Part shown: positions 1 through 59,781 of the stretch, piece by piece
Position numbering within the stretch: position 1 is the first letter of the stretch
Layout of the letters: each line of letters starts with the position of its first letter
From: a virus
Taxonomy: Duplodnaviria > Caudoviricetes
Strand: one strand, 5' to 3'
IMG/VR virus record: IMGVR_UViG_3300009419_000837
Coordinates: 1-59,781 of that record
DNA length: 59,781 nt
The notes under the pieces: model-generated
What the model saw: the letters and a program-made list of their open reading frames with translations, nothing else
Told to the model about the DNA's origin: nothing
The model's database searches: none
Made by a program: the position numbers and the translations under genes

Positions 1-206
1 ATTCCATAAGCAGCGCCTGATGTCTTCTTAACGAATGTACGTGAAGGCTTGGCTTGCTTATATGGATCTGTTGCGCCCTTAATGTTGCCTGTCTTCTTTA
101 CAAGCGTACCCTTTTCAGGCTTTGCTGTGTGACTTGCAATTGGTGCAGAACCTGCACCCAATGAAGTAGGGGCGATTGGTGCTTTGTTCTTAGTTGAATC
201 AGTCAT
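1..206 (-). CDS. Hypothetical Lys/Ala/Pro-rich protein, runs off the window edge (MTDSTKNKAPIAPTSLGAG...)
   Basis: Manually translated. ATG at 206 follows GAAGGAAA SD, and the frame is open to position 1. Not in the ORF track. Confidence 0.7.
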   Translation of the reverse strand, partial: MTDSTKNKAPIAPTSLGAGSAPIASHTAKPEKGTLVKKTGNIKGATDPYKQAKPSRTFVKKTSGAAYG

Positions 207-250
207 TGTGTTTCCTTCGGCCAAAGGTTGGAAAAATAAATGTACCAGTA

Positions 251-523
251 TTAACTGGTTTTTACCTCGAATACGATGGCAGATATCTGACCATCATGAC
301 TCTCGATAGTTGAAAATCCGGGAACGCAGACCAAGTCAATGCCTCTAGGAGCTGTATAGCCTCTAGCGATAGCGATTGCTTTTACTGCTTGGTTTACTGC
401 TCCCGCACCAACTGCTCTGATCTTGCATCCTCGTGTTTCATAAACACTATGGGCAATAGCAGACGCTACTGATTGCGGGTTTGAGCCAGCGCTTACACGC
501 AGGATTTGTTCTTCTGTAGACAT
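251..523 (-). CDS. spoVS: Stage V sporulation protein S (SpoVS, Alba-like fold) homolog
   Basis: LRVSAGSNPQSVASAIA...IRAVGAGAVNQAVKAIAIARG...DLVCVPGF...ISAIVF matches the SpoVS signature; GAGGTG SD. Confidence 0.92.
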   Translation of the reverse strand: MSTEEQILRVSAGSNPQSVASAIAHSVYETRGCKIRAVGAGAVNQAVKAIAIARGYTAPRGIDLVCVPGFSTIESHDGQISAIVFEVKTS

Positions 524-595
524 TTAGTGCACCTCGGGTTACGTATAGTGGGTCTCCCTACGTAAATTATGAGGGTAAATACAGAAGGTGTAAGG

Positions 596-772
596 CTAAA
601 TCCGATTATCTATTGGGGTGGGGGCTGTAGCCTGTGTGCCGCATAAATAACACTCCATATCCAGCATATACAGGGATATCTCCCCGTCCTCAAACATGGC
701 TTTAACGTTCCACAGGGTGGAGCCGCATATACAAACCTCTAGGGGCTTGTCCTTGTCTCTAAGATCAAACAT
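596..772 (-). CDS. Small Cys-rich (CxC...CxxC) hypothetical protein
   Basis: VCICGS and MECYLCG motifs. Start moved to ATG 772, which overlaps the end of the upstream gene. Confidence 0.6.
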   Translation of the reverse strand: MFDLRDKDKPLEVCICGSTLWNVKAMFEDGEISLYMLDMECYLCGTQATAPTPIDNRI

Positions 773-995
773 TCCACTTAGCCCTAAACTCGTCAATAAG
801 TTTGCGGTTTTTTTCAATCTCCTGCTCGATCAGCAACTGTTCTTCCTCGGACATCTTGTCCTTGTTGTCTTGGTAAAAACGAAGTCCAACCTCGAAGTTG
901 TTCTCAAACATTGTGATCTGAGCTTCTCGGCGTTGCTTTACAAACTCTTCTGCCTCGGCTTTACGAGCAGCTCTTTTGTCTTGAGTTTTACTCAT
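765..995 (-). CDS. Hypothetical helical protein
   Basis: Overlaps both neighbours in the operon; AAGGAG SD. Confidence 0.65.
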   Translation of the reverse strand: MSKTQDKRAARKAEAEEFVKQRREAQITMFENNFEVGLRFYQDNKDKMSEEEQLLIEQEIEKNRKLIDEFRAKWNV

Positions 996-1155
996 TAACG
1001 TTCTCCTTTGACCAGTCTAGCCATTCAAAAATTAAATCATTAAGGTCGATTTCATCAACAAAACCTGATTCATGAAGATGCTCAATAAAGTCTTCATCTG
1101 CGACTACAACTGGCATATCTAAACCTACATCCATAAAACCTGAGTACTTTTTCAT
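988..1155 (-). CDS. Small acidic hypothetical protein
   Basis: ATGA coupling at 1152-1155 with the upstream zinc-ribbon gene. Confidence 0.55.
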   Translation of the reverse strand: MKKYSGFMDVGLDMPVVVADEDFIEHLHESGFVDEIDLNDLIFEWLDWSKENVNE

Positions 1156-1322
1156 CCTTGTCCTCCCCATCCTCCGCCTTTAAAGTGAACTGCTGGTGGT
1201 GTCCACACCTTTGTCATAAAGTTTCCGCACTTAGAGCAGGTGGGTCTATCAGTAGCGCTAATAGACATGTGCATTTCAACGGTGCTATCACAAGGCACAC
1301 AAGTGAAGTCATACTTCGGCAT
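1152..1322 (-). CDS. FmdB-family zinc-ribbon protein (56 aa; MPKYDFTCVPCD...PTCSKCG...PAVHFKGGGW)
   Basis: Manually translated. MP-x-Y-x-(F/Y)-x-CxxC...CxxC...FKGxGW signature; TAATG and ATGA coupling at the two ends. Missing from the ORF track. Confidence 0.85.
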   Translation of the reverse strand: MPKYDFTCVPCDSTVEMHMSISATDRPTCSKCGNFMTKVWTPPAVHFKGGGWGGQG

Positions 1323-1894
1323 TACTTTTCCCTACCTTCTGCGGTTTGTAGTTTTTCGTAAATTTCTTTTTCGTACTCCATCTTACCCTTTCCAGAAACA
1401 ATATGCGCTAGCCCATAAGAGTCTGCGGCGTTGTCATCTGGAAACTCTACGCCCCACTTTTTGTATACCTGAAGTAGCATCTGGTTTTTTTGTACGCCGT
1501 TCCCTCTGCCAGTTACGTACTTCTTTAAACTGGTTGGGGCAACAATCATTGGGTGCTTGCCTTTGTTTAGGTTGTCCATGCCGTATAAAGCTAGTTTCAC
1601 AGCGCCACCTAGTTCACCTGACTGGGCTACTCCAAACTCTCTTCCATAGGCGTAGCCTTCTATGGCAACATCTGAAACGTCGCAACACTTAATAGCCTCG
1701 TTTAAAGTTCCCTTAACGTGCTCTTGGATTTCAAACAACCGCTCAACACCACTGCTTTCAAACTTAGCTACCGTGGTTTTGTACGAGTTATCTTCGCCTA
1801 ATAGGGTTATAGCAAATCCACTATAAGACTGATCTATGCCTACCCAACACTTTTTGTTGGGTGTAACACCATCACCAAATGTCTTTAGTCTCAT
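1322..1894 (-). CDS. ruvC: RuvC-like Holliday junction resolvase
   Basis: VGIDQS, VAIEGY, PTSLKKYVTGRGN..K, DDNAADSYGLA RuvC motifs. Confidence 0.85.
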   Translation of the reverse strand: MRLKTFGDGVTPNKKCWVGIDQSYSGFAITLLGEDNSYKTTVAKFESSGVERLFEIQEHVKGTLNEAIKCCDVSDVAIEGYAYGREFGVAQSGELGGAVKLALYGMDNLNKGKHPMIVAPTSLKKYVTGRGNGVQKNQMLLQVYKKWGVEFPDDNAADSYGLAHIVSGKGKMEYEKEIYEKLQTAEGREK

Positions 1895-2391
1895 GGAAAC
1901 ATCCGACTACCACGAGTGGCTTGGTTAGACCCAGAAGTTCTACGGGTTAACTCACGACTTACTAACTGTGTGCTTCTATCAATGTTGTTAACCATAACTT
2001 CAATTAACTTACGATAAGCGTATTTTGCTGATAGACCTTCACGCAGGTAAGTAATGTCTGGATCTGACGCCATTCGAGCCTTGATTAACGTCACAGTATC
2101 TTTTTTGTTTTCTTCGTAAGAAAGGATGTACTTCTTACTCTCTGCTAAATCTAAATCTTGTTCTGCGTTCTTTTCATCTATTACAGCACAAGCGTACTGA
2201 GCAGATAAAAAGTTTGCATACGCAGTTAACTTACTAAATAACTGCATTAATCCTTCATCATCTAATTCTGTAATATCTTCTGGGACTTCTGGTAACTTCA
2301 ATTCCATTTTTGTTTGGAATTGAAAACCTTGAGTCTGCAAAGATTCGATTACCGTTTGACTGGTACCAGCATTAATCGCTAGTTGGCTCAC
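1891..2391 (-). CDS. Helical protein, possibly a UvsY-like recombination mediator
   Basis: GTG at 2391 after GAGGAG SD. Coiled-coil character and position in the RecA operon; function is inference. Confidence 0.5.
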   Translation of the reverse strand: MSQLAINAGTSQTVIESLQTQGFQFQTKMELKLPEVPEDITELDDEGLMQLFSKLTAYANFLSAQYACAVIDEKNAEQDLDLAESKKYILSYEENKKDTVTLIKARMASDPDITYLREGLSAKYAYRKLIEVMVNNIDRSTQLVSRELTRRTSGSNQATRGSRMFP

Positions 2392-3256
2392 CTTGGTTCT
2401 CCTCTGTGTAATGGCTGCATTTTTTACATCCTGCCGCACCATTAATATTACAGAGGGGAGGGGTACCTTTGTCAATTGCTGAAATGATGTTAGCCGCTGC
2501 TTCAAACAGGTCAGCGACACCAAAATCGCTCTTTCGTACTACAAACTCTTTGATCTCATGCAAGCCTTTAGCCTCATAAATAAGAATGGCTTCTTGAGGA
2601 GCGTCTTTCAGCTCCATAAGTTCCATTAACTTCATATAAATCTGAGCTTGCATAATATGTTCTAGGAAAGGAGCTTTTACGTTAGCCCACATCTTTTTAA
2701 AGTCGTTTTCGCTTTCGTAGGCAATGTCTGGGGCATACCAGCGAATACTGCCTTCACCGATTGACTTAACCTCTAGCAGTAAAGAGTCGCCAAAATCCAC
2801 AAGCCATCCATCTGCTTTTCCAGAAATGCGTAAAGGTTTGTAATAAACAGGGACTTCTTTGTACTTTAAATCGCAAAAATCATCTGCTTCGTGGTCAGAG
2901 GCTAAACCAAACCAAGCGTCCTTGCAGGTACGGCATATCCATTCGCCTTTAATCTGATCCATCTCTGTGAACCAAGTCTGCCAAATATCATGGATGGCGT
3001 GACCATGTGCAAATATAAGTGCACGTCGAAGGCTCATAACTTCTGGTGCTGGGGCTTCGCCTTTTAGCCAGAAGTACTGGGCTCTGTGACACCAACTAGC
3101 AGATGCCATCTCTGATGGATGGATAACTGTTGTTGATCTATCATCTTTTGGTTTAGAAATAATGTGTCGCTCTACGGCGCCAATCACTCTGGTGCTCTTG
3201 TCAGTCTTTAAAAACGCTTTCAATGCACCAGTTGGTTTCACTTTTTGCGTACCCAT
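2372..3256 (-). CDS. Cas4-like PD-(D/E)XK exonuclease
   Basis: HPSE..WC, GHAIH, ISGKADG, LLEVKS, QAQIYM and a C-terminal C...CKKC cluster. Confidence 0.85.
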   Translation of the reverse strand: MGTQKVKPTGALKAFLKTDKSTRVIGAVERHIISKPKDDRSTTVIHPSEMASASWCHRAQYFWLKGEAPAPEVMSLRRALIFAHGHAIHDIWQTWFTEMDQIKGEWICRTCKDAWFGLASDHEADDFCDLKYKEVPVYYKPLRISGKADGWLVDFGDSLLLEVKSIGEGSIRWYAPDIAYESENDFKKMWANVKAPFLEHIMQAQIYMKLMELMELKDAPQEAILIYEAKGLHEIKEFVVRKSDFGVADLFEAAANIISAIDKGTPPLCNINGAAGCKKCSHYTEENQGEPTSD

Positions 3257-3564
3257 TCCTCTAATGTTTTTCCGTGTTTAGCAGCTTTGCGCTTCAGAGC
3301 GTTTCGCTCACGATGCGATAAGCCACCCCATATTCCGTGTTGTTCATCGTTACCTTCGGCATAGAGCAAACACTCTAACCTCACGGGACATTCTGCCTTA
3401 CCGTCTTTGCCAAAGCAAACTGACTTTGCGCGGTCGGCAATAGTTTTGTATTTAGTTTTGTCCCTAGGCGGAAACCAATCGTCGGTCTCTGGACTGTCGC
3501 ACATACCACGGCACTTAGCCTGATATCGCCACTTTTCTACGCCTTCGTCTTCGAACAAGAGCAC
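3238..3564 (-). CDS. whiB: WhiB-family Fe-S transcription factor
   Basis: W..QAKC, AKSVC, CPVRLECL, HGIWGGLSHRER. Confidence 0.93.
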   Translation of the reverse strand: MLLFEDEGVEKWRYQAKCRGMCDSPETDDWFPPRDKTKYKTIADRAKSVCFGKDGKAECPVRLECLLYAEGNDEQHGIWGGLSHRERNALKRKAAKHGKTLEEWVRKK

Positions 3565-3878
3565 TCCTGAAGTTTCTGGCGCTGCTCTAGAAAGTCGTCC
3601 TCTAACTGCATTATGTAGTCTTCACCATTAAGGTGAAAGCCAAGGACAGGCATGCGACCGTCAAGAATTGCTTCAGTAACGATCTTTTCTAGAACCGCAG
3701 CCTTGATGGTCACGGATGCTTTGCCAGTCCACTTATGCTCTACGAGCAAATCTTTGGACCTGACATCGCCTTTTCGACTCCAAAAAGCACCGCTGGCAGC
3801 AGTGCGCTGACCATCGATGGCTTTTGCAAGCCTATCCTCATGCTTCCTTGACTCCTTTTGTCCTTTACTCTTCGTCAT
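3537..3878 (-). CDS. Hjc-like PD-(D/E)XK nuclease / Holliday junction resolvase
   Basis: HEDRLAK...SGA...GDV...VEHK motif. Confidence 0.7.
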   Translation of the reverse strand: MTKSKGQKESRKHEDRLAKAIDGQRTAASGAFWSRKGDVRSKDLLVEHKWTGKASVTIKAAVLEKIVTEAILDGRMPVLGFHLNGEDYIMQLEDDFLEQRQKLQECSCSKTKA

Positions 3879-4950
3879 CTTCTGGCTCTACAACGTACTT
3901 AGATCCAGCCTTGACGGTTTCAAGAACATCCTTCTCCAGTGTTTCTCGCAGATCAATCTCTTCTTTGATGGAGCTAACCATAGCATCTGCGCCCTGCCAT
4001 TGCCTTTGCTCTCCGTTAAATGTGTAGCGGTAATAGGCACCAGCTCTAGTAATAACCTTGTTAATAATGCCTAGAGCAACGATTTCCTTAGCGAAATCAA
4101 AGTCGCCTGGCGGAACGGTTCCACCGTCAGCAAAGTAAAAGTCCATATATGCAACCTGTGATGGCGGGGCTGACTTGTTCTTAAGGGTTCTAGCCTTAAT
4201 AGTCTGACCTACACGGCGCTTGGCTTCTCCTGTTCCTACCTCAATCCATTCGTCGCGCTTGATCTCAACGCGAGTAAAGAATGCGTAGTTCTTACCTTTG
4301 CCACCCGGTGTTGTGCGAGGATCGCCGTACATAACGCCAACCTTGTCGCGCCATTGGTTAATCATCAAACCAATAAATGGTCGTTCATCCTCAATAAGAC
4401 TTCTCTTAGATGCCTTACCGACCTTACGGAAGAACTTGTTGGTCATAAGTGCGCCACGACCTACAGTGAATTCTTCCATTTCTTTCTGATCTTCTGCACT
4501 AGGTACGAGAGCAGGAAGGGAGTCGATAACAATGCAATCAACAGCCTTGCTTTCAATAATCTGGATAACCGCTTCATACACTTCCTCCATAATATTTGAC
4601 TCAATAATAAACAACCGCGATACGTCCACACCACACAGCTCAGCATATGAAGGCACCCACTGCTCAGCAGCAACCCACACAGCAGTCCAGTCTGGGTTTT
4701 TCTGTTGGTTAGCGGCGATAGTCTTAAACGCAATAGCAGTCTTACCGTTAGATTCTTCTCCAACAATTTCATGCCATTGATTAATAGGCCAGCCCCCACC
4801 AAGTGCTACATCTAGGGCTAGTGAACCAGTAGTAAAGCGTTCTGATAAGTCTCTGATGTCAGAGCCAATAACAATAGTGTCTTGACCAAACTTCTTATTT
4901 AATTTTGCTACGACTTTTAATAGATCCGAATTAAGCGCCACTTTAGTCAT
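3865..4950 (-). CDS. recA: RecA-like recombinase
   Basis: TGSLALDVALGGG, Walker A GEESNGKT, IVIDSLPAL, INQWRDKVGVMYGDPRTTPGG. Start at ATG 4950 (TAATG coupling). Confidence 0.95.
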   Translation of the reverse strand: MTKVALNSDLLKVVAKLNKKFGQDTIVIGSDIRDLSERFTTGSLALDVALGGGWPINQWHEIVGEESNGKTAIAFKTIAANQQKNPDWTAVWVAAEQWVPSYAELCGVDVSRLFIIESNIMEEVYEAVIQIIESKAVDCIVIDSLPALVPSAEDQKEMEEFTVGRGALMTNKFFRKVGKASKRSLIEDERPFIGLMINQWRDKVGVMYGDPRTTPGGKGKNYAFFTRVEIKRDEWIEVGTGEAKRRVGQTIKARTLKNKSAPPSQVAYMDFYFADGGTVPPGDFDFAKEIVALGIINKVITRAGAYYRYTFNGEQRQWQGADAMVSSIKEEIDLRETLEKDVLETVKAGSKYVVEPEDDEE

Positions 4951-5324
4951 TAACCTAACTTTCCAATAATTGTTGTTGGATTCCATCCGCCTGTTGCTAC
5001 TTGTACTGCTGCTTGCGTAGGTCCAGAAGGTGTTGGACCTCCAGTAATTCCTTTACCCATACCGCTACCGCTTTGTACGATTGGATAACCGCATTCATAA
5101 CAACGTGGCTTTGTTCCTTCGATACTTCCGTAGTTACCTCCACCACAACTTGGGCAACGTGACGCCTGTGCAGACGCTGTTGGTCTAGCTCCTTGTTGTT
5201 GTTGAAAAGATGGAGCTGCGGAGGGAGGGGCGTATGTCATGGGAACTTGCGACGGAGGTAGTGGCATCTCTTGACGTGTAGTTTGAGGCTGACCTAATTT
5301 GTTTGCCCACCAGTTATTACTCAT
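4950..5324 (-). CDS. Pro/Gln-rich protein with zinc ribbon
   Basis: CPSCG...CYECG. Confidence 0.65.
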   Translation of the reverse strand: MSNNWWANKLGQPQTTRQEMPLPPSQVPMTYAPPSAAPSFQQQQGARPTASAQASRCPSCGGGNYGSIEGTKPRCYECGYPIVQSGSGMGKGITGGPTPSGPTQAAVQVATGGWNPTTIIGKLG

Positions 5325-5766
5325 ACGCTATGTCTCCTTGGACTGTGTCTGTGCTGATAATACCCAATTCTAAGCCAGATGCAAAAGCGGCTATAAGAGC
5401 AGAATGACCTACTTGACGATACAACTCTTCTATATGTGCTTTCTCTTCTGTTAGGTCATTTGGGTCTAACTGACCGCTAGTGATGTAATGGTCAAACTGT
5501 AACTCGGTAATGCTTCTAGCGTTGATCTCAGTAATTGTTTCTATAAAAGGAAGCAAGGGAGCAACTCTAATTAACCGCTGGTCGCTGTCTTCTTCCTCTT
5601 TAGCGTCTCCTTCAAGACTTACTGGCATCATGCCGACTAAATCGGCTAACTTGTTTGGCTCTTCTAAACCTGCGTCGTAAAAATACCAACGAGCAATGAC
5701 AGCCATAGGGATTGCTGTACTAAAACTTTCTGGTTCTGGTTCGTTTTTCTTCCAAAACTTACGCAC
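5317..5766 (-). CDS. Hypothetical protein
   Basis: GTG start overlaps the polA stop (TAGTG). Confidence 0.65.
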   Translation of the reverse strand: MRKFWKKNEPEPESFSTAIPMAVIARWYFYDAGLEEPNKLADLVGMMPVSLEGDAKEEEDSDQRLIRVAPLLPFIETITEINARSITELQFDHYITSGQLDPNDLTEEKAHIEELYRQVGHSALIAAFASGLELGIISTDTVQGDIAYE

Positions 5767-7721
5767 TATTTTGCCTCTCCCCAACGCTCTACAACCTTTA
5801 CATCAGCAATCAATGGGATATCTAACAGTTTGATATCTTCCATCGCGGTTCTGATTGCGGCCTCTGTCTCATCGACCAAATGGTCTGGAGTTAGGGTCAC
5901 AAGTTCATCGTGAACTGTAAGTATTAGTTTAGCCTCTTTGGGGATAAGTGCGTGTGCTCGAACCATAGCCAGCTTAATGATGTCCGCTGCTGATCCTTGA
6001 ATCTTGGTGTTGAACGCTTGGCGCTCTGCCCCTGCCCGGTCAGACTTATCGCCAGAGTTCATCTCAGGCAAGTACCTACGTCTTCCTAAGATAGTGGTTA
6101 CATATGGGATTGGCTTTTCTTTATTGCCAATTTTTTTAGTAGACACCAGTACCTTAAACTTGTAAGAACTAATGGAAGGGAAACGCTCGGAGAATCGATC
6201 CAGTAAGTCTTTAGCCTCTTGCTTTGTACAACCAATAGAACGAGCGATCTTTTCTGGACCTACTCCGTACGACATAGCAAGAACTAAAACCTTTCCAGCC
6301 TTACGATCTACACCCATTTCGTTTCCTACCGTGGTGTAAATGTCTCCGCCGTCTAAGTAGTTCTGCATCATAATTGGGTCTTTTGAAAAGGAAGCAATTA
6401 CTCGAGGCTCAATCTGTGAGTAGTCCGCTACGATAAATTTGTGACCCTCAGGCGCTCTGAATAAGTTACGAATAGCTTTACCGTGCTCTGTGTGAGGCGC
6501 AGGTACATTCTGCAAATTAGGGTTTCTACTTGAGAAACGGCCCGTTTCGGCTCCGTGCTGAATGAAGTCACAGTGAATGCGGTTATTTATAAGGAGACTG
6601 TCCTTATGCTCAATTCGTATCTTTCCAGCAGTAGTACGTGTAACCTCTCCGCCAAGATACGGAACGACGTAAGTGGTGTGTAACTTATTTAAATCAGCAT
6701 AGGTGAGGAGTGCGTCCACTAGTGGGTCTTGTCCTCTGTAAGCCTCAAGAGCCTCAGCTGATACAGAGTCTCCGCCCTTGGCTGTAATAATCTTAGGCTT
6801 AAGCCCACGACCGCCTTCAGACTTAGATCCGTACAGAATCTTTTGCTTATCTGCGTTCGAGTTAATGTTGAACTGCTGACCGGCAACCTTAAAGATCTCA
6901 GCCTTTGCGGTCTCAATGTCTTCTTTCAATCTAGCATCTAAAGACTCAAGAGCGCTCATGTCTATGGGAGCGCCAGTTAGCTTCATGTCGCAAAGAACCT
7001 TCAGAACGTCCATCTCAAGTTTCATAACACCAGTTACTTGGTTTTCTTCTAGTTTCTTTACAAGAATCTTCCAAAGCAAGAAAGTGTACTTAGCATCTAG
7101 GTAAGCGTATTTTGCAACTTCATTAAAGGAGTAGACCTCTACCTGAGCGCCAACGCCCTTCTCCATTACAAAACCAATCTCACGCTTCAAACAATCTGCT
7201 AAACCGCATCGGTTTTTATTACGGTTATCGTACAGAAATGATGCAATCATTGTGTCAAAGTAAGGACCTACTGGGTAGTTCCCGTCGTAGTATTTTGCTA
7301 CAGAAGTTAAGTCAAATACTAAGTTGTGACCAATCTTTAATATCTTGTCGTTAAACATAAGAGGTTTAAGGGAAGAAAAAACCTCTGCTGGAAACAACTG
7401 TGCCGGTGCCTCGCTAAAAACTTTAGTTGCTTTTTTAGAATCGCGTGAGTAATCACTTGGTCTAGCGGGAAGACCTTGCTCTACTCTTTTCTCGCCTTGA
7501 CCAGTAAGAGGATAAACAACCTCTAGTAAATCACCATTAGGGTGACCCATAGGAATAACGTCACACCTACCATGAGTAGCAAAAGTAATCCAAAGAACTT
7601 CATTAACAGGAGTATCACCTCGACGATCTCCGACCGTCTCAACGTCAAACGCAAAAGCATCTTGCTCAAGGTAATACGCAACCATTTCGTCTAGTTGATC
7701 GTTTGTAAGAATAATATTCAT
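5766..7721 (-). CDS. polA: Family A DNA polymerase with 3'-5' exonuclease domain
   Basis: AFDVET, GHNLVFD, YAYLDA exonuclease motifs; TGRFSSRNPNLQN, ADYSQIEPR, RKAGKVLVLAMSYG, IQGSAAD, TVHDEL polymerase motifs. Confidence 0.96.
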   Translation of the reverse strand: MNIILTNDQLDEMVAYYLEQDAFAFDVETVGDRRGDTPVNEVLWITFATHGRCDVIPMGHPNGDLLEVVYPLTGQGEKRVEQGLPARPSDYSRDSKKATKVFSEAPAQLFPAEVFSSLKPLMFNDKILKIGHNLVFDLTSVAKYYDGNYPVGPYFDTMIASFLYDNRNKNRCGLADCLKREIGFVMEKGVGAQVEVYSFNEVAKYAYLDAKYTFLLWKILVKKLEENQVTGVMKLEMDVLKVLCDMKLTGAPIDMSALESLDARLKEDIETAKAEIFKVAGQQFNINSNADKQKILYGSKSEGGRGLKPKIITAKGGDSVSAEALEAYRGQDPLVDALLTYADLNKLHTTYVVPYLGGEVTRTTAGKIRIEHKDSLLINNRIHCDFIQHGAETGRFSSRNPNLQNVPAPHTEHGKAIRNLFRAPEGHKFIVADYSQIEPRVIASFSKDPIMMQNYLDGGDIYTTVGNEMGVDRKAGKVLVLAMSYGVGPEKIARSIGCTKQEAKDLLDRFSERFPSISSYKFKVLVSTKKIGNKEKPIPYVTTILGRRRYLPEMNSGDKSDRAGAERQAFNTKIQGSAADIIKLAMVRAHALIPKEAKLILTVHDELVTLTPDHLVDETEAAIRTAMEDIKLLDIPLIADVKVVERWGEAK

Positions 7722-7738
7722 AGTGTGTCCCCCAAAGG

Positions 7739-7775
7739 CTAGGAGGTGCTGGGGGGATCATCCAACACCTCCTAG
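7739..7775 (-). promoter_or_regulatory. Strong stem-loop between the SSB gene and polA (attenuator or mRNA stabiliser)
   Basis: CTAGGAGGTG...CACCTCCTAG inverted repeat just upstream of the polA ribosome-binding site; only a short U tract follows. Confidence 0.55.
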
Positions 7776-7786
7776 ACAGTTATTGG

Positions 7787-8458
7787 TTAGAGCAGGCTAG
7801 CTGCAATGTCTGTTAGAACGGCAATGCTATCCTCGCGGATTTCAGAACGCTCAAATGGCTTGAAGTTAGCAATTGCTGCTTCTACTTCAGCCTCGTTAAT
7901 TCCGTAATCTTCTGCAAGATCACGACCCTTAACTGACATTAAATTGTAAACAGTCTGCTGCTTTACTCCTGTGCGACTAATCGCCCAGTAGTTGCGAGTC
8001 AAAGGTCCCTGTGGGGAAAACTCACCAGCATGCAAAGTCTTGTACAAACGAGGTGTTGCAATCAACATCTGGCGTTGGTAAGGCTTTGCTGAAAGATTAA
8101 CAATAGAAAACGCACGCTTTGTCTCTGGCTTATCGCCAAGCTTTACACAAAGTGGGCAGTTGTCGCCAATACAGACGTATGAACGTCGACCTTCGGTCTT
8201 TTCCTTAAGGAAGTGCTGGCGGTAATTAGCAAATGGTCCACCAGTATCAATAAAACGAATTAACTGGAATGACTCTGAGTGCTTGAACTCAGTCGGAAAC
8301 TCTGTAGGAGTTGTGACTAGTTGTTCGGCGGCTTCCCAACCTGATTGAACAGCGGTTGATGAAGTGGATTGAGTTGGACGATCTTCCACTGAGAAAGATT
8401 CGTCTTCTACCTGACCGTATGTTGTTGCATCCGGTGTATCTGTTGTGTTTACGCCCAT
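7787..8458 (-). CDS. Single-stranded DNA-binding protein (gp32-like)
   Basis: LIRFID...RQHF...YVCIGDNCPLC, acidic ends, next to polA. Confidence 0.7.
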   Translation of the reverse strand: MGVNTTDTPDATTYGQVEDESFSVEDRPTQSTSSTAVQSGWEAAEQLVTTPTEFPTEFKHSESFQLIRFIDTGGPFANYRQHFLKEKTEGRRSYVCIGDNCPLCVKLGDKPETKRAFSIVNLSAKPYQRQMLIATPRLYKTLHAGEFSPQGPLTRNYWAISRTGVKQQTVYNLMSVKGRDLAEDYGINEAEVEAAIANFKPFERSEIREDSIAVLTDIAASLL

Positions 8459-8494
8459 GGGCGGTTTTCTCCTTATCGCAGTTGTTTGCAGTTA

Positions 8495-8947
8495 TTAAGC
8501 AGTTTCCTCAGCTAAAGATTTCTCCCAAGCCTCGGCTATTTCATCAGTGACCTTGCGGTACTTCTCCCAGTCTATACGCTTCACGTGCAAAACGCCAAAC
8601 TTAGTAAATATCGCTACCGCTGATTCGATCATTGATCGGCTGTACAAGCGCCTACCTTGTCGTTCCTCACCGTTTTTGTCAATTGTTGTTGGCAAACGGT
8701 AAGGCGATGTTGGAAGTTGCCCTTCGCTCATCCATAGTTTTAGAGTAATAACTGGGCGACCTAACGCTTTTGCTAATGCTCCTATGGTGAACAAATCTAG
8801 TTCTTTTCCGTTAGGCATAACGGTTGGACGAGGATGTGAATCCCACTCAACCTGCTTAACTTCTTTTACTTTTTCCTCACGACGTTTGCGTTTACTACCT
8901 GGGTAGTTTAGATCGGCAAACGTTTGATCAATAAAATCTTCTGTCAT
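8495..8947 (-). CDS. MerR-like helix-turn-helix DNA-binding protein
   Basis: LFTIGALAKALGRPVITLKLW..EG.LP...RRLYS. Confidence 0.75.
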   Translation of the reverse strand: MTEDFIDQTFADLNYPGSKRKRREEKVKEVKQVEWDSHPRPTVMPNGKELDLFTIGALAKALGRPVITLKLWMSEGQLPTSPYRLPTTIDKNGEERQGRRLYSRSMIESAVAIFTKFGVLHVKRIDWEKYRKVTDEIAEAWEKSLAEETA

Positions 8948-9333
8948 AGTACGAAAGCGAACGATACCTTTGCTGGGAACATTGCGTCAATATCTTCTTC
9001 TGTTAATTGACCTTTGTAAAACGCAGCCATAATTGCATCTTCGCTAACGGTTGGAATCATGATGATGCAGTCGTCTTTAATGCCACGTTCTGCTAGCAAT
9101 TGATCTGCTACATCCATGTTGAGTGCTTTTGATACTCGACGTTGATTTGTTACTTTAATATCTTCATCAAGCTCTAAAGTGATGTGTCCGCGACCATCTA
9201 CTTCGCCAAGTTCTTGCACGGCTTCGTTGAGACGCTTTTTAATTTCTGATTGACGATCAGATAGGAATTTAATTTGCTCTTTGAGAGCTAAGTATTGTTT
9301 TGCCTCATTAGTAAGGCTCTGCTTGTCTGACAT
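8944..9333 (-). CDS. Hypothetical phage protein (N-terminal coiled coil)
   Basis: First gene after the promoter at about 9365-9406; GAAGGGG SD. Confidence 0.7.
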   Translation of the reverse strand: MSDKQSLTNEAKQYLALKEQIKFLSDRQSEIKKRLNEAVQELGEVDGRGHITLELDEDIKVTNQRRVSKALNMDVADQLLAERGIKDDCIIMIPTVSEDAIMAAFYKGQLTEEDIDAMFPAKVSFAFVL

Positions 9334-9364
9334 TGGGTCCCCTTCTGTTGTGGTGAGAAACTAC

Positions 9365-9387
9365 ACCTTACAGTGGGGCACTGACAA
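9365..9387 (-). promoter_or_regulatory. RecA-NDp / PafBC-type DNA-damage promoter consensus
   Basis: Minus strand TTGTCAGTG-CCCCACTG(8 nt)-TAAGGT fits the actinobacterial tTGTCRgtg-N8-TANNNT consensus. Confidence 0.7.
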
Positions 9388-9397
9388 ATCGAGGAAC

Positions 9398-9406
9398 GAC
9401 ACGCCG
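9398..9406. promoter_or_regulatory. GACAC(GCCG) motif, possible WhiA/WhiB-type site
   Basis: GACACGCCG lies 10 nt upstream of the promoter. GACAC is the Streptomyces WhiA motif, but it is short, so evidence is weak. Confidence 0.4.
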
Positions 9407-9553
9407 TTATTCGGCTTTTAGGTAGTCCTCAAGGGCTGCGATAATAACGCTGGTGACTGTGACTTCCTGACTGGCAGCCTTCTTCTGGACAGCAATCCAG
9501 AGGTCGTCTGAGACGCGGATAGTACGCGTAGGGGTCTTAGGTGCGTTAGGCAT
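9407..9553 (-). CDS. Ribbon-helix-helix DNA-binding protein (48 aa; MPNAPKTPTRTIRVSDDLWIAVQKKA...VTSVIIAALEDYL)
   Basis: Manually translated. RHH pattern (beta strand TIRV, then two helices); leaderless TAAACT-N6-ATG start. Not in the ORF track. Confidence 0.85.
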   Translation of the reverse strand: MPNAPKTPTRTIRVSDDLWIAVQKKAASQEVTVTSVIIAALEDYLKAE

Positions 9554-9562
9554 CCATCAAGT

Positions 9563-11155
9563 TTACACGGATTTAAGCATCAAGAACTGGTTTAGGCTAC
9601 TTATGCTGAAATCTATCCCTCCAGCCTCATTTATGCCCTCACCGTCGATTACAGCGCTTGCTACGGCGTTTTTATGCTGAAGCATCTCGTGCTGTCGGAC
9701 TTCAATAGATCCTGCTACTAGGAAGTCTTGGATGACTATAGACGGCCACTTTGAGGACGCTCGCATGATTCGTCCGTTTCGCTGTGTAGCGCCTCCCGAT
9801 GACCACGGTAGGTCGTAGTTGACGAGGAGGTTAGCGGCAGGAAGATCAACGCCATAACCGCCAGCATCTGAAGAAACAAGGACACGAACACTAGGGTCAG
9901 TGTTAAGAGCAATTTTATTCTCCTCTTTGGTCTTGGCGTCAAGGCGACCTGTGTAAGTTCTACAACCGTACTGGATCAGGGCTTCCGCGAGCTTGTCTGT
10001 CATGTCTACATAGGTAGCAAATATAACAACTTTGTTCTCTTCAGCTTGGTCTAAAAACTCTTTTACATATTGAACTAGGGCGTTTAATTTTGGAGATTGA
10101 TCAACACCCTCTAAATACCCAGCCTCGACTAACTCATTTGCATAGGCAGAGCCTTCCCCGCCAGTAGAGTTGTACTTAAGCGCACTGGTGCGTAGTAGGT
10201 CAGGATGTGAACAAAGCATCTTTAAACAACCAACCTTAGACATAATCTTTCCACGCCATTGGTTTTCTTCTTGGCTTCCTCCACCATTTTGTACCCCGTA
10301 ATGTGCAAAGACATTGAAGTTTGCACCAAACAATGCGGTTGCTTCCGCTAAATCATTTAGGAGGTCTGTTCTAATTCGTTCATATAGCTTGGCGCTTCGT
10401 CTATCGAGCGTGATAAGTAACGGTTCATTATGTATGGAATCTGGTAAGTGCGGCGCAACATCAGGATCTTTTTGCGACTTTCGGACACTTGATTCCTTAA
10501 GACGCTCGTGTAGAGTAGGAAGATTCCTATAACGCTGGACTCCACCCCAATTATTACGAACAATAAATGCTGAGTCAAAGATGTCAAACCTTCCTAGTAC
10601 GGAGTCGTCTACAAACTGCATGATGCTAAACAACTCTTCTGGTTTACCGTTTTCAATAGGTGTTCCAGTTAAAGCAAACTTAAAAGGAGCGTTTGCCATC
10701 TTCTAAACTGCCTTAGATCTTTTAGACTTAAAAGATTTAATTGCTGTGGCTTCGTCGCAAACTATAAAACCTCTAGGTAGTTTCTTTACTAAATCCCAAT
10801 CGTTGACAATCTGTTCGTAGTTCATCACTACGTAATCAACACCTGTCTCTCGCCAGTTGTACGCGTCTTCATATTGCTTAAGTCTTTGCTTAGGTGTTCC
10901 ATCAATAACTAATGCTTTAGAAGTACCTTCTGTAAACTTTTCAATTTGATTAGCCCACTGGTACTTAAGGCTGGAAAGACAGATAACCATTCCGGGCTCC
11001 CGGATTGAACCGCTGTCCATCAGCTGTTCGAGCGCTGCAATCGTTAGTACTGTCTTCCCGAGCCCTAAATCGTATGCCACTAAAACCTTGTGGCGATCAA
11101 TCATTTTTTCAACCGCCTCAGGTTGGTAGGGTAGTAGCGTCCCTTTGAAAGTCAA
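9563..11155 (-). pseudogene. SNF2-family helicase interrupted by one in-frame TAG (10703-10705)
   Basis: The N-part (LLPYQ, DLGLGKT, DEA) and C-part (LTGTPIEN, GGYGVDL, QRNGRIMR) are in the same frame: AAG GCA GTT TAG AAG ATG GCA. Confidence 0.8.
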
Positions 11156-11364
11156 GCGTCTCTCCTCCAGTGTACGAACGACCGAATGTAGACGATAGCG
11201 TAAGCAACGGCAGAAACTATAAACCCGTATTGTTTAGTGGTTAGAGCGTAGGCAATCCAAATGACCTCGTTAGCCAAAAGAACTAGCCAGCCCCATATTG
11301 TTTTTCTACCGACAAAGTAAATGCCTAGTACGCCTATTGTCGCTAGTACCCAAGACCACATCAT
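11152..11364 (-). CDS. Small membrane protein, PnuC-like
   Basis: Three hydrophobic segments; WGWLV..NEVIWIAYA...QYG. Confidence 0.65.
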   Translation of the reverse strand: MMWSWVLATIGVLGIYFVGRKTIWGWLVLLANEVIWIAYALTTKQYGFIVSAVAYAIVYIRSFVHWRRDA

Positions 11365-11912
11365 GCGTATGACATCATTCTTGTTGAGACCAAAACCTCT
11401 AGGTCTTCTAAAGTTCCATTGTTAACAAAGATCTGATCTACTGGGTACCCGTCCATTTCAGATTCAGAAACGTGATCGTTAACGGCATCCGTTCCAATTC
11501 GTTTAATGCGCCAAATCTTACCCTTGAACTCTTGAATCCAAATAGCCTCGTTCTCAAAACGAACATCAGAGACAACTACTTTATCTTGCGGTGCTACATC
11601 AGATAAGGCTTCGTTAATCCAAAAGGTGTCTCCAAATAATTTTCTAGCGCCAACTCCTAGTTCTTGAAGAAGGCGTCTAACTTCTGGAAAATCTACTTTT
11701 ACTTTGTCCCAGCCGTAGGAGTCTACTAAATCTTGAAGTCGGTAATTAATAATGCTATCGCCGTAACCCTTAGGGATTAGTGGGTCCATCTCGTAAAGTA
11801 ACTTACGAATTGGGTCAGCAAATGCAATTCTTCTGTACCCGTGCTTCTCAACAAGAATGTTAGCTACAGTGTCTTTTCCAGACTGTGCGTAACCTGAAAG
11901 ACCAATGATCAT
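11361..11912 (-). CDS. Deoxynucleoside monophosphate kinase
   Basis: IIGLSGYAQSGKDT, AFADP, RRLLQELG, VVSDVRFENE, HVSE. Confidence 0.9.
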   Translation of the reverse strand: MIIGLSGYAQSGKDTVANILVEKHGYRRIAFADPIRKLLYEMDPLIPKGYGDSIINYRLQDLVDSYGWDKVKVDFPEVRRLLQELGVGARKLFGDTFWINEALSDVAPQDKVVVSDVRFENEAIWIQEFKGKIWRIKRIGTDAVNDHVSESEMDGYPVDQIFVNNGTLEDLEVLVSTRMMSYA

Positions 11913-12838
11913 GACAGTGCCTTCTCCCCATGTAGTGCGTGCTTAGCGTTTTCAATTCCGTAGACTATCTCAGCCTTACTCATTCCGCCAATATCCTTGA
12001 TACCGCTAGAGGCATAGTCGAAGAACCAGCACTCAAACCACATATCTACGGACTTCTTAAGAAAGTCTTGAGCGGCTTGGCGCCCAGCCTCATCGTTGTC
12101 CATCGCCACGATAACCCGCTCAGCGCCTTTAATTGCGCTCATCTGGTCTTTAGACACTGCTGTGCCGTAAGTAGAAACGCCACCTAGAAGCCCTACAGAA
12201 GCCATACGAGCCACGTCTAGCGGGGATTCGACTACTACCATTGGCCCGCCCGTGTACTGCTGGTACCCAAACAAAGAGTGGCTCTTTTGAATCCCAGCGG
12301 GGTAGTTTCTAAAGTATCTGCCCTTAGCGCCCTTCTCCTGCCAACCCAGTAACTTTCCAGATAGGTCGCGGATTGGAAGGATCCAACACTCCTTACGAGC
12401 ATCGTACAAAATTCCGTACAGTTCTGCGGCGGCTGGTGTTATTCCACGACTACGTAATAGTTCTACTGGCGGTGCGACATAAGCCGCCAAGTTAGCCTCG
12501 GTGATGTCAACTGATATCGCTTCAGTCTTTGGCTTCGGATTTAGTGCTCGCTCTAAACGCATTGATAGATCGCTAGTAGTTGTCTTGACCCACTCGTCAG
12601 CTTCTTCCATAGGAATACCATTGACGTATGAAACAAGGTACTGCAATCCTCCACGAAACCCGCAAGAGAAACAGTTATGCGCCCCTGTGTCAGCATTAAT
12701 TGACCAAGACGGATTGTGGTCTTCTTTTCCAGTTCTATCAAAGTGACCGGGGCATAATCCCTTTACCTCTGACCCACGTGCTCCGTAGGTTTCAACACCA
12801 AGACCTTTAAGAAAGTCTTCCATCTCTTCTACGGTCAT
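11909..12838 (-). CDS. dnaG: DNA primase (zinc finger + TOPRIM)
   Basis: CPGH...HNCFSCG zinc domain; VVESPLD and AMDNDEAG TOPRIM motifs. Confidence 0.88.
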   Translation of the reverse strand: MTVEEMEDFLKGLGVETYGARGSEVKGLCPGHFDRTGKEDHNPSWSINADTGAHNCFSCGFRGGLQYLVSYVNGIPMEEADEWVKTTTSDLSMRLERALNPKPKTEAISVDITEANLAAYVAPPVELLRSRGITPAAAELYGILYDARKECWILPIRDLSGKLLGWQEKGAKGRYFRNYPAGIQKSHSLFGYQQYTGGPMVVVESPLDVARMASVGLLGGVSTYGTAVSKDQMSAIKGAERVIVAMDNDEAGRQAAQDFLKKSVDMWFECWFFDYASSGIKDIGGMSKAEIVYGIENAKHALHGEKALS

Positions 12839-14082
12839 GCGTCAAGCTCACCTGTCATTTCGCGGAACGTTCCTTCATCCCATGCCCATGTAAGGAATGT
12901 AGAACCAGGTCCTGAGTTACGGCTAGCAAGAACGCTAAGAATACGAGTTTGGTCATCACTTTCTTCTGGCTTTTCAAGACCAAACAAAACGTCAGCATCC
13001 TGAAAGAATGATGATGAGTAACCAATAGAGTTTGCTGTAAGTCGACCGCCCTTACCCTTCTTCCAATCTAAAGACTGAGTTGTAATAACAATAGGAATCT
13101 TAAAGGTCTGAGCCAATCGCTTGAAACCACGAGTTAAGTTAGTAAGAGCCTGAGGAGTGTTCTGCTCACCAGTCTGCTCATCTGTCATAAGGTACATACC
13201 ATCGATAAACAAAATACTTGGGCGGTGCAACTGCAACTTAGCAGTTACTCCGCTTAGTGTTGATCCAGAAGAAGAGTCAACAAGCCAAAACTTTTCCGCG
13301 TCCTCTCGCATCTTGTCAGTAACAAGTGTCTTGTAGCGACCTTCTTCATCAGGTCTCAAGGTTCCTGTAATCAAACGCTGATGAGAGATGCGGGCACGCA
13401 TAGAGTCATAACGATCTTCTTGCTCACGATTACTCATCTCAAATGAATAGAACATCGGCATAACCTCAGAATGAGTATGGATGTTAATCGCAACCTGCAT
13501 GGCAACGGTTGATTTACCTGTCTTAGGTGTAGCGGTAATAACAATCAACTGCTCATCTTGAAGTCCGTTAGTGACTTTATCAATAGTTGGAAAACCTGTT
13601 GGGTAACCAAGCAATCCGTCTGGGATTAACTTGCGCTGTTGATACCTATCCCAACGGCGGTCAAGTTCTTTGTCTTCTGTAATATCGATGTCGTTGGTTT
13701 CGCTGAAGCCAGCCTCGTCCATCTTAAGGACACCCGCTTGAAGAACCTGTAGTGCACCTTCGTGGTCTTGCTCACGATCAATCTTCTCAATTGCATCTCT
13801 AAGAATGTTGGCTGTGTAAATCTTACGACGAGCAGCTGACAAAGAATCCAGTAGATAATCAATCGAGTCATTTACTGGCACAACCTCATACGAAGGATAG
13901 TTGTCTTTTACAACGTCAAGGCTTGGACACTCGCCGTAGCGTGCGTAGTGCTCTCTGATGTAAACCCAAATCTTCTTGTCGTTCTCATCTGAGAACCAAG
14001 ACTGATTTACGTTACGGTCAAATAAAGGGGTTAGGTCTCTTTCTAAAAGAGCCTTGCTTAGTAATCTCTTCTCGTTGTTCAT
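12835..14082 (-). CDS. dnaB: DnaB-like replicative helicase
   Basis: PTGFPTID..TNGL, ATPKTGKS, SFEMS, FIDG, FQDAD, SRN. Confidence 0.92.
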   Translation of the reverse strand: MNNEKRLLSKALLERDLTPLFDRNVNQSWFSDENDKKIWVYIREHYARYGECPSLDVVKDNYPSYEVVPVNDSIDYLLDSLSAARRKIYTANILRDAIEKIDREQDHEGALQVLQAGVLKMDEAGFSETNDIDITEDKELDRRWDRYQQRKLIPDGLLGYPTGFPTIDKVTNGLQDEQLIVITATPKTGKSTVAMQVAINIHTHSEVMPMFYSFEMSNREQEDRYDSMRARISHQRLITGTLRPDEEGRYKTLVTDKMREDAEKFWLVDSSSGSTLSGVTAKLQLHRPSILFIDGMYLMTDEQTGEQNTPQALTNLTRGFKRLAQTFKIPIVITTQSLDWKKGKGGRLTANSIGYSSSFFQDADVLFGLEKPEESDDQTRILSVLASRNSGPGSTFLTWAWDEGTFREMTGELDA

Positions 14083-14489
14083 AGTCGTGTCATATCCATT
14101 CCCCAGTGCCCGTAACGTAACATTCGATCAGGTCTATCAATAACCCCAATTAATTCAGGGCGATATGGTAGCTGATTAATTAAGTCTTCGATAGTCGTGT
14201 AAGAAACGCAATACCTAAACGGATTGGTTCCGTACTCGTCTAGCGTGTCCATAACTTTTTGCAATTCTTCTTGGTTCAAGTTAAAAGACGCAAGTTCAAT
14301 TGTGTAAGGAGTTCTCATAGCCCACAAGTAAAGTTGGCTAAGAACTTCTTTTTTAAAAGATACTTTTTTTCTAGTTCTTTTAATTACCTTGTACTTCTTA
14401 GGAAGCTCCTCGGTCTCTAAAAGAATAAAGACATCATCCGTAACAATTATTCGTTGCGGTATGTCGTTGCTGATATCCCCGTTTCGCAT
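14079..14489 (-). CDS. Hypothetical protein
   Basis: ATG 14489 directly follows the upstream stop; operonic. Confidence 0.65.
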   Translation of the reverse strand: MRNGDISNDIPQRIIVTDDVFILLETEELPKKYKVIKRTRKKVSFKKEVLSQLYLWAMRTPYTIELASFNLNQEELQKVMDTLDEYGTNPFRYCVSYTTIEDLINQLPYRPELIGVIDRPDRMLRYGHWGMDMTRL

Positions 14490-14490
14490 T

Positions 14491-14802
14491 TTAAAATACT
14501 TCGATCTTTGCAAATCTAATTACAAATTGTCTAAAGGCTTCTGGAGACTCTTTTGCTTTTTCGGTGTCTTCTTCCGTAGCAGCCTTAGAAACCTCTAGAG
14601 GGTAGTTACCGTTATTAGAGTCAATACGTGCTTTTACAAAACGAGTGTGCTTGCAAGTAGTTCGTCCTTTGTACCCAGAACAAGTGCAATACAAATCACC
14701 GTCCGCGCTTGAACTAACTTCAAAGATATTTGGACCAGGTGTAGCTGTTGGGCTTAGAAAAACCTGTATCAATCTCTTGTGCTCCACTGATGACTCCATC
14801 AT
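14491..14802 (-). CDS. SWIM zinc-finger protein
   Basis: YCTCSG...TCKH (CxC...CxH). Confidence 0.8.
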   Translation of the reverse strand: MMESSVEHKRLIQVFLSPTATPGPNIFEVSSSADGDLYCTCSGYKGRTTCKHTRFVKARIDSNNGNYPLEVSKAATEEDTEKAKESPEAFRQFVIRFAKIEVF

Positions 14803-15479
14803 TGTCGTAAGTCCCCTTCCGTAGATTCTAGGTCAATATTGTAAAAAGCTTCGTGTGCAAAACTTCCAGTTGCCTCACCGTACCAGTCAGGCCAGTTATC
14901 TAGCAAAATATTGGAAGTAACGATGGTTGGAAGACCGTTGTTAAACCTAGTCCTCAAAACATGGTGAAGCATGCTTTTGTTCCAAGCAGAGGCGTTGTTA
15001 TGCTCTCGTCCAACATCATCGATAACAAGAATCTTTACATTTCGATGCTCGTCAGAACAAGCGCCCATAATTCCATCGTACAAAGTTTCGCGGGACTCTT
15101 CCACAGAGTCGTCCATCATCTCTCCCTTAAGATCTAAAAGACCTGCATAGGTGATGAAATAACAAGGGCGAACATCGTTCAAAGGAAAAACATCTAGTGA
15201 GAAAGTTCTAATAGCCTCTTGAATTATGGCTGAGGCAAGAGTCGTCTTTCCGTGTCCCGGTGACCCATAGAACGCCATACCTTTTCCGCAAGAGCGCTCG
15301 CCGATAGCGTTAATGATCTTGTTGTCTTTGACCTTTGTAAGCCAACCTTGTATGTCCTCAATAACATCAGAAGGTACGGCGGTGCAGTCGTTAAACTCCC
15401 AACCTTGAAGATGTTTAGGCAAACCAGCAGCCTTAATCCAAGTCTTGCGACGTAACTTTAAATCATCTGGCTTAAACAT
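14799..15479 (-). CDS. DnaC/IstB-like AAA+ helicase loader
   Basis: GSPGHGKT, LVIDDVGRE, R...GLPTIVTSN. Confidence 0.88.
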   Translation of the reverse strand: MFKPDDLKLRRKTWIKAAGLPKHLQGWEFNDCTAVPSDVIEDIQGWLTKVKDNKIINAIGERSCGKGMAFYGSPGHGKTTLASAIIQEAIRTFSLDVFPLNDVRPCYFITYAGLLDLKGEMMDDSVEESRETLYDGIMGACSDEHRNVKILVIDDVGREHNNASAWNKSMLHHVLRTRFNNGLPTIVTSNILLDNWPDWYGEATGSFAHEAFYNIDLESTEGDLRQ

Positions 15480-16402
15480 TATTCTCCCCTTAATTCACGA
15501 CGTGCTTTGTCTCTTGCCTTCTTTGCTGTTTCCTTTGCTTTTTCTGTAGGCATAGTCATCTTTGCCTGACCAACTAAACCAGGTAAGCGACTAACATACA
15601 ACCTCCAAAGAATTTCAGCGTCTTTGTACTCTTTAATATTTATTTGAGAAAAGAAAATCTCCATGGCTCTAACTTCAATCTCGCCATCGGTATCCAGCCT
15701 AGTTCTAGCCCCTGCTAGAGCGCCAGAGAACTGGCTCTGGGTAACTTCCCACGGAGCAATGTGAAAATGCTCAAGAAGTCGACTAGCAAACTCGTAGCAA
15801 ACGTCACGTACGCTCCACTCGTTACGCGGAGTTCCAGCTCGACCCTGCTTGCGACCGTAGTCTAGAACCGTCTTAGCCTCTTTGTACTTTTTCTTCCGAT
15901 CATCGGCAGCAGCCTTGTTGTCAGCCTTGCGCTTATCCCTAGCCTTCTGGATCTCTGCCGCTATCTCATCATCAGGTCCTGATACAGATTCGAAGATTCC
16001 GCCCCATGACATTTCACTCACCTCGATATTCATAACTTCGTATTCATCCCTTGACTTCGTCAAGGAAGGATTTTTACTTATAACAGTAGAATTAGTAATT
16101 CTGCTTATATGCTCATTACTGGTAACAGGGGTCACGTTATGTGACTCCACAACTTGTGCGCCCACACTTCCAAAAAACGCCCGATTCGCTTTTTCAGTGA
16201 GGACAGAAACGGTCATAATTTTATTGCCGATACGCTGCGGTCCAGTTCTAATATAGCCCTTGTCTCGTAACTCTTTTAGCCCACTCAGCGCTGAGCGCCT
16301 ACCCACATTAAACCTAAACATCATGGACTCAGCCGATATGTTCAAGTTGTGTTGATGGATCGCTAGTAAGAACCCATACGCTTTTGGGGACAGGTCAATC
16401 AC
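15479..16402 (-). CDS. Putative replication initiator (N-terminal winged HTH)
   Basis: LSPKAYG...GRRSALSGLKELRDKGYI; directly upstream of the DnaC-like gene. Confidence 0.65.
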   Translation of the reverse strand: MIDLSPKAYGFLLAIHQHNLNISAESMMFRFNVGRRSALSGLKELRDKGYIRTGPQRIGNKIMTVSVLTEKANRAFFGSVGAQVVESHNVTPVTSNEHISRITNSTVISKNPSLTKSRDEYEVMNIEVSEMSWGGIFESVSGPDDEIAAEIQKARDKRKADNKAAADDRKKKYKEAKTVLDYGRKQGRAGTPRNEWSVRDVCYEFASRLLEHFHIAPWEVTQSQFSGALAGARTRLDTDGEIEVRAMEIFFSQINIKEYKDAEILWRLYVSRLPGLVGQAKMTMPTEKAKETAKKARDKARRELRGE

Positions 16403-16977
16403 GCAAGCCCTGCCTCTTTAAGGGCTTCAAGGACTTTCTTAGTGATTAACTCCGTAAGGTCGTTAACGTTAGCCTTTACCTCAGGTTCCTTAGCCTTTAC
16501 CTTAGTCTCAGATTCTGAGATTTCGGCTGTAACGACCTCCTGGGACTCGCTGACTGGATTTCCAGCTGATACCTCGAACAGACCTATGCAAAGGTCGTAG
16601 CAGGGCACGCCAGCCTCTTTAAAGGCTGCTTGAACCACCATCGATGCTGGGTCAGAAGGATTCCATAGCAAAAGCCCTACCGCGTCCTCGCCCTTGATCA
16701 TTTCAACCGTTGCTTGGACAGGGTCTTCCGCATTATGGACACTTGAACTACCAAGGCTCATAACAACAGAGTTGGCAGGGCATATAACCGTGGTCGGTAT
16801 CTCTAACTCGCTAGATACCTGATGTGCCCATATCTGACCTTGGCTTGGTCTATCGTTGAAAGGTAAAACTAAAACAACGTCTTTACCTTTGCCACGATAA
16901 TAATCTTCAAGCAAAGCTTCTACGTTGACTCGGGTTGTTTCCCCGTTACCTGCTACAACTACAAATCTTGATCCCAT
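16399..16977 (-). CDS. Hypothetical protein (Rossmann-like N-terminus)
   Basis: AGGAGG SD; upstream TGTGTAGTAT extended -10. Confidence 0.65.
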   Translation of the reverse strand: MGSRFVVVAGNGETTRVNVEALLEDYYRGKGKDVVLVLPFNDRPSQGQIWAHQVSSELEIPTTVICPANSVVMSLGSSSVHNAEDPVQATVEMIKGEDAVGLLLWNPSDPASMVVQAAFKEAGVPCYDLCIGLFEVSAGNPVSESQEVVTAEISESETKVKAKEPEVKANVNDLTELITKKVLEALKEAGLA

Positions 16978-17022
16978 GTGAATCCTCCTAGGCGGGGGAT
17001 ACTACACAGGTTTCTAGATGGG

Positions 17023-19269
17023 CTACAAACCGGGTTGAGCCAAGAACACCGAGAAGGTCGTGCCTACCGTTAAAAAGTTAGGAAGTTGGTCAATTAAGCG
17101 TAACTGAGTGGCAACACGGTTCTTGTAGTAGTGGGATCGGCTGTCGTGTACAGCGCCTTCCCAAATCAAGTCGTTTGCTGACGAGAACCCAGTGCTTCCA
17201 TCAAAGTATGGTTTAGCGATAGTCGCTCGCTCAAACATAGTTGAGTCTATGTGCATTGTCTGACCTACGGCTGGGTTATTCCAAAAGAAATAAGGCTTAC
17301 CGTACGCAGCGGTTGCTGGTGACAAGACAGAGTAAGAGATTCGAGTGAAGTCTAACTTTAAGTCCTGTACAAAAGTATTAATAGTTCCCGGAGTTAAATT
17401 TATGTTTGCTCCCGGAGATGAAACTTGAAAGTATCTTCCAGAAACAACAACTACTTCGTAATCTCCATCTAGAGTTACATCAGTAAAACCAAGAAGACGA
17501 ACCTGTTGACCTACAACAAGGCTTGTTGTTTCAGTTGTTGATACCGTTAAAACTCCGTCAGTGCGGTAGTAATCTGTTACCGAGTAGAACTCAGTTAAGT
17601 TTTTAGCAGCAGATTCTGTGTTACTAATAAAAGACTCGTTAGCGTCATACCAGTCTATACCCCAGCCACCCAACAAGTCTTCAGATCGATCTCCAGTAAA
17701 TGCTGTTCTTACATATCCGCTAGCGCTGTACCAAAAACCGGGAAGCACTGGCGCAAGATCTGTGTATGAAAGAACAACTTCGTCAGTAGAGTCGGCTTCA
17801 ATCTTTAGAGACACATCACTGTTGTTAGCCTCGTCTTTGATAAGAAGGTCACGGGTCATTGTTGCGTTATCAATAGACCAGTAAGTTGTGTTCACTTCAA
17901 AGCTAGGGTTTTTAAACTCGTTAACACGGCTTGCCTTCAATGTAATCTTCACATCGCGGGCTTCTTCAAAAGAAGTCGGACCTTCTGAACTTTGCTCAAG
18001 TTGCGCTGCATCCATGTAATGAATCTCATTCGCTGGAACAGCGTCTACTCGAATGTACGGAACAGCAAAGTACGCATTAACAGGGGCAACGCTTGTTGAA
18101 GATACTCGCGTGTTCCAGTTAGTTGCGTTGTTAGTAGCAAAACCTTCACCAGCACGTGACAGCTCTTCACCGTTTCGGTCGTACCAAATAATGTCTACTG
18201 TTACTACGCGAGCATTTGTTTTTGCACGTGATCGTACTGAGAACGTGTAAGAGAAACCTTCTTTTACAGGGATACCTCTGGTTTTAGGGGCAGACTCTCC
18301 ACAAGCAATTTCTATAGCGCCAGTAGTTGTTGTTTTTGTAATCTTAAGTGAGCCCGAAATTTTATTTGGAAAGTCGGTCAGTGTAGGTTCTGAGTAGGCT
18401 AGCACTTCAGATGCTGGCGCAACCGCTAGCGTTCCAGTTCCAGCCACAACTGCCCATCGACCAACAGATTGCTCAAAAGATGAGTCGTTGTAGTCAAGCA
18501 TTAGGTTCTTACCCATTGCAGTTGATTCATCGTAACCAGTAAAGGCTTTAATAAAGTTCTTCAGTCCTTCAAGACTTCCCTTTGACTTATTTATATACAC
18601 CGCATTACGGAGCAGAATTCTAGATTGCTGTAGACCAAGTTCTGGTTCGTAAGCAATACCAAACTGCTGCATCATTACTGGAATAATTGGAGCGTACGAC
18701 ACAGATGTGTCATATGTGTTTAAAAGCAAATTTGCACTCGTCTTGTACTGGTCGTACTCAACTGCAAATATTTGTAAAAACTTTTGTAGGGCAGGGTTTT
18801 CAGAGTTGTCAGTTACAGCAGACAGGTTGCTTGTCTTATAGACAGTAGGTAGTGCATCAGACATACGAGCCAATGAGTTGAAGTCCTTAGACGAGATTCC
18901 AACAGCATCTCCAGCTTTGATCCACGTTCCAGTCTGTGTACTGAGAACAAAAAGGCTGTAGTGGTATCCAGAGGCTGGCTTAAGACCAATTCCTGCTGGA
19001 ACAGTTCCCTCGTCGATGTAGTAGCCAGTAGAAAAGTTCTTTGGTTCATCTGAAATGATAGTTCCATCATCTACGGAAAGTGGGAACCCGTACGTATTGC
19101 GAACCAAACGAATACGAGACCAGTCACCAGTTGGAGGTGTCCAAGTCAACTCGATTCTTTGGTAACCAACGGACCGCGCTTCAAAGGGAGATGCGTCAAA
19201 CTCAACAAACGCAACAGACCCAGCGCCGTACGAACCTACGCCGTAGTAATCAATACCGTAACGTGACAT
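17023..19269 (-). CDS. Baseplate/tail protein (tail-protein-I-like domain plus carbohydrate-binding-like domains)
   Basis: LPTVY..LQKFL...RILLRNAVYINKSKGSLEGLK; two NxSFE...W CBM-like repeats; follows baseplate J. Confidence 0.75.
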   Translation of the reverse strand: MSRYGIDYYGVGSYGAGSVAFVEFDASPFEARSVGYQRIELTWTPPTGDWSRIRLVRNTYGFPLSVDDGTIISDEPKNFSTGYYIDEGTVPAGIGLKPASGYHYSLFVLSTQTGTWIKAGDAVGISSKDFNSLARMSDALPTVYKTSNLSAVTDNSENPALQKFLQIFAVEYDQYKTSANLLLNTYDTSVSYAPIIPVMMQQFGIAYEPELGLQQSRILLRNAVYINKSKGSLEGLKNFIKAFTGYDESTAMGKNLMLDYNDSSFEQSVGRWAVVAGTGTLAVAPASEVLAYSEPTLTDFPNKISGSLKITKTTTTGAIEIACGESAPKTRGIPVKEGFSYTFSVRSRAKTNARVVTVDIIWYDRNGEELSRAGEGFATNNATNWNTRVSSTSVAPVNAYFAVPYIRVDAVPANEIHYMDAAQLEQSSEGPTSFEEARDVKITLKASRVNEFKNPSFEVNTTYWSIDNATMTRDLLIKDEANNSDVSLKIEADSTDEVVLSYTDLAPVLPGFWYSASGYVRTAFTGDRSEDLLGGWGIDWYDANESFISNTESAAKNLTEFYSVTDYYRTDGVLTVSTTETTSLVVGQQVRLLGFTDVTLDGDYEVVVVSGRYFQVSSPGANINLTPGTINTFVQDLKLDFTRISYSVLSPATAAYGKPYFFWNNPAVGQTMHIDSTMFERATIAKPYFDGSTGFSSANDLIWEGAVHDSRSHYYKNRVATQLRLIDQLPNFLTVGTTFSVFLAQPGL

Positions 19270-19272
19270 AGA

Positions 19273-19749
19273 TTATGAACCAAAGATAGAAAGGATGGCT
19301 AACTGATCTAATTGCGGTGCAGATAGTCCGTTTGGAGCAGAAATAACTCCAGCAGAAGAAACGCTTGCTAAAACTGTGTTGCTACTGTTTGTCCAGTTTT
19401 GCAAGTTTGCAGACTGCGACGAAGCGCCCTTTACGGTAAACGCAACGTTAGAGGCTGTGGCGTTAGTAAGGATCTCATTACCAGTTCTCTTAATGTACTG
19501 GGTGTGAGTATCTGCAACGATACCTGTTTCAATATTAGCTAGACGCTGAACAATTGTTGAGAACTGTGTTGAGTTAGCAAACGTATTAGAAGAAGACGGT
19601 GTTGTAGACAACGCTGGGTTTAAGCCAATGGTTGTCTCTAGCGCGACTACTTCTTCCTGTAAGGAGTTAGGGTCAGCCGCATCTACAATGTCTAGTGCGT
19701 TTACCTTTGTTGTAAAAGGTCTGATGCTTAATGGATAACTTGCTGGCAT
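19273..19749 (-). CDS. Virion structural protein
   Basis: Located in the baseplate cluster; DAADPNSLQEEVVALETTIG. Confidence 0.6.
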   Translation of the reverse strand: MPASYPLSIRPFTTKVNALDIVDAADPNSLQEEVVALETTIGLNPALSTTPSSSNTFANSTQFSTIVQRLANIETGIVADTHTQYIKRTGNEILTNATASNVAFTVKGASSQSANLQNWTNSSNTVLASVSSAGVISAPNGLSAPQLDQLAILSIFGS

Positions 19750-19758
19750 TTTCTTCTC

Positions 19759-21225
19759 CTAGTCCGCAATTCCGCCATTGACAGTGATTGTTATAGTTCC
19801 TGCCGATGGAATTTCATTTACTAAAAACACAGCGTCATCTGTGCCAGTTTGAGATTCATCTTCTCTAGCCAGTAGAGTCACATTTGAGTATGAGACACCA
19901 GAGGCTCCAGCTAACGCTTCGATAACGTAGTGAAGAGAAATACGATCAGCAAAGTTCACGTTGTCAAACGCTAAAATCTCTGCGAGCGCTGTTTCAGCGT
20001 TTCTCTTTACAACACTTTGCTTGTATTGAGGTAGCGCTTGAATAGTTGCAGTGATATTGACACCAACAAAAGTTGGGGGGAACAAAGTTAAGGTTACGTT
20101 AGGAGGTGTTTTATCAATAAAAAACTGACCAAGTCTGTTTGATAACTGGTTAAACACAGGAGTAAGAGTTCCGCTACCGTCCGCACCAGGGTCTCCGTAA
20201 GGAGCGATGTAAAGGTTTACGCTTGTGTAAACTTCAGAGGTAGCAATTGCTTTTGCTACTCCAGTTACTTGAACAGCTAAATCACCGTAGTCACGTAGTG
20301 ATACAGCACGGTTTACAGCGCGAATACTTGAAGGAGCGTTGATACGGATTGAATCTGTTGACTCTAGATCGGCTCCACCACTTGCTGCTTCTGTGTTGTT
20401 TACACTTAGACCAGCCGAGTAGTTTGTAAGAATATTAGTGATGGTGTTGGCGTTTACGTTACCCTGAGTTCCTCCACCAATTCGGTATGTAACAAGGATC
20501 TGCGAGTTTGCAGGCGGAATGCGACCACTTACCGCGTCACCAAACACAATAGATGTAACTTCATCTGCGTCAGTTTTACTATAGAAAACTGGGTCAGTTC
20601 CCGCAGCGTCGATAATGTAAGGGACTGCGTTGTACACAGTGTCATTTACTGTAACGCTGATGCTGTTGCTAATAACTGGACCGTTTAGGAGTACAAACTC
20701 TTGATCTGAAGTTCCATCTGAGTTGCCAACTACTTCTTCAATAATCGTAACGCCTTCAGTAGCCAACACGTCTGCTTGGCCAGGTGTTGCTCCGACAGCC
20801 GCAGGCACAGATAGGACGGCGTCTGTTTCAAAAATGATCTGGGTATTAGCGCCGTTTACAACAGTGGTGCTTGCAACCTGAGTAAGGGCTGGGACAATAA
20901 TTGCCGAGCCAGTAGAGTTTGAGAAGGTTAAAGTAGCTGTGGCTGGAACGCTATCTGTTGGGGTGTAGCCCAAAATGTTAGCGATTCGCAATACGCTTTC
21001 ACGCTGGCTTGCGGTAGTAAGAAACGACTCGTTTGCTGCTCGGTCGATGTAGTAGTTGAGGAGGTCTCCCATATAGGAAAACATCTCAAGCAAGATAATG
21101 CCAAAGTCAGCCGAGTCACGGCTAGTCCACTCAGGAGCATACAGCGGAATAAGGTTGAGTAGGTCTTCTCTGATAGACGCGTAATCACGAGATGTGTAGT
21201 CAACTTGCGGAATAAAGTTAGCCAT
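19759..21225 (-). CDS. Baseplate J / gp6-like wedge protein
   Basis: DYTSRDYASIREDL..PEWT..DFG.ILLE, FGDAVSGRIP, YRIGGG..GNV, ASGGAD.ES, RAVSLRDY. Confidence 0.92.
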   Translation of the reverse strand: MANFIPQVDYTSRDYASIREDLLNLIPLYAPEWTSRDSADFGIILLEMFSYMGDLLNYYIDRAANESFLTTASQRESVLRIANILGYTPTDSVPATATLTFSNSTGSAIIVPALTQVASTTVVNGANTQIIFETDAVLSVPAAVGATPGQADVLATEGVTIIEEVVGNSDGTSDQEFVLLNGPVISNSISVTVNDTVYNAVPYIIDAAGTDPVFYSKTDADEVTSIVFGDAVSGRIPPANSQILVTYRIGGGTQGNVNANTITNILTNYSAGLSVNNTEAASGGADLESTDSIRINAPSSIRAVNRAVSLRDYGDLAVQVTGVAKAIATSEVYTSVNLYIAPYGDPGADGSGTLTPVFNQLSNRLGQFFIDKTPPNVTLTLFPPTFVGVNITATIQALPQYKQSVVKRNAETALAEILAFDNVNFADRISLHYVIEALAGASGVSYSNVTLLAREDESQTGTDDAVFLVNEIPSAGTITITVNGGIAD

Positions 21226-21632
21226 TACTGGATCTCCTGAATGAGTTCACCAGCTCGAGTAAACGAGCCAATTTTTGCGGTTACGCTGTCTTTTTGTTTA
21301 TTAGGTAATAGATAGTCTACATAAATAACGAAACCTTCGTCACCTAACTCCCCATACTCCTTGACTACTTTTACAGATAGTAGGGATAGTTCTGGCAAGT
21401 ACTGGTTAAAAGCCGAAGTTACAGCTCGACGTACGTACTCACCTACAGCGCCCTCTGGCTCGAACACGGAAGACTTTGCAAGGCTTCCAAAGTTAGGGCG
21501 CATCACGCGTTCACTAGGTAGTGTGAAGATGACTCCAAGGACACGATCTGACCATGTCTTAGAGACCAAGTTAGTTGTGTTTACCCCACCAGAGACGGTG
21601 AAAGAAAACGGCAAGGAAATTACTGAACCCAT
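21225..21632 (-). CDS. gp25/W-like baseplate wedge protein
   Basis: ISLPF...ERVMRPNFGS...FEP. Confidence 0.85.
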   Translation of the reverse strand: MGSVISLPFSFTVSGGVNTTNLVSKTWSDRVLGVIFTLPSERVMRPNFGSLAKSSVFEPEGAVGEYVRRAVTSAFNQYLPELSLLSVKVVKEYGELGDEGFVIYVDYLLPNKQKDSVTAKIGSFTRAGELIQEIQ

Positions 21633-22312
21633 TATGACGCTCCAATCCAAAGCGGGAAGTTTGGATCCCCGCCCTCAAACATTGCCCATACCGGAGTATT
21701 CGGCTGGGGTTTCCATTTTCCAACTAGGTTTATAGATGCAATCACTCCCGGAATAGCAGGCCCAGTATTGGCGGCGTAAGAAGTCACAGAGATGTTAGTA
21801 GCACTAGCAGAGCCGTAGAACTCTATGTACTCTCCTACTTTTAAATCCAAGATCAAACCAGCAGTCATAACTACTTCAGCGCCTTGACCAGAAACGGTTA
21901 TTCTTGTACCAGTCTTTGGAATATTGACACCATTTTTTCTAATCCATATGTCCGCTGTACCAGCACTTGAGTTGCTTTTTACAATTACAGCCGAGAACTG
22001 TAGAAAATAGTCGCCCGTTTCTTGAACGTAGATTCTGTTATTAGATAAGTACATTCTGTTAGTGTCATCTTCAGCAAACCCAGTTATTTTAGTTGCCGTA
22101 TTTACGCCAAGCGCTTGAGTACCAGATGTGGAGAAAGACCCGTAAGGGTATTTCGTCTGGCTAATAGCTCCGCCTACTGGCCATGCCCAGTTAGTCACAG
22201 ATTGACCAAGAACCTGAGGAACAATCAGGGTAACGCGACCCAAGTTCTCAGGATCGTTTGCATCCGCTACAACTGCTCGGTACATGCCATAAAATTTGTT
22301 TTCAGAGTACAC
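21632..22312 (-). CDS. gp5/gpV-type OB-fold protein with an inserted C1q/TNF-like domain
   Basis: YRAVVADANDPENLGRV..VP...WAWP and VWAMFEGGDPNFPLWIG flank a roughly 140-aa beta-sandwich insert. Confidence 0.8.
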   Translation of the reverse strand: MYSENKFYGMYRAVVADANDPENLGRVTLIVPQVLGQSVTNWAWPVGGAISQTKYPYGSFSTSGTQALGVNTATKITGFAEDDTNRMYLSNNRIYVQETGDYFLQFSAVIVKSNSSAGTADIWIRKNGVNIPKTGTRITVSGQGAEVVMTAGLILDLKVGEYIEFYGSASATNISVTSYAANTGPAIPGVIASINLVGKWKPQPNTPVWAMFEGGDPNFPLWIGAS

Positions 22313-22372
22313 CTTTACTCCTTAACTTTTTAACGACAGTTTGAGGCCTTGTTTTAGTTTTGGTGATGTTGG

Positions 22373-23641
22373 TCAAGTTCCCGAAGGGCTAACCCACTTC
22401 TTAGCAATAATGACTTGGTTTGCTGTTTTTGGTTTTGTTCTGTTCTTAATGTTTCCAAAACCTACTTGAGCGTTTTTAGTTGGAGAAAGTGAGCCAGTTT
22501 TTAAAGTGGTCTTTGGCTTTTTGTTGGTCTGTCGTACGTTAGGAATAATCTTTCGTTTAGCGCGAGAGTTTGGCACTCTAACCACTTTATTATCGGCACC
22601 AGCAACTGCACTGCCCAATGAGTCTGTTCCTAGAGTTAACTCTGTTGTGTACATGAACTGTGTGTAGCCAGTTGATGTTAGTTTGTGTTCGGCTTCTAAG
22701 ATGACCCAAAAACCTGAGTAGTCCTCGTTCACTCCGTCGATAAAAACAGGAACATCGGGATGAAGCCCTGGGTCGCCTAACGCCTCTGCCTTAGCACGGT
22801 AAGGAAATCTATTACGTTGATCAGACGACTCAGATTCACTTTTAGCAACACTGTAATCGTTTGCGACAGTTGCGCTAGAAAATCTATCAAAAAATTCTGG
22901 TTCAGATCGTGTCTTTGTTGTTTTTGGGCGCAATTGGTTAGTCACTTGAATAACTTTACCTGTGTAAGCGTCCACGCCAGATACAGCAGTTGCAGACTTG
23001 TATTCCCCATCGTGCTCCAAGCTTTCACCAATTAAAGGGTTGAACGAGTACAGGGTGCTTCCCGCTGGGTCGTCTGCGTCTCTAAGGGTCAAGATTTGAG
23101 CGTTTTCTCTTCCTTCTTCGTACACTTTAAGCATTGGCTGAAAGTGAATCTCAGCGTTTTTAAATCTAGCAGAGTACCCGCACTGCTTAGCCAACTTGTT
23201 AATCATTTCCATGTCGGTAAGCCCAGCTTGAGATATTTGAGGATATACGCGTGGGTGCGGGGCTACTCGGTATGCAAAGTTGTTGCGTTTTGCAATTTCA
23301 ATAACAATTTCAGAAGCAGTTCGATTTTTATAGGTTGTTTGAGAAGTCTGCTTTAAGTAGTACGATGCTCCAATAAAGTGAACTTCTACATAGTTTTTTC
23401 CAGGAGTGAGGTTAGGCTTAATGTGGTGCACGTACCCACTAAAAGTCTCTACATTGTTATCGCCCTGAAGGGTGAACCGCATAGGAGTTCCCGGACGAAC
23501 GTTGTTGTAGGCAGGGTTCCAGTCACGAAACTTGAATGTTGCAAAATCGTGCTTGTATCTAGACTGCCAAAAGTTCATCTCTAGAACTTGCACAAGTTCT
23601 TCGTCTGCGTTTGGAAACTCAACACTTACAAAGTTATACAT
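22373..23641 (-). CDS. Baseplate hub (gp27/D-like); probably extends to 22302 via a 1-nt lesion
   Basis: FSGYV, TASEIVIEIAKRN, Q...TDMEMINKLAKQCG, GFWVILEAEH; position between the LysM and gp5 genes. Confidence 0.8.
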   Translation of the reverse strand: MYNFVSVEFPNADEELVQVLEMNFWQSRYKHDFATFKFRDWNPAYNNVRPGTPMRFTLQGDNNVETFSGYVHHIKPNLTPGKNYVEVHFIGASYYLKQTSQTTYKNRTASEIVIEIAKRNNFAYRVAPHPRVYPQISQAGLTDMEMINKLAKQCGYSARFKNAEIHFQPMLKVYEEGRENAQILTLRDADDPAGSTLYSFNPLIGESLEHDGEYKSATAVSGVDAYTGKVIQVTNQLRPKTTKTRSEPEFFDRFSSATVANDYSVAKSESESSDQRNRFPYRAKAEALGDPGLHPDVPVFIDGVNEDYSGFWVILEAEHKLTSTGYTQFMYTTELTLGTDSLGSAVAGADNKVVRVPNSRAKRKIIPNVRQTNKKPKTTLKTGSLSPTKNAQVGFGNIKNRTKPKTANQVIIAKKWVSPSGT

Positions 23642-23915
23642 TTGGTATCCTCAACACCTGTCCTGGCCGTATATTGTCTGGGTCAGAGATATCAGGATTG
23701 TGGTCAAGAATTGTCCACCACATGTCAGGGCGGTCGTAGTATCGCTGAGCGATGCTATCTAGTCTTTCTCCCTCGATGTAGGTGTGCTCTAGGTAAGAAA
23801 AAGTTCCTAATTCGTCAAAACTGTAAAACACAACAGCGTTTGCATCAGCATCCTGTGAGGTAGAAACGAAGTCAACAACAGAGTATTCGTATCTAGATCC
23901 TTGAAAGATTCCCAT
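23634..23915 (-). CDS. LysM / tail-X baseplate protein
   Basis: EGERLDSIAQRYYDRPDMWWTILDHNP...PGQVLRIP. Confidence 0.88.
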   Translation of the reverse strand: MGIFQGSRYEYSVVDFVSTSQDADANAVVFYSFDELGTFSYLEHTYIEGERLDSIAQRYYDRPDMWWTILDHNPDISDPDNIRPGQVLRIPNV

Positions 23916-23922
23916 GGTTCTC

Positions 23923-25071
23923 CTACTTAGTTGGGGCTACTGGAGCCGCTGTACCGTCGCTTGCAATACCCGCAGATGCCATCAAGTTCATTGAGATCTG
24001 AACGTCTGTGCGGAATGGGGTCATATCTTGGCTAAAAGCTAAGTGATTAACAGTCAATCCGTTAATGTACCCAATGTATGAAGATGGACCAATGTCTACT
24101 CGAAGAAGCGTTGCAGACAAATAACCAATATCAGAAGTGTTTCTTCCACTGATGCTCTTCCAGTTAGGTCCGTTTACCGCTTTGTAGATGTATTCAATAT
24201 CAGCCAGAGTGCCTAGTTCTAAAAGTTCTCTGATCTTATCTCGCATACTTTCACCGGGAACTAAAGAGAACCCAGTAGAGTAATACTGCGCCATTTGATC
24301 GATTGCTGGACCCTCTGTTGAAGCAGCCAAGATACCTGCAAGAGTAGTTGTGTTTACTGAACCTGAACTTCCAGCAACCGCTAAAGATGCTGGAGAAATA
24401 AGGTTCAAAGAAGACGCGTAGTCTTTTTTAAGCAAGTTTCGTAAACAAGTAAAGTCGTTTGTTCTATCAACTCTGATTGTAAAACTGATGGTTTCTCCGC
24501 TAGGGAAGGCTCCAGCTACACCTACGAAACGATCCGCTGGTGTAGGAGTAACTTCTGTGTTTAAAGAAACAGATGTAGAAAACGTTTCTGGGTTCCATAA
24601 GAACTGGAATCCGTACTTTCGGTCATCTCCATCGATCTGATTTTTTGGATTACCCTTAACGTTACTTGCGTAACTGTTTTTGGTGTTTGCATACCACCAT
24701 AGACGACCGCGTCGGTATCTTTCATCTACCGTACCCAACTTAGGGTTCAACGGATCGACATACACATCTGGGTGCATATCTATCGCACGAACTGGCAAAC
24801 TCCACTTGTGTGGTGGAAGGTTCCAGCGGTAGTTTAAAGGTTCTGTAGGAGGTTGCTTATCAGCATCTACCTTAGGCTTCTTCTTAAGAGCCGCCGCCGC
24901 TTTAGCAGCAGCCTTTTGTGCTTCTGCTTCTTTTTTAGCTCTAGCAGCCGCTCCGCGCTTTAAGCGTTCGGTCTCTCCCGGAATTCTAGCAATTCGTGCT
25001 CGTTCTCTTTCAGAGGCCGCTGCTGCTGCGCGAGCAGAGTCCGGGCTACTGGTTACGATGTTCTGAGACAT
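23923..25071 (-). CDS. Tail tube initiator-like protein
   Basis: FQFLWNPETFS...ISFTI...GYINGLTVNH..F...P.R..V; between the tape measure and LysM genes. Confidence 0.65.
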   Translation of the reverse strand: MSQNIVTSSPDSARAAAAASERERARIARIPGETERLKRGAAARAKKEAEAQKAAAKAAAALKKKPKVDADKQPPTEPLNYRWNLPPHKWSLPVRAIDMHPDVYVDPLNPKLGTVDERYRRGRLWWYANTKNSYASNVKGNPKNQIDGDDRKYGFQFLWNPETFSTSVSLNTEVTPTPADRFVGVAGAFPSGETISFTIRVDRTNDFTCLRNLLKKDYASSLNLISPASLAVAGSSGSVNTTTLAGILAASTEGPAIDQMAQYYSTGFSLVPGESMRDKIRELLELGTLADIEYIYKAVNGPNWKSISGRNTSDIGYLSATLLRVDIGPSSYIGYINGLTVNHLAFSQDMTPFRTDVQISMNLMASAGIASDGTAAPVAPTK

Positions 25072-27332
25072 TATCGGTTTACCGCCTTTTCACGAATATT
25101 ATCATCTGACAAAACACGACGAACTTCGTTAGCAATTGCTTTTACATCAGATGCAGAGTTCTCTGGCATATTAAATGTAATTGTAACTCCACCGTAGTTA
25201 ATAGTCTGAGCTTCGCTGTGGCTTTTGTTAAACATTCCATACGAAGTAGCAGATGTAGGACCTTCTCCGCCCATAGGTTGCAAAATTAAATTTCCAGCGC
25301 CTTTTTTTAAAGTCAAACTGTCACCGCTAGAAGGAACCGCGCCTCCAGTTAAAGTATTGGCGTTTGCTCCAGATAGATACGACATAGGATCTAACTTGTT
25401 TCCACCCTTGCGAACTTCAAAGTGCAGGTGTGGACCAGTAGATGAGCCAGAGTTACCGCTGTAACCAACAAGATCTCCAGCCTTAACCCTAGTGCCACCT
25501 TCAACTAATTTACGGCTTAGGTGACCAAAGAAGTTTTCAGCGCCATCTGAGTTTGATGTTTTAATGTAATTTCCAAAACCAGGTGCGTCATACCCAGTAG
25601 GCTCTACTACTCCGTCAGTAACCGCGTATACAGGAGTTCCTTCTGGAACACCGTAGTCAACACCTCCGTGAGGTTTTCCGTAAGAAGGGCTCTTCTGACC
25701 GTTGTTAAATGTAAGGTGACGGATCTTTCCAAACTCACTTGTAATTGGAGGCTTTCCAGAAAGAGGGTAAACCATTCCAAGAGAGGCCTCCGCAACATCA
25801 TCGCTTCCTCCGCCCTCGCCATAAGGATTCATGATAGATGCCGCTCCGCCAGCTACCGATCCAGCAATTGCAGCGTATGGGTTTTTAGTCGCAGCAAGTG
25901 TCGTTAACCCGCCTTGTAAAGTGTCAAAAGCAACGTTACCGCCAGTACGCAACCAGTCTGGTACATCCGCTTTATTTAAATAGTTTTGTAAAACTTCCAT
26001 TCCGCCGTACACAGCAGCGCCGCTAAGAAATCTTCCGCCAAATTTCTTAAGCCCACCCCATACGGATTTTCCAACAGACTTAACGCCAGTACCTAGTTTT
26101 CCAAAAGCTTTTCCACCAAATAAACTTCCAGCAAAACTTCCAAGCAATCCTCCAGCCATACCAAGACCAGTTGCTCCTGCTCCATTTCCAGAAGTTGCAA
26201 TGGTGTCTAAGAAGCCTTTTGATTCAAGAACTTTACGGAAAGCGTCTCCCATAATTCCAGCATCTCTAGCAAGATCAGCAACTTTATTACTTGCAGTAGC
26301 CAATAGTTCGTTGGCTTTTTCAAAACCTTTAAGGGTTGCTGGAGCAACTGCTTGAATTGCGTTAAGAGATGCGGCATTTCTGTCGCTCATAGAGGTAACA
26401 GCGCTAGTAGTTGCCCCAGATTTGTCTAACGATTCTTTTGTAAATGACCCTCCACCAGCCTTCTGGTAAAGAGCAGAAATAACACCTTGGCGAAGAACGG
26501 GGTCATTACCAAAGTACTGATCCATCATAGAAGCAAGAGCATTACCTGGTTGTAAAGAAAGAGACAAGTCTTGCTTAGTAATCTTGCTTGAGCCACTCTT
26601 TTGGCTATTAATATTTTTCCAAAGGTCGTTAGCGATGTCTTCAAAACTACGTTGTAGTCCGTCAGATCCTCGAACGTTAACGCCAATCATGCGGAGCATG
26701 TTTACGTTTCGACCTTGGTTAAGTGCGGCCATCGCTTGCATACCGCCAGATACACCGACTCCTGGCATAAGGTTAGAAATGGTTGCAGCACTTTGTGCAA
26801 TAGAGCTAAAGTTTTTAAGTCCCGGCATTAAGCCTTGGGTAGCGCCAATCATAGAGGCGCGAGCAGCGTCTAGAGGGTCAGTAGTTGTTCCCTGACGTGC
26901 CATCTGTAACTGTGTAGCATTGGCGTTTGCTCCACCATAGAAACCAAAACGCGAGCGCAGTAAGTCTTGTTCAAAAGATTGCTGAACAGTTGGCATCGCT
27001 TGCATAGCCATGCCGCCGACTTTTAGAGCGCCTTGAAGGATCTTTAATCCTAGGCTTGGACCGCCTCCACCGCTCTTACTTCCGTCGTTTTCTTCAGCTG
27101 TGTTGGTTCCAGTAGATTGTCCAAAACTTGAACCTAAAAGATTTCCAGAGCCACCACCGGGAAATGCTCCCTTTAAATTCTTAGAGATTTCTTCTGAGAG
27201 CTTTTTAGTTTTTTCTAGTTCCGCATTGAGGGTTTTAAATGCAGACGTCAGGTCAGCAACGAGTTCGGTCTTACGGCTAAAAATTCCGCCGCCACCACCG
27301 ACACCCATTGCTGATCCAGTATCTTTAGCCAC
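25071..27332 (-). CDS. Tape measure protein with C-terminal M23 peptidase
   Basis: Ala/Gly-rich helical body; HGGVDYG...HLS...STGPHLHFEV M23 motifs. Confidence 0.88.
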   Translation of the reverse strand: MAKDTGSAMGVGGGGGIFSRKTELVADLTSAFKTLNAELEKTKKLSEEISKNLKGAFPGGGSGNLLGSSFGQSTGTNTAEENDGSKSGGGGPSLGLKILQGALKVGGMAMQAMPTVQQSFEQDLLRSRFGFYGGANANATQLQMARQGTTTDPLDAARASMIGATQGLMPGLKNFSSIAQSAATISNLMPGVGVSGGMQAMAALNQGRNVNMLRMIGVNVRGSDGLQRSFEDIANDLWKNINSQKSGSSKITKQDLSLSLQPGNALASMMDQYFGNDPVLRQGVISALYQKAGGGSFTKESLDKSGATTSAVTSMSDRNAASLNAIQAVAPATLKGFEKANELLATASNKVADLARDAGIMGDAFRKVLESKGFLDTIATSGNGAGATGLGMAGGLLGSFAGSLFGGKAFGKLGTGVKSVGKSVWGGLKKFGGRFLSGAAVYGGMEVLQNYLNKADVPDWLRTGGNVAFDTLQGGLTTLAATKNPYAAIAGSVAGGAASIMNPYGEGGGSDDVAEASLGMVYPLSGKPPITSEFGKIRHLTFNNGQKSPSYGKPHGGVDYGVPEGTPVYAVTDGVVEPTGYDAPGFGNYIKTSNSDGAENFFGHLSRKLVEGGTRVKAGDLVGYSGNSGSSTGPHLHFEVRKGGNKLDPMSYLSGANANTLTGGAVPSSGDSLTLKKGAGNLILQPMGGEGPTSATSYGMFNKSHSEAQTINYGGVTITFNMPENSASDVKAIANEVRRVLSDDNIREKAVNR

Positions 27333-27334
27333 AG

Positions 27335-27484
27335 TTATCTCCTACGTCCAGATCTTTCGATCCAATTTTTGCGTTCACGAAATGACAATGATCGGATATC
27401 CGTCAAAGTCCATCCAGTAAAGTGCCGAGTTAGTGCTTCAAATTGGTCCAAAAGATTTACGTAGTCCTCGTCTTTATACTCGAA
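27335..27484 (-). CDS. Tail assembly chaperone C-terminal extension, probably reached by +1 frameshift (FEYKDEDYVNLLDQFEALTRHFTGWTLTDIRSLSFRERKNWIERSGRRR)
   Basis: 50-codon frame filling the chaperone-to-tape-measure gap. GW...I..L...ER..W resembles chaperone GT extensions. No ATG in the frame. Confidence 0.75.
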   Translation of the reverse strand, partial: FEYKDEDYVNLLDQFEALTRHFTGWTLTDIRSLSFRERKNWIERSGRRR

Positions 27485-28271
27485 ACAACGCTGCTAAGGT
27501 CAACGGCATAGGAATATCCTCGCCGCATGCCTCGCAAGCCTTCTTCACCTCCCCAAGGCGTGGGCCTGGGTTACGTTCTAGAATTTGTTGCACGAGTATT
27601 TCACGATCTTTCCAGCTGAGCTTTAGCACTGATGTTGCTCCCATAGAAGGGCTTCCACCAATAGATGCTATGCACCCAGACAGTAAAATTGTATTCAATT
27701 CTGCTGCTGTTTTGTCGGAATTCTCAAGCAGTCTTCGTTGTGTAAGACCAGTTGGTAGACCAACAATTACAGTTCCAAGTTTTGACTGGTACTCCCATAG
27801 TCGATCTTCTACAGGATCTTCCAAAGTCTTAACTGGAATATCGTTATCTAAGTCCAAAATAATGGACTGTTCTGCTGAGCAAGTCGGGCATGACCCAGAA
27901 AACTCAATGTTTTTACCAAACGTTGCTTTACGAACTCCAATAAGGATCGCGTCTCGGTCTCCTGAAAGCAACGTATCTAAATCTTCTTTAGATGTTGACT
28001 CCATACCAAGGCTTACAAGTCCTCGTTGTAGCATCGTGTTAAGGGCACGTCCAGTACTTCCAGAACGAGCAATTGCTTCCTCGTCTGCACCGTTTAGTTC
28101 ACGTACTTCTGCGTACTTAACTAAGGCGCCTTCCCGGTTAATAAATCCTCCGGGAAGGGCGACCTCAGTATCAGACGGTGCCTGAGTAGTGATTGCTACT
28201 ACAGGCTCCGCTGTAAACTGCTTTGCGGCTTGTGCTAGGGATGATGGATCAGAGAGCATAGGCTCGGTCAC
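27474..28271 (-). CDS. Tail assembly chaperone / T4 gp26-gp51-like hub assembly protein
   Basis: ELNGADEE, LLSGDRDAILIGVR..TFG, two CxxC pairs; between the tube and tape measure genes. Confidence 0.8.
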   Translation of the reverse strand: MTEPMLSDPSSLAQAAKQFTAEPVVAITTQAPSDTEVALPGGFINREGALVKYAEVRELNGADEEAIARSGSTGRALNTMLQRGLVSLGMESTSKEDLDTLLSGDRDAILIGVRKATFGKNIEFSGSCPTCSAEQSIILDLDNDIPVKTLEDPVEDRLWEYQSKLGTVIVGLPTGLTQRRLLENSDKTAAELNTILLSGCIASIGGSPSMGATSVLKLSWKDREILVQQILERNPGPRLGEVKKACEACGEDIPMPLTLAALFRV

Positions 28272-28296
28272 GATTAATTCTCCTTATAAAGTTAGA

Positions 28297-28905
28297 TTAT
28301 GCGCTTGCTAGTGGCTTGAAGTCTTTATCAGTATAGAACACAGACAGACCTTCGTGTACAACGCCCATGGTTTCAACCATAAGGTTGTTTCCACCTGCAT
28401 CTAGGTCAGAGTAGTTAAGAGTTGAGATCCATGCGTTGTGTACATGGAAACCCATCTTAGGAACGTTAGAACCGCCCTCACCAGTGGTTGTAGCAGTTGC
28501 GTTGCTAGCTGCTGGGTGATCCAAGACGTAAATCTTGATATCGCAACGGAAGTCGTTCTCGCCTAGGGCGATTCCGTCTCCTGCTGCTGCAGCGAACAGG
28601 TGCTTCATCCAGTTGATTGCCTGATCGTTCTTGTAGATAACTCCACGGTTAAATGAAATTGGGTTGAATGTTGTCATTCCAGGTACTTGGTGAATAGTGG
28701 TGTTGTATCCACCTTCACGGTACGCAATGCTCTGAGTGTTAATACCAAGACCAGAGATCTGAGTAAAACCACCGCTGAAGCCAGTGATCTTTGAGCTTAC
28801 CTTACTGCCCTGTTGTGGAGCAAGGAACTCTGCGTAGAACCGAAACGAACGAAGTGGATCGGTCGCCACGCTTGAGAAGCGATTGATTACGCTATCTGTT
28901 GCCAT
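28297..28905 (-). CDS. Tail tube protein (T4 gp19-like)
   Basis: DPLRSFRF, GFTQISGL, YREGG...PG...I.F.RG, NAW...SDLDA. Confidence 0.92.
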   Translation of the reverse strand: MATDSVINRFSSVATDPLRSFRFYAEFLAPQQGSKVSSKITGFSGGFTQISGLGINTQSIAYREGGYNTTIHQVPGMTTFNPISFNRGVIYKNDQAINWMKHLFAAAAGDGIALGENDFRCDIKIYVLDHPAASNATATTTGEGGSNVPKMGFHVHNAWISTLNYSDLDAGGNNLMVETMGVVHEGLSVFYTDKDFKPLASA

Positions 28906-28921
28906 TTTTTATTTGTCTCCT

Positions 28922-30412
28922 TTACGCCACAGTAACGGTGGTGCCACCGTCAAACTGGCCGATCTTGATGATTATGAACTCTGCTGGACGTTGTAGAGCA
29001 ACACCAACTTCGATGTTTACCTGACCAGCGTCGATAGATGATTGTGGGTTGAGCTCAGTATCGCACTTAACGTAGAACGCTTGGCTTGGCACTGCTCCAC
29101 GTAGACCACCTTGACGCCAGAAGTCTGTTAGAAGACCTTCTAGAGTTGCGGTTAGTCGACGCCACAAAACTGCATCGTTAGGCTCAAAGATAGCGAACTG
29201 GCTTAGCTCTGAGAGCGCCTTACGCAAGTAGATGAGGGTACGACGTACAGGAACATACTTAGAAATGTATGAACCATCTAGAGTGCGAGAGCCCATAACT
29301 ACAATTCCTGAACCAGGTACAAACTTGATTGCGTTAACTGCAGCAGAGTTGCTGTTTAGGCTGTCAAGTTCTGAGTTAGTTAGAGCCGCTACTGAAACAG
29401 CGCCTCCAACACGGGCTGAAAGACCAGCAGGTGCCTTGAACACTCCACGAGAAGCGTCTGTAGCAAGGTAAAGACCAACAACCGCTCCGCCAGGGTTTGC
29501 AAGTGTTGTAATTCCCTGTGTGGTTACTGATGGGTCCTTAATTACGATCTGTGGGTAATATACAGCAGCATAAGAAGTTGCTGTATATGAATCCGCTGTT
29601 GTGATCTGGTTTGCTGCTGATCCAGAAATTGGGTCAATAACAACAAATACATCTCCACGGTTTTCAGCGTAGCTAGTGATTAGGTTAACCGCTGTAGCAT
29701 CTGTAACACCAGGCGCGTTTAGAACAAGCGAGCTTGGGATTACATCAAAAGCGTCAACAGCAGCAGAGATGTCAGAAGCATCAACGGCTGCGCCGTCAGT
29801 TCCTGCTGCTAAATCTGCGTTAGTGATTGTTACTGGTAGACGTGTTGCTCCAGTAGCGTTAGACCCTTCATCAACAGCTGATAGGTACTTAGACTGTGAG
29901 TTGATGACAGAAATTAAATAACGGTCATCTGTGGCTGTCATAGTTAGGTCTGTAAAACGCTCAACAATGTTAGTTGAAGCATCTCCGCCGTAGTAGACAG
30001 TTAGGTCAACTGCTCCTGCTGTATTAGCATTAGCAATTGTTACGTTGATGTTGTTACCCCATGCTCCAACGTTCTTAGCGTTTAGAGTTAGAGTTCCATC
30101 AGGTGAAACAGCGCGATCTGTAAAGCTACGTGTTGCTGTATCAGCAGCCACGTCAACTACGCGCTTAAAGTACGCTTGACTTCCTCCGTTTGAGAAGAAG
30201 AGAAGAGCAGCTACGTGCACTGCCTTGTTAGAAGTCCAACCTCCATAGAGGTTTACGTATTGACTCCAGGATGTAACCAGAGTGGGATCAACTGGGCCAC
30301 GATCCATAGAGCCAATAAATGCAGCGACTGACTGCGAGGTTGTGCTTTGAGCTGGTGGTACTAGGTTGAGGGATTCCGCAACATAGACACCAGGACGAAG
30401 GTATCCAGCCAT
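28922..30412 (-). CDS. Contractile tail sheath protein
   Basis: PGVYVAE, FFSNGG, GVFKAPAG, YVPVRR, FEPND..LW, PAEFIII. Confidence 0.95.
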   Translation of the reverse strand: MAGYLRPGVYVAESLNLVPPAQSTTSQSVAAFIGSMDRGPVDPTLVTSWSQYVNLYGGWTSNKAVHVAALLFFSNGGSQAYFKRVVDVAADTATRSFTDRAVSPDGTLTLNAKNVGAWGNNINVTIANANTAGAVDLTVYYGGDASTNIVERFTDLTMTATDDRYLISVINSQSKYLSAVDEGSNATGATRLPVTITNADLAAGTDGAAVDASDISAAVDAFDVIPSSLVLNAPGVTDATAVNLITSYAENRGDVFVVIDPISGSAANQITTADSYTATSYAAVYYPQIVIKDPSVTTQGITTLANPGGAVVGLYLATDASRGVFKAPAGLSARVGGAVSVAALTNSELDSLNSNSAAVNAIKFVPGSGIVVMGSRTLDGSYISKYVPVRRTLIYLRKALSELSQFAIFEPNDAVLWRRLTATLEGLLTDFWRQGGLRGAVPSQAFYVKCDTELNPQSSIDAGQVNIEVGVALQRPAEFIIIKIGQFDGGTTVTVA

Positions 30413-30451
30413 TTATATATCTCCTTTGAGAGTTTCTAGGGTTGTCATTTT

Positions 30452-31081
30452 TTATACCGATTCGAATCCCGATGGGATGGTGGCAGGTGTTGTTTCGAGG
30501 TTTACTGTTTCCACAAGAGGTGTCGCTTGTGCTGCCTGATAAGGCGTCATTTCGCTAACCACTCTGATACTAAAGACGTTTCTGAAGAGACGTCTTCCAT
30601 CCTCGATGGAGTCGCGTTTTACGAACCCTTCGAGAAACATATGTCGAGCAACTGTTCCAACCCCATTGTCTTGTGGGATGAGAAGGTGCCCATACTTACC
30701 TGGTATTTTTTCGTTTAACATTGAAAACATAATGCTTCGGTCATGTCGAGGATGACGAGCGTAAGAACTTACTTGATAGAACAGATCGTAAGTTGTTGGA
30801 GCGTAGTAGGAGTACGCATCAGTATTACTAGGGGCTTGTGTGCCACGGTTGGTGTTGTCCAACCAAAAGCCAGAACTCTGTCGATCGTTTGCTGGTTGAA
30901 TGTCGTAAAGGTCAATAACCATATATGGGTAGTCCTGTGTACGGATTTCAACGTCAGGAAATCCAAACCAAACCTTTACAGGTCGAGATGGATTCTTTAG
31001 ATCCGATACCGAGATTCCCTGTAGGTGAGACTTTAGCGCCTTGTCTTCTGCAAATAAAAAGGCGTCATCTGAAATTGTCAT
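30452..31081 (-). CDS. Tail terminator / sheath cap-like protein
   Basis: Directly upstream of the sheath; YPYMVIDLYDI...P..YDLFYQV. Confidence 0.65.
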   Translation of the reverse strand: MTISDDAFLFAEDKALKSHLQGISVSDLKNPSRPVKVWFGFPDVEIRTQDYPYMVIDLYDIQPANDRQSSGFWLDNTNRGTQAPSNTDAYSYYAPTTYDLFYQVSSYARHPRHDRSIMFSMLNEKIPGKYGHLLIPQDNGVGTVARHMFLEGFVKRDSIEDGRRLFRNVFSIRVVSEMTPYQAAQATPLVETVNLETTPATIPSGFESV

Positions 31082-31389
31082 GGAAGGATTCCTTCCGAAA
31101 ATAGGAAGTCTATAGCCTCTTGCCCAATTGCAGTCTCAAGTTGCTTTTGAGACTCATTTAGAAATGGACGGACTACAGCATTTGGGCTTAGTCGAGGAGA
31201 GCCATACTCTGATTCAAAAATGTTATCTTCTTGCACAGATTCGTAAGAAAGATTAATCAAGCCATCTTTAGCAGATATGCGGACTACTTGATTCCAGTCT
31301 GCATTAGCCATGCGTTCTTGAAGATCACCGTCCAACTCATCAGAAAGTCTTTCGGCAAGGCGAGGCGCTCTGTTTAAAAAGTCACTCAC
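31078..31389 (-). CDS. Putative tail completion / neck protein
   Basis: EYG.....P.AVVRPF motif as in HK97 gp10-like proteins. Confidence 0.55.
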   Translation of the reverse strand: MSDFLNRAPRLAERLSDELDGDLQERMANADWNQVVRISAKDGLINLSYESVQEDNIFESEYGSPRLSPNAVVRPFLNESQKQLETAIGQEAIDFLFSEGILP

Positions 31390-31550
31390 TTATTTTTCTT
31401 TTTCTCTGCCTTTTTGATGCCGTACATATACCCAAGTCCGACAGCGGCTAACGCTAAGGCTGAATCTTTTGCGTCAGGAGCTTGATCTGTTATGCCACGA
31501 ATGAAATCGACCTCTGTAGGGCCGTCTAACCATTCAGGTCTATTAGACAT
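31386..31550 (-). CDS. Small hypothetical protein (54 aa; MSNRPEWLDGPTEVDFIRG...) with one hydrophobic segment
   Basis: Manually translated. GGAG SD; GTGA coupling to the next gene. Confidence 0.65.
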   Translation of the reverse strand: MSNRPEWLDGPTEVDFIRGITDQAPDAKDSALALAAVGLGYMYGIKKAEKKKNK

Positions 31551-31633
31551 AGCAGTCTCCAATCGGAATTCGCAGGTACATCACGCAAAAGGGCAAAGCC
31601 ACTCCCCGCATGGGAGTTGATCCAATGGTAAAT

Positions 31634-31659
31634 GAAAAAGCCCCCTTTGTGGGGGCTAA
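31634..31659 (-). terminator. Intrinsic terminator
   Basis: AGCCCCC-ACAAA-GGGGGCT followed by TTTT. Confidence 0.8.
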
Positions 31660-31663
31660 GTCA

Positions 31664-31927
31664 TTACTTCTTCTTTTTCTCTCGCTTGTCCTCTGCCTTT
31701 TCGCCTTTCTTGCCTTCCTTGGCTTCATGGCGCTTTTCAGCTGACTTAATCTTCTTTACAATCTTCTCGTCAATCTTACGATCAGCAGTCTGGGTCTCTG
31801 GCTTGTTTCGCTTGCCATGAGCCTTATCCATCTTTTCAAACTTTGCTTTCTCTTCTTTGTCTAAGCCTTTAGTGGTCTTAGCGTCCTGCTTCTTGTCGTT
31901 CTTCTCGTTATACGGCATGCGCTTCAT
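31664..31927 (-). CDS. Highly charged Lys/Asp/Glu-rich protein
   Basis: TAATG-coupled; ends just before the terminator. Confidence 0.65.
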   Translation of the reverse strand: MKRMPYNEKNDKKQDAKTTKGLDKEEKAKFEKMDKAHGKRNKPETQTADRKIDEKIVKKIKSAEKRHEAKEGKKGEKAEDKREKKKK

Positions 31928-32143
31928 TACTTGCCCTTCTTGTTAACTAGTCCATCATTTTTTTTGTTCATCAAACCTTTTTTAGACATACCCGCCTCAG
32001 ACATTGCTATGGCTACGGCTTGCTTCTTTGACTTAACCACAGGGGCTCTTTGGACCTTTTGGATCTTTTCCAGAATGAAGCGTTCCAGCCTTGTACTCTT
32101 TCATAACTTTTGCGACCTTTTTAGGGCCTTTAGTTGTTGCCAT
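31927..32143 (-). pseudogene. Basic protein (DUF6496-like) broken by a frameshift near 32045
   Basis: Frame 0: MATTKGPKKVAKVMKEYKAGTLHSGKDPKGPKSPCG*. The +1 frame continues PVVKSKKQAVAIAMSEAGMSKK...GK*. Both ends are TAATG-coupled. Confidence 0.7.
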
Positions 32144-32682
32144 TAATGTATCTCATTCGCGTAGTCTTGGAACTGTTCATCATTGACCAGTTCATCTGGC
32201 ATTACCTGAATCATACGTACCTTAATAAGGGTACCTCGATCGTCCAAGTAACCGTCTGGCTGTACGCCGTATGGACGGTAGACCTGTTCTTTCCAAACAC
32301 AACGATACCTATTTGCTTCAGAAATCTTAGCCTTGAACGAACCACGCGTTTCAAATAACTCGGGGCTTACTTCTTGTAGGTCATCAATGTTAAGAGTGAA
32401 GTCCAAAGTATCGGCTGCGTAGTAACCGCGCTCGCTTGCCCTGACTTCTCCTTGGTTCCAGTTAGCGCTAATAACGTGAAGGCTCTTTGGACCTTTCCAT
32501 ACACGACCGCCAGAAATAGACTCTACGTCGTATACAGGGTCTAAGTTAATGCTGGTCTTGTCGTACTCCCACCAGTCAGCAAATGTTCCTACAGGGTTTG
32601 TTACATCCCAAGTAATACCGTCGCCAATAGCATTGAGTTCAAATTCAGTGGTAAAACGGCCACCGGGTGCGTGGGCTCTCAT
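32143..32682 (-). CDS. Putative head closure / head-tail joining protein
   Basis: DPVYD...W.GP...ERGYY..DTL..T; position in the morphogenesis region. Confidence 0.55.
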   Translation of the reverse strand: MRAHAPGGRFTTEFELNAIGDGITWDVTNPVGTFADWWEYDKTSINLDPVYDVESISGGRVWKGPKSLHVISANWNQGEVRASERGYYAADTLDFTLNIDDLQEVSPELFETRGSFKAKISEANRYRCVWKEQVYRPYGVQPDGYLDDRGTLIKVRMIQVMPDELVNDEQFQDYANEIH

Positions 32683-32691
32683 GACTCCCCC

Positions 32692-33738
32692 TTAACTCTT
32701 ATAGAACATAAGGTTACGCTGCAATCGCTCATCTGTCGGGTTGAGCTCGACTGCCTTCATCCCGTGCTCAAGAGCAGTAGATGTTTCACCCAAGTTATAC
32801 GCCGATATAGCCGCGTAGTCGTGTGGAGCATAACCCCATGCAAACTCCTCACATAGGTACTCCAAAGGCTTTTCCTTAATCTCTAAGGCTGAGGTTGCGT
32901 AGTGAAAACAGCGCTCCCAATTAGCGTTCTCGTAGTAGTACTGGGCCAAGTCAACCTGTGCCTCTCTACGATCTGGAGCTTCATCTACTGCTTTAAGAAG
33001 CCACGCCTCACGTTCCTGCCCACTAGACATCTTGGCAATGTAGCGCATAGAAGCAGCACGCTCAGGCTTCCACACAGCTCTAGGCAAACTTAAGTGGCGC
33101 TTAAACTCTTCAATAGATTCTTCCACCTTGCCGTAAAAGAAAAGTTCACGGGCGTAGTAAAAAGCGTTTCTGTCATCTGACTGATCTTCTTTAACAGACT
33201 GCGCTAGCAACGGCATGTACTGAGATCTAGGCTTTGTAGGATCTGCGTGATGATGAATCTCTAGTTCAATCCAGTTTTGTATTTCGGCTATGCGGTCAGT
33301 AACCATAACCTCATGGACAGGGTGCTTCCATCGGTAGCCATGTCTAGAGTGAATCTTGTCTCCGCCATATTGTAGACCGGGAGTTCCGTCCTCGTTCCAG
33401 TTCCACGTGTACTTATAGCGTGGTCTGGTTGTTTGTGTTGGTACGGCTTCTAGGGCTTCACGCCATCCCTCAATTAAAACTTCGTCCATATCAAGGGCAA
33501 TACAGTAATCAATATCGTTCGGGATACAAGCAAGAGATGCGTTACGTGCGTCATCAAACCGCCACGGTTTGATTGAGATATCTACTACATTAATCCCAAG
33601 ACTTTTAGCGAGGGCAACAGTGCCATCAGTAGAACCAGTGTCAGCAATAAGTAGGTAGTCAGCTTCTTTAGCAGAGTTGTACCACTTTTCTACGAACTGT
33701 TTTTCGTTTAGGGCAATTGTGTAGACGGCTATTTTCAT
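32692..33738 (-). CDS. GT2 glycosyltransferase with TPR repeats
   Basis: IALNE, DTGSTDGT, FDDARN, LDMDE (DxD), VHE, C-terminal TPRs; leaderless TAAACT-N6-ATG. Confidence 0.92.
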   Translation of the reverse strand: MKIAVYTIALNEKQFVEKWYNSAKEADYLLIADTGSTDGTVALAKSLGINVVDISIKPWRFDDARNASLACIPNDIDYCIALDMDEVLIEGWREALEAVPTQTTRPRYKYTWNWNEDGTPGLQYGGDKIHSRHGYRWKHPVHEVMVTDRIAEIQNWIELEIHHHADPTKPRSQYMPLLAQSVKEDQSDDRNAFYYARELFFYGKVEESIEEFKRHLSLPRAVWKPERAASMRYIAKMSSGQEREAWLLKAVDEAPDRREAQVDLAQYYYENANWERCFHYATSALEIKEKPLEYLCEEFAWGYAPHDYAAISAYNLGETSTALEHGMKAVELNPTDERLQRNLMFYKS

Positions 33739-33752
33739 AGCGTCAGTTTAGC

Positions 33753-33878
33753 CTATTCGTCGATTGAGTCGGGAGCGACTATGTCGTGCCCAATAACTTC
33801 GCCAGTATCGGCGTTCTTTACCTCAAAAGTTTCAAAGCCACGAGCGTCTACTCCAAGACTTGTCTTAACTACGTTCAT
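33753..33878 (-). CDS. Small protein (41 aa; MNVVKTSLGVDARGFETFEVK...), possible fibre accessory
   Basis: Manually translated; TAATG-coupled to the fibre gene. Confidence 0.6.
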   Translation of the reverse strand: MNVVKTSLGVDARGFETFEVKNADTGEVIGHDIVAPDSIDE

Positions 33879-35596
33879 TATGAGAACCTCGCCCAATATC
33901 CGTTAGATGTATTAACCAAAGGTACAGCAGATGAAGGCAGAGATGTTTGCGAGTCAAGATAGCCACGCATAACAGGGCTCAACGCGTTCAACGCTGCTGG
34001 TGGGTAACCGAATGCCAGGTAAGCAGTTCCGGGTGTTGTTGCTACAACAAGGATTGCAAATCCATAGCGCTGACCAGCAACAAAGGTTACTGGAGTGGTT
34101 AGGTTACGAGAGTAAACAGTGTTACGTGTTCCAAAGATTGTTGCATCATTTGCTGTTGATGAAAGCAGTGTTGCTGTCGTGTCATCAAAACTGTACACGC
34201 CCATAATAATTGTTGTTGCACCCGTTGTTGCTGTACCAGCAGAGGCAACCGCAACAGAGGTTGCTGTATGAGTGTGCATAGGTGAGAAGAATGTCCAGTA
34301 GACAGTTCCGCTTGTAAATGTTGCAGAACGGTTGTCATAGCGTGGTGCTACATCGATAACCTGATCTGATACTTCAAAGGCTGCTGAGACATGCTCTACA
34401 AGAGCAACAGTTCCGCTAGCATCTTGAATGGTTACAGTTCTATCGGCTGTTGGATCGTCTACGCTCAAAGTAGTTTCAAACGCATTTGCTGTAGCGCCTT
34501 CAAATACAAGACTAGAGCCAAGGTTTAGACCAGTAAATGTTGGAGCAGATAATGTTCCACCTAGAGATACAACGTCTGTTCCGATAGTAATCGAGGAGTT
34601 AGCCAACTTAGCATTAGTAACGTTTGCGTCAACAATCTTCCCAGTTGTTACAGAAAGATCGGCGGGAGTTCTTACATCAGAAAGGCGAGTGTCAGTTCCG
34701 TAAACTACTTGTGATGTAGACGCATCTCCAGTTGCTGGAATGTCCTTAACAGAAGATGTTCCAAGACCAGTTACCTGAGTGTTAGCAATAGAAAGAGTAG
34801 TTTGGTCAATACCCAGTACAGCAGCCGTAGATGTACCAGTATTAGTAACTGGACCAGTAACAGAGATTACGCCTGAAGGACCTGTAGGTCCTGTAGGTCC
34901 TGTAACCATACTGTCCGCACCTGTTGGACCTGTTGCGCCTGTAGGTCCTGTTGGACCTGTTGCTCCAACAATTTGTCCAGCGCTGTACCAAGAGGTACCG
35001 TTCCAAACATACACATCGCCATCTGCATCAACAATGTAAGCATCGTTAACATCATTGCCAGTAGATGGGAGTGAAGCAACATCTGCAACGCTACCAATTA
35101 AAGTAATTGGAACACCTTGCGGACCTGTTGCTCCCGTAGGACCTGTAGGTCCTGTTACTGTTGAATCTGCACCAGTAGGTCCGGTTGGACCAGTAGGTCC
35201 GGTTGGACCTGTGACTGTTGATGGTTCAGTAGAAACTGGACCAGTAGGGCCCGTTGGGCCAGTAGGTCCGGTTGGACCAGTAGCTCCTGTAGGACCAGTA
35301 GGTCCTTGAGGAATTGCAAAATTAAATACAGCTGCAGAAGAAGTTCCAGAGTTAGAAATTGCAGCAGAAGAACCTGGCGCACCAGTTGTTACTGTTCCAA
35401 CAGTTAATGTTGAACTTGGACCAGTAGGCCCTGTTACACCAGAAGAATAAGCAAGTGAGTTCCAAACTTGAGTACCGTTACCGACTTTAAAACGACCAGT
35501 ATCGTACTCGTAGCCAACCTCACCTTGTGAAAGAAGCGGGTTTGCGCTTGCCCAGTTAGCCGCAGTATCGCGTCTGTGTTGAATCTTTACAGCCAT
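33878..35596 (-). CDS. Collagen-like tail fibre / receptor-binding protein
   Basis: IQHRRDTAANW..NPLL..GEVGYEYDTGRFKVGNG (Mtd/hyaluronidase-type N-terminus), GPT repeats, C-terminal beta domain. Confidence 0.85.
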   Translation of the reverse strand: MAVKIQHRRDTAANWASANPLLSQGEVGYEYDTGRFKVGNGTQVWNSLAYSSGVTGPTGPSSTLTVGTVTTGAPGSSAAISNSGTSSAAVFNFAIPQGPTGPTGATGPTGPTGPTGPTGPVSTEPSTVTGPTGPTGPTGPTGADSTVTGPTGPTGATGPQGVPITLIGSVADVASLPSTGNDVNDAYIVDADGDVYVWNGTSWYSAGQIVGATGPTGPTGATGPTGADSMVTGPTGPTGPSGVISVTGPVTNTGTSTAAVLGIDQTTLSIANTQVTGLGTSSVKDIPATGDASTSQVVYGTDTRLSDVRTPADLSVTTGKIVDANVTNAKLANSSITIGTDVVSLGGTLSAPTFTGLNLGSSLVFEGATANAFETTLSVDDPTADRTVTIQDASGTVALVEHVSAAFEVSDQVIDVAPRYDNRSATFTSGTVYWTFFSPMHTHTATSVAVASAGTATTGATTIIMGVYSFDDTTATLLSSTANDATIFGTRNTVYSRNLTTPVTFVAGQRYGFAILVVATTPGTAYLAFGYPPAALNALSPVMRGYLDSQTSLPSSAVPLVNTSNGYWARFS

Positions 35597-35952
35597 TAAC
35601 CGCTCACATTCCCTGCGTCAATTGTTGGTGCACCACCATAAATTGTAGTTGCTCCACCGCCGTCTATGTTCTGAAAGATAGGACCAGTTGGGCCAGTGCT
35701 TCCAGTCGGACCTGTTGGTCCTGTAGATCCTGTAGGACCAAGAGGACCTGTAGGTCCCTGAGATCCAGTCGGTCCAGTAAATCCTTGGATACCCTGCGGC
35801 CCAGTTGGACCAGTTGGCCCGATCGGTCCTGTAGGACCAGTCTCACCTTGGGCTTCATTGATGCGCCAAACAGAACCATCCCAATACCAAGTTTGGTTAC
35901 CTACTGTGAACAGTTCGTTCAGGGCAGGAGAGTTTGGGAAGTCGATAGGCAT
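35596..35952 (-). CDS. Short collagen-like virion protein
   Basis: MPIDFP.SP...W.WDG..W N-terminus, about 20 G-X-Y triplets, IDGG C-terminus. Confidence 0.8.
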
Positions 35953-36032
35953 AGCTGTCAGTATAAAGCATTTGAGAACGTATGTTCTTCTAAAAATGAA
36001 GGACTAAGTCACTTGAATGGTAGAGTTGTGCC

Positions 36033-36737
36033 ATGAGAAAGCCTTTACCAATATTAAAGTACGAGTCAGCCCATTCCGATATAGATCCTAATATGGTTAG
36101 ACCAGCTAAGGCTACTATCTCAAAATGGTTTAAGGACACCCCAAAGTGGCTTAGCCCATTCCCGCCTAGGTCCGCTCAAGAGGCTGTGCCCACAGTAAAA
36201 ATGTGCACACCTTTTTTAGAGGCTATGGCTTTGGGGTATTTAATCCATTTGCCTATGGACTTGGTTGTTTCCATAGAAAATAATGTTCAGCACCTTTCTT
36301 GGAGAATAGGTGGAGATTTAGTTGGGGTTAGAGAAGAAGATAAAATTTCTTATCTACCTTCTCCAATTGGGTGCTCACCTACGCATTACACGTGGAAGCT
36401 ACCTTTATCTTTTTCAGTCCCTGTAGGGTACAGCGTTCTTTACACTCAACCTTTTAATAGACCAGAACTGCCTTTTGTAACTTTAAGCGGAGTTATAGAC
36501 GGACCTTTTGTCACTTCAGCTGGTGGAAGCATTCCTTTTTATCTTAAAAAAGATTTTGAAGGAGTAATACCGCAAGGAACACCCTTAGCTCAACTAGTTC
36601 CTTTTAAAAACGAAAACTGGGAAGCCAAAGAAACTAAAGGATTAATCCAAGAAGGTGAACAAAACAGTCGTAAAAGTAAAGCTGTTTTATCTGGATGGTA
36701 CAAATCAGCCTATTGGAAGAAAAAATCTTTTAATTAG
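36033..36737 (+). CDS. Uncharacterised protein, paralog of 37372..38085
   Basis: PAK..ISKWFK, TVKMCTPFLEAMALGY, PFNR..LPFVTLSGVID, EGVIPQGTPLAQLVPF; leaderless TAGAGT-N6-ATG. Confidence 0.85.
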   Translation: MRKPLPILKYESAHSDIDPNMVRPAKATISKWFKDTPKWLSPFPPRSAQEAVPTVKMCTPFLEAMALGYLIHLPMDLVVSIENNVQHLSWRIGGDLVGVREEDKISYLPSPIGCSPTHYTWKLPLSFSVPVGYSVLYTQPFNRPELPFVTLSGVIDGPFVTSAGGSIPFYLKKDFEGVIPQGTPLAQLVPFKNENWEAKETKGLIQEGEQNSRKSKAVLSGWYKSAYWKKKSFN

Positions 36738-37362
36738 GCTTTGGTTGATCGTGTAGCCACGTAACAACCGCGTACTTAGTTCCAGTTTTTACTGGGTGCG
36801 CTATGTGGCGGTACGCGTAACTTGCAGGGAACAACATTAAGGTACCAGCCTTAGGTTTAATTTTTATTCCAAAATTAACAAACTCAATTTCTCCGCCAGT
36901 GTAGTCATCGTTTAAGTACAAAATTGGAGATATAGATCTATGAGTGGCTGTTCCGCCATCGTAGTGGGCTTTATACTCTTGACCTGTTTGGTACTTAAGA
37001 AGGTTAAACTCTTCGACAAAAAATATGGACTCTGTTATACCTAGTGATTCGGTGTATCCATTCACAGCCGAGTAAGTTAGTTCAAAAAATCTATTATTTA
37101 AAATTCGTATGCTTTCATCTACTGGCGCGTAAGTTGAAATTGATAAGTGGCTATTGGTGCGGACATCTTCAGCAATCCTTTCCGTACCCGGAGTTTCTCC
37201 TCTAACACCAGCAGGCTTAAACTTAACTGATGATTCTGGATCAGATGTAACTCTCTCAATTGCATCAATAGTGGCTTGGGGAGAGTCCCAAACATTTTCG
37301 TATGCCGCAATGCAGCCCGCGTACACTGTAGTAGGTTCTATCGAAGAAGGTAGGATGTACAT
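36730..37362 (-). CDS. 2OG-Fe(II) oxygenase, prolyl-4-hydroxylase-like
   Basis: LLKY..GQEYKAHYD, LYLNDDYTGGE, LFP....H...PV..GTKY. Confidence 0.9.
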   Translation of the reverse strand: MYILPSSIEPTTVYAGCIAAYENVWDSPQATIDAIERVTSDPESSVKFKPAGVRGETPGTERIAEDVRTNSHLSISTYAPVDESIRILNNRFFELTYSAVNGYTESLGITESIFFVEEFNLLKYQTGQEYKAHYDGGTATHRSISPILYLNDDYTGGEIEFVNFGIKIKPKAGTLMLFPASYAYRHIAHPVKTGTKYAVVTWLHDQPKPN

Positions 37363-37371
37363 TTTTTTCCT

Positions 37372-38085
37372 TTACTTGTAGGACTTTTTAATCCAAAATT
37401 GTGATTGGTAAGATCGTACTAGTTTTGACATTATCATAAAACGTTCTTTTTCAGACTTCTCAAAAGAAAAAGGTTCTTTAACTTCATGCTCCCAGTTCTG
37501 TCTTATAAAAGGCATAACCTGAGCAATAGGAGTCCCTTTTTCTATAATACCTTCAAAGTTATCTTTAATGTATAGGTTAGCCACCAATGGTCGTATTGAT
37601 GTGTCAGTGTCTATAACCCCAGATAAAGTTAAAAATGGAAGGTCGTATCGGTTAAAAGGATGAGTTACTAAAACGCTAGATCCTTTTGGCGTTTTTATTC
37701 TTGGGTATAGCGCAACTCTCCAAACATCTTTTGCGTAGTTTTCAGGAATAGGTATTCCAGAACTTCTATGCGGAGGAGTATCTATATCAAAAGTTGCACC
37801 ATTTGATCGGTTAACGCCCCAAAAAACATGGGTAGATCCGTTAACTTTTCTAATTTCTATGTCTTGTGGGAGTAGCATCATGTAGCCACTAGTCATAGCA
37901 TCTACAAAAGGCATGCACTTTTTTACAGTAGATCGGTCTCTGGTGCTACCAATATGCTGTTCAATAGGAACTTCTGGTGGTATTTTTTTAAACCAATCTG
38001 GTAAAACTTGATAGGCTGGCTTAGGAGGATCCTCAGTCGCATAAATTTCTGGTGTCGCAGCTATAAACTCAATCTTTTTTGCCAT
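37372..38085 (-). CDS. Uncharacterised protein, paralog of 36033..36737
   Basis: PKPA..LPDWFK, TVKKCMPFVDAMTSGY, PFNR..LPFLTLSGVID, EGIIEKGTPIAQVMPF; start at ATG 38085 (TATGCT-N6-ATG). Confidence 0.85.
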   Translation of the reverse strand: MAKKIEFIAATPEIYATEDPPKPAYQVLPDWFKKIPPEVPIEQHIGSTRDRSTVKKCMPFVDAMTSGYMMLLPQDIEIRKVNGSTHVFWGVNRSNGATFDIDTPPHRSSGIPIPENYAKDVWRVALYPRIKTPKGSSVLVTHPFNRYDLPFLTLSGVIDTDTSIRPLVANLYIKDNFEGIIEKGTPIAQVMPFIRQNWEHEVKEPFSFEKSEKERFMIMSKLVRSYQSQFWIKKSYK

Positions 38086-38108
38086 GAGCAGAGCATACAC
38101 CTAAAAAA

Positions 38109-39224
38109 TTAAGGGAGAGTAAACGACCCTGTAGAGGCTCCGACGTCTAGAACGAGCGTTCCCGCTTTCCAGATACGAAGTCCGCCTTGGTTTTGACCCT
38201 TACCTCGGTTAGCGTCTCCAAAGTAAGTGCTTCCACCTAGATCTGTTGCACCACTGATACCGCTGTTAGCTGCTCCGCCACCTTGGTTGTACAAAACATT
38301 TACGTTAGTTCCTAAGCCTGATGGGATGGATATCCAACCCGATCCGCCGCCGCCCGGAGTGCCGCCTTGGCCCTGCTGATCGCAAGCACCTCCGCCACCG
38401 CCGTAGTAGCCACCGCCACCGCCAGCGCCCCAAGAACATCCGTAACCACCCGTGTGACCAGAGCCTGAACTGTAGCCGCCTCCAGGACCTGACGTAGTGG
38501 CACCGCCTCCTACAGGAGAGCCAAATGGATCAACAGCAGTTCCGCCGTTACCGTTCATAGCTCCGCCATTTCCAGCCCAGTCGCTGTAATAACATCCACC
38601 ACCGCCACCGCCTACAGCAGCTGCAATGTTGTCCCATCCGCTAGAACCTGGGTAAGTAATCCATGTTCCTCCACCACCTGCGCCAGCTGGACCAGGTGAA
38701 CCGCCACCACCGCCAGGAGAACCTGGTGTAGTACCAGAAGCTGCGCCACCAACTACATACCCAATAACTTTTCCTGGGCTAGAGTCCATGGTGAAGACGC
38801 CGCATCCTCCGTGGCCTGTTCGACCCTGCTCAGAGTTTGGGTACGATCCTCCGCCACCCATAAGTGCAATCTGGTATGAAACTGCCAAAGTAACAGTATG
38901 AGAGATAGAAGGGCTAGTAGTAGTTCTTCCGTTAACGTCTGTTGCATTAATTGTGTATGTATAAGTACCACTAGTGTTAGCCGTTCCAGACAACACTCCA
39001 GCCGTTGATAAAGATAGCCCAGTAGGAACAGACCCACTAGCTAACGTGTAAGTAGGGTTATCTCCAGAGTCGTCAGACGCGACAAACGTATATGAATACC
39101 CAGTTGCGTTGGCAGTAGTAATTGCAGTAGGACTAAAAGTTGTCCAAACAGGGGCCAACGGTCCCTTAATAACTCTCTGTCCTTGAGGGCCATAAGCGCC
39201 TCTTCCACTTGCTCTAAAAGGCAT
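38109..39224 (-). CDS. Virion protein with an Ig-like domain and a glycine-rich domain
   Basis: YTLASGSVPTGLSLSTAGVLSGT (putative Ig); GGGGGYYGGGGG glycine-rich domain. Confidence 0.8.
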   Translation of the reverse strand: MPFRASGRGAYGPQGQRVIKGPLAPVWTTFSPTAITTANATGYSYTFVASDDSGDNPTYTLASGSVPTGLSLSTAGVLSGTANTSGTYTYTINATDVNGRTTTSPSISHTVTLAVSYQIALMGGGGSYPNSEQGRTGHGGCGVFTMDSSPGKVIGYVVGGAASGTTPGSPGGGGGSPGPAGAGGGGTWITYPGSSGWDNIAAAVGGGGGGCYYSDWAGNGGAMNGNGGTAVDPFGSPVGGGATTSGPGGGYSSGSGHTGGYGCSWGAGGGGGYYGGGGGACDQQGQGGTPGGGGSGWISIPSGLGTNVNVLYNQGGGAANSGISGATDLGGSTYFGDANRGKGQNQGGLRIWKAGTLVLDVGASTGSFTLP

Positions 39225-39234
39225 TTATTACTCC

Positions 39235-42200
39235 TTAGAAGTTCTGGTTAGCTGATGCGTATACAATCCAAGCGCCAGCGTTTGTACGATGGAACGAGAA
39301 TGTAAAGATATCAATCTTACCGGCACCATTTGTGCCTGTTGGAGTTAGGCTGTTAGCCCAACGAATAGTTTGACCAGCGCCATTAATGTTAACAGTCGAT
39401 GGGATACGACCGGTAGCACCTTGAGTAACAAAAACGTTTGTAGTCATGATGAAGTTGTTATCTGTAGGAACGTTTGTGAAGTTAAACGTCATGTTACCAG
39501 TAGGAGCAGAGGCAATGTAGAATACGTTATCAGCAGTCCAGTCAAGTGTTACAGCGTTAGATCCATCAAGAGTAACGTTTCCTACTTCTTCACGAAGTTC
39601 ACCGATTGTGGTTGTACCAGTGCTTGTAATTCCACCGTTAAATGTAGCTGCACCAGTAAATGTTGAAGTGCTGGTTACTGCTAAAGTTCCCTGTGTAGAA
39701 ACGTTACCAGTTGTTGCGTTAACAGTGAATTGGTTTGTGTTGATTGCGATATTAGACGCAGCTCCACCAGTAATGGTTGAAGAGAAGGTCGCTGCTGCTG
39801 CGGTTAGATTTCCTACACGTACAGCATCGTAAACAAGGCCTGCTTGAGCGTAATCAACTGTGGTTTCTGGCTTGACAATAATGTTAGAAGCAAGCTTCCA
39901 AGTGCTATCTGTAGCATCCTTTGACCAAGTGTTGTAGCGAGTACGGATAGGGTCTGCAACAAGTGCTGAAGATACCGACTGATTAACAACAGATGTACCA
40001 GTTGGGCTTACAGCCGTAGAGGAGACGTTTGTTGTTGTCTTAGCATAAGAGAAGGTGTTGCTTGTTACGGCAGTAATTGTGTAAGTACCGTTAAATGTTG
40101 AATCAACGTTAGTTACAACTACAGTTTCACCAACAAGGTAAGGGTGAGTTGCAGTTGTTGTAAGTGTCGCTACGTTAGATACAAGAGCCTTATTGTTGAT
40201 AGAGAATGTCTGATCACCAATACGTGCGCTCGGTACGTTAGTTGCTGTTTTAGCGTATGTAAATGATGTTGTGTTTGGAACAGTAGTAATTGTGTAGGTT
40301 CCGTTGAATGTAGAATCAATTGCGGCTACAACTACAGAGTCTCCAACTAAGAAGCCGTGAGCAACTTCTGTTTCTAGAGTTGCTACGTTAGATGTAAGAG
40401 CCTTGTTAACAACCTTACGGCTTGGCAAGAATCCAGATACTGTGTACTTACCTTCAACTACAATACCTAAATCGTTTGTAAGAGACGTTGACCCGTCACC
40501 AGTAAAGATGAATGGTGCTTCAACGGCAAGGTTAGCGGTACCTACCTGAGTACCTTCACCACCGAATACGATGTTACCTTGAATGTAAACATCACCTGAG
40601 ATACCAACGCCACCAACAACAGTTAGCGCACCAGTAGTAGGTGATGTAGAAGGTGTTGCAATTTCAATGTGTACGTTAACACCTGGTGTGATTTCCATCT
40701 GAGTATTGTCAGATGCTAGACCGCCTGCCGCAAAAATAATCTTGTTCTGCGAGCCTGTGTCGCCAGTAGCAAACACCAAGTTACCTTGGTCGTCTCCACC
40801 TTCCGCGCCAACAACAAAAATGTAACCGTCACCCTTACCAGTGATTGTAAACTCTGGGTCAGAGAAGTTAGAGGATGTGATACCCATATCGATGTAACCA
40901 GAAGAGTCGGTTCCATTGTTTGAGTACGCAATAAAGTCGGTAGAAGCATTAGCATTTGTGCTACGGTTCTGGAAAGCAATCTGTGAGTAGTCGTTAAGGT
41001 TTGTATCAACTACAACAACTGGGTTAGTAAGTGATGCTAAGAAGTTGTTAGCGTTTGAACCAATTGGGAGAGTTGTAACTCCAGAAAAGTCTACAGTTCC
41101 GTTCACATCAAGGTCACCCGCGATATTTACGTTACCCGCGCTACCAATACCGCCTGCTACTACAAGAGCACCTGTTGTTGAAGAGGTTGACTCTGTTTCA
41201 ATTTCAATGTGGACAGTCTCGTTTGGAATAATAATCATCTGTGTTGTTCCAGCGGTAAGACCGCCAGCGGCAAACACGATGTTGTTAGAAAGTCCAGTTT
41301 CTGTTGTTGCTAAAACAAGGTTACCGTCTCCAGCTGGAGCCCAAGTCAAGCCTGCTGGATCAAGGGCTGTTTCAGCTTCTGGAGAACCAGTGGTTGTAAA
41401 AGTGAATGTTACTGAGGTAGGTGCCCCAACAACTGTGCGCTTTCCATCATAGGCAGCACCAACGCCGGTTACTCGAACAACGTCTCCAGTTGTGTAACCA
41501 TGTGGGAGTGAGGTGGTTAGTGTTGCAGTTCCAGCGAGGGTCTTCTTAGAAACAACATCGTATGTGTCTCCTTGAGGCGCTGACATGAATACGTAACCAT
41601 CATGTGGGCCAGTGATTCCATAAGTCTCAGCATCAAAGTTGTTGCTGGTAATACCCATGTCAATCCAGCCGTTATCGTTTACGCCGTCTGCGGTGTATGC
41701 AATAAAGTCAGTTGATGCGTTAGCACCATTGTTTAGGTTAACGATTGGGAACTGAGCAAAGTCAGTTGTTGAGGCTGAGAACACAGACATAGCGTCTGTA
41801 AGACCAGCAGATGTTTCAAAGTTTACAGCACCTGTTCCTTGAGACCCACCTGTGTAAGTTTTAGTTAAACGAGTAGTGGCTGTCCAAAGAGAATCTGTAC
41901 CGTCTGTAGATAAAAGTTTGTATGCTTGACCTGATTGGTTTGGCAGACCTTCTTGACCCAAAGCAAAGAGTACGGTGTTATCGTTTGGAAGAGCACCTGC
42001 TGGAGTAGCTGAAGTATGTTGAACAGTTACGATAAATGTACTTGTTCCGTCTGTTACAAGATCATTTACATAATAAAGAGTATTTTGAGTATAAGTTCCG
42101 CGCCAGTCAGCACCTTCAACAATCAAAGCCCAATATGTAGCGTTAGATGGTGCGTTACCTGTTGTAGCAGTATTGCTTTTATATGCGTAAAGGTTAGGGC

Positions 42201-42297
42201 CGTACTTAGCAATGTCATTGTACGAGTACTCTGCTGAATCAGTGTACGTACCTGTCCAATTAAAGCGAAGCTTTCCTAAATCTAGGATCTGTGCCAT
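39235..42297 (-). CDS. Large virion fibre/structural protein with internal duplication
   Basis: LDLGKLRFNW.G.Y N-terminus; two NASTDFIAY...IDMGITS repeats; three beta-modules; IRWA...IDIFTF C-terminus. Confidence 0.8.
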   Translation of the reverse strand: MAQILDLGKLRFNWTGTYTDSAEYSYNDIAKYGPNLYAYKSNTATTGNAPSNATYWALIVEGADWRGTYTQNTLYYVNDLVTDGTSTFIVTVQHTSATPAGALPNDNTVLFALGQEGLPNQSGQAYKLLSTDGTDSLWTATTRLTKTYTGGSQGTGAVNFETSAGLTDAMSVFSASTTDFAQFPIVNLNNGANASTDFIAYTADGVNDNGWIDMGITSNNFDAETYGITGPHDGYVFMSAPQGDTYDVVSKKTLAGTATLTTSLPHGYTTGDVVRVTGVGAAYDGKRTVVGAPTSVTFTFTTTGSPEAETALDPAGLTWAPAGDGNLVLATTETGLSNNIVFAAGGLTAGTTQMIIIPNETVHIEIETESTSSTTGALVVAGGIGSAGNVNIAGDLDVNGTVDFSGVTTLPIGSNANNFLASLTNPVVVVDTNLNDYSQIAFQNRSTNANASTDFIAYSNNGTDSSGYIDMGITSSNFSDPEFTITGKGDGYIFVVGAEGGDDQGNLVFATGDTGSQNKIIFAAGGLASDNTQMEITPGVNVHIEIATPSTSPTTGALTVVGGVGISGDVYIQGNIVFGGEGTQVGTANLAVEAPFIFTGDGSTSLTNDLGIVVEGKYTVSGFLPSRKVVNKALTSNVATLETEVAHGFLVGDSVVVAAIDSTFNGTYTITTVPNTTSFTYAKTATNVPSARIGDQTFSINNKALVSNVATLTTTATHPYLVGETVVVTNVDSTFNGTYTITAVTSNTFSYAKTTTNVSSTAVSPTGTSVVNQSVSSALVADPIRTRYNTWSKDATDSTWKLASNIIVKPETTVDYAQAGLVYDAVRVGNLTAAAATFSSTITGGAASNIAINTNQFTVNATTGNVSTQGTLAVTSTSTFTGAATFNGGITSTGTTTIGELREEVGNVTLDGSNAVTLDWTADNVFYIASAPTGNMTFNFTNVPTDNNFIMTTNVFVTQGATGRIPSTVNINGAGQTIRWANSLTPTGTNGAGKIDIFTFSFHRTNAGAWIVYASANQNF

Positions 42298-42557
42298 TAC
42301 AATACCTCCAACAGTAGACGCCCGGTTTCTTGATCAAAGCTATAACGGAAGGTGTTGTAGCTCCACATCCAATTTAGATAACTGGTAGAGGTGACCTCAA
42401 ATTCGTCGGGCAAACGAATCGGAGCATCACCGTTAATGATATCGATATATGCCTGGCCTGTCTCAGTATTTTGCTTTAGGCCATAAAACGCCTTATCTAC
42501 AAGATCCTCAAGCGTTGAGGAAAATCCGTCATCAATATCTACTAGATCTTGTGCCAT
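42297..42557 (-). CDS. Small virion protein
   Basis: TAATG-coupled in the structural operon. Confidence 0.6.
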   Translation of the reverse strand: MAQDLVDIDDGFSSTLEDLVDKAFYGLKQNTETGQAYIDIINGDAPIRLPDEFEVTSTSYLNWMWSYNTFRYSFDQETGRLLLEVL

Positions 42558-42979
42558 TACTTGATTGCCTCTCGTAGGTCAAGGGTTACATTTATAGCAT
42601 CTTCAATAGGGCATTTAGCCTTGATTGAGTCCCCTATCTGAAGGACAATCTCAGCGCCAATCTTATTAGCGGTCTCATCGATTGAAACCTCTGCAACACG
42701 GGTGTCTCCAGCTACTTGAGGAAACACCATGTACTTAGACTTTAGAACTCGAGTCTTCGATACAAAGTAGTCGTTTTCGTCTACTTCACGGTAGACATAT
42801 AGCTCTACTGGAAGAATAGTCCCAAGTGCGTTAGAGACTAGGACGGAGTTAAGACGAGTTTTGAATGTAGCTGTGAACAGAGTCACCAAGGAGTTCGCGG
42901 CTGTAATTTGCGCGGTTACGCCTTTGTTAAATCCTTTATCCGATACGAGCTTACTGCCCTGTATTTGCATGCCTGCCAT
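42557..42979 (-). CDS. Small beta-rich virion protein
   Basis: SVLVSN...IVLQIGDSI pattern; operonic. Confidence 0.6.
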   Translation of the reverse strand: MAGMQIQGSKLVSDKGFNKGVTAQITAANSLVTLFTATFKTRLNSVLVSNALGTILPVELYVYREVDENDYFVSKTRVLKSKYMVFPQVAGDTRVAEVSIDETANKIGAEIVLQIGDSIKAKCPIEDAINVTLDLREAIK

Positions 42980-42987
42980 TTGGTCTC

Positions 42988-43326
42988 CTATGCCGCCTGT
43001 TCAATTCCCTGAACAAAATAACGAACTCCAGCTGTGCCCGCTACCCAGATTTCATCTGTAGCGTTAATTCCAAAACGAATTGTTTCAAATACATTATAGC
43101 CTTCGAGTTCTACCTTGTAAGCGATTTGCGCCCATTTTGTTTCGTCAGAGTAATTAACAGACCCTTCAGGAATTACGTAAACGTACACTTCCGCATCAAG
43201 TAGTTCGTAGTTAGAAATAATTACTGAACACAGGTATGAAGCATCAGCAGTAAAAGCCAAAAGTCCATCTTCGTAAGTTGTACCTGTAGCGTCATCTACA
43301 ACGCCAAGGTTTGCAATACCTGCCAC
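42988..43326 (-). CDS. Small beta-rich virion protein
   Basis: SVIISN...VYVYV...QIAY...DEIWV; operonic. Confidence 0.6.
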   Translation of the reverse strand: MAGIANLGVVDDATGTTYEDGLLAFTADASYLCSVIISNYELLDAEVYVYVIPEGSVNYSDETKWAQIAYKVELEGYNVFETIRFGINATDEIWVAGTAGVRYFVQGIEQAA

Positions 43327-43327
43327 G

Positions 43328-44971
<1,644 letters not shown>

Positions 44972-44973
44972 AG

Positions 44974-46035
44974 TTACTGAGTTACCTCTTCACTAAGGAA
45001 TACCTGACCACGAATGTAAGTCTTTCGGAAATCTGGATCGCTTAAAGATTCTGCTTGTAAATCCCAAAATGCTCTGCGTGGAATGTAACGAGACTTATCG
45101 CTTGGAAGTGACAGTCTTAGTTTCTTAGTTGGACCGTCTTCAATCGTAATAGTGAAGGTAGCCCAAATAGAAGGAGAATTTGGAAACGTTCTAATTTGTG
45201 ATTTAAAGACAAGATCGTCAAAGTCTGTATCGTCTGGGAAATCAAACAGTGCGTACCAAGAGTCTCCCTGATTTAGAACAATGTCGTATACGCCAACGTT
45301 AGTTGGAGGAGGAGTGCGACCAATAACATCAATAGGAGTGTAGACGCGCTCTGGACGGCGTGCGTCATCAATCTCTTGTGGAACATACACTGGAACAAGC
45401 TTGTTAGTAGTACGGCTTGTGCGGCGGAGTATGCCCATCTCAATGCGCCAAAGACCAATGTTTAGAGCAGAAGATAACTGCTTGTATTGATCCCAACGCT
45501 GTTGAATCATTGTGGTCAACTGAGAAAAACGTTGATCACGAGGAATCGTTACTCCGTCTGGAGCAAGGATGTTAATATCAAATGCTGCGTCTGTAGCAAG
45601 CGCCCAGAGGCATTCGATAACTGACAGGATTACTAGAGGGTAGTCTTCTACAGCGGGTAGGTTTGCAAGGGTGGTTGCGCTACCAGAAGTACTGCTTCGA
45701 TTGTGAAGGTGCTGCCCTACAGCAGTATTAACAAAAGTCTCAATGTCTGAATCAGAGAAGTATCGGTAGTGAGTTCCGGTCGCAACTACTACAGAGTTAG
45801 CTGCGGGTGCGCTGGTGAAGTGGATTATTCCGTGATCTTTTTCAAGGGTGTACCCGACTGGAGTTGGCACAGGGGTACCGTTAACTGTAATAGTTAGGGT
45901 GATTGGGTCAATTGGCTTGACCTTAAGATCAAAATCTTTTTTAGAACCAGTACCGGCTTGGGTTACTGTGAACTCTTTTGGCAGATCGCCAAGCTCCATA
46001 CGAACTCTAGAGACAAGGTCAGATAAAATAGCCAC
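44974..46035 (-). CDS. Head-tail adaptor / neck protein with extra domains
   Basis: [11 protein letters not shown]...[10 protein letters not shown]; downstream of the capsid gene. Confidence 0.65.
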
Positions 46036-46102
46036 TCTTGCTCCTTATTTGTTGGCACACACTAGGTACATAATCCCATGCATGAACTAGAAAAGTCTTT
46101 AT

Positions 46103-46134
46103 AAACGAAAACAGCGGGCCCGAAGACCCGCCGT
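46103..46134 (-). terminator. Intrinsic terminator
   Basis: ACGGCGGGT-CTTCGG-GCCCGCTGT hairpin (UUCG loop) followed by TTTCGTTT. Confidence 0.8.
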
Positions 46135-46151
46135 CACGTTGAAGATTAGTC

Positions 46152-46514
46152 TTAGATTACTCCTGCGAGATAACCCTTTTCTTTAAGGTGATTCGCAACA
46201 GCCGTGGTGACCTGATACTTCTGACCCGCTTTAAACGAGTAGACATTACCTGCACCAAGAGTCATTGACTCTACGTCAACAATGACGCGAATTTCTACTG
46301 TATCTCCGTCTTGACTGCCGACCTTGGTTACCTTATCTACAACTACTGTTGGTCGATTAGGCTTGGTTGCATCAATAACTTCAGTTTCTAACTTAATCTG
46401 TGCTTCAGCTGTAGCAAGGGACATGCTCTCGGCGCTCTTATTGATTGCATCAATATTTGCCGCTGCTAGCTCGTCGCGTCTACGACCTGTTACGTCAGTT
46501 GGGTTCTTAGCCAC
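46152..46514 (-). CDS. Capsid-associated hypothetical protein
   Basis: Directly after the major capsid gene; GGAGG SD; YSFKAGQKYQV...HLKEKGY. Confidence 0.7.
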   Translation of the reverse strand: MAKNPTDVTGRRRDELAAANIDAINKSAESMSLATAEAQIKLETEVIDATKPNRPTVVVDKVTKVGSQDGDTVEIRVIVDVESMTLGAGNVYSFKAGQKYQVTTAVANHLKEKGYLAGVI

Positions 46515-46546
46515 TTTCTATCCTCCGATGTATTGTCTGGGTTTAA

Positions 46547-46583
46547 TAGAAGGGGGGCGGTTAAGCCCCCCTCCCCTCTGCTA
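46547..46583 (-). terminator. GC-rich hairpin after the major capsid gene
   Basis: GGGGGGC-TTAACC-GCCCCCC stem with weak U tract. Confidence 0.6.
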
Positions 46584-46591
46584 TTAAGTTT

Positions 46592-47659
46592 TTAGTTGGT
46601 TTCTGCAATAACAACAGACTGGTCAGTAATTAGACCAAGACCGAAGATTGAGTACCAAGCAAGAGCGTGCTCACGACCGAAGTCTAGAATACCGCCATCG
46701 CGGAGTTCTACTGGAAGTGAAATAGCGTGACCGAATGCGTTATCTCCGATGAAGATAGCTGAATAACGATCTGCTGCTCCGTTACCTGTCTTTGTTGCTG
46801 GAGTGATGTAGCCTCCACCAGGTGTGATAACAGGTGTTACGTTGGTGTCAGTTGTGTAGTTAAGACCAGCACCACCAGCGACCTTTTCAACCTGTGTTGT
46901 TTCGATGAATACGCAGTCGTATAGACGACCGATCTCACCTAGCATGAAGTTACCTGGAGCTGCGTACTTTGTTACTTCGATGAACTCTGGGTTGTCACGA
47001 AGCTTACGGCTCTGGTGTGGGTGAACGAAAGCAACATATGTCTCACCTAAGCGAGGGATGTTCTTGGTTGCTAGTGTTTCGACTGCATCCTTGACAGTGT
47101 GAGTTGTCATGTTGAATGAGCCTGTCATAGCAGCACGGTTTGCAGCGGTTGTACCATCTGCGTACCAGTTGTTAACTGCTGATAGGGCTGAGCGATCTTC
47201 ACCGTAAATTGTTGAAGATGCTGCCATAAGTGTGTCGCGTGAAAGGTTATCTAGGTAGATAGCCATGTTACGACCGAGAAGACGTGAGGCTGAAGCCATT
47301 ACGTCATCGAATGATGCGTTAAGCAATAGTTCTGACACAGCAAGAGCATAACCATGCTCTGTTACTGTGATTGAGAACTGCTGTGCTGTAAGCGCGTTTG
47401 TCTGCATACGAACACCTTCGACAAGCGCTGAAGCGAAGCCAAGGTTGTTGTAACGCATGAAGTTGATCTGTAGACCAGGTGCAACACCAAGTTCAGTCTT
47501 CTTGACTGCGAACTGCTCGAAGCGAAGGATTGGTAGAGCCTGGAAAAGGATTTCCTTTGACCAGATCTGCTGAATCGCCTGAGTTAGTTGGGTGTTTGTG
47601 CCTGAGTAAGCTGTTGGGGACGCAGCAAGGTTGCCGGTACCCGTGATTCCAGATGCCAT
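46592..47659 (-). CDS. Major capsid protein (N4-gp56-like family)
   Basis: LRFEQFA.KKT, INFMRY, L.EGV, EHG.A..VSE, VHP.Q..LR, GEIGRL..C.FIET, DFGRE..LAWY. Confidence 0.92.
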   Translation of the reverse strand: MASGITGTGNLAASPTAYSGTNTQLTQAIQQIWSKEILFQALPILRFEQFAVKKTELGVAPGLQINFMRYNNLGFASALVEGVRMQTNALTAQQFSITVTEHGYALAVSELLLNASFDDVMASASRLLGRNMAIYLDNLSRDTLMAASSTIYGEDRSALSAVNNWYADGTTAANRAAMTGSFNMTTHTVKDAVETLATKNIPRLGETYVAFVHPHQSRKLRDNPEFIEVTKYAAPGNFMLGEIGRLYDCVFIETTQVEKVAGGAGLNYTTDTNVTPVITPGGGYITPATKTGNGAADRYSAIFIGDNAFGHAISLPVELRDGGILDFGREHALAWYSIFGLGLITDQSVVIAETN

Positions 47660-47689
47660 TTAAATGTATCTCCTAAGTTGGATTTTGGA

Positions 47690-48508
47690 TTAAGGGTTGC
47701 CGAACATGCCCTGTGAGATCCCACGAGCTTGAGGACTCATGAGTTTATCTCGGTATTGTGCGTATTCTTGAACAGACATGGCTGCAATTTCTTGAGCCGT
47801 AAAGTTACGTTGCGCCGTATTAGTTTCCAATGGTCCGGATGGAGGCAAGGTTGCCCTTGTCCCCGTCATATCTCGACGTGCAGTTTGCATTGCTTGCTGC
47901 GCCGATTCGAGAATTCTTGCTGAGCGCTCCTTCAATCCTTCGATACTTGCTTCAACCTCTTCAGGAGTATTTCCTGATAGAAGATCCACAAGTTCTGGAA
48001 TGATTGCTTCGCGCTCTTGTTCTAACCGCGAGTTGCGGTAATTTTGGAGGTCCGTAAAAGCACGTTCCTGCTCCAGAAGAGCGAAGGCTCGTTCGCGTTC
48101 TTGACGCTCACGCTCCAACTGCTCCTGCCACTCTTGCTCTTTAACCTTAAGAAGCTCACGAACCTCAAGTTCGGATTCCTTTTGTTCTTTTTGCATTGCC
48201 ATCTCTGCGGCTTCTTTCTCCGCAGCAGCTGCTGCTAAGCGAGCGGCTTCTTCTTCACGTTCTTTTCGAAGAGAAGAAACTTCGTCTTTCAACTGCTCGA
48301 TCTGAGGATAAAGCTTATCTTTTTCCTGTGAGCGAACCTTTGCTAGATCTTCTTCTGTGTAAAACTTTGAGTTCACAGCAGTAGAAGAAGTTGTGCTATT
48401 TGTTGTAGTAGCAGTTGACGCGTCAGCGCCAGACATGTTTACAACTGGAGTAGTTCCTGTTTCGCCTGCAAATGCAGCCGCGACAGTAGCTTCTAAACCT
48501 TCCGACAT
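47690..48508 (-). CDS. Capsid scaffolding protein
   Basis: YTEEDLAKVRSQEKDKLY, long coiled coil, C-terminal IAAMSVQEYAQYR; between portal and capsid genes. Confidence 0.85.
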   Translation of the reverse strand: MSEGLEATVAAAFAGETGTTPVVNMSGADASTATTTNSTTSSTAVNSKFYTEEDLAKVRSQEKDKLYPQIEQLKDEVSSLRKEREEEAARLAAAAAEKEAAEMAMQKEQKESELEVRELLKVKEQEWQEQLERERQERERAFALLEQERAFTDLQNYRNSRLEQEREAIIPELVDLLSGNTPEEVEASIEGLKERSARILESAQQAMQTARRDMTGTRATLPPSGPLETNTAQRNFTAQEIAAMSVQEYAQYRDKLMSPQARGISQGMFGNP

Positions 48509-48632
48509 AAGTAATTCCTTTGCATCCTAGGGGTCGTTTTACGAATGGGCTAAAGCCCGTAGCACGAATGACCAAACATTTTTATTCAGTATTAATTTTT
48601 CTATCAAGTACAAGAAATGTCAGCGTAAACGC

Positions 48633-50348
48633 TTATTTTTCGTACTCTTCCGGTACACGTCTCTGAGGGAGTTGCGTACCGTAAGCCTCTGTTACCAAGC
48701 GGGTTCTTAGGTCTTGCTCACCCGAAGCGATCATGGCAGTTGCCTGATCGACGATAGGGGTAGCGGCACTTGGTTGACCGCCCTGTGGAGCACCTGTTGC
48801 AGGATCCATAATTGGCTGACCTGGGGCTCCATCTGGGCCTGTAGTCATACCAGTAAGTTTCATAATCTCTCCAGCAATCTCATTCTTGAGCATCTGTAGA
48901 GCGCCATCAGCCTTGGCATCATCCATAAGTTCTTGACGAATCTCTTGAATCTTCTCAGCTGGGAACTCTTCACCAAGTGAGCGCAAGGCGCCTTCTTTGG
49001 ACTCAAGCCCTAGTGACATTAACGACTGAACTTCGTTAAGAGCAATGAGCTTATCTAGTGGAAGTGGCTGAGGGAATTGAACAACTGAACGATAAGTAAT
49101 TGGGTCATTAGGATCTAACTGCTGTACCTGACCTGGCTTAATAGGGGTGTTGAACTGAGGGTTCCAAGTAAACATCTCTGGCTCTTTAACAGCCAAGTTC
49201 AAAAGGATAAGTTCGTTGATGCGCTCAAGTCCGTATGCGTACTGAACGATCTTCTGGTGGTAACGGTTCATCAAAGGCTGGAACATAATAGACAACGCCA
49301 CGCCTGAAGTGTTAGACACTGGCATAGCCTGTCCTAGAGCAGACTCTGGAACACCAATCATTTCGTGCATAGACTTCTTAAGTAGTTCCATGAACTCCAT
49401 GGCACCCTTTAATCCTTGCGCTCCACCTTCAAGATTTTCAACACGTGCTTCTTTAGGAAGTCCGCCCCATACCTTGTTAGCGCCCTTTTCTAGTTGTGAA
49501 GCCTTCGCTCCAATAATGACTGTAACTGGCGCAGCGTGGTAATTAACAATATCGGCAACGTCAGTAGCAACCTCATTGTAAGTACGATTAATGCTAATAA
49601 TGTCGTTGCAATCAGACAAGCCCCAAGGAGAACCAGAGATGCGGACATTCGGAATATGTACAACAGGAATAGTGCCGAGCGGGTTAGGGCGTGAATCAAT
49701 AAGTTCATCATTGATGTATTCCTCGATAATGTCGTCTGTAAGAATTTCTGTGTACGTAAATACTTGACGAGTTCCTTCAAGTGATGTGCCCCAGAAACGA
49801 TACTTAAGCTTAAAGCGAATCAAGCGCTCGCGGTCATGTGGGTGGAACTCTGGAAAACAAAATGATGAGTTAAGAGGCAAGATACGAACACGACCAGGGT
49901 GGGTACGCCCAGCGGGATCTTTGTACTCTTCTTCGTAAGCAACCTTGATAAAGCAATCTCCAGAGACAGTTCCCTGTTGACCGATTTCCCAAAGTACTGT
50001 TGCTTTGTTGTTGTCGACTTCCCACACTCGCTCCAGCAAATCAGGGACAATCGCTTCTGTCTCCTTTGGTGAGCGGAACTGCACGCCTTTTCCAAAGGTA
50101 AAGTTAATTACGAAATCTGTAAACGCTCTGTAGTAATTTAGAGCAATTTGACTTTCGCCAGTCTGACGGCGGTATGAATAGTGATGACCTAGATACATAG
50201 CCCAGTTCATCGAGTAACGGTTTAGTCGCGGACCGTGTACTTCAAACTCTTCGTCTGCTAGTTCTACAAGACCTAGGGGAGAAATTGAGATTGTTAAATC
50301 GCTTGACGCCGCCCTATAACTTGGCGGTGAAAAGTCAATTGAACTCAC
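48633..50348 (-). CDS. Portal protein (SPP1 gp6-like)
   Basis: LNY...D....F.FGKG, NPLGTIPVVHIPN...WGLSD, SGVAL. Confidence 0.9.
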   Translation of the reverse strand: MSSIDFSPPSYRAASSDLTISISPLGLVELADEEFEVHGPRLNRYSMNWAMYLGHHYSYRRQTGESQIALNYYRAFTDFVINFTFGKGVQFRSPKETEAIVPDLLERVWEVDNNKATVLWEIGQQGTVSGDCFIKVAYEEEYKDPAGRTHPGRVRILPLNSSFCFPEFHPHDRERLIRFKLKYRFWGTSLEGTRQVFTYTEILTDDIIEEYINDELIDSRPNPLGTIPVVHIPNVRISGSPWGLSDCNDIISINRTYNEVATDVADIVNYHAAPVTVIIGAKASQLEKGANKVWGGLPKEARVENLEGGAQGLKGAMEFMELLKKSMHEMIGVPESALGQAMPVSNTSGVALSIMFQPLMNRYHQKIVQYAYGLERINELILLNLAVKEPEMFTWNPQFNTPIKPGQVQQLDPNDPITYRSVVQFPQPLPLDKLIALNEVQSLMSLGLESKEGALRSLGEEFPAEKIQEIRQELMDDAKADGALQMLKNEIAGEIMKLTGMTTGPDGAPGQPIMDPATGAPQGGQPSAATPIVDQATAMIASGEQDLRTRLVTEAYGTQLPQRRVPEEYEK

Positions 50349-50412
50349 TTTTACTCCCTATCTAAAACTGTTAGTACGCTTATCGTAGCAGTGCCAAACT
50401 TACTTTGGATTT

Positions 50413-50721
50413 CTACTTGCGTGACTCGCCCTTAATAAGGCCTCTGCCTACAGGTTTTGTAACCTTCTTGGCAATCTTCTTTTCTTCTTTTTCTTTCTTT
50501 TCTTCTACGTAGTCTCTATTACGAGGATCAATATCCTTTTTTGAAGTTACGTATTTTCCACCCATTTGATTATATTTAGTATGGATCCAGTGACCTTTTG
50601 ATGGAGACTCTTTTGAGAACCGAGCGGAGGCTTGCACTCGAACCATGTTGTAAAGGCGTGGGTTAGCGGGGATCTGTTTAGGACCTTCTTGAACCGCTTT
50701 ACCTTGGATGTATGCCATCAA
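50413..50721 (-). CDS. Basic hypothetical protein
   Basis: PANPRLY...Y..MGGKY; AAGGA SD. Confidence 0.7.
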   Translation of the reverse strand: MMAYIQGKAVQEGPKQIPANPRLYNMVRVQASARFSKESPSKGHWIHTKYNQMGGKYVTSKKDIDPRNRDYVEEKKEKEEKKIAKKVTKPVGRGLIKGESRK

Positions 50722-50734
50722 TAATCCTTTTTAG

Positions 50735-50774
50735 AAAAGCCCCACCAGTCCTATTGCTAGGACGGTGGGGAGCT
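50735..50774 (-). terminator. Intrinsic terminator
   Basis: CCCCACC-GTCCTAGCAATAGGAC-TGGTGGGG-CTTTT. Confidence 0.75.
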
Positions 50775-50784
50775 AATCTGATTT

Positions 50785-51183
50785 TTAGTCGTGTACTACT
50801 GCTGGGTTAGCGGCTTCTTGGTGCGCTCCGCTACGGAACTCACGCTCGAACTCGTTTGCACCGTGATCAGCAAATGCACCCTTTGAGAACTCACCGAGAT
50901 GGTCTGGTGCTTCTACCCAAGCTGCAGAACCGACGTGAGCGCGTTCACGCATTGTCTCTTCAGCAGTCTTAGTGAATACATTAGCGTTGCGGTTAGGACG
51001 GCCAGCTGCAGGCTGATATCCCTGCATAGCGCCCTTTGAGAATTCCTGTGGAACATCAGTATCGGTTGCGATACCTTCTTCGAAGCGAAGTGGTCCACGC
51101 TGTCCTGGAAGAGCCGCTGCATATTTACGATCGTAAACCTTGTCAGCAACTTCTGGGAACTTAGGGTTTGGTGAAATTGTCAT
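50785..51183 (-). CDS. Hypothetical protein (own promoter and terminator)
   Basis: Strong TAAGGAG SD; GPLRFEEGIATDTDVP...ERAHVGSAAWVEAP. Confidence 0.75.
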   Translation of the reverse strand: MTISPNPKFPEVADKVYDRKYAAALPGQRGPLRFEEGIATDTDVPQEFSKGAMQGYQPAAGRPNRNANVFTKTAEETMRERAHVGSAAWVEAPDHLGEFSKGAFADHGANEFEREFRSGAHQEAANPAVVHD

Positions 51184-51262
51184 TTATGACTCCTTATATA
51201 AGGTTGAGGCCTCGGTTTAAAGTATCCATCAGTACCAGAAAAATCTCATAGTAAAGTCGAAA

Positions 51263-52846
51263 TTATCTTCCATAGAATGGGGAAGAAGACATCTCCGCCT
51301 GAACCATAGTTAAGTCCATGGTAAGGGCACAGGCAATGGCTAAACTGTCCGCGTAGTCATCATGGGCGTGGGCTTCCTCTGGCGCATGGGCTAGGAAGTT
51401 AGGTCCCTGAAACTTAGTTTCTAGGTCAGTCATTTGTTGGTAAAAGCGCTTCCACGAACGAAGTCTGCGGGTTTTTGCATGTGCAGGCCACCCGACCATA
51501 CGACGGTCAATTAAGGCTTTTAAGTGCTTCCAACGCTTAGATTGTTCTTGCTGGCTACTGCCGATTGAATGAACCTCGGCTCTAGGTAGCAGGAGCTTAA
51601 GGCGTTGCGCCACAGCATCGCCTACTCCATTTGCATCTACACCTACGGCTAGTACATCGTAGTTCTGTAAGAAGTTAACGATCTGGAAGTACTGATCTTC
51701 CCAGTCATCTCCTTGAATTTCTAACCAGTTCAAAACTCGGTGGTCGTAGTAACCAAACTCATCTGGTCTATCCCAGTCAACCCATACAACCGTTACGACC
51801 GTTGAGTCCATCTTACGAGCAGGGTCAATTCCAACAACCACTGGTGTTCTGTGCCACGCCTTAACAGTCTCTTGAGAAGTGTCTCCGAGCTCGTCCATGA
51901 TTGCAGAGGTTACGAACATTCCTCGTTCAAGCAACCACTTGTTAGAGTACGACATCTGGAACTCATCGGAGTCCTCACCGATGCGTAGCATTTCTTTCTT
52001 AATAAACTTTGCGTAGTTGGTGTTGCACTTTGCAACGTCTCGCCAATCCCACTCAATGTGGTTTTGCTTAGACCCGCGCCCAGTTTGGCGTCTCTTGTTT
52101 AACTGAATGGATCGGTAGAAGTTATTCTTGTGCGTTGTGGGGGTACCAGTCTTAACCATCGTTCCCGAGTAGTAAGCAAGCATCGGAGAGATTGATTTAG
52201 ATACTACGAAGTCATCTGCCTCTTGGCACTCATCAATAACAATCAAATGGAAAGACTTAGATTCAATTTTTGCGCGAGGGTTTGCAGTCATCATTGTTAA
52301 AGTAGAACCAGAGTTCTTAAGTTTAATCTGACGAGTAACTCCAGCAACTTTTCCTAGGGAATCATCAATCTCTGGGTCACCTAAAATTTCTAAAGCACGG
52401 TCGCTAGTTAAACGCGTTACGGATCGACCGAATAAAGTTTCTACCTGTCCCTCAACTGGAGCAAACATACCTACCCATAAACCATTCTTAAACTTACCGA
52501 GTAAGTCTGGGTACATACGCGCTAGGCGTGGTAGTAGAACCATCAATGTAACAACTGTGTTTGCAACAGTTTCTGACTTACCTGACTGACGTGCAGCAAG
52601 GGCTGTAATTTCTTCACCGTCATTAATAAGAACTGACTCAATGATTCTTCGTGCCAAAGGCTTTTGATAAGGGTGCAGATCGTGACCTACAAGGGCTTCC
52701 ATGAACTGCATGGTTTTTTCTATAAGCTTGTCTACGAATTCCCGAGAGAGTTCGTCTAACCCGTCGTCCTCTTCTTCGGGCAGGCCGTTCTCGTCTTCCT
52801 CGTCATCAAGGATGTCTTCTTCGTCAATAAATTCAATATCGCTCAT
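51263..52846 (-). CDS. Terminase large subunit
   Basis: AARQSGKS, IVIDECQ, TGTP, VGIDPAR..DSTV, HDDYADS. Confidence 0.95.
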   Translation of the reverse strand: MSDIEFIDEEDILDDEEDENGLPEEEDDGLDELSREFVDKLIEKTMQFMEALVGHDLHPYQKPLARRIIESVLINDGEEITALAARQSGKSETVANTVVTLMVLLPRLARMYPDLLGKFKNGLWVGMFAPVEGQVETLFGRSVTRLTSDRALEILGDPEIDDSLGKVAGVTRQIKLKNSGSTLTMMTANPRAKIESKSFHLIVIDECQEADDFVVSKSISPMLAYYSGTMVKTGTPTTHKNNFYRSIQLNKRRQTGRGSKQNHIEWDWRDVAKCNTNYAKFIKKEMLRIGEDSDEFQMSYSNKWLLERGMFVTSAIMDELGDTSQETVKAWHRTPVVVGIDPARKMDSTVVTVVWVDWDRPDEFGYYDHRVLNWLEIQGDDWEDQYFQIVNFLQNYDVLAVGVDANGVGDAVAQRLKLLLPRAEVHSIGSSQQEQSKRWKHLKALIDRRMVGWPAHAKTRRLRSWKRFYQQMTDLETKFQGPNFLAHAPEEAHAHDDYADSLAIACALTMDLTMVQAEMSSSPFYGR

Positions 52847-52865
52847 GTCAACCTAAGTGTAGGAG

Positions 52866-52930
52866 AAAACACAAAGCCCTGGTTTTTATACCAGAGCTTT
52901 ATGTGCCGCACAGGGAGAAGGAAGTGAGGT
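52866..52930 (-). ncRNA. Candidate small RNA with a CU-rich 5' part and its own terminator
   Basis: TACACT -10 at 52937-52942, then ACCTCACTTCCTTCTCCC..., then the AAAGCTCTGGT-ATAAAA-ACCAGGGCTTT hairpin plus GTGTTTT; no ORF. Confidence 0.4.
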
Positions 52931-52965
52931 AGTAATAGTGTAGGGGAATTGTCGATAAAGTGTTT

Positions 52966-53205
52966 TTACGCTTTTGTCATTCTGGTATGAAGTTCGTCCA
53001 CAACCGCATGGATTGCCTCGGCACCAGTCAGCGCCTCACCTAAAAGGTAAGGGTCTCTGCTTCTTTCATACTGGCTTATACAGCGACCAAGATCTAGCAT
53101 GGCTTGATCTATCCACATAGTTAATTCACCTGTAGGTATCTTTTTAACCCTTTTAGCAATTTTTTCAGAGAAGGGTTTGTTCCAAACTTCTTTTTTCTTA
53201 AACAT
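52966..53205 (-). CDS. Hypothetical protein
   Basis: GAGGAG SD before ATG 53205. Confidence 0.65.
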   Translation of the reverse strand: MFKKKEVWNKPFSEKIAKRVKKIPTGELTMWIDQAMLDLGRCISQYERSRDPYLLGEALTGAEAIHAVVDELHTRMTKA

Positions 53206-53488
53206 TCCACTCCTCAATATCGTCTGGGGTAAGACCCATGTCTCTTATGCCAAGTGCCTTAGCCAGTCTATCTTCGGCTCCAGCCTCGTCGTATTCTGCC
53301 ACCTCTGAGCCTTTATGCCAAAAGCCAATATAAAATCCGGGGAGGGTTTTAGGGAAGCGGAAGACTAAGCAACTTCCTTTTCTAAATGGAAGTTCAGACT
53401 CTTGAGTCCATCCCTTTTCGATTACAGGGAGAAGGTTGCGGTGGTAGTACTGAAGTGTTCCTACGTATAGTGGTCCGTATGATTTCAT
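53198..53488 (-). CDS. Hypothetical protein
   Basis: TAATG-coupled. Confidence 0.65.
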   Translation of the reverse strand: MKSYGPLYVGTLQYYHRNLLPVIEKGWTQESELPFRKGSCLVFRFPKTLPGFYIGFWHKGSEVAEYDEAGAEDRLAKALGIRDMGLTPDDIEEWNV

Positions 53489-53928
53489 TAGCTGTTAAAT
53501 ATAACCCTTATCTCTGGCGGCATCCCTGAAGGATCGAAGGGTCCCATATTATCGTGAGTATCAAGACCTGAGTATTTCAAGAACTTACCTGTAGAGTCGC
53601 TAGCCTTTAGGTTAGTCCACATAGCAGGAGGGATTTCGTTGTACTCCCACCAAGTACCATCTCTAAACTTAACAACCAACTTTTGAGCCTCTTTGCTGTA
53701 CGCCAGTTTTAAGGCTCGTGGTCGAGCGGGATTAGTAGTTGGTGCAGGCTGGTTTCTAAATGTAATAGGCTCTTTTGCAGGCTCCATTTCCCAGTCAGTC
53801 CACTGGGAGTTTATGCGCTCATCAAAGCCAGTCTTTTCAGCCATACGCATGGCTATGTTGAACTTCTTATTAGCCTCGTCTTGGCGGTTTAACTCTGCAC
53901 GGCTGATGCCGTTTCTTGACCTAGCCAT
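53488..53928 (-). CDS. KTSC-domain protein
   Basis: AY...QKLVVKFRDG..WEYNEIP...W..L.ASDSTGKFL. Confidence 0.8.
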   Translation of the reverse strand: MARSRNGISRAELNRQDEANKKFNIAMRMAEKTGFDERINSQWTDWEMEPAKEPITFRNQPAPTTNPARPRALKLAYSKEAQKLVVKFRDGTWWEYNEIPPAMWTNLKASDSTGKFLKYSGLDTHDNMGPFDPSGMPPEIRVIFNS

Positions 53929-54191
53929 TATGCCTCACACTCGTGATCACCAGTTTTGTTCTCGCTAACTCTTGCGTTGCACAGAGAACAGATCATCACT
54001 CTAAAGCCTTTAAAATTATTTTGAGAAGTAGAGCCTGCCACAAAGTTACCGCCATCTTCAGCGTACTGTGGTTCGTAGTCAGAGACTACTGGCTTCTCGT
54101 TAAACAGTTCTCTAGGGAATGGTCCTTGTGGACTCATTACCGATTTAGGTACTGGGTGCGCTTGAAGCGCATCAACCCTTGTTATCTTCAT
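53928..54191 (-). CDS. Hypothetical protein with C-terminal zinc finger
   Basis: CSLC...HEC. Confidence 0.6.
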   Translation of the reverse strand: MKITRVDALQAHPVPKSVMSPQGPFPRELFNEKPVVSDYEPQYAEDGGNFVAGSTSQNNFKGFRVMICSLCNARVSENKTGDHECEA

Positions 54192-54417
54192 CTGAAACTT
54201 CTGGCTCTAGAACGACATCACTGTCTTCTGGCGCTGTGTCATCTTTCTTAGATGATTTCTTTTTAGTTTGTGTTGGAGCTTTAGGAAGGTCTAACTGCCC
54301 AGCCTGAGCACGTGCGTACAAACGTGTTGGTAAGCACTTACGGCAATAGAACACGGCGCTAACACCGGGTTCGTTTACTGTGTATAGGGCAGGGGATGGG
54401 CAGTTAGAGCACTTCAT
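54172..54417 (-). CDS. Small zinc-finger protein
   Basis: MKCSNC...YCRKCLP. Confidence 0.6.
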   Translation of the reverse strand: MKCSNCPSPALYTVNEPGVSAVFYCRKCLPTRLYARAQAGQLDLPKAPTQTKKKSSKKDDTAPEDSDVVLEPEVSDEDNKG

Positions 54418-54419
54418 AA

Positions 54420-54689
54420 TTACTTAGCCTTCTTCGCAGTCTTCTTCGCTGGAGCCTTGTCTGCTTCTGCAAGCTTAGCAAGAGCATCAGTTGCGACCTT
54501 TGCCGCAATACCGAAAGCTGGATCCTTAGGATTGATTGCGCGGATTGCTACTGGAAGAGTAGCTGAAAGCGCCGCGATAATTACAGACTTCACATCGTTG
54601 TTTCCAGTTGCGCTAACAGCGATTACTGCCGCACCGAATGAACGAGCGTAAGAGGCGAGCATCGCCTTATACTTTTTATTGATCTTCAT
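54420..54689 (-). CDS. Putative holin
   Basis: ASYARSF.AA, two hydrophobic segments, RAINPKD.AFG, basic tail. Confidence 0.7.
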   Translation of the reverse strand: MKINKKYKAMLASYARSFGAAVIAVSATGNNDVKSVIIAALSATLPVAIRAINPKDPAFGIAAKVATDALAKLAEADKAPAKKTAKKAK

Positions 54690-54738
54690 TGTTCTCCTTA
54701 TGTAGCGGGTCAGTGACCCTGCTAATAGTGTAGCAGTA

Positions 54739-54975
54739 TTACTTATCGCCTTCTTTGAGATGCTGATCTAGGCGACCCTTCATCTCGGCAACGTCTGCTT
54801 TAATCTCACCTAATAGAGGCAGAATCTCAAGCCTGATCTTGTCAGATAGGCTGTCCCCACCATTAGGCTTTAGTTCGCTTAAAAATGATTTAACGATCCA
54901 CCGGGTAAACATACCTACCCCCGTAAGAGTTGCGGTAACAGCGGCGGCAAAACCTGCCCAATCAAGTGCGCTCAT
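54739..54975 (-). CDS. Single-pass membrane protein (lysis-region type)
   Basis: N-terminal TM segment, ELKPNGGDSL.D, coiled coil. Confidence 0.7.
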   Translation of the reverse strand: MSALDWAGFAAAVTATLTGVGMFTRWIVKSFLSELKPNGGDSLSDKIRLEILPLLGEIKADVAEMKGRLDQHLKEGDK

Positions 54976-55192
54976 TTAAGAATCTCATCCTAATGTAGTC
55001 GGGGATACCAGATGTGTGAGTTACATCACATTTACATAACCTATTTATACTGTATGGCTCTTTAAATTGTCTACTTATATACAAATAAATAAAAGTTTGA
55101 GTTCAATTTGCTATTCGTGTGTAACTCTGTGATACCGTAGGAAATGACAGAGGCGCTCACAAGGCGCCTTTTGCCAACTGAGAGGAGCAGAA

Positions 55193-55732
55193 ATGCTTAA
55201 TATCAGAATCAACTTCCAAGTTGATCTAAAGAAAGTAGGAGCGGTATGGATGACAATGTTCTTAATGTTCTCCCATCTAGTGGTTCCACCAACGGCTGCG
55301 GCGCTAACTGTGCCTGCACCTGCGGAGAAGCCGATAACGGTGAGCCTGACCTACTTGAAGGTAACAACGACTAAAACAGCAGCCAAGGCCGCCTTGGCAA
55401 GTGACACCGTCAAATACTTTGACGCTGAAGCGCTCGCTTTCTTAACAGTTTACGCAAGTGACTGGCCTATGAAAGAGTGGAAGTGTCTCCGAGCCATCTG
55501 GGATCGAGAGAGCAACTTCAACCCTAAAGCAGAGAACAAGAGCTCTGGCGCATATGGAATTGCCCAGTTCATGCCATCTACTTGGGGTAACTACAAAGTA
55601 GAAAAGACAGCTGAAGCCAAGCTTCAGATTAAATACGGACTTCGCTATATCTTTAAGCGGTATGGCTCAGAAAACGATCCGCATGGCGCATGCAACGCGT
55701 GGGCCTTCTGGCAAAAAAATAAGTGGTACTAA
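55193..55732 (+). CDS. Secreted/anchored lytic transglycosylase (SLT / Rpf-like lysozyme fold)
   Basis: Hydrophobic N-terminus with AAA; CL..IW.RESNFNP.A.N.SSGAYGIAQF; QI.YGL.YI..RYG. Confidence 0.88.
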   Translation: MLNIRINFQVDLKKVGAVWMTMFLMFSHLVVPPTAAALTVPAPAEKPITVSLTYLKVTTTKTAAKAALASDTVKYFDAEALAFLTVYASDWPMKEWKCLRAIWDRESNFNPKAENKSSGAYGIAQFMPSTWGNYKVEKTAEAKLQIKYGLRYIFKRYGSENDPHGACNAWAFWQKNKWY

Positions 55733-55773
55733 AGCAAAAAGCCCCCTGCTATATGCAGGGGGCTTTTTTGTTT
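55731..55773. terminator. Bidirectional intrinsic terminator
   Basis: AAAAAGCCCCCTGC-TATAT-GCAGGGGGCTTTTT between convergent genes. Confidence 0.9.
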
Positions 55774-55778
55774 AACTA

Positions 55779-56615
55779 TCAGTCTGTGTTAAGTACGCGG
55801 ATGTCAACAGTAGTTTCTACGTCAACAATGCTTCCCGCAGCTGTGTCCTGTGCAACGATAAAGCGGTTAGAAGAGTTAACCCATGCAAATCCTGATGCAC
55901 CAGATTGAACATCAAGTTCTGGGTCATAGGCTGTAGGAACCTCAAATCGAACTGCGTCCGGGTCTGTAACTTCTACAATCTTTACGTTAGACCAAGTTCC
56001 ACTAAACCCATCCCCATCGTTGTAGTCAATGTTAATAACATCCCCTACAAGAAGCTCATGGTTTTCTGTAAACTGAACGGTTACAAAGTTGTCTTGGCTA
56101 TAGAATGAATTAACGTCGTAGTTTACGTAAGTACGGTTGTAGTTAAGGTTTGCTGCCAAGAGCAGGTTCTGTCCCGGAGTACGGAGCATTCCGCGAACGT
56201 TAGGGACAACAGTCTCTAGGCCAGCGTCTCCATCGCCTGCGTAGTTCTCAATGTAGCCAGGGAAGTTTGAGTAACCAGTTGTAGCGATTGTGTGGCTATC
56301 TGCTGGTGTACGAACAACAGCATCAAAGAGATCCTGCCATGCTTCAGTGTAGTTGTAAGGCGTTGTCTGTAGGGTGTCGCTTGAAATTGTCCAAGTGCTA
56401 TCCCAGCCTACATCGCCATTACCGCCACCAAATGAGGTGTAGGTGTCTGTGCGATCATCGTTTGGCTGCATTGGGATATTTCCCCATACGCGATCTACTT
56501 GAACGTTGCCAGTTACAGTGCCTTCACCCGTTGGGTACCAGCCTGAACGAAGAACACCGTTCTCATCAGTAAAGACTTGGAAAGACTTTTCTTCCCACTC
56601 TTCTCTATATGTCAT
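55779..56615 (-). CDS. Paralog 1: novel N-terminal domain plus split PASTA domain
   Basis: GNVQVDRVWGNIPMQPNDDR...DSHTIATTGYSNFP; VPNVRGM...[insert]...IVAQDTAAGSIV. Confidence 0.8.
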   Translation of the reverse strand: MTYREEWEEKSFQVFTDENGVLRSGWYPTGEGTVTGNVQVDRVWGNIPMQPNDDRTDTYTSFGGGNGDVGWDSTWTISSDTLQTTPYNYTEAWQDLFDAVVRTPADSHTIATTGYSNFPGYIENYAGDGDAGLETVVPNVRGMLRTPGQNLLLAANLNYNRTYVNYDVNSFYSQDNFVTVQFTENHELLVGDVINIDYNDGDGFSGTWSNVKIVEVTDPDAVRFEVPTAYDPELDVQSGASGFAWVNSSNRFIVAQDTAAGSIVDVETTVDIRVLNTD

Positions 56616-56663
56616 TTCTTTCCTATCTATAGATTGGTTAAGACCCTTACGTCTAAGGGAATG

Positions 56664-57698
56664 TTAAACGTTCTTTGTCCAGGTTCCGCCATTGCCTGTA
56701 GTGTTGGTTGATACTGTGATGTTACGGATAACTACCTTAGTTCCACCAGTGTTGTAAGCATCATCATTTACTACTGAGATTACTTCCCAGTTGCCGTTGT
56801 AGTCAGTTCCGCCATTGCCAGCGATGTTAATGCTCCAACCGACAGCAGGCTTAATTGTGCGACCTAGTAGGAACATGTTGTAATCTCCAGCAGGCAATCC
56901 TGAGTCAAATACAATTGCTTGAATAGAGCCTGTTACATGAATGTGGTTGTACATCACATAGGCTACGGTGCTTCCTGGAGCAACAATTGTTCCAGCGGCA
57001 ACAGCCTGTGACTTAACTGTTCCATTGTTTAATAAAGTTGCGCCATCGCTAGACAAGCTAGCTGAGCCTACAAGTCCAACGGCTGTTAATGCGTTACCAA
57101 TCTGAATTGTGTTCATTCCAAGAAGGTTAGGAACAGCCACACCTGCTTGGAAATAGGTTGCAGTTACAGTGCTTCCATCGTTTACTATTGTTCCAGCGGC
57201 TGGATTTTGAAGTTTAAATGTTCCATCGTTATCTTCAGTCGCTCCACTGGTTGAGTTGGCTCTTACAAAAGAAAGCCCTAGGCTTTCAATAAGTGCTTCA
57301 GCGGCTGTATCGGTTAGAGAACGAAGATCTGGAACTGCAAGTTCAAATTCGATATCCCCATCGCCTGAATAGTCAGGGATATACGCTGGGAAGTTGTTGT
57401 AGCCCGTCTTAATAATGTCGTGAGTTGAAGGTACTACTACTAGACGCTCAGTTACATCGTCCCAAGAAGCGCCAGCGCCATCTTTATCGCCTACTGAAAG
57501 ACCTTGATCGTATGTAGTGTTAAGCGTGTCGCTAGTTGCTCCTTGTGAAGGCGCTGTCCAACCACGGTCTCCCGGCTGGTTGTAGTTATTATTCCAGTCC
57601 GCACCATCATCTGTGCGTTGTTCATCTGGTTGCATTGGGACGTTGCCCCATACAAAATCTACACGGATGTTTCCGTTGTCATCTAATGGATATGGCAT
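56664..57698 (-). CDS. Paralog 2: novel N-terminal domain plus two PASTA domains
   Basis: GNIRVDFVWGNVPMQPDEQR...HDIIKTGYNNFP; VPDLRSL...QNPAAGTIV; VPNLLGM...GTVKSQAVAAGTIV. Confidence 0.85.
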   Translation of the reverse strand: MPYPLDDNGNIRVDFVWGNVPMQPDEQRTDDGADWNNNYNQPGDRGWTAPSQGATSDTLNTTYDQGLSVGDKDGAGASWDDVTERLVVVPSTHDIIKTGYNNFPAYIPDYSGDGDIEFELAVPDLRSLTDTAAEALIESLGLSFVRANSTSGATEDNDGTFKLQNPAAGTIVNDGSTVTATYFQAGVAVPNLLGMNTIQIGNALTAVGLVGSASLSSDGATLLNNGTVKSQAVAAGTIVAPGSTVAYVMYNHIHVTGSIQAIVFDSGLPAGDYNMFLLGRTIKPAVGWSINIAGNGGTDYNGNWEVISVVNDDAYNTGGTKVVIRNITVSTNTTGNGGTWTKNV

Positions 57699-57823
57699 TA
57701 TCGGCCCCTTGTCTTAGTTACTTCTACGGTTACTTTAGAGCCACCGTTTTTTAATGCCTTAAGTGCATCAATAGCAGAAACGTTAGTCTCTACTCCTTCT
57801 TCGCTTTTTACTTTGATTTCCAT
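57698..57823 (-). CDS. Small hypothetical protein (41 aa; MEIKVKSEEGVETNVSAIDALKALK...)
   Basis: Manually translated. Fills the gap; TAATG coupling to paralog 2. Confidence 0.6.
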   Translation of the reverse strand: MEIKVKSEEGVETNVSAIDALKALKNGGSKVTVEVTKTRGR

Positions 57824-57825
57824 TA

Positions 57826-58764
57826 TTACCACCATCCAGCGTTATTTTTGCGAGAGTCATTAGAAAAAACAACTACCATGTAGTCTTCCGCCATGCCATC
57901 AGCGCTAAGGATGTCTCCTGCGTCAAACGCAAGAGAAGCAGCGATTACGCCGTCTAGGTCTGAGCCGTAGACAGGCACACCTTGAATATCATCGTAGATA
58001 TAAACATCTGCTGGAATGTAGCTGTAAAGAACACATCCGTCCTCGTTGTAGGTTCCAGACTCGTCCCACTCATCTTCAACTTCGCCTGAGAAGGTTGCAT
58101 CTCTAAAGAAAGCTGGGTTTACGCCCATTGAACGTAGGTAGTCGAAGTAATGCGTAACTTTAGCCTCTTCAAGTGAGGCATTGTTAAACAAGCCAACTCG
58201 TGGAGCGTAGTACTCTTCTCCGTTTTCAAGAACCATACCTGTCCAAGGCTCATTAACAACATCTACTCGGCCATAATAAAGACCAGTTAATTCACCTGTA
58301 GAAAGCTCATCAGAAATTCTAAATTTTGTTGCATCTGCGTAGAGTACTTCTCTGTTACTAGTGTTGAAGTTTTTGGTAAGGTCATCGCATCCAGTGATGG
58401 TTACGAAGTCTCCAACTTGAAGGTTATTTTGCGATGTGTACTCATAATCATCGCCACCTAGATACTTAACAGCGGTCACCTTATAGTTGCGGGAACCGGC
58501 TGTTGGACCATCCTTAAGTGGGTATGCGTTCCACTCAGTGGCAGCAATCTTGTGGCTATCTAGAACGCCAAGCTTCTGTGAAAGAAACATTCCAGCGCGG
58601 TCTTCATCTGGCTGAATAGGGAAGGTACCGAACGCGAAGTCAATTGCTACGTTACCGTCAACAAGACCTTCACCAGTTGGGTAGTATCCAGAGCGAATAG
58701 TTCCGCCCATGTCTTCAAATACTTGGAAAGATACTTCTTCCCATTGTTCTCTATCGTACGGCAT
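57826..58764 (-). CDS. Paralog 3: novel N-terminal domain, beta-module and acidic C-terminal domain
   Basis: REQWEEVSFQVF...RSGYYPTGEGLVDGNVAIDFAFGTFPIQPDEDR...DSHKIAATEWNAYP. Confidence 0.8.
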   Translation of the reverse strand: MPYDREQWEEVSFQVFEDMGGTIRSGYYPTGEGLVDGNVAIDFAFGTFPIQPDEDRAGMFLSQKLGVLDSHKIAATEWNAYPLKDGPTAGSRNYKVTAVKYLGGDDYEYTSQNNLQVGDFVTITGCDDLTKNFNTSNREVLYADATKFRISDELSTGELTGLYYGRVDVVNEPWTGMVLENGEEYYAPRVGLFNNASLEEAKVTHYFDYLRSMGVNPAFFRDATFSGEVEDEWDESGTYNEDGCVLYSYIPADVYIYDDIQGVPVYGSDLDGVIAASLAFDAGDILSADGMAEDYMVVVFSNDSRKNNAGWW

Positions 58765-58805
58765 GGCTGCCCTCTCTTACTAGGTGTCTCTAGTATCCAA
58801 GAGGA

Positions 58806-59771
58806 TTAGGAAATTGTCAGCGCTACTTGCTCTTCGATCCATTTGTAAGTTTTAGTAAGACCTGCTTTGAGGTCCTCATCTACCGACCAACCCATGACTG
58901 ACTTAAACAAAGTGTTGTCTGATGTGCGTGCATGTACACCTATAGGACCGTCGATGTGCTTCTTTGTTAGTTGCTTTCCAGCAATCTCTGAAACGATGTC
59001 TACTAACTCATTGATAGACACATGCTTTTCAGATCCGATGTTGATTGGCTCGAAGAACTTTGCCTCTCTGTAGAACTCCACAGTTGCACGGATGCACTCA
59101 TCTATATACAAGAAAGAGCGGTGCTGGTTGCCGTCTCCCCAAATCTCAATCTCATCTGTAGCCTTTGCTACTTTACGGCAGATAGCCGCTGGAGCCTTTT
59201 CCTTACCGCCGTCCCATGTGCCGTAAGGTCCAAATACGTTGTGGTATCTAGCGATCTTGTTCTTCATCCCGTGGTTCTTGTTGTAGGCAGTGTAGAGGCG
59301 CTCGCTGAATAGCTTCTCCCAGCCGTACTCAGTATCTGGAGATGCTGGGTAAACGGTCTCTTCTTTGCAGTTAATACTGGAAGGATCCATCTGGTTGCAC
59401 TCTGGGTACACGCAGGCAGTAGAGGAGAAGAACACGCTCTTAACGCCAATATCCTGAGCCCTCTTTAGAACGTTTACATTTATAAGAATTGAGTTGCCCA
59501 TGACATCTGCGTCATTATCTCCAGTGTTGATGTAGCCAGCGCCACCCATATCAGCAGCTAGTTGGTACACCTCATCGAACGCCTGATCTAAAGTAGCAGC
59601 GACTACATTGACGTCCCGTAGGTCTCCAATTACAAAGTCATCTGCAAAGGTATCCCAATGCTCTGGGTGCTTTAAGTCCACGCCACGAACCCACATGCCG
59701 TCCTCTTTAAGGCGCTTTACTAAATGGCTTCCAATGAAGCCGCCTGCTCCTAGAACTAATGCTTTTCTCAT
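58806..59771 (-). CDS. GDP-mannose 3,5-epimerase-like extended SDR
   Basis: GAGGFIG, LAADMGGAGYI, SSTACVYP, YGWEK, GTWDGGKEKAPAAICRK are characteristic of GME. Confidence 0.9.
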   Translation of the reverse strand: MRKALVLGAGGFIGSHLVKRLKEDGMWVRGVDLKHPEHWDTFADDFVIGDLRDVNVVAATLDQAFDEVYQLAADMGGAGYINTGDNDADVMGNSILINVNVLKRAQDIGVKSVFFSSTACVYPECNQMDPSSINCKEETVYPASPDTEYGWEKLFSERLYTAYNKNHGMKNKIARYHNVFGPYGTWDGGKEKAPAAICRKVAKATDEIEIWGDGNQHRSFLYIDECIRATVEFYREAKFFEPINIGSEKHVSINELVDIVSEIAGKQLTKKHIDGPIGVHARTSDNTLFKSVMGWSVDEDLKAGLTKTYKWIEEQVALTIS

Positions 59772-59781
59772 ATTGATATAC

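Follow-up and report, generated by a model that had tools for sequence, protein, structure and literature searches.

Three paralogous genes converge on a lytic transglycosylase gene

The stretch of DNA analysed here (59,781 nucleotides, hereafter the window) represents ~62% of the roughly 96-kb genome of an uncultured lake phage, which has a contractile tail, encodes WhiB, and probably infects actinobacteria. An INPHARED search with this phage returned no DNA match and no protein match, and no cultured relative was found.

Three adjacent minus-strand genes, par1 (55779..56615, 278 aa), par2 (56664..57698, 344 aa), and par3 (57826..58764, 312 aa), were delineated as ORFs together with paralogy and AlphaFold models (par1 and par3) or Pfam and an N-domain HMM (par2). 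The original prediction described them as paralogs, and BLASTP matched them all three ways: par1 and par2 align over aa 36-161 and 9-146 (37% identity, E 3e-23), par1 and par3 over aa 4-61 and 5-62 (57%, E 9e-21), which covers their common leader, and par2 and par3 match at E 7e-6. All three proteins are acidic (pI 4.05, 4.12, and 4.06 for par1 to par3) and, as predicted, have no signal peptide, the N-terminal hydrophobic stretch being absent from each. Between par3 and par2 lies a 41-codon minus-strand ORF (57699..57823) that had been overlooked, the stop of which overlaps the par2 start (TAATG). Counterparts of 46-53 aa occupy the same position in five relatives, and three other relatives have none; the relatives encode a CxC...CxxC mini-protein, and the window copy has no Cys.

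On the opposite strand, a 179-aa SLT-type lytic transglycosylase (55193..55732, plus strand) was identified by Pfam (PF01464, 39.1 bits, cut-off 21.3, E 6.4e-10) and PHROGs transglycosylase families. Its translation contains E106-S107 within ...WDRESNFNP..., which we take to be the catalytic Glu-Ser motif, and its signal-peptide-like N-terminus (hydrophobic stretch at aa 17-31) agrees with the export proposed for it. The further label "Rpf-like" is not supported, as PF06737 scored 19.6 bits (E 0.0014), below the cut-off of 27. The SLT gene and the paralogs do share a bidirectional intrinsic terminator (55732..55778), whose segment 55732-55774 folds strongly at -29.1 kcal/mol (z -7.1, equalled by 0/200 shuffles), preceded by an A-run and followed by a T-run. 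Divergent from the SLT gene are two small membrane-type proteins on the minus strand (54420..54975), of 78 aa (54739-54975) and 89 aa (54420-54689), found as ORFs and by hydropathy. They look holin-like by their hydropathy and match no Pfam or PHROGs family; homologs occur in 47/80 and 34/80 relative loci, respectively.

The paralogs are encoded on the same strand as the structural genes, 3-6 kb upstream of the terminase, portal, and capsid genes. They are separate from the actual head and tail blocks and adjoin the secreted SLT and the two holin-like proteins, with fibre and baseplate genes about 10-20 kb away. The capsid protein belongs to the Phage_capsid_4 type; its search yielded no match to the gp23 family. 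Inspection of the intergenic regions by eye revealed no clear late-promoter motif.

A short conserved N-terminal domain of no characterised family

The N-domain spans aa 33-134 of par1 (56214-56519), behind a leader at aa 1-32, and aa 5-122 of par2 (57333-57686; HMM E 3.3e-26), which has no leader; par3 combines a leader and a short N-domain at aa 1-85 (58510-58764). It comprises two conserved motifs, GNVxVDFVWGNxPxQPxDDR and DxHxIAxxG(Y/W)xxxP, with a variable insert between them, and the motif originally proposed for the shared domain coincides with invariant alignment columns. Column conservation is 0.80 in both motifs versus 0.49-0.52 in the insert, PASTA, and barrel, and in its minimal form the domain spans only about 60 aa. 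Even with an 80-row alignment, AlphaFold gave the motifs as coil of low confidence (pLDDT 54-73 in the par1 N-domain, <50 in that of par3), while C-terminal domains exceeded 90. Such a result is what one would expect of a segment that needs a partner in order to fold.

That the domain could not be assigned was borne out by searches of Pfam, PHROGs, PDB sequences, and a Soc profile, none of which gave a characterised family. PDB sequence searches with par2 and with the par3 profile produced chance-level matches only, and ESM Atlas with par2 aa 1-122 gave no usable feature match (structure rows TM <= 0.35). In PDB sequences the N-domain profile touched Soc alone, at a non-significant E of 0.53-0.69, with equally weak chance matches from other queries. 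The Soc-like stretch is motif 2 (DxHxIAxxxYxxFP), and hhalign gave a probability of 36% over 24/103 columns and 6% with the minimal domain. Pfam Soc (PF16855) matched none of seven N-domain pieces nor the six-frame window at E <= 10, in a search in which T4 Soc, the control, scored 185.5 bits. T4/RB69 Soc, which is reported in PMC3012670 to tolerate fused cargo, is a small capsid clamp; the Pfam family misses the N-domain and the capsid protein here is of the Phage_capsid_4 type, so we treat the resemblance as a motif-level lead of 24 columns and do not file the domain as Soc. Complex prediction of the capsid protein with par1 aa 1-140 scored 0.00 against a mark of 0.32; run without controls and with an uncertain partner fold, it carries no weight either way.

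The N-domain defines a core phage family with variable partners

A profile search recovered 298 clusters with the N-domain at E <= 0.001 (201 at E <= 1e-10). In nearly all of the 150 clusters listed, the domain begins close to the N-terminus; the proteins of these clusters range from 78 to 623 aa. PASTA is the commonest partner, present in 37/58 relatives scanned (E <= 0.01) and 18/38 longer representatives; further partners are Gly_rich_2, Flg_new, and E1_FCCH-like barrels. The predicted pattern of a constant N-domain with interchangeable C-terminal wall-binding modules thus recurs across the 298 clusters. Among the 96 proteins scanned (the 58 relatives and 38 longer representatives), none has an enzyme domain fused to the N-domain, and none has a kinase, phosphatase, or other effector domain, or a collagen-type or other fibre family.

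The N-domain gene is a core gene of its lineage. With relatives picked by terminase alone, it was present in 24/24 having at least 6.5 kb of upstream sequence and 30/31 having at least 4 kb, and all five complete 96-100-kb genomes carry it, in one cluster only. These counts and those of synteny are not independent, as all the genomes counted belong to a single lineage of close relatives (terminase 75-96% identical). The cluster of three seen in the window is a minority state, found in 5/79 loci; most relatives have one copy, and where there are three, the order par3-type, par2-type, par1-type is fixed. When one genome from each of 185,579 species was scanned, a single relative was confirmed; its contig is phage-like and had been binned with a Candidatus Nanopelagicaceae MAG. 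The family is essentially phage-only. Full-text literature searches listed no publication that deals with virion PASTA domains or with phage proteins carrying this N-domain.

PASTA domains and beta-barrels form the C-terminal parts

The two PASTA domains predicted in par2 (aa about 122-250, 56949-57335) were recovered by Pfam (PF03793) as two stretches with 53.2 bits, against a cut-off of 23.2. They are followed by a putative beta-module (aa 251-344), which the par1 barrel HMM does not match; nor did this HMM detect a second barrel in par2, in par3, or in a 1020-aa protein of the window.

In par1, PF03793 scored 14.4 bits, under the cut-off, and the PASTA assignment comes from the AlphaFold model, which is confident over aa 135-278 (55782-56213; pLDDT >93). 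Residues 133-276 align with the PASTA domain of Staphylococcus aureus PBP1 (7o4c; Z 11.0, rmsd 1.6 Å, 59 residues) and with that of PknB (Z 10.5). Thirteen chains reached Z >= 8, namely 12 PASTA domains and the phi92 endosialidase barrel; the barrel structural match had Z 8.4. A beta-barrel modelled as an insert at aa 165-246 splits the domain, consistent with the split PASTA originally proposed. Foldseek with this model found nothing in the PDB at E <= 0.001, giving weak barrel matches only (ATPase N-domains, endosialidase), and in BFVD its sole matches were PASTA proteins labelled "uncultured Caudovirales", all of them uncharacterised. The Z-scored comparisons of par1 and par3, made with VIA-align, bear on the confident C-terminal parts and barely cover the N-domain.

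The C-terminal part of par3 (pLDDT 85-94) had been described as a beta-module plus an acidic domain. The first stands, as a beta-barrel at aa 90-172 (58249-58497) that matches the E1 FCCH domain (Z 9.5). The second is better described as a PASTA-like domain with an insert (aa 182-303, 57856-58221): PF03793 does not match it, and alignment of the model with StkP PASTA (5nod; rmsd 2.9 Å, 73 aligned, long insert) gave Z 7.7, a grey-zone value in a range that the tool calls common, so that a PASTA domain is weakly suggested.

By Pfam for par2 and by Z 11.0 for par1, these two paralogs share the fold of the PASTA domains (PF03793) of PknB, PrkC, StkP, and class B PBPs. The host proteins are membrane-anchored, extracellular, and joined to a kinase or transpeptidase, whereas the phage proteins lack a signal peptide, membrane segment, and enzyme, and the par1-type PASTA is split by a barrel. 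The second idea of the original prediction was interference with host PknB growth and dormancy signalling. In this reading the paralogs would be intracellular decoys: their cytoplasmic PASTA domains would capture lipid II or muropeptide precursors, or imitate a PknB-type sensor, so that wall synthesis stalls or the signals for growth and dormancy are redirected. The common fold, the missing export signal, and the host-regulator mimics that the phage already carries (WhiB and SpoVS) speak for it. Because host PASTA sensors work on the outer side of the membrane, a cytoplasmic copy would miss their ligand pool; the scanned family contains no effector domain, and decoys would leave unexplained why the N-domain is the best conserved part, why heads are swapped freely, and why barrels are common to a tail-fibre-region protein (below). 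We consider this very improbable.

Linkage to the SLT gene is frequent and not obligatory

Linkage to the SLT gene, part of the original prediction, holds in many relatives. An SLT-like gene, always on the opposite strand, was found by jackhmmer in 55/80 (an earlier count of 16/80 by BLASTP at 1e-5 was an undercount), and it is convergent and within 314 bp in 48/80 loci. The linkage is not obligatory: the N-domain gene is present and a nearby SLT absent in 24 loci, and in one subclade the two are distant, with SLT_3 about 24 kb away in the complete genome G004.

This neighbourhood would suit soluble wall-targeting accessory proteins of a lysis or wall-remodelling module, made late in the cytoplasm and reaching the wall once the membrane is breached. 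Their PASTA domains and barrels would attach to peptidoglycan, and the N-domain would serve to recruit or position SLT, CHAP, or another lytic enzyme, much as multimeric endolysins have separate wall-binding subunits. The adjacent membrane-type proteins, the peptidoglycan-associated PASTA fold, and the absence of a signal peptide, as in holin-dependent lysins, speak for such a role, as does the convergent SLT gene where present. The SLT, however, has its own export signal and lies on the other strand beyond a terminator, which makes joint cytoplasmic assembly awkward, and besides the loci without a nearby SLT, none of the 96 N-domain proteins scanned carries a catalytic domain. All five complete relatives encode a CHAP lysin at another site (in G005 about 9 kb from the N-domain gene, with a membrane-protein neighbour), so the paralogs are not needed as endolysin. 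On balance we regard an accessory role as unlikely, though the strongest of the alternatives. The N-domain as itself a catalytic endolysin domain was dropped: no catalytic Pfam family, the mark of a modular endolysin, was found in par1-3, and the domain is short, mostly coil, and accompanied by the separate CHAP lysin.

Modules common to a tail-fibre-region protein

In relatives, the barrel module of 35/92 N-domain proteins matches the 1020-aa window protein, which is encoded in the tail-fibre region (E down to 1.6e-13). The matched part consists of tandem repeats (aa about 600-790), which indicates modules common to N-domain proteins and a likely surface protein. These modules, together with the conserved N-terminus and variable C-terminus that is the classic pattern of receptor-binding proteins and the fixed paralog order in three-copy loci, would also fit tail or baseplate side fibres, in which the N-domain is a trimerising adaptor to the baseplate or neck and the paralogs serve as receptor-binding proteins, either as alternatives or together, and so determine host range. 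The distance to the fibre and baseplate genes, the shortness of the listed proteins, and the lack of fibre families among those scanned argue otherwise, and PASTA strings in solved structures are monomeric beads. Side fibres therefore seem to us quite doubtful.

A possible set of virion-attached wall adhesins

We tentatively favour, at a probability of about 0.4, the reading that par1-3 are adhesins for the host wall, attached to the virion and similar in build to T4 Hoc; for this reading we infer virion attachment, docking site, and ligand alike. The N-domain would be a short docking module that fits a conserved part of the particle, more probably the capsid surface and possibly the neck or tail, and that folds only on this partner. 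The acidic C-terminal string of PASTA domains and small beta-barrels would project outward, bind exposed peptidoglycan or wall glycopolymer of a Gram-positive host, probably acI/Nanopelagicaceae, and aid adsorption; ligand binding by PASTA is assumed here from the fold. If the three paralogs use the same docking site, particles would carry a mixed set of heads.

In favour of adhesins we counted the constant front with variable, binding, non-enzymatic backs; the tighter conservation of the front and its low-confidence coil in AlphaFold, core-gene status, and position on the structural strand; the modules common to the 1020-aa protein, the Hoc-like acidic pI, and the absence of a signal peptide; and the CHAP lysin elsewhere in an essentially phage-only family. 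The position beside the SLT and holin-like proteins, which fits a wall or lysis role equally, was counted against them, as were the non-significance of the Soc match and the single lineage behind the core-gene and synteny counts.

The passages on Hoc in PMC10385173 describe a conserved capsid-binding domain and a string of small, variable, acidic beta-rich domains reaching off the particle, an architecture kept across many phages, with no enzymatic activity and a fibre pI of about 4-5. The paralogs resemble this in their proposed anchor, their acidic beta-rich string, which would project likewise, and their lack of an enzyme. They differ in that the Hoc anchor is C-terminal and its string Ig-like, whereas the putative anchor of the paralogs is N-terminal and precedes a string of PASTA domains and beta-barrels; the N-domain is unrelated to Hoc in sequence, and the capsid binding proven for Hoc is a proposal for the paralogs. 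Carbohydrate-binding modules on several virion parts aid adhesion in lactococcal 936 group phages, as reported in PMC6669499. The paralogs would share such wall-binding modules, given the virion placement suggested here, but the 936 modules are fused into structural proteins (neck passage, tail), whereas par1-3 are free-standing, with the N-domain as a presumed anchor of their own and PASTA as the module.

A bolder version is a long shot: the N-domain would act as a novel clamp on a Phage_capsid_4-type shell, perhaps related very remotely to T4 Soc, and this abundant lineage of lake actinophages would use it for a natural "phage display" of PASTA, the host's sensor module for nascent peptidoglycan. 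Particles would home to the growth zones (septum, poles) of growing cells, and muropeptides released by the secreted SLT would wake dormant neighbours.

Implications

Freshwater acI/Nanopelagicales actinobacteria are among the commonest lake bacteria, and their phages are almost uncultured; the account in PMC10202952 describes only two isolates, both of about 39 kb. If the paralogs are adhesins, they would represent a new phage grip on the Gram-positive wall, formed by a core family of a widespread 96-100-kb lineage. The N-domain would then also be a new small anchor for display work. Under the rival readings the family would represent a lysis helper or wall-sensor mimic of a new kind, and either way the N-domain merits its own family name.

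Three adjacent paralogs with a shared N-terminal domain

Open reading frames were confirmed for all four genes of the original prediction, namely the paralogs par1 (55,779–56,615, minus strand, 278 aa), par2 (56,664–57,698, minus strand, 344 aa), and par3 (57,826–58,764, minus strand, 312 aa) and the convergent lytic transglycosylase gene SLT (55,193–55,732, plus strand, 179 aa). The proposed common N-terminal domain (N-domain) was borne out by pairwise protein matches: residues 36–161 of par1 and 9–146 of par2 are alike (E 3e-23), par1 and par3 have the leader and the first of two motifs in common (E 9e-21), and par2 and par3 have the first motif in common (E 7e-6). None of the three has a PHROGs family match at E ≤ 0.1.

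The PASTA assignments stood in part on sequence and in part on fold. Pfam places par2 in the PASTA family by sequence (53.2 bits) and recovers only half a PASTA domain in par1, at a sub-threshold score. An AlphaFold model of par1 (80-row alignment, mean pLDDT 83.4) predicts a PASTA domain interrupted by a six-stranded barrel; the modeled domain belongs to PASTA by fold (Z 11.0 against PBP1 PASTA and 10.5 against PknB PASTA), and the barrel resembles that of the phi92 endosialidase (Z 8.4). The only Pfam match of par3 is a sub-threshold E1_FCCH. Its model (34 rows, mean pLDDT 73.4) predicts an E1 FCCH-like barrel (Z 9.5) and a C-terminal domain that aligns with PASTA (Z 7.7), which is only suggestive of a PASTA nature.

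Between par3 and par2 lies a 41-codon ORF (57,699–57,823, minus strand), the stop of which overlaps the par2 start. In the same place, five relatives' loci (L004, L005, L008, L010, and L011) encode a zinc-ribbon-like mini-protein of 46–53 aa (CxC...CxxC), and all four cysteines are lost in the window copy.

One N-terminal domain with varied partners

Searches at E ≤ 0.001 returned 186 relatives of par1 and 43 of par3, and 300 IMG/VR stretches encode a relative, of which 80 were kept. A profile of the N-domain alone (41 rows) matches 298 clusters formed at 50% identity, and for 201 the match reaches E ≤ 1e-10; the 150 clusters listed have proteins of 78–623 aa, with the domain at their N-terminus or close to it. 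In the smallest form (approximately 205–220 aa), approximately 30 residues separate the two motifs, and a single PASTA comes after them. As the original prediction had proposed, C-terminal partners were sought, and one N-terminal domain with varied partners emerged. PASTA is present at the C-terminus in 37 of 58 relatives scanned. Among 38 longer representatives, 18 carry PASTA, with up to four repeats, three carry Gly_rich_2, one carries Flg_new, and several have an E1_FCCH-like barrel. Neither set yielded an enzyme domain as a C-terminal partner. In the par1 family, both motifs have a column conservation of 0.80, against approximately 0.5 for all residues after them.

A 1,020-aa protein without a Pfam family, encoded in the fiber region (39,235–42,297, minus strand), contains at residues ~600–790 tandem repeats of a barrel module that is found in the N-domain proteins of 35 relatives.

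Searches with Pfam, PHROGs, ESM Atlas features, and Foldseek gave no match to the N-domain, and literature searches listed no publication on this family. Searching all PDB sequences with the N-domain profile (E ≤ 10) gave three matches, all to Soc of T4-type phages (E 0.53–0.69), with an alignment that covers the second motif. Homology to Soc was considered and demoted: against a profile built from the Soc genes of nine phages, hhalign gave a probability of 36% over 24 columns and 6% with the minimal domain, Pfam Soc matched neither the N-domain pieces nor the window, and PDB searches with other queries produced equally weak chance matches to unrelated proteins. The sequence resemblance is a lead, not a finding.

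A core gene of the lineage

An N-domain HMM detected 92 ORFs, spread over 79 of the 80 loci: 71 have a single copy, 3 have two, and 5 have three; three-copy loci keep the order par3-type, par2-type, par1-type. Five complete genomes have 3, 3, 1, 1, and 1 copies, in one cluster each. Selecting relatives by terminase only (602 found, 80 kept, 81–96% identity), we found an N-domain gene in 24/24 loci that extend 6.5 kb or more upstream and in 30/31 that extend 4 kb or more, counts that omit loci with less upstream DNA and three loci already in the 80-locus set. The family thus counts as a core gene in this lineage, and conserved small genes and the terminase, portal, and capsid genes follow a few kb downstream of it. 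A KTSC-domain protein (146 aa; 53,488–53,928, minus strand), encoded just upstream of the terminase, is kept in 72/80 relatives and directly follows the N-domain gene in one subclade.

The neighboring transglycosylase gene

The terminator predicted between SLT and par1 corresponds to a hairpin of −29.1 kcal/mol (z −7.1) flanked by an A run and a T run. The SLT protein exceeds the Pfam SLT threshold; the description "Rpf-like" is not supported, as the threshold of the Rpf-type Pfam family was not reached. A hydrophobic N-terminal stretch occurs in SLT and in none of par1–3, consistent with the claim that SLT is of exported type and the paralogs lack a signal peptide.

The claimed linkage held in many relatives and failed in others. 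With jackhmmer, an SLT-like ORF was found in 55/80 loci (BLAST, at 16/80, underestimates this), invariably in the opposite orientation to the N-domain gene, at most 314 bp downstream in 48 and 4.8–6.8 kb off in 7. It is absent from 24 loci in which the N-domain gene is followed by 1.2 kb or more of sequence, and one further locus lacks an HMM match. A free-standing SLT_3 gene occurs in all five complete genomes, in one of them (G004) ~24 kb from the N-domain gene. The neighborhood is therefore common, not required. In one subclade, a ~6-kb block between the N-domain genes and SLT holds a 1,140–1,160-aa ORF without a Pfam family (L010, 12,040–15,531; L022, 12,242–15,670) and a DUF7455 protein.

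Phage and host

The window, a linear IMG/VR record of 59,781 bases (estimated completeness 62%), encodes a tail sheath, a T4 gp19-type tube, baseplate J/W/V-type proteins, collagen-like fibers, portal, a Phage_capsid_4-type major capsid protein, large terminase, and a replication block. It is colinear with G005, a complete relative that is 96,030 bases long and carries direct terminal repeats. An M23 peptidase-domain protein (753 aa; 25,071–27,332, minus strand), upstream of the baseplate genes, and a LysM protein (93 aa; 23,634–23,915, minus strand) are probably carried by the virion as parts that degrade and bind the wall.

Several 2OG-Fe(II) oxygenase genes, phrog_7084 genes, and a nucleotide-sugar epimerase gene (36,033–38,100 and 58,806–59,771; in G005, 82,004–87,438, locus L097) adjoin collagen-like tail-fiber genes and lie upstream of the N-domain genes. 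The G005 set comprises a 2OG-Fe(II) oxygenase cluster, the epimerase, and an O-FucT-like transferase; farther upstream lie Hsp20 and a CHAP protein adjoining a membrane protein. The products of these oxygenase, phrog_7084, epimerase, and transferase genes may hydroxylate or glycosylate virion proteins.

Homologs of WhiB (3,238–3,564, minus strand, E 1.8e-14) and SpoVS (251–523, minus strand, E 1.2e-29) are encoded with the replication block, and G005 has a second WhiB. A scan of 185,579 species, one genome each, confirmed one relative of the family; its contig is phage-like and was binned with a Candidatus Nanopelagicaceae MAG. Because of this contig, and because WhiB is treated as a marker of actinobacterial phages in the literature (PMC6802176, PMC10202952), the host is probably a freshwater acI-type actinobacterium. 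The lineage is abundant yet uncultured.

Putative virion-docked adhesins

We tentatively favor, at a probability of roughly 0.4, that par1–3 are adhesins that would dock on the virion. This reading is favored by the constant front and shuffled back, by a front that is predicted not to fold alone, by the position of a core gene on the structural-gene strand, and by the acidic, bead-like binding modules. Barrel modules in common with the 1,020-aa fiber-region protein (35/92 ORFs) also favor it, as does the finding of no catalytic domain and of a separate CHAP lysin in 5/5 complete genomes. Among the other readings, a role as lysis or wall accessory proteins is unlikely, tail side fibers are slightly more so, and intracellular decoys are very improbable; the remaining probability is reserved for explanations outside these four.

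The closest working model for docked adhesins is T4 Hoc, described in PMC10385173 as a conserved capsid-binding domain with a variable acidic string; the virion CBMs of lactococcal phages (PMC6669499) are also near. The N-domain family is assigned to none of Hoc, these CBMs, or Soc. What is new here is a putative anchor domain that has no name yet and would display PASTA modules, in an abundant uncultured phage lineage.
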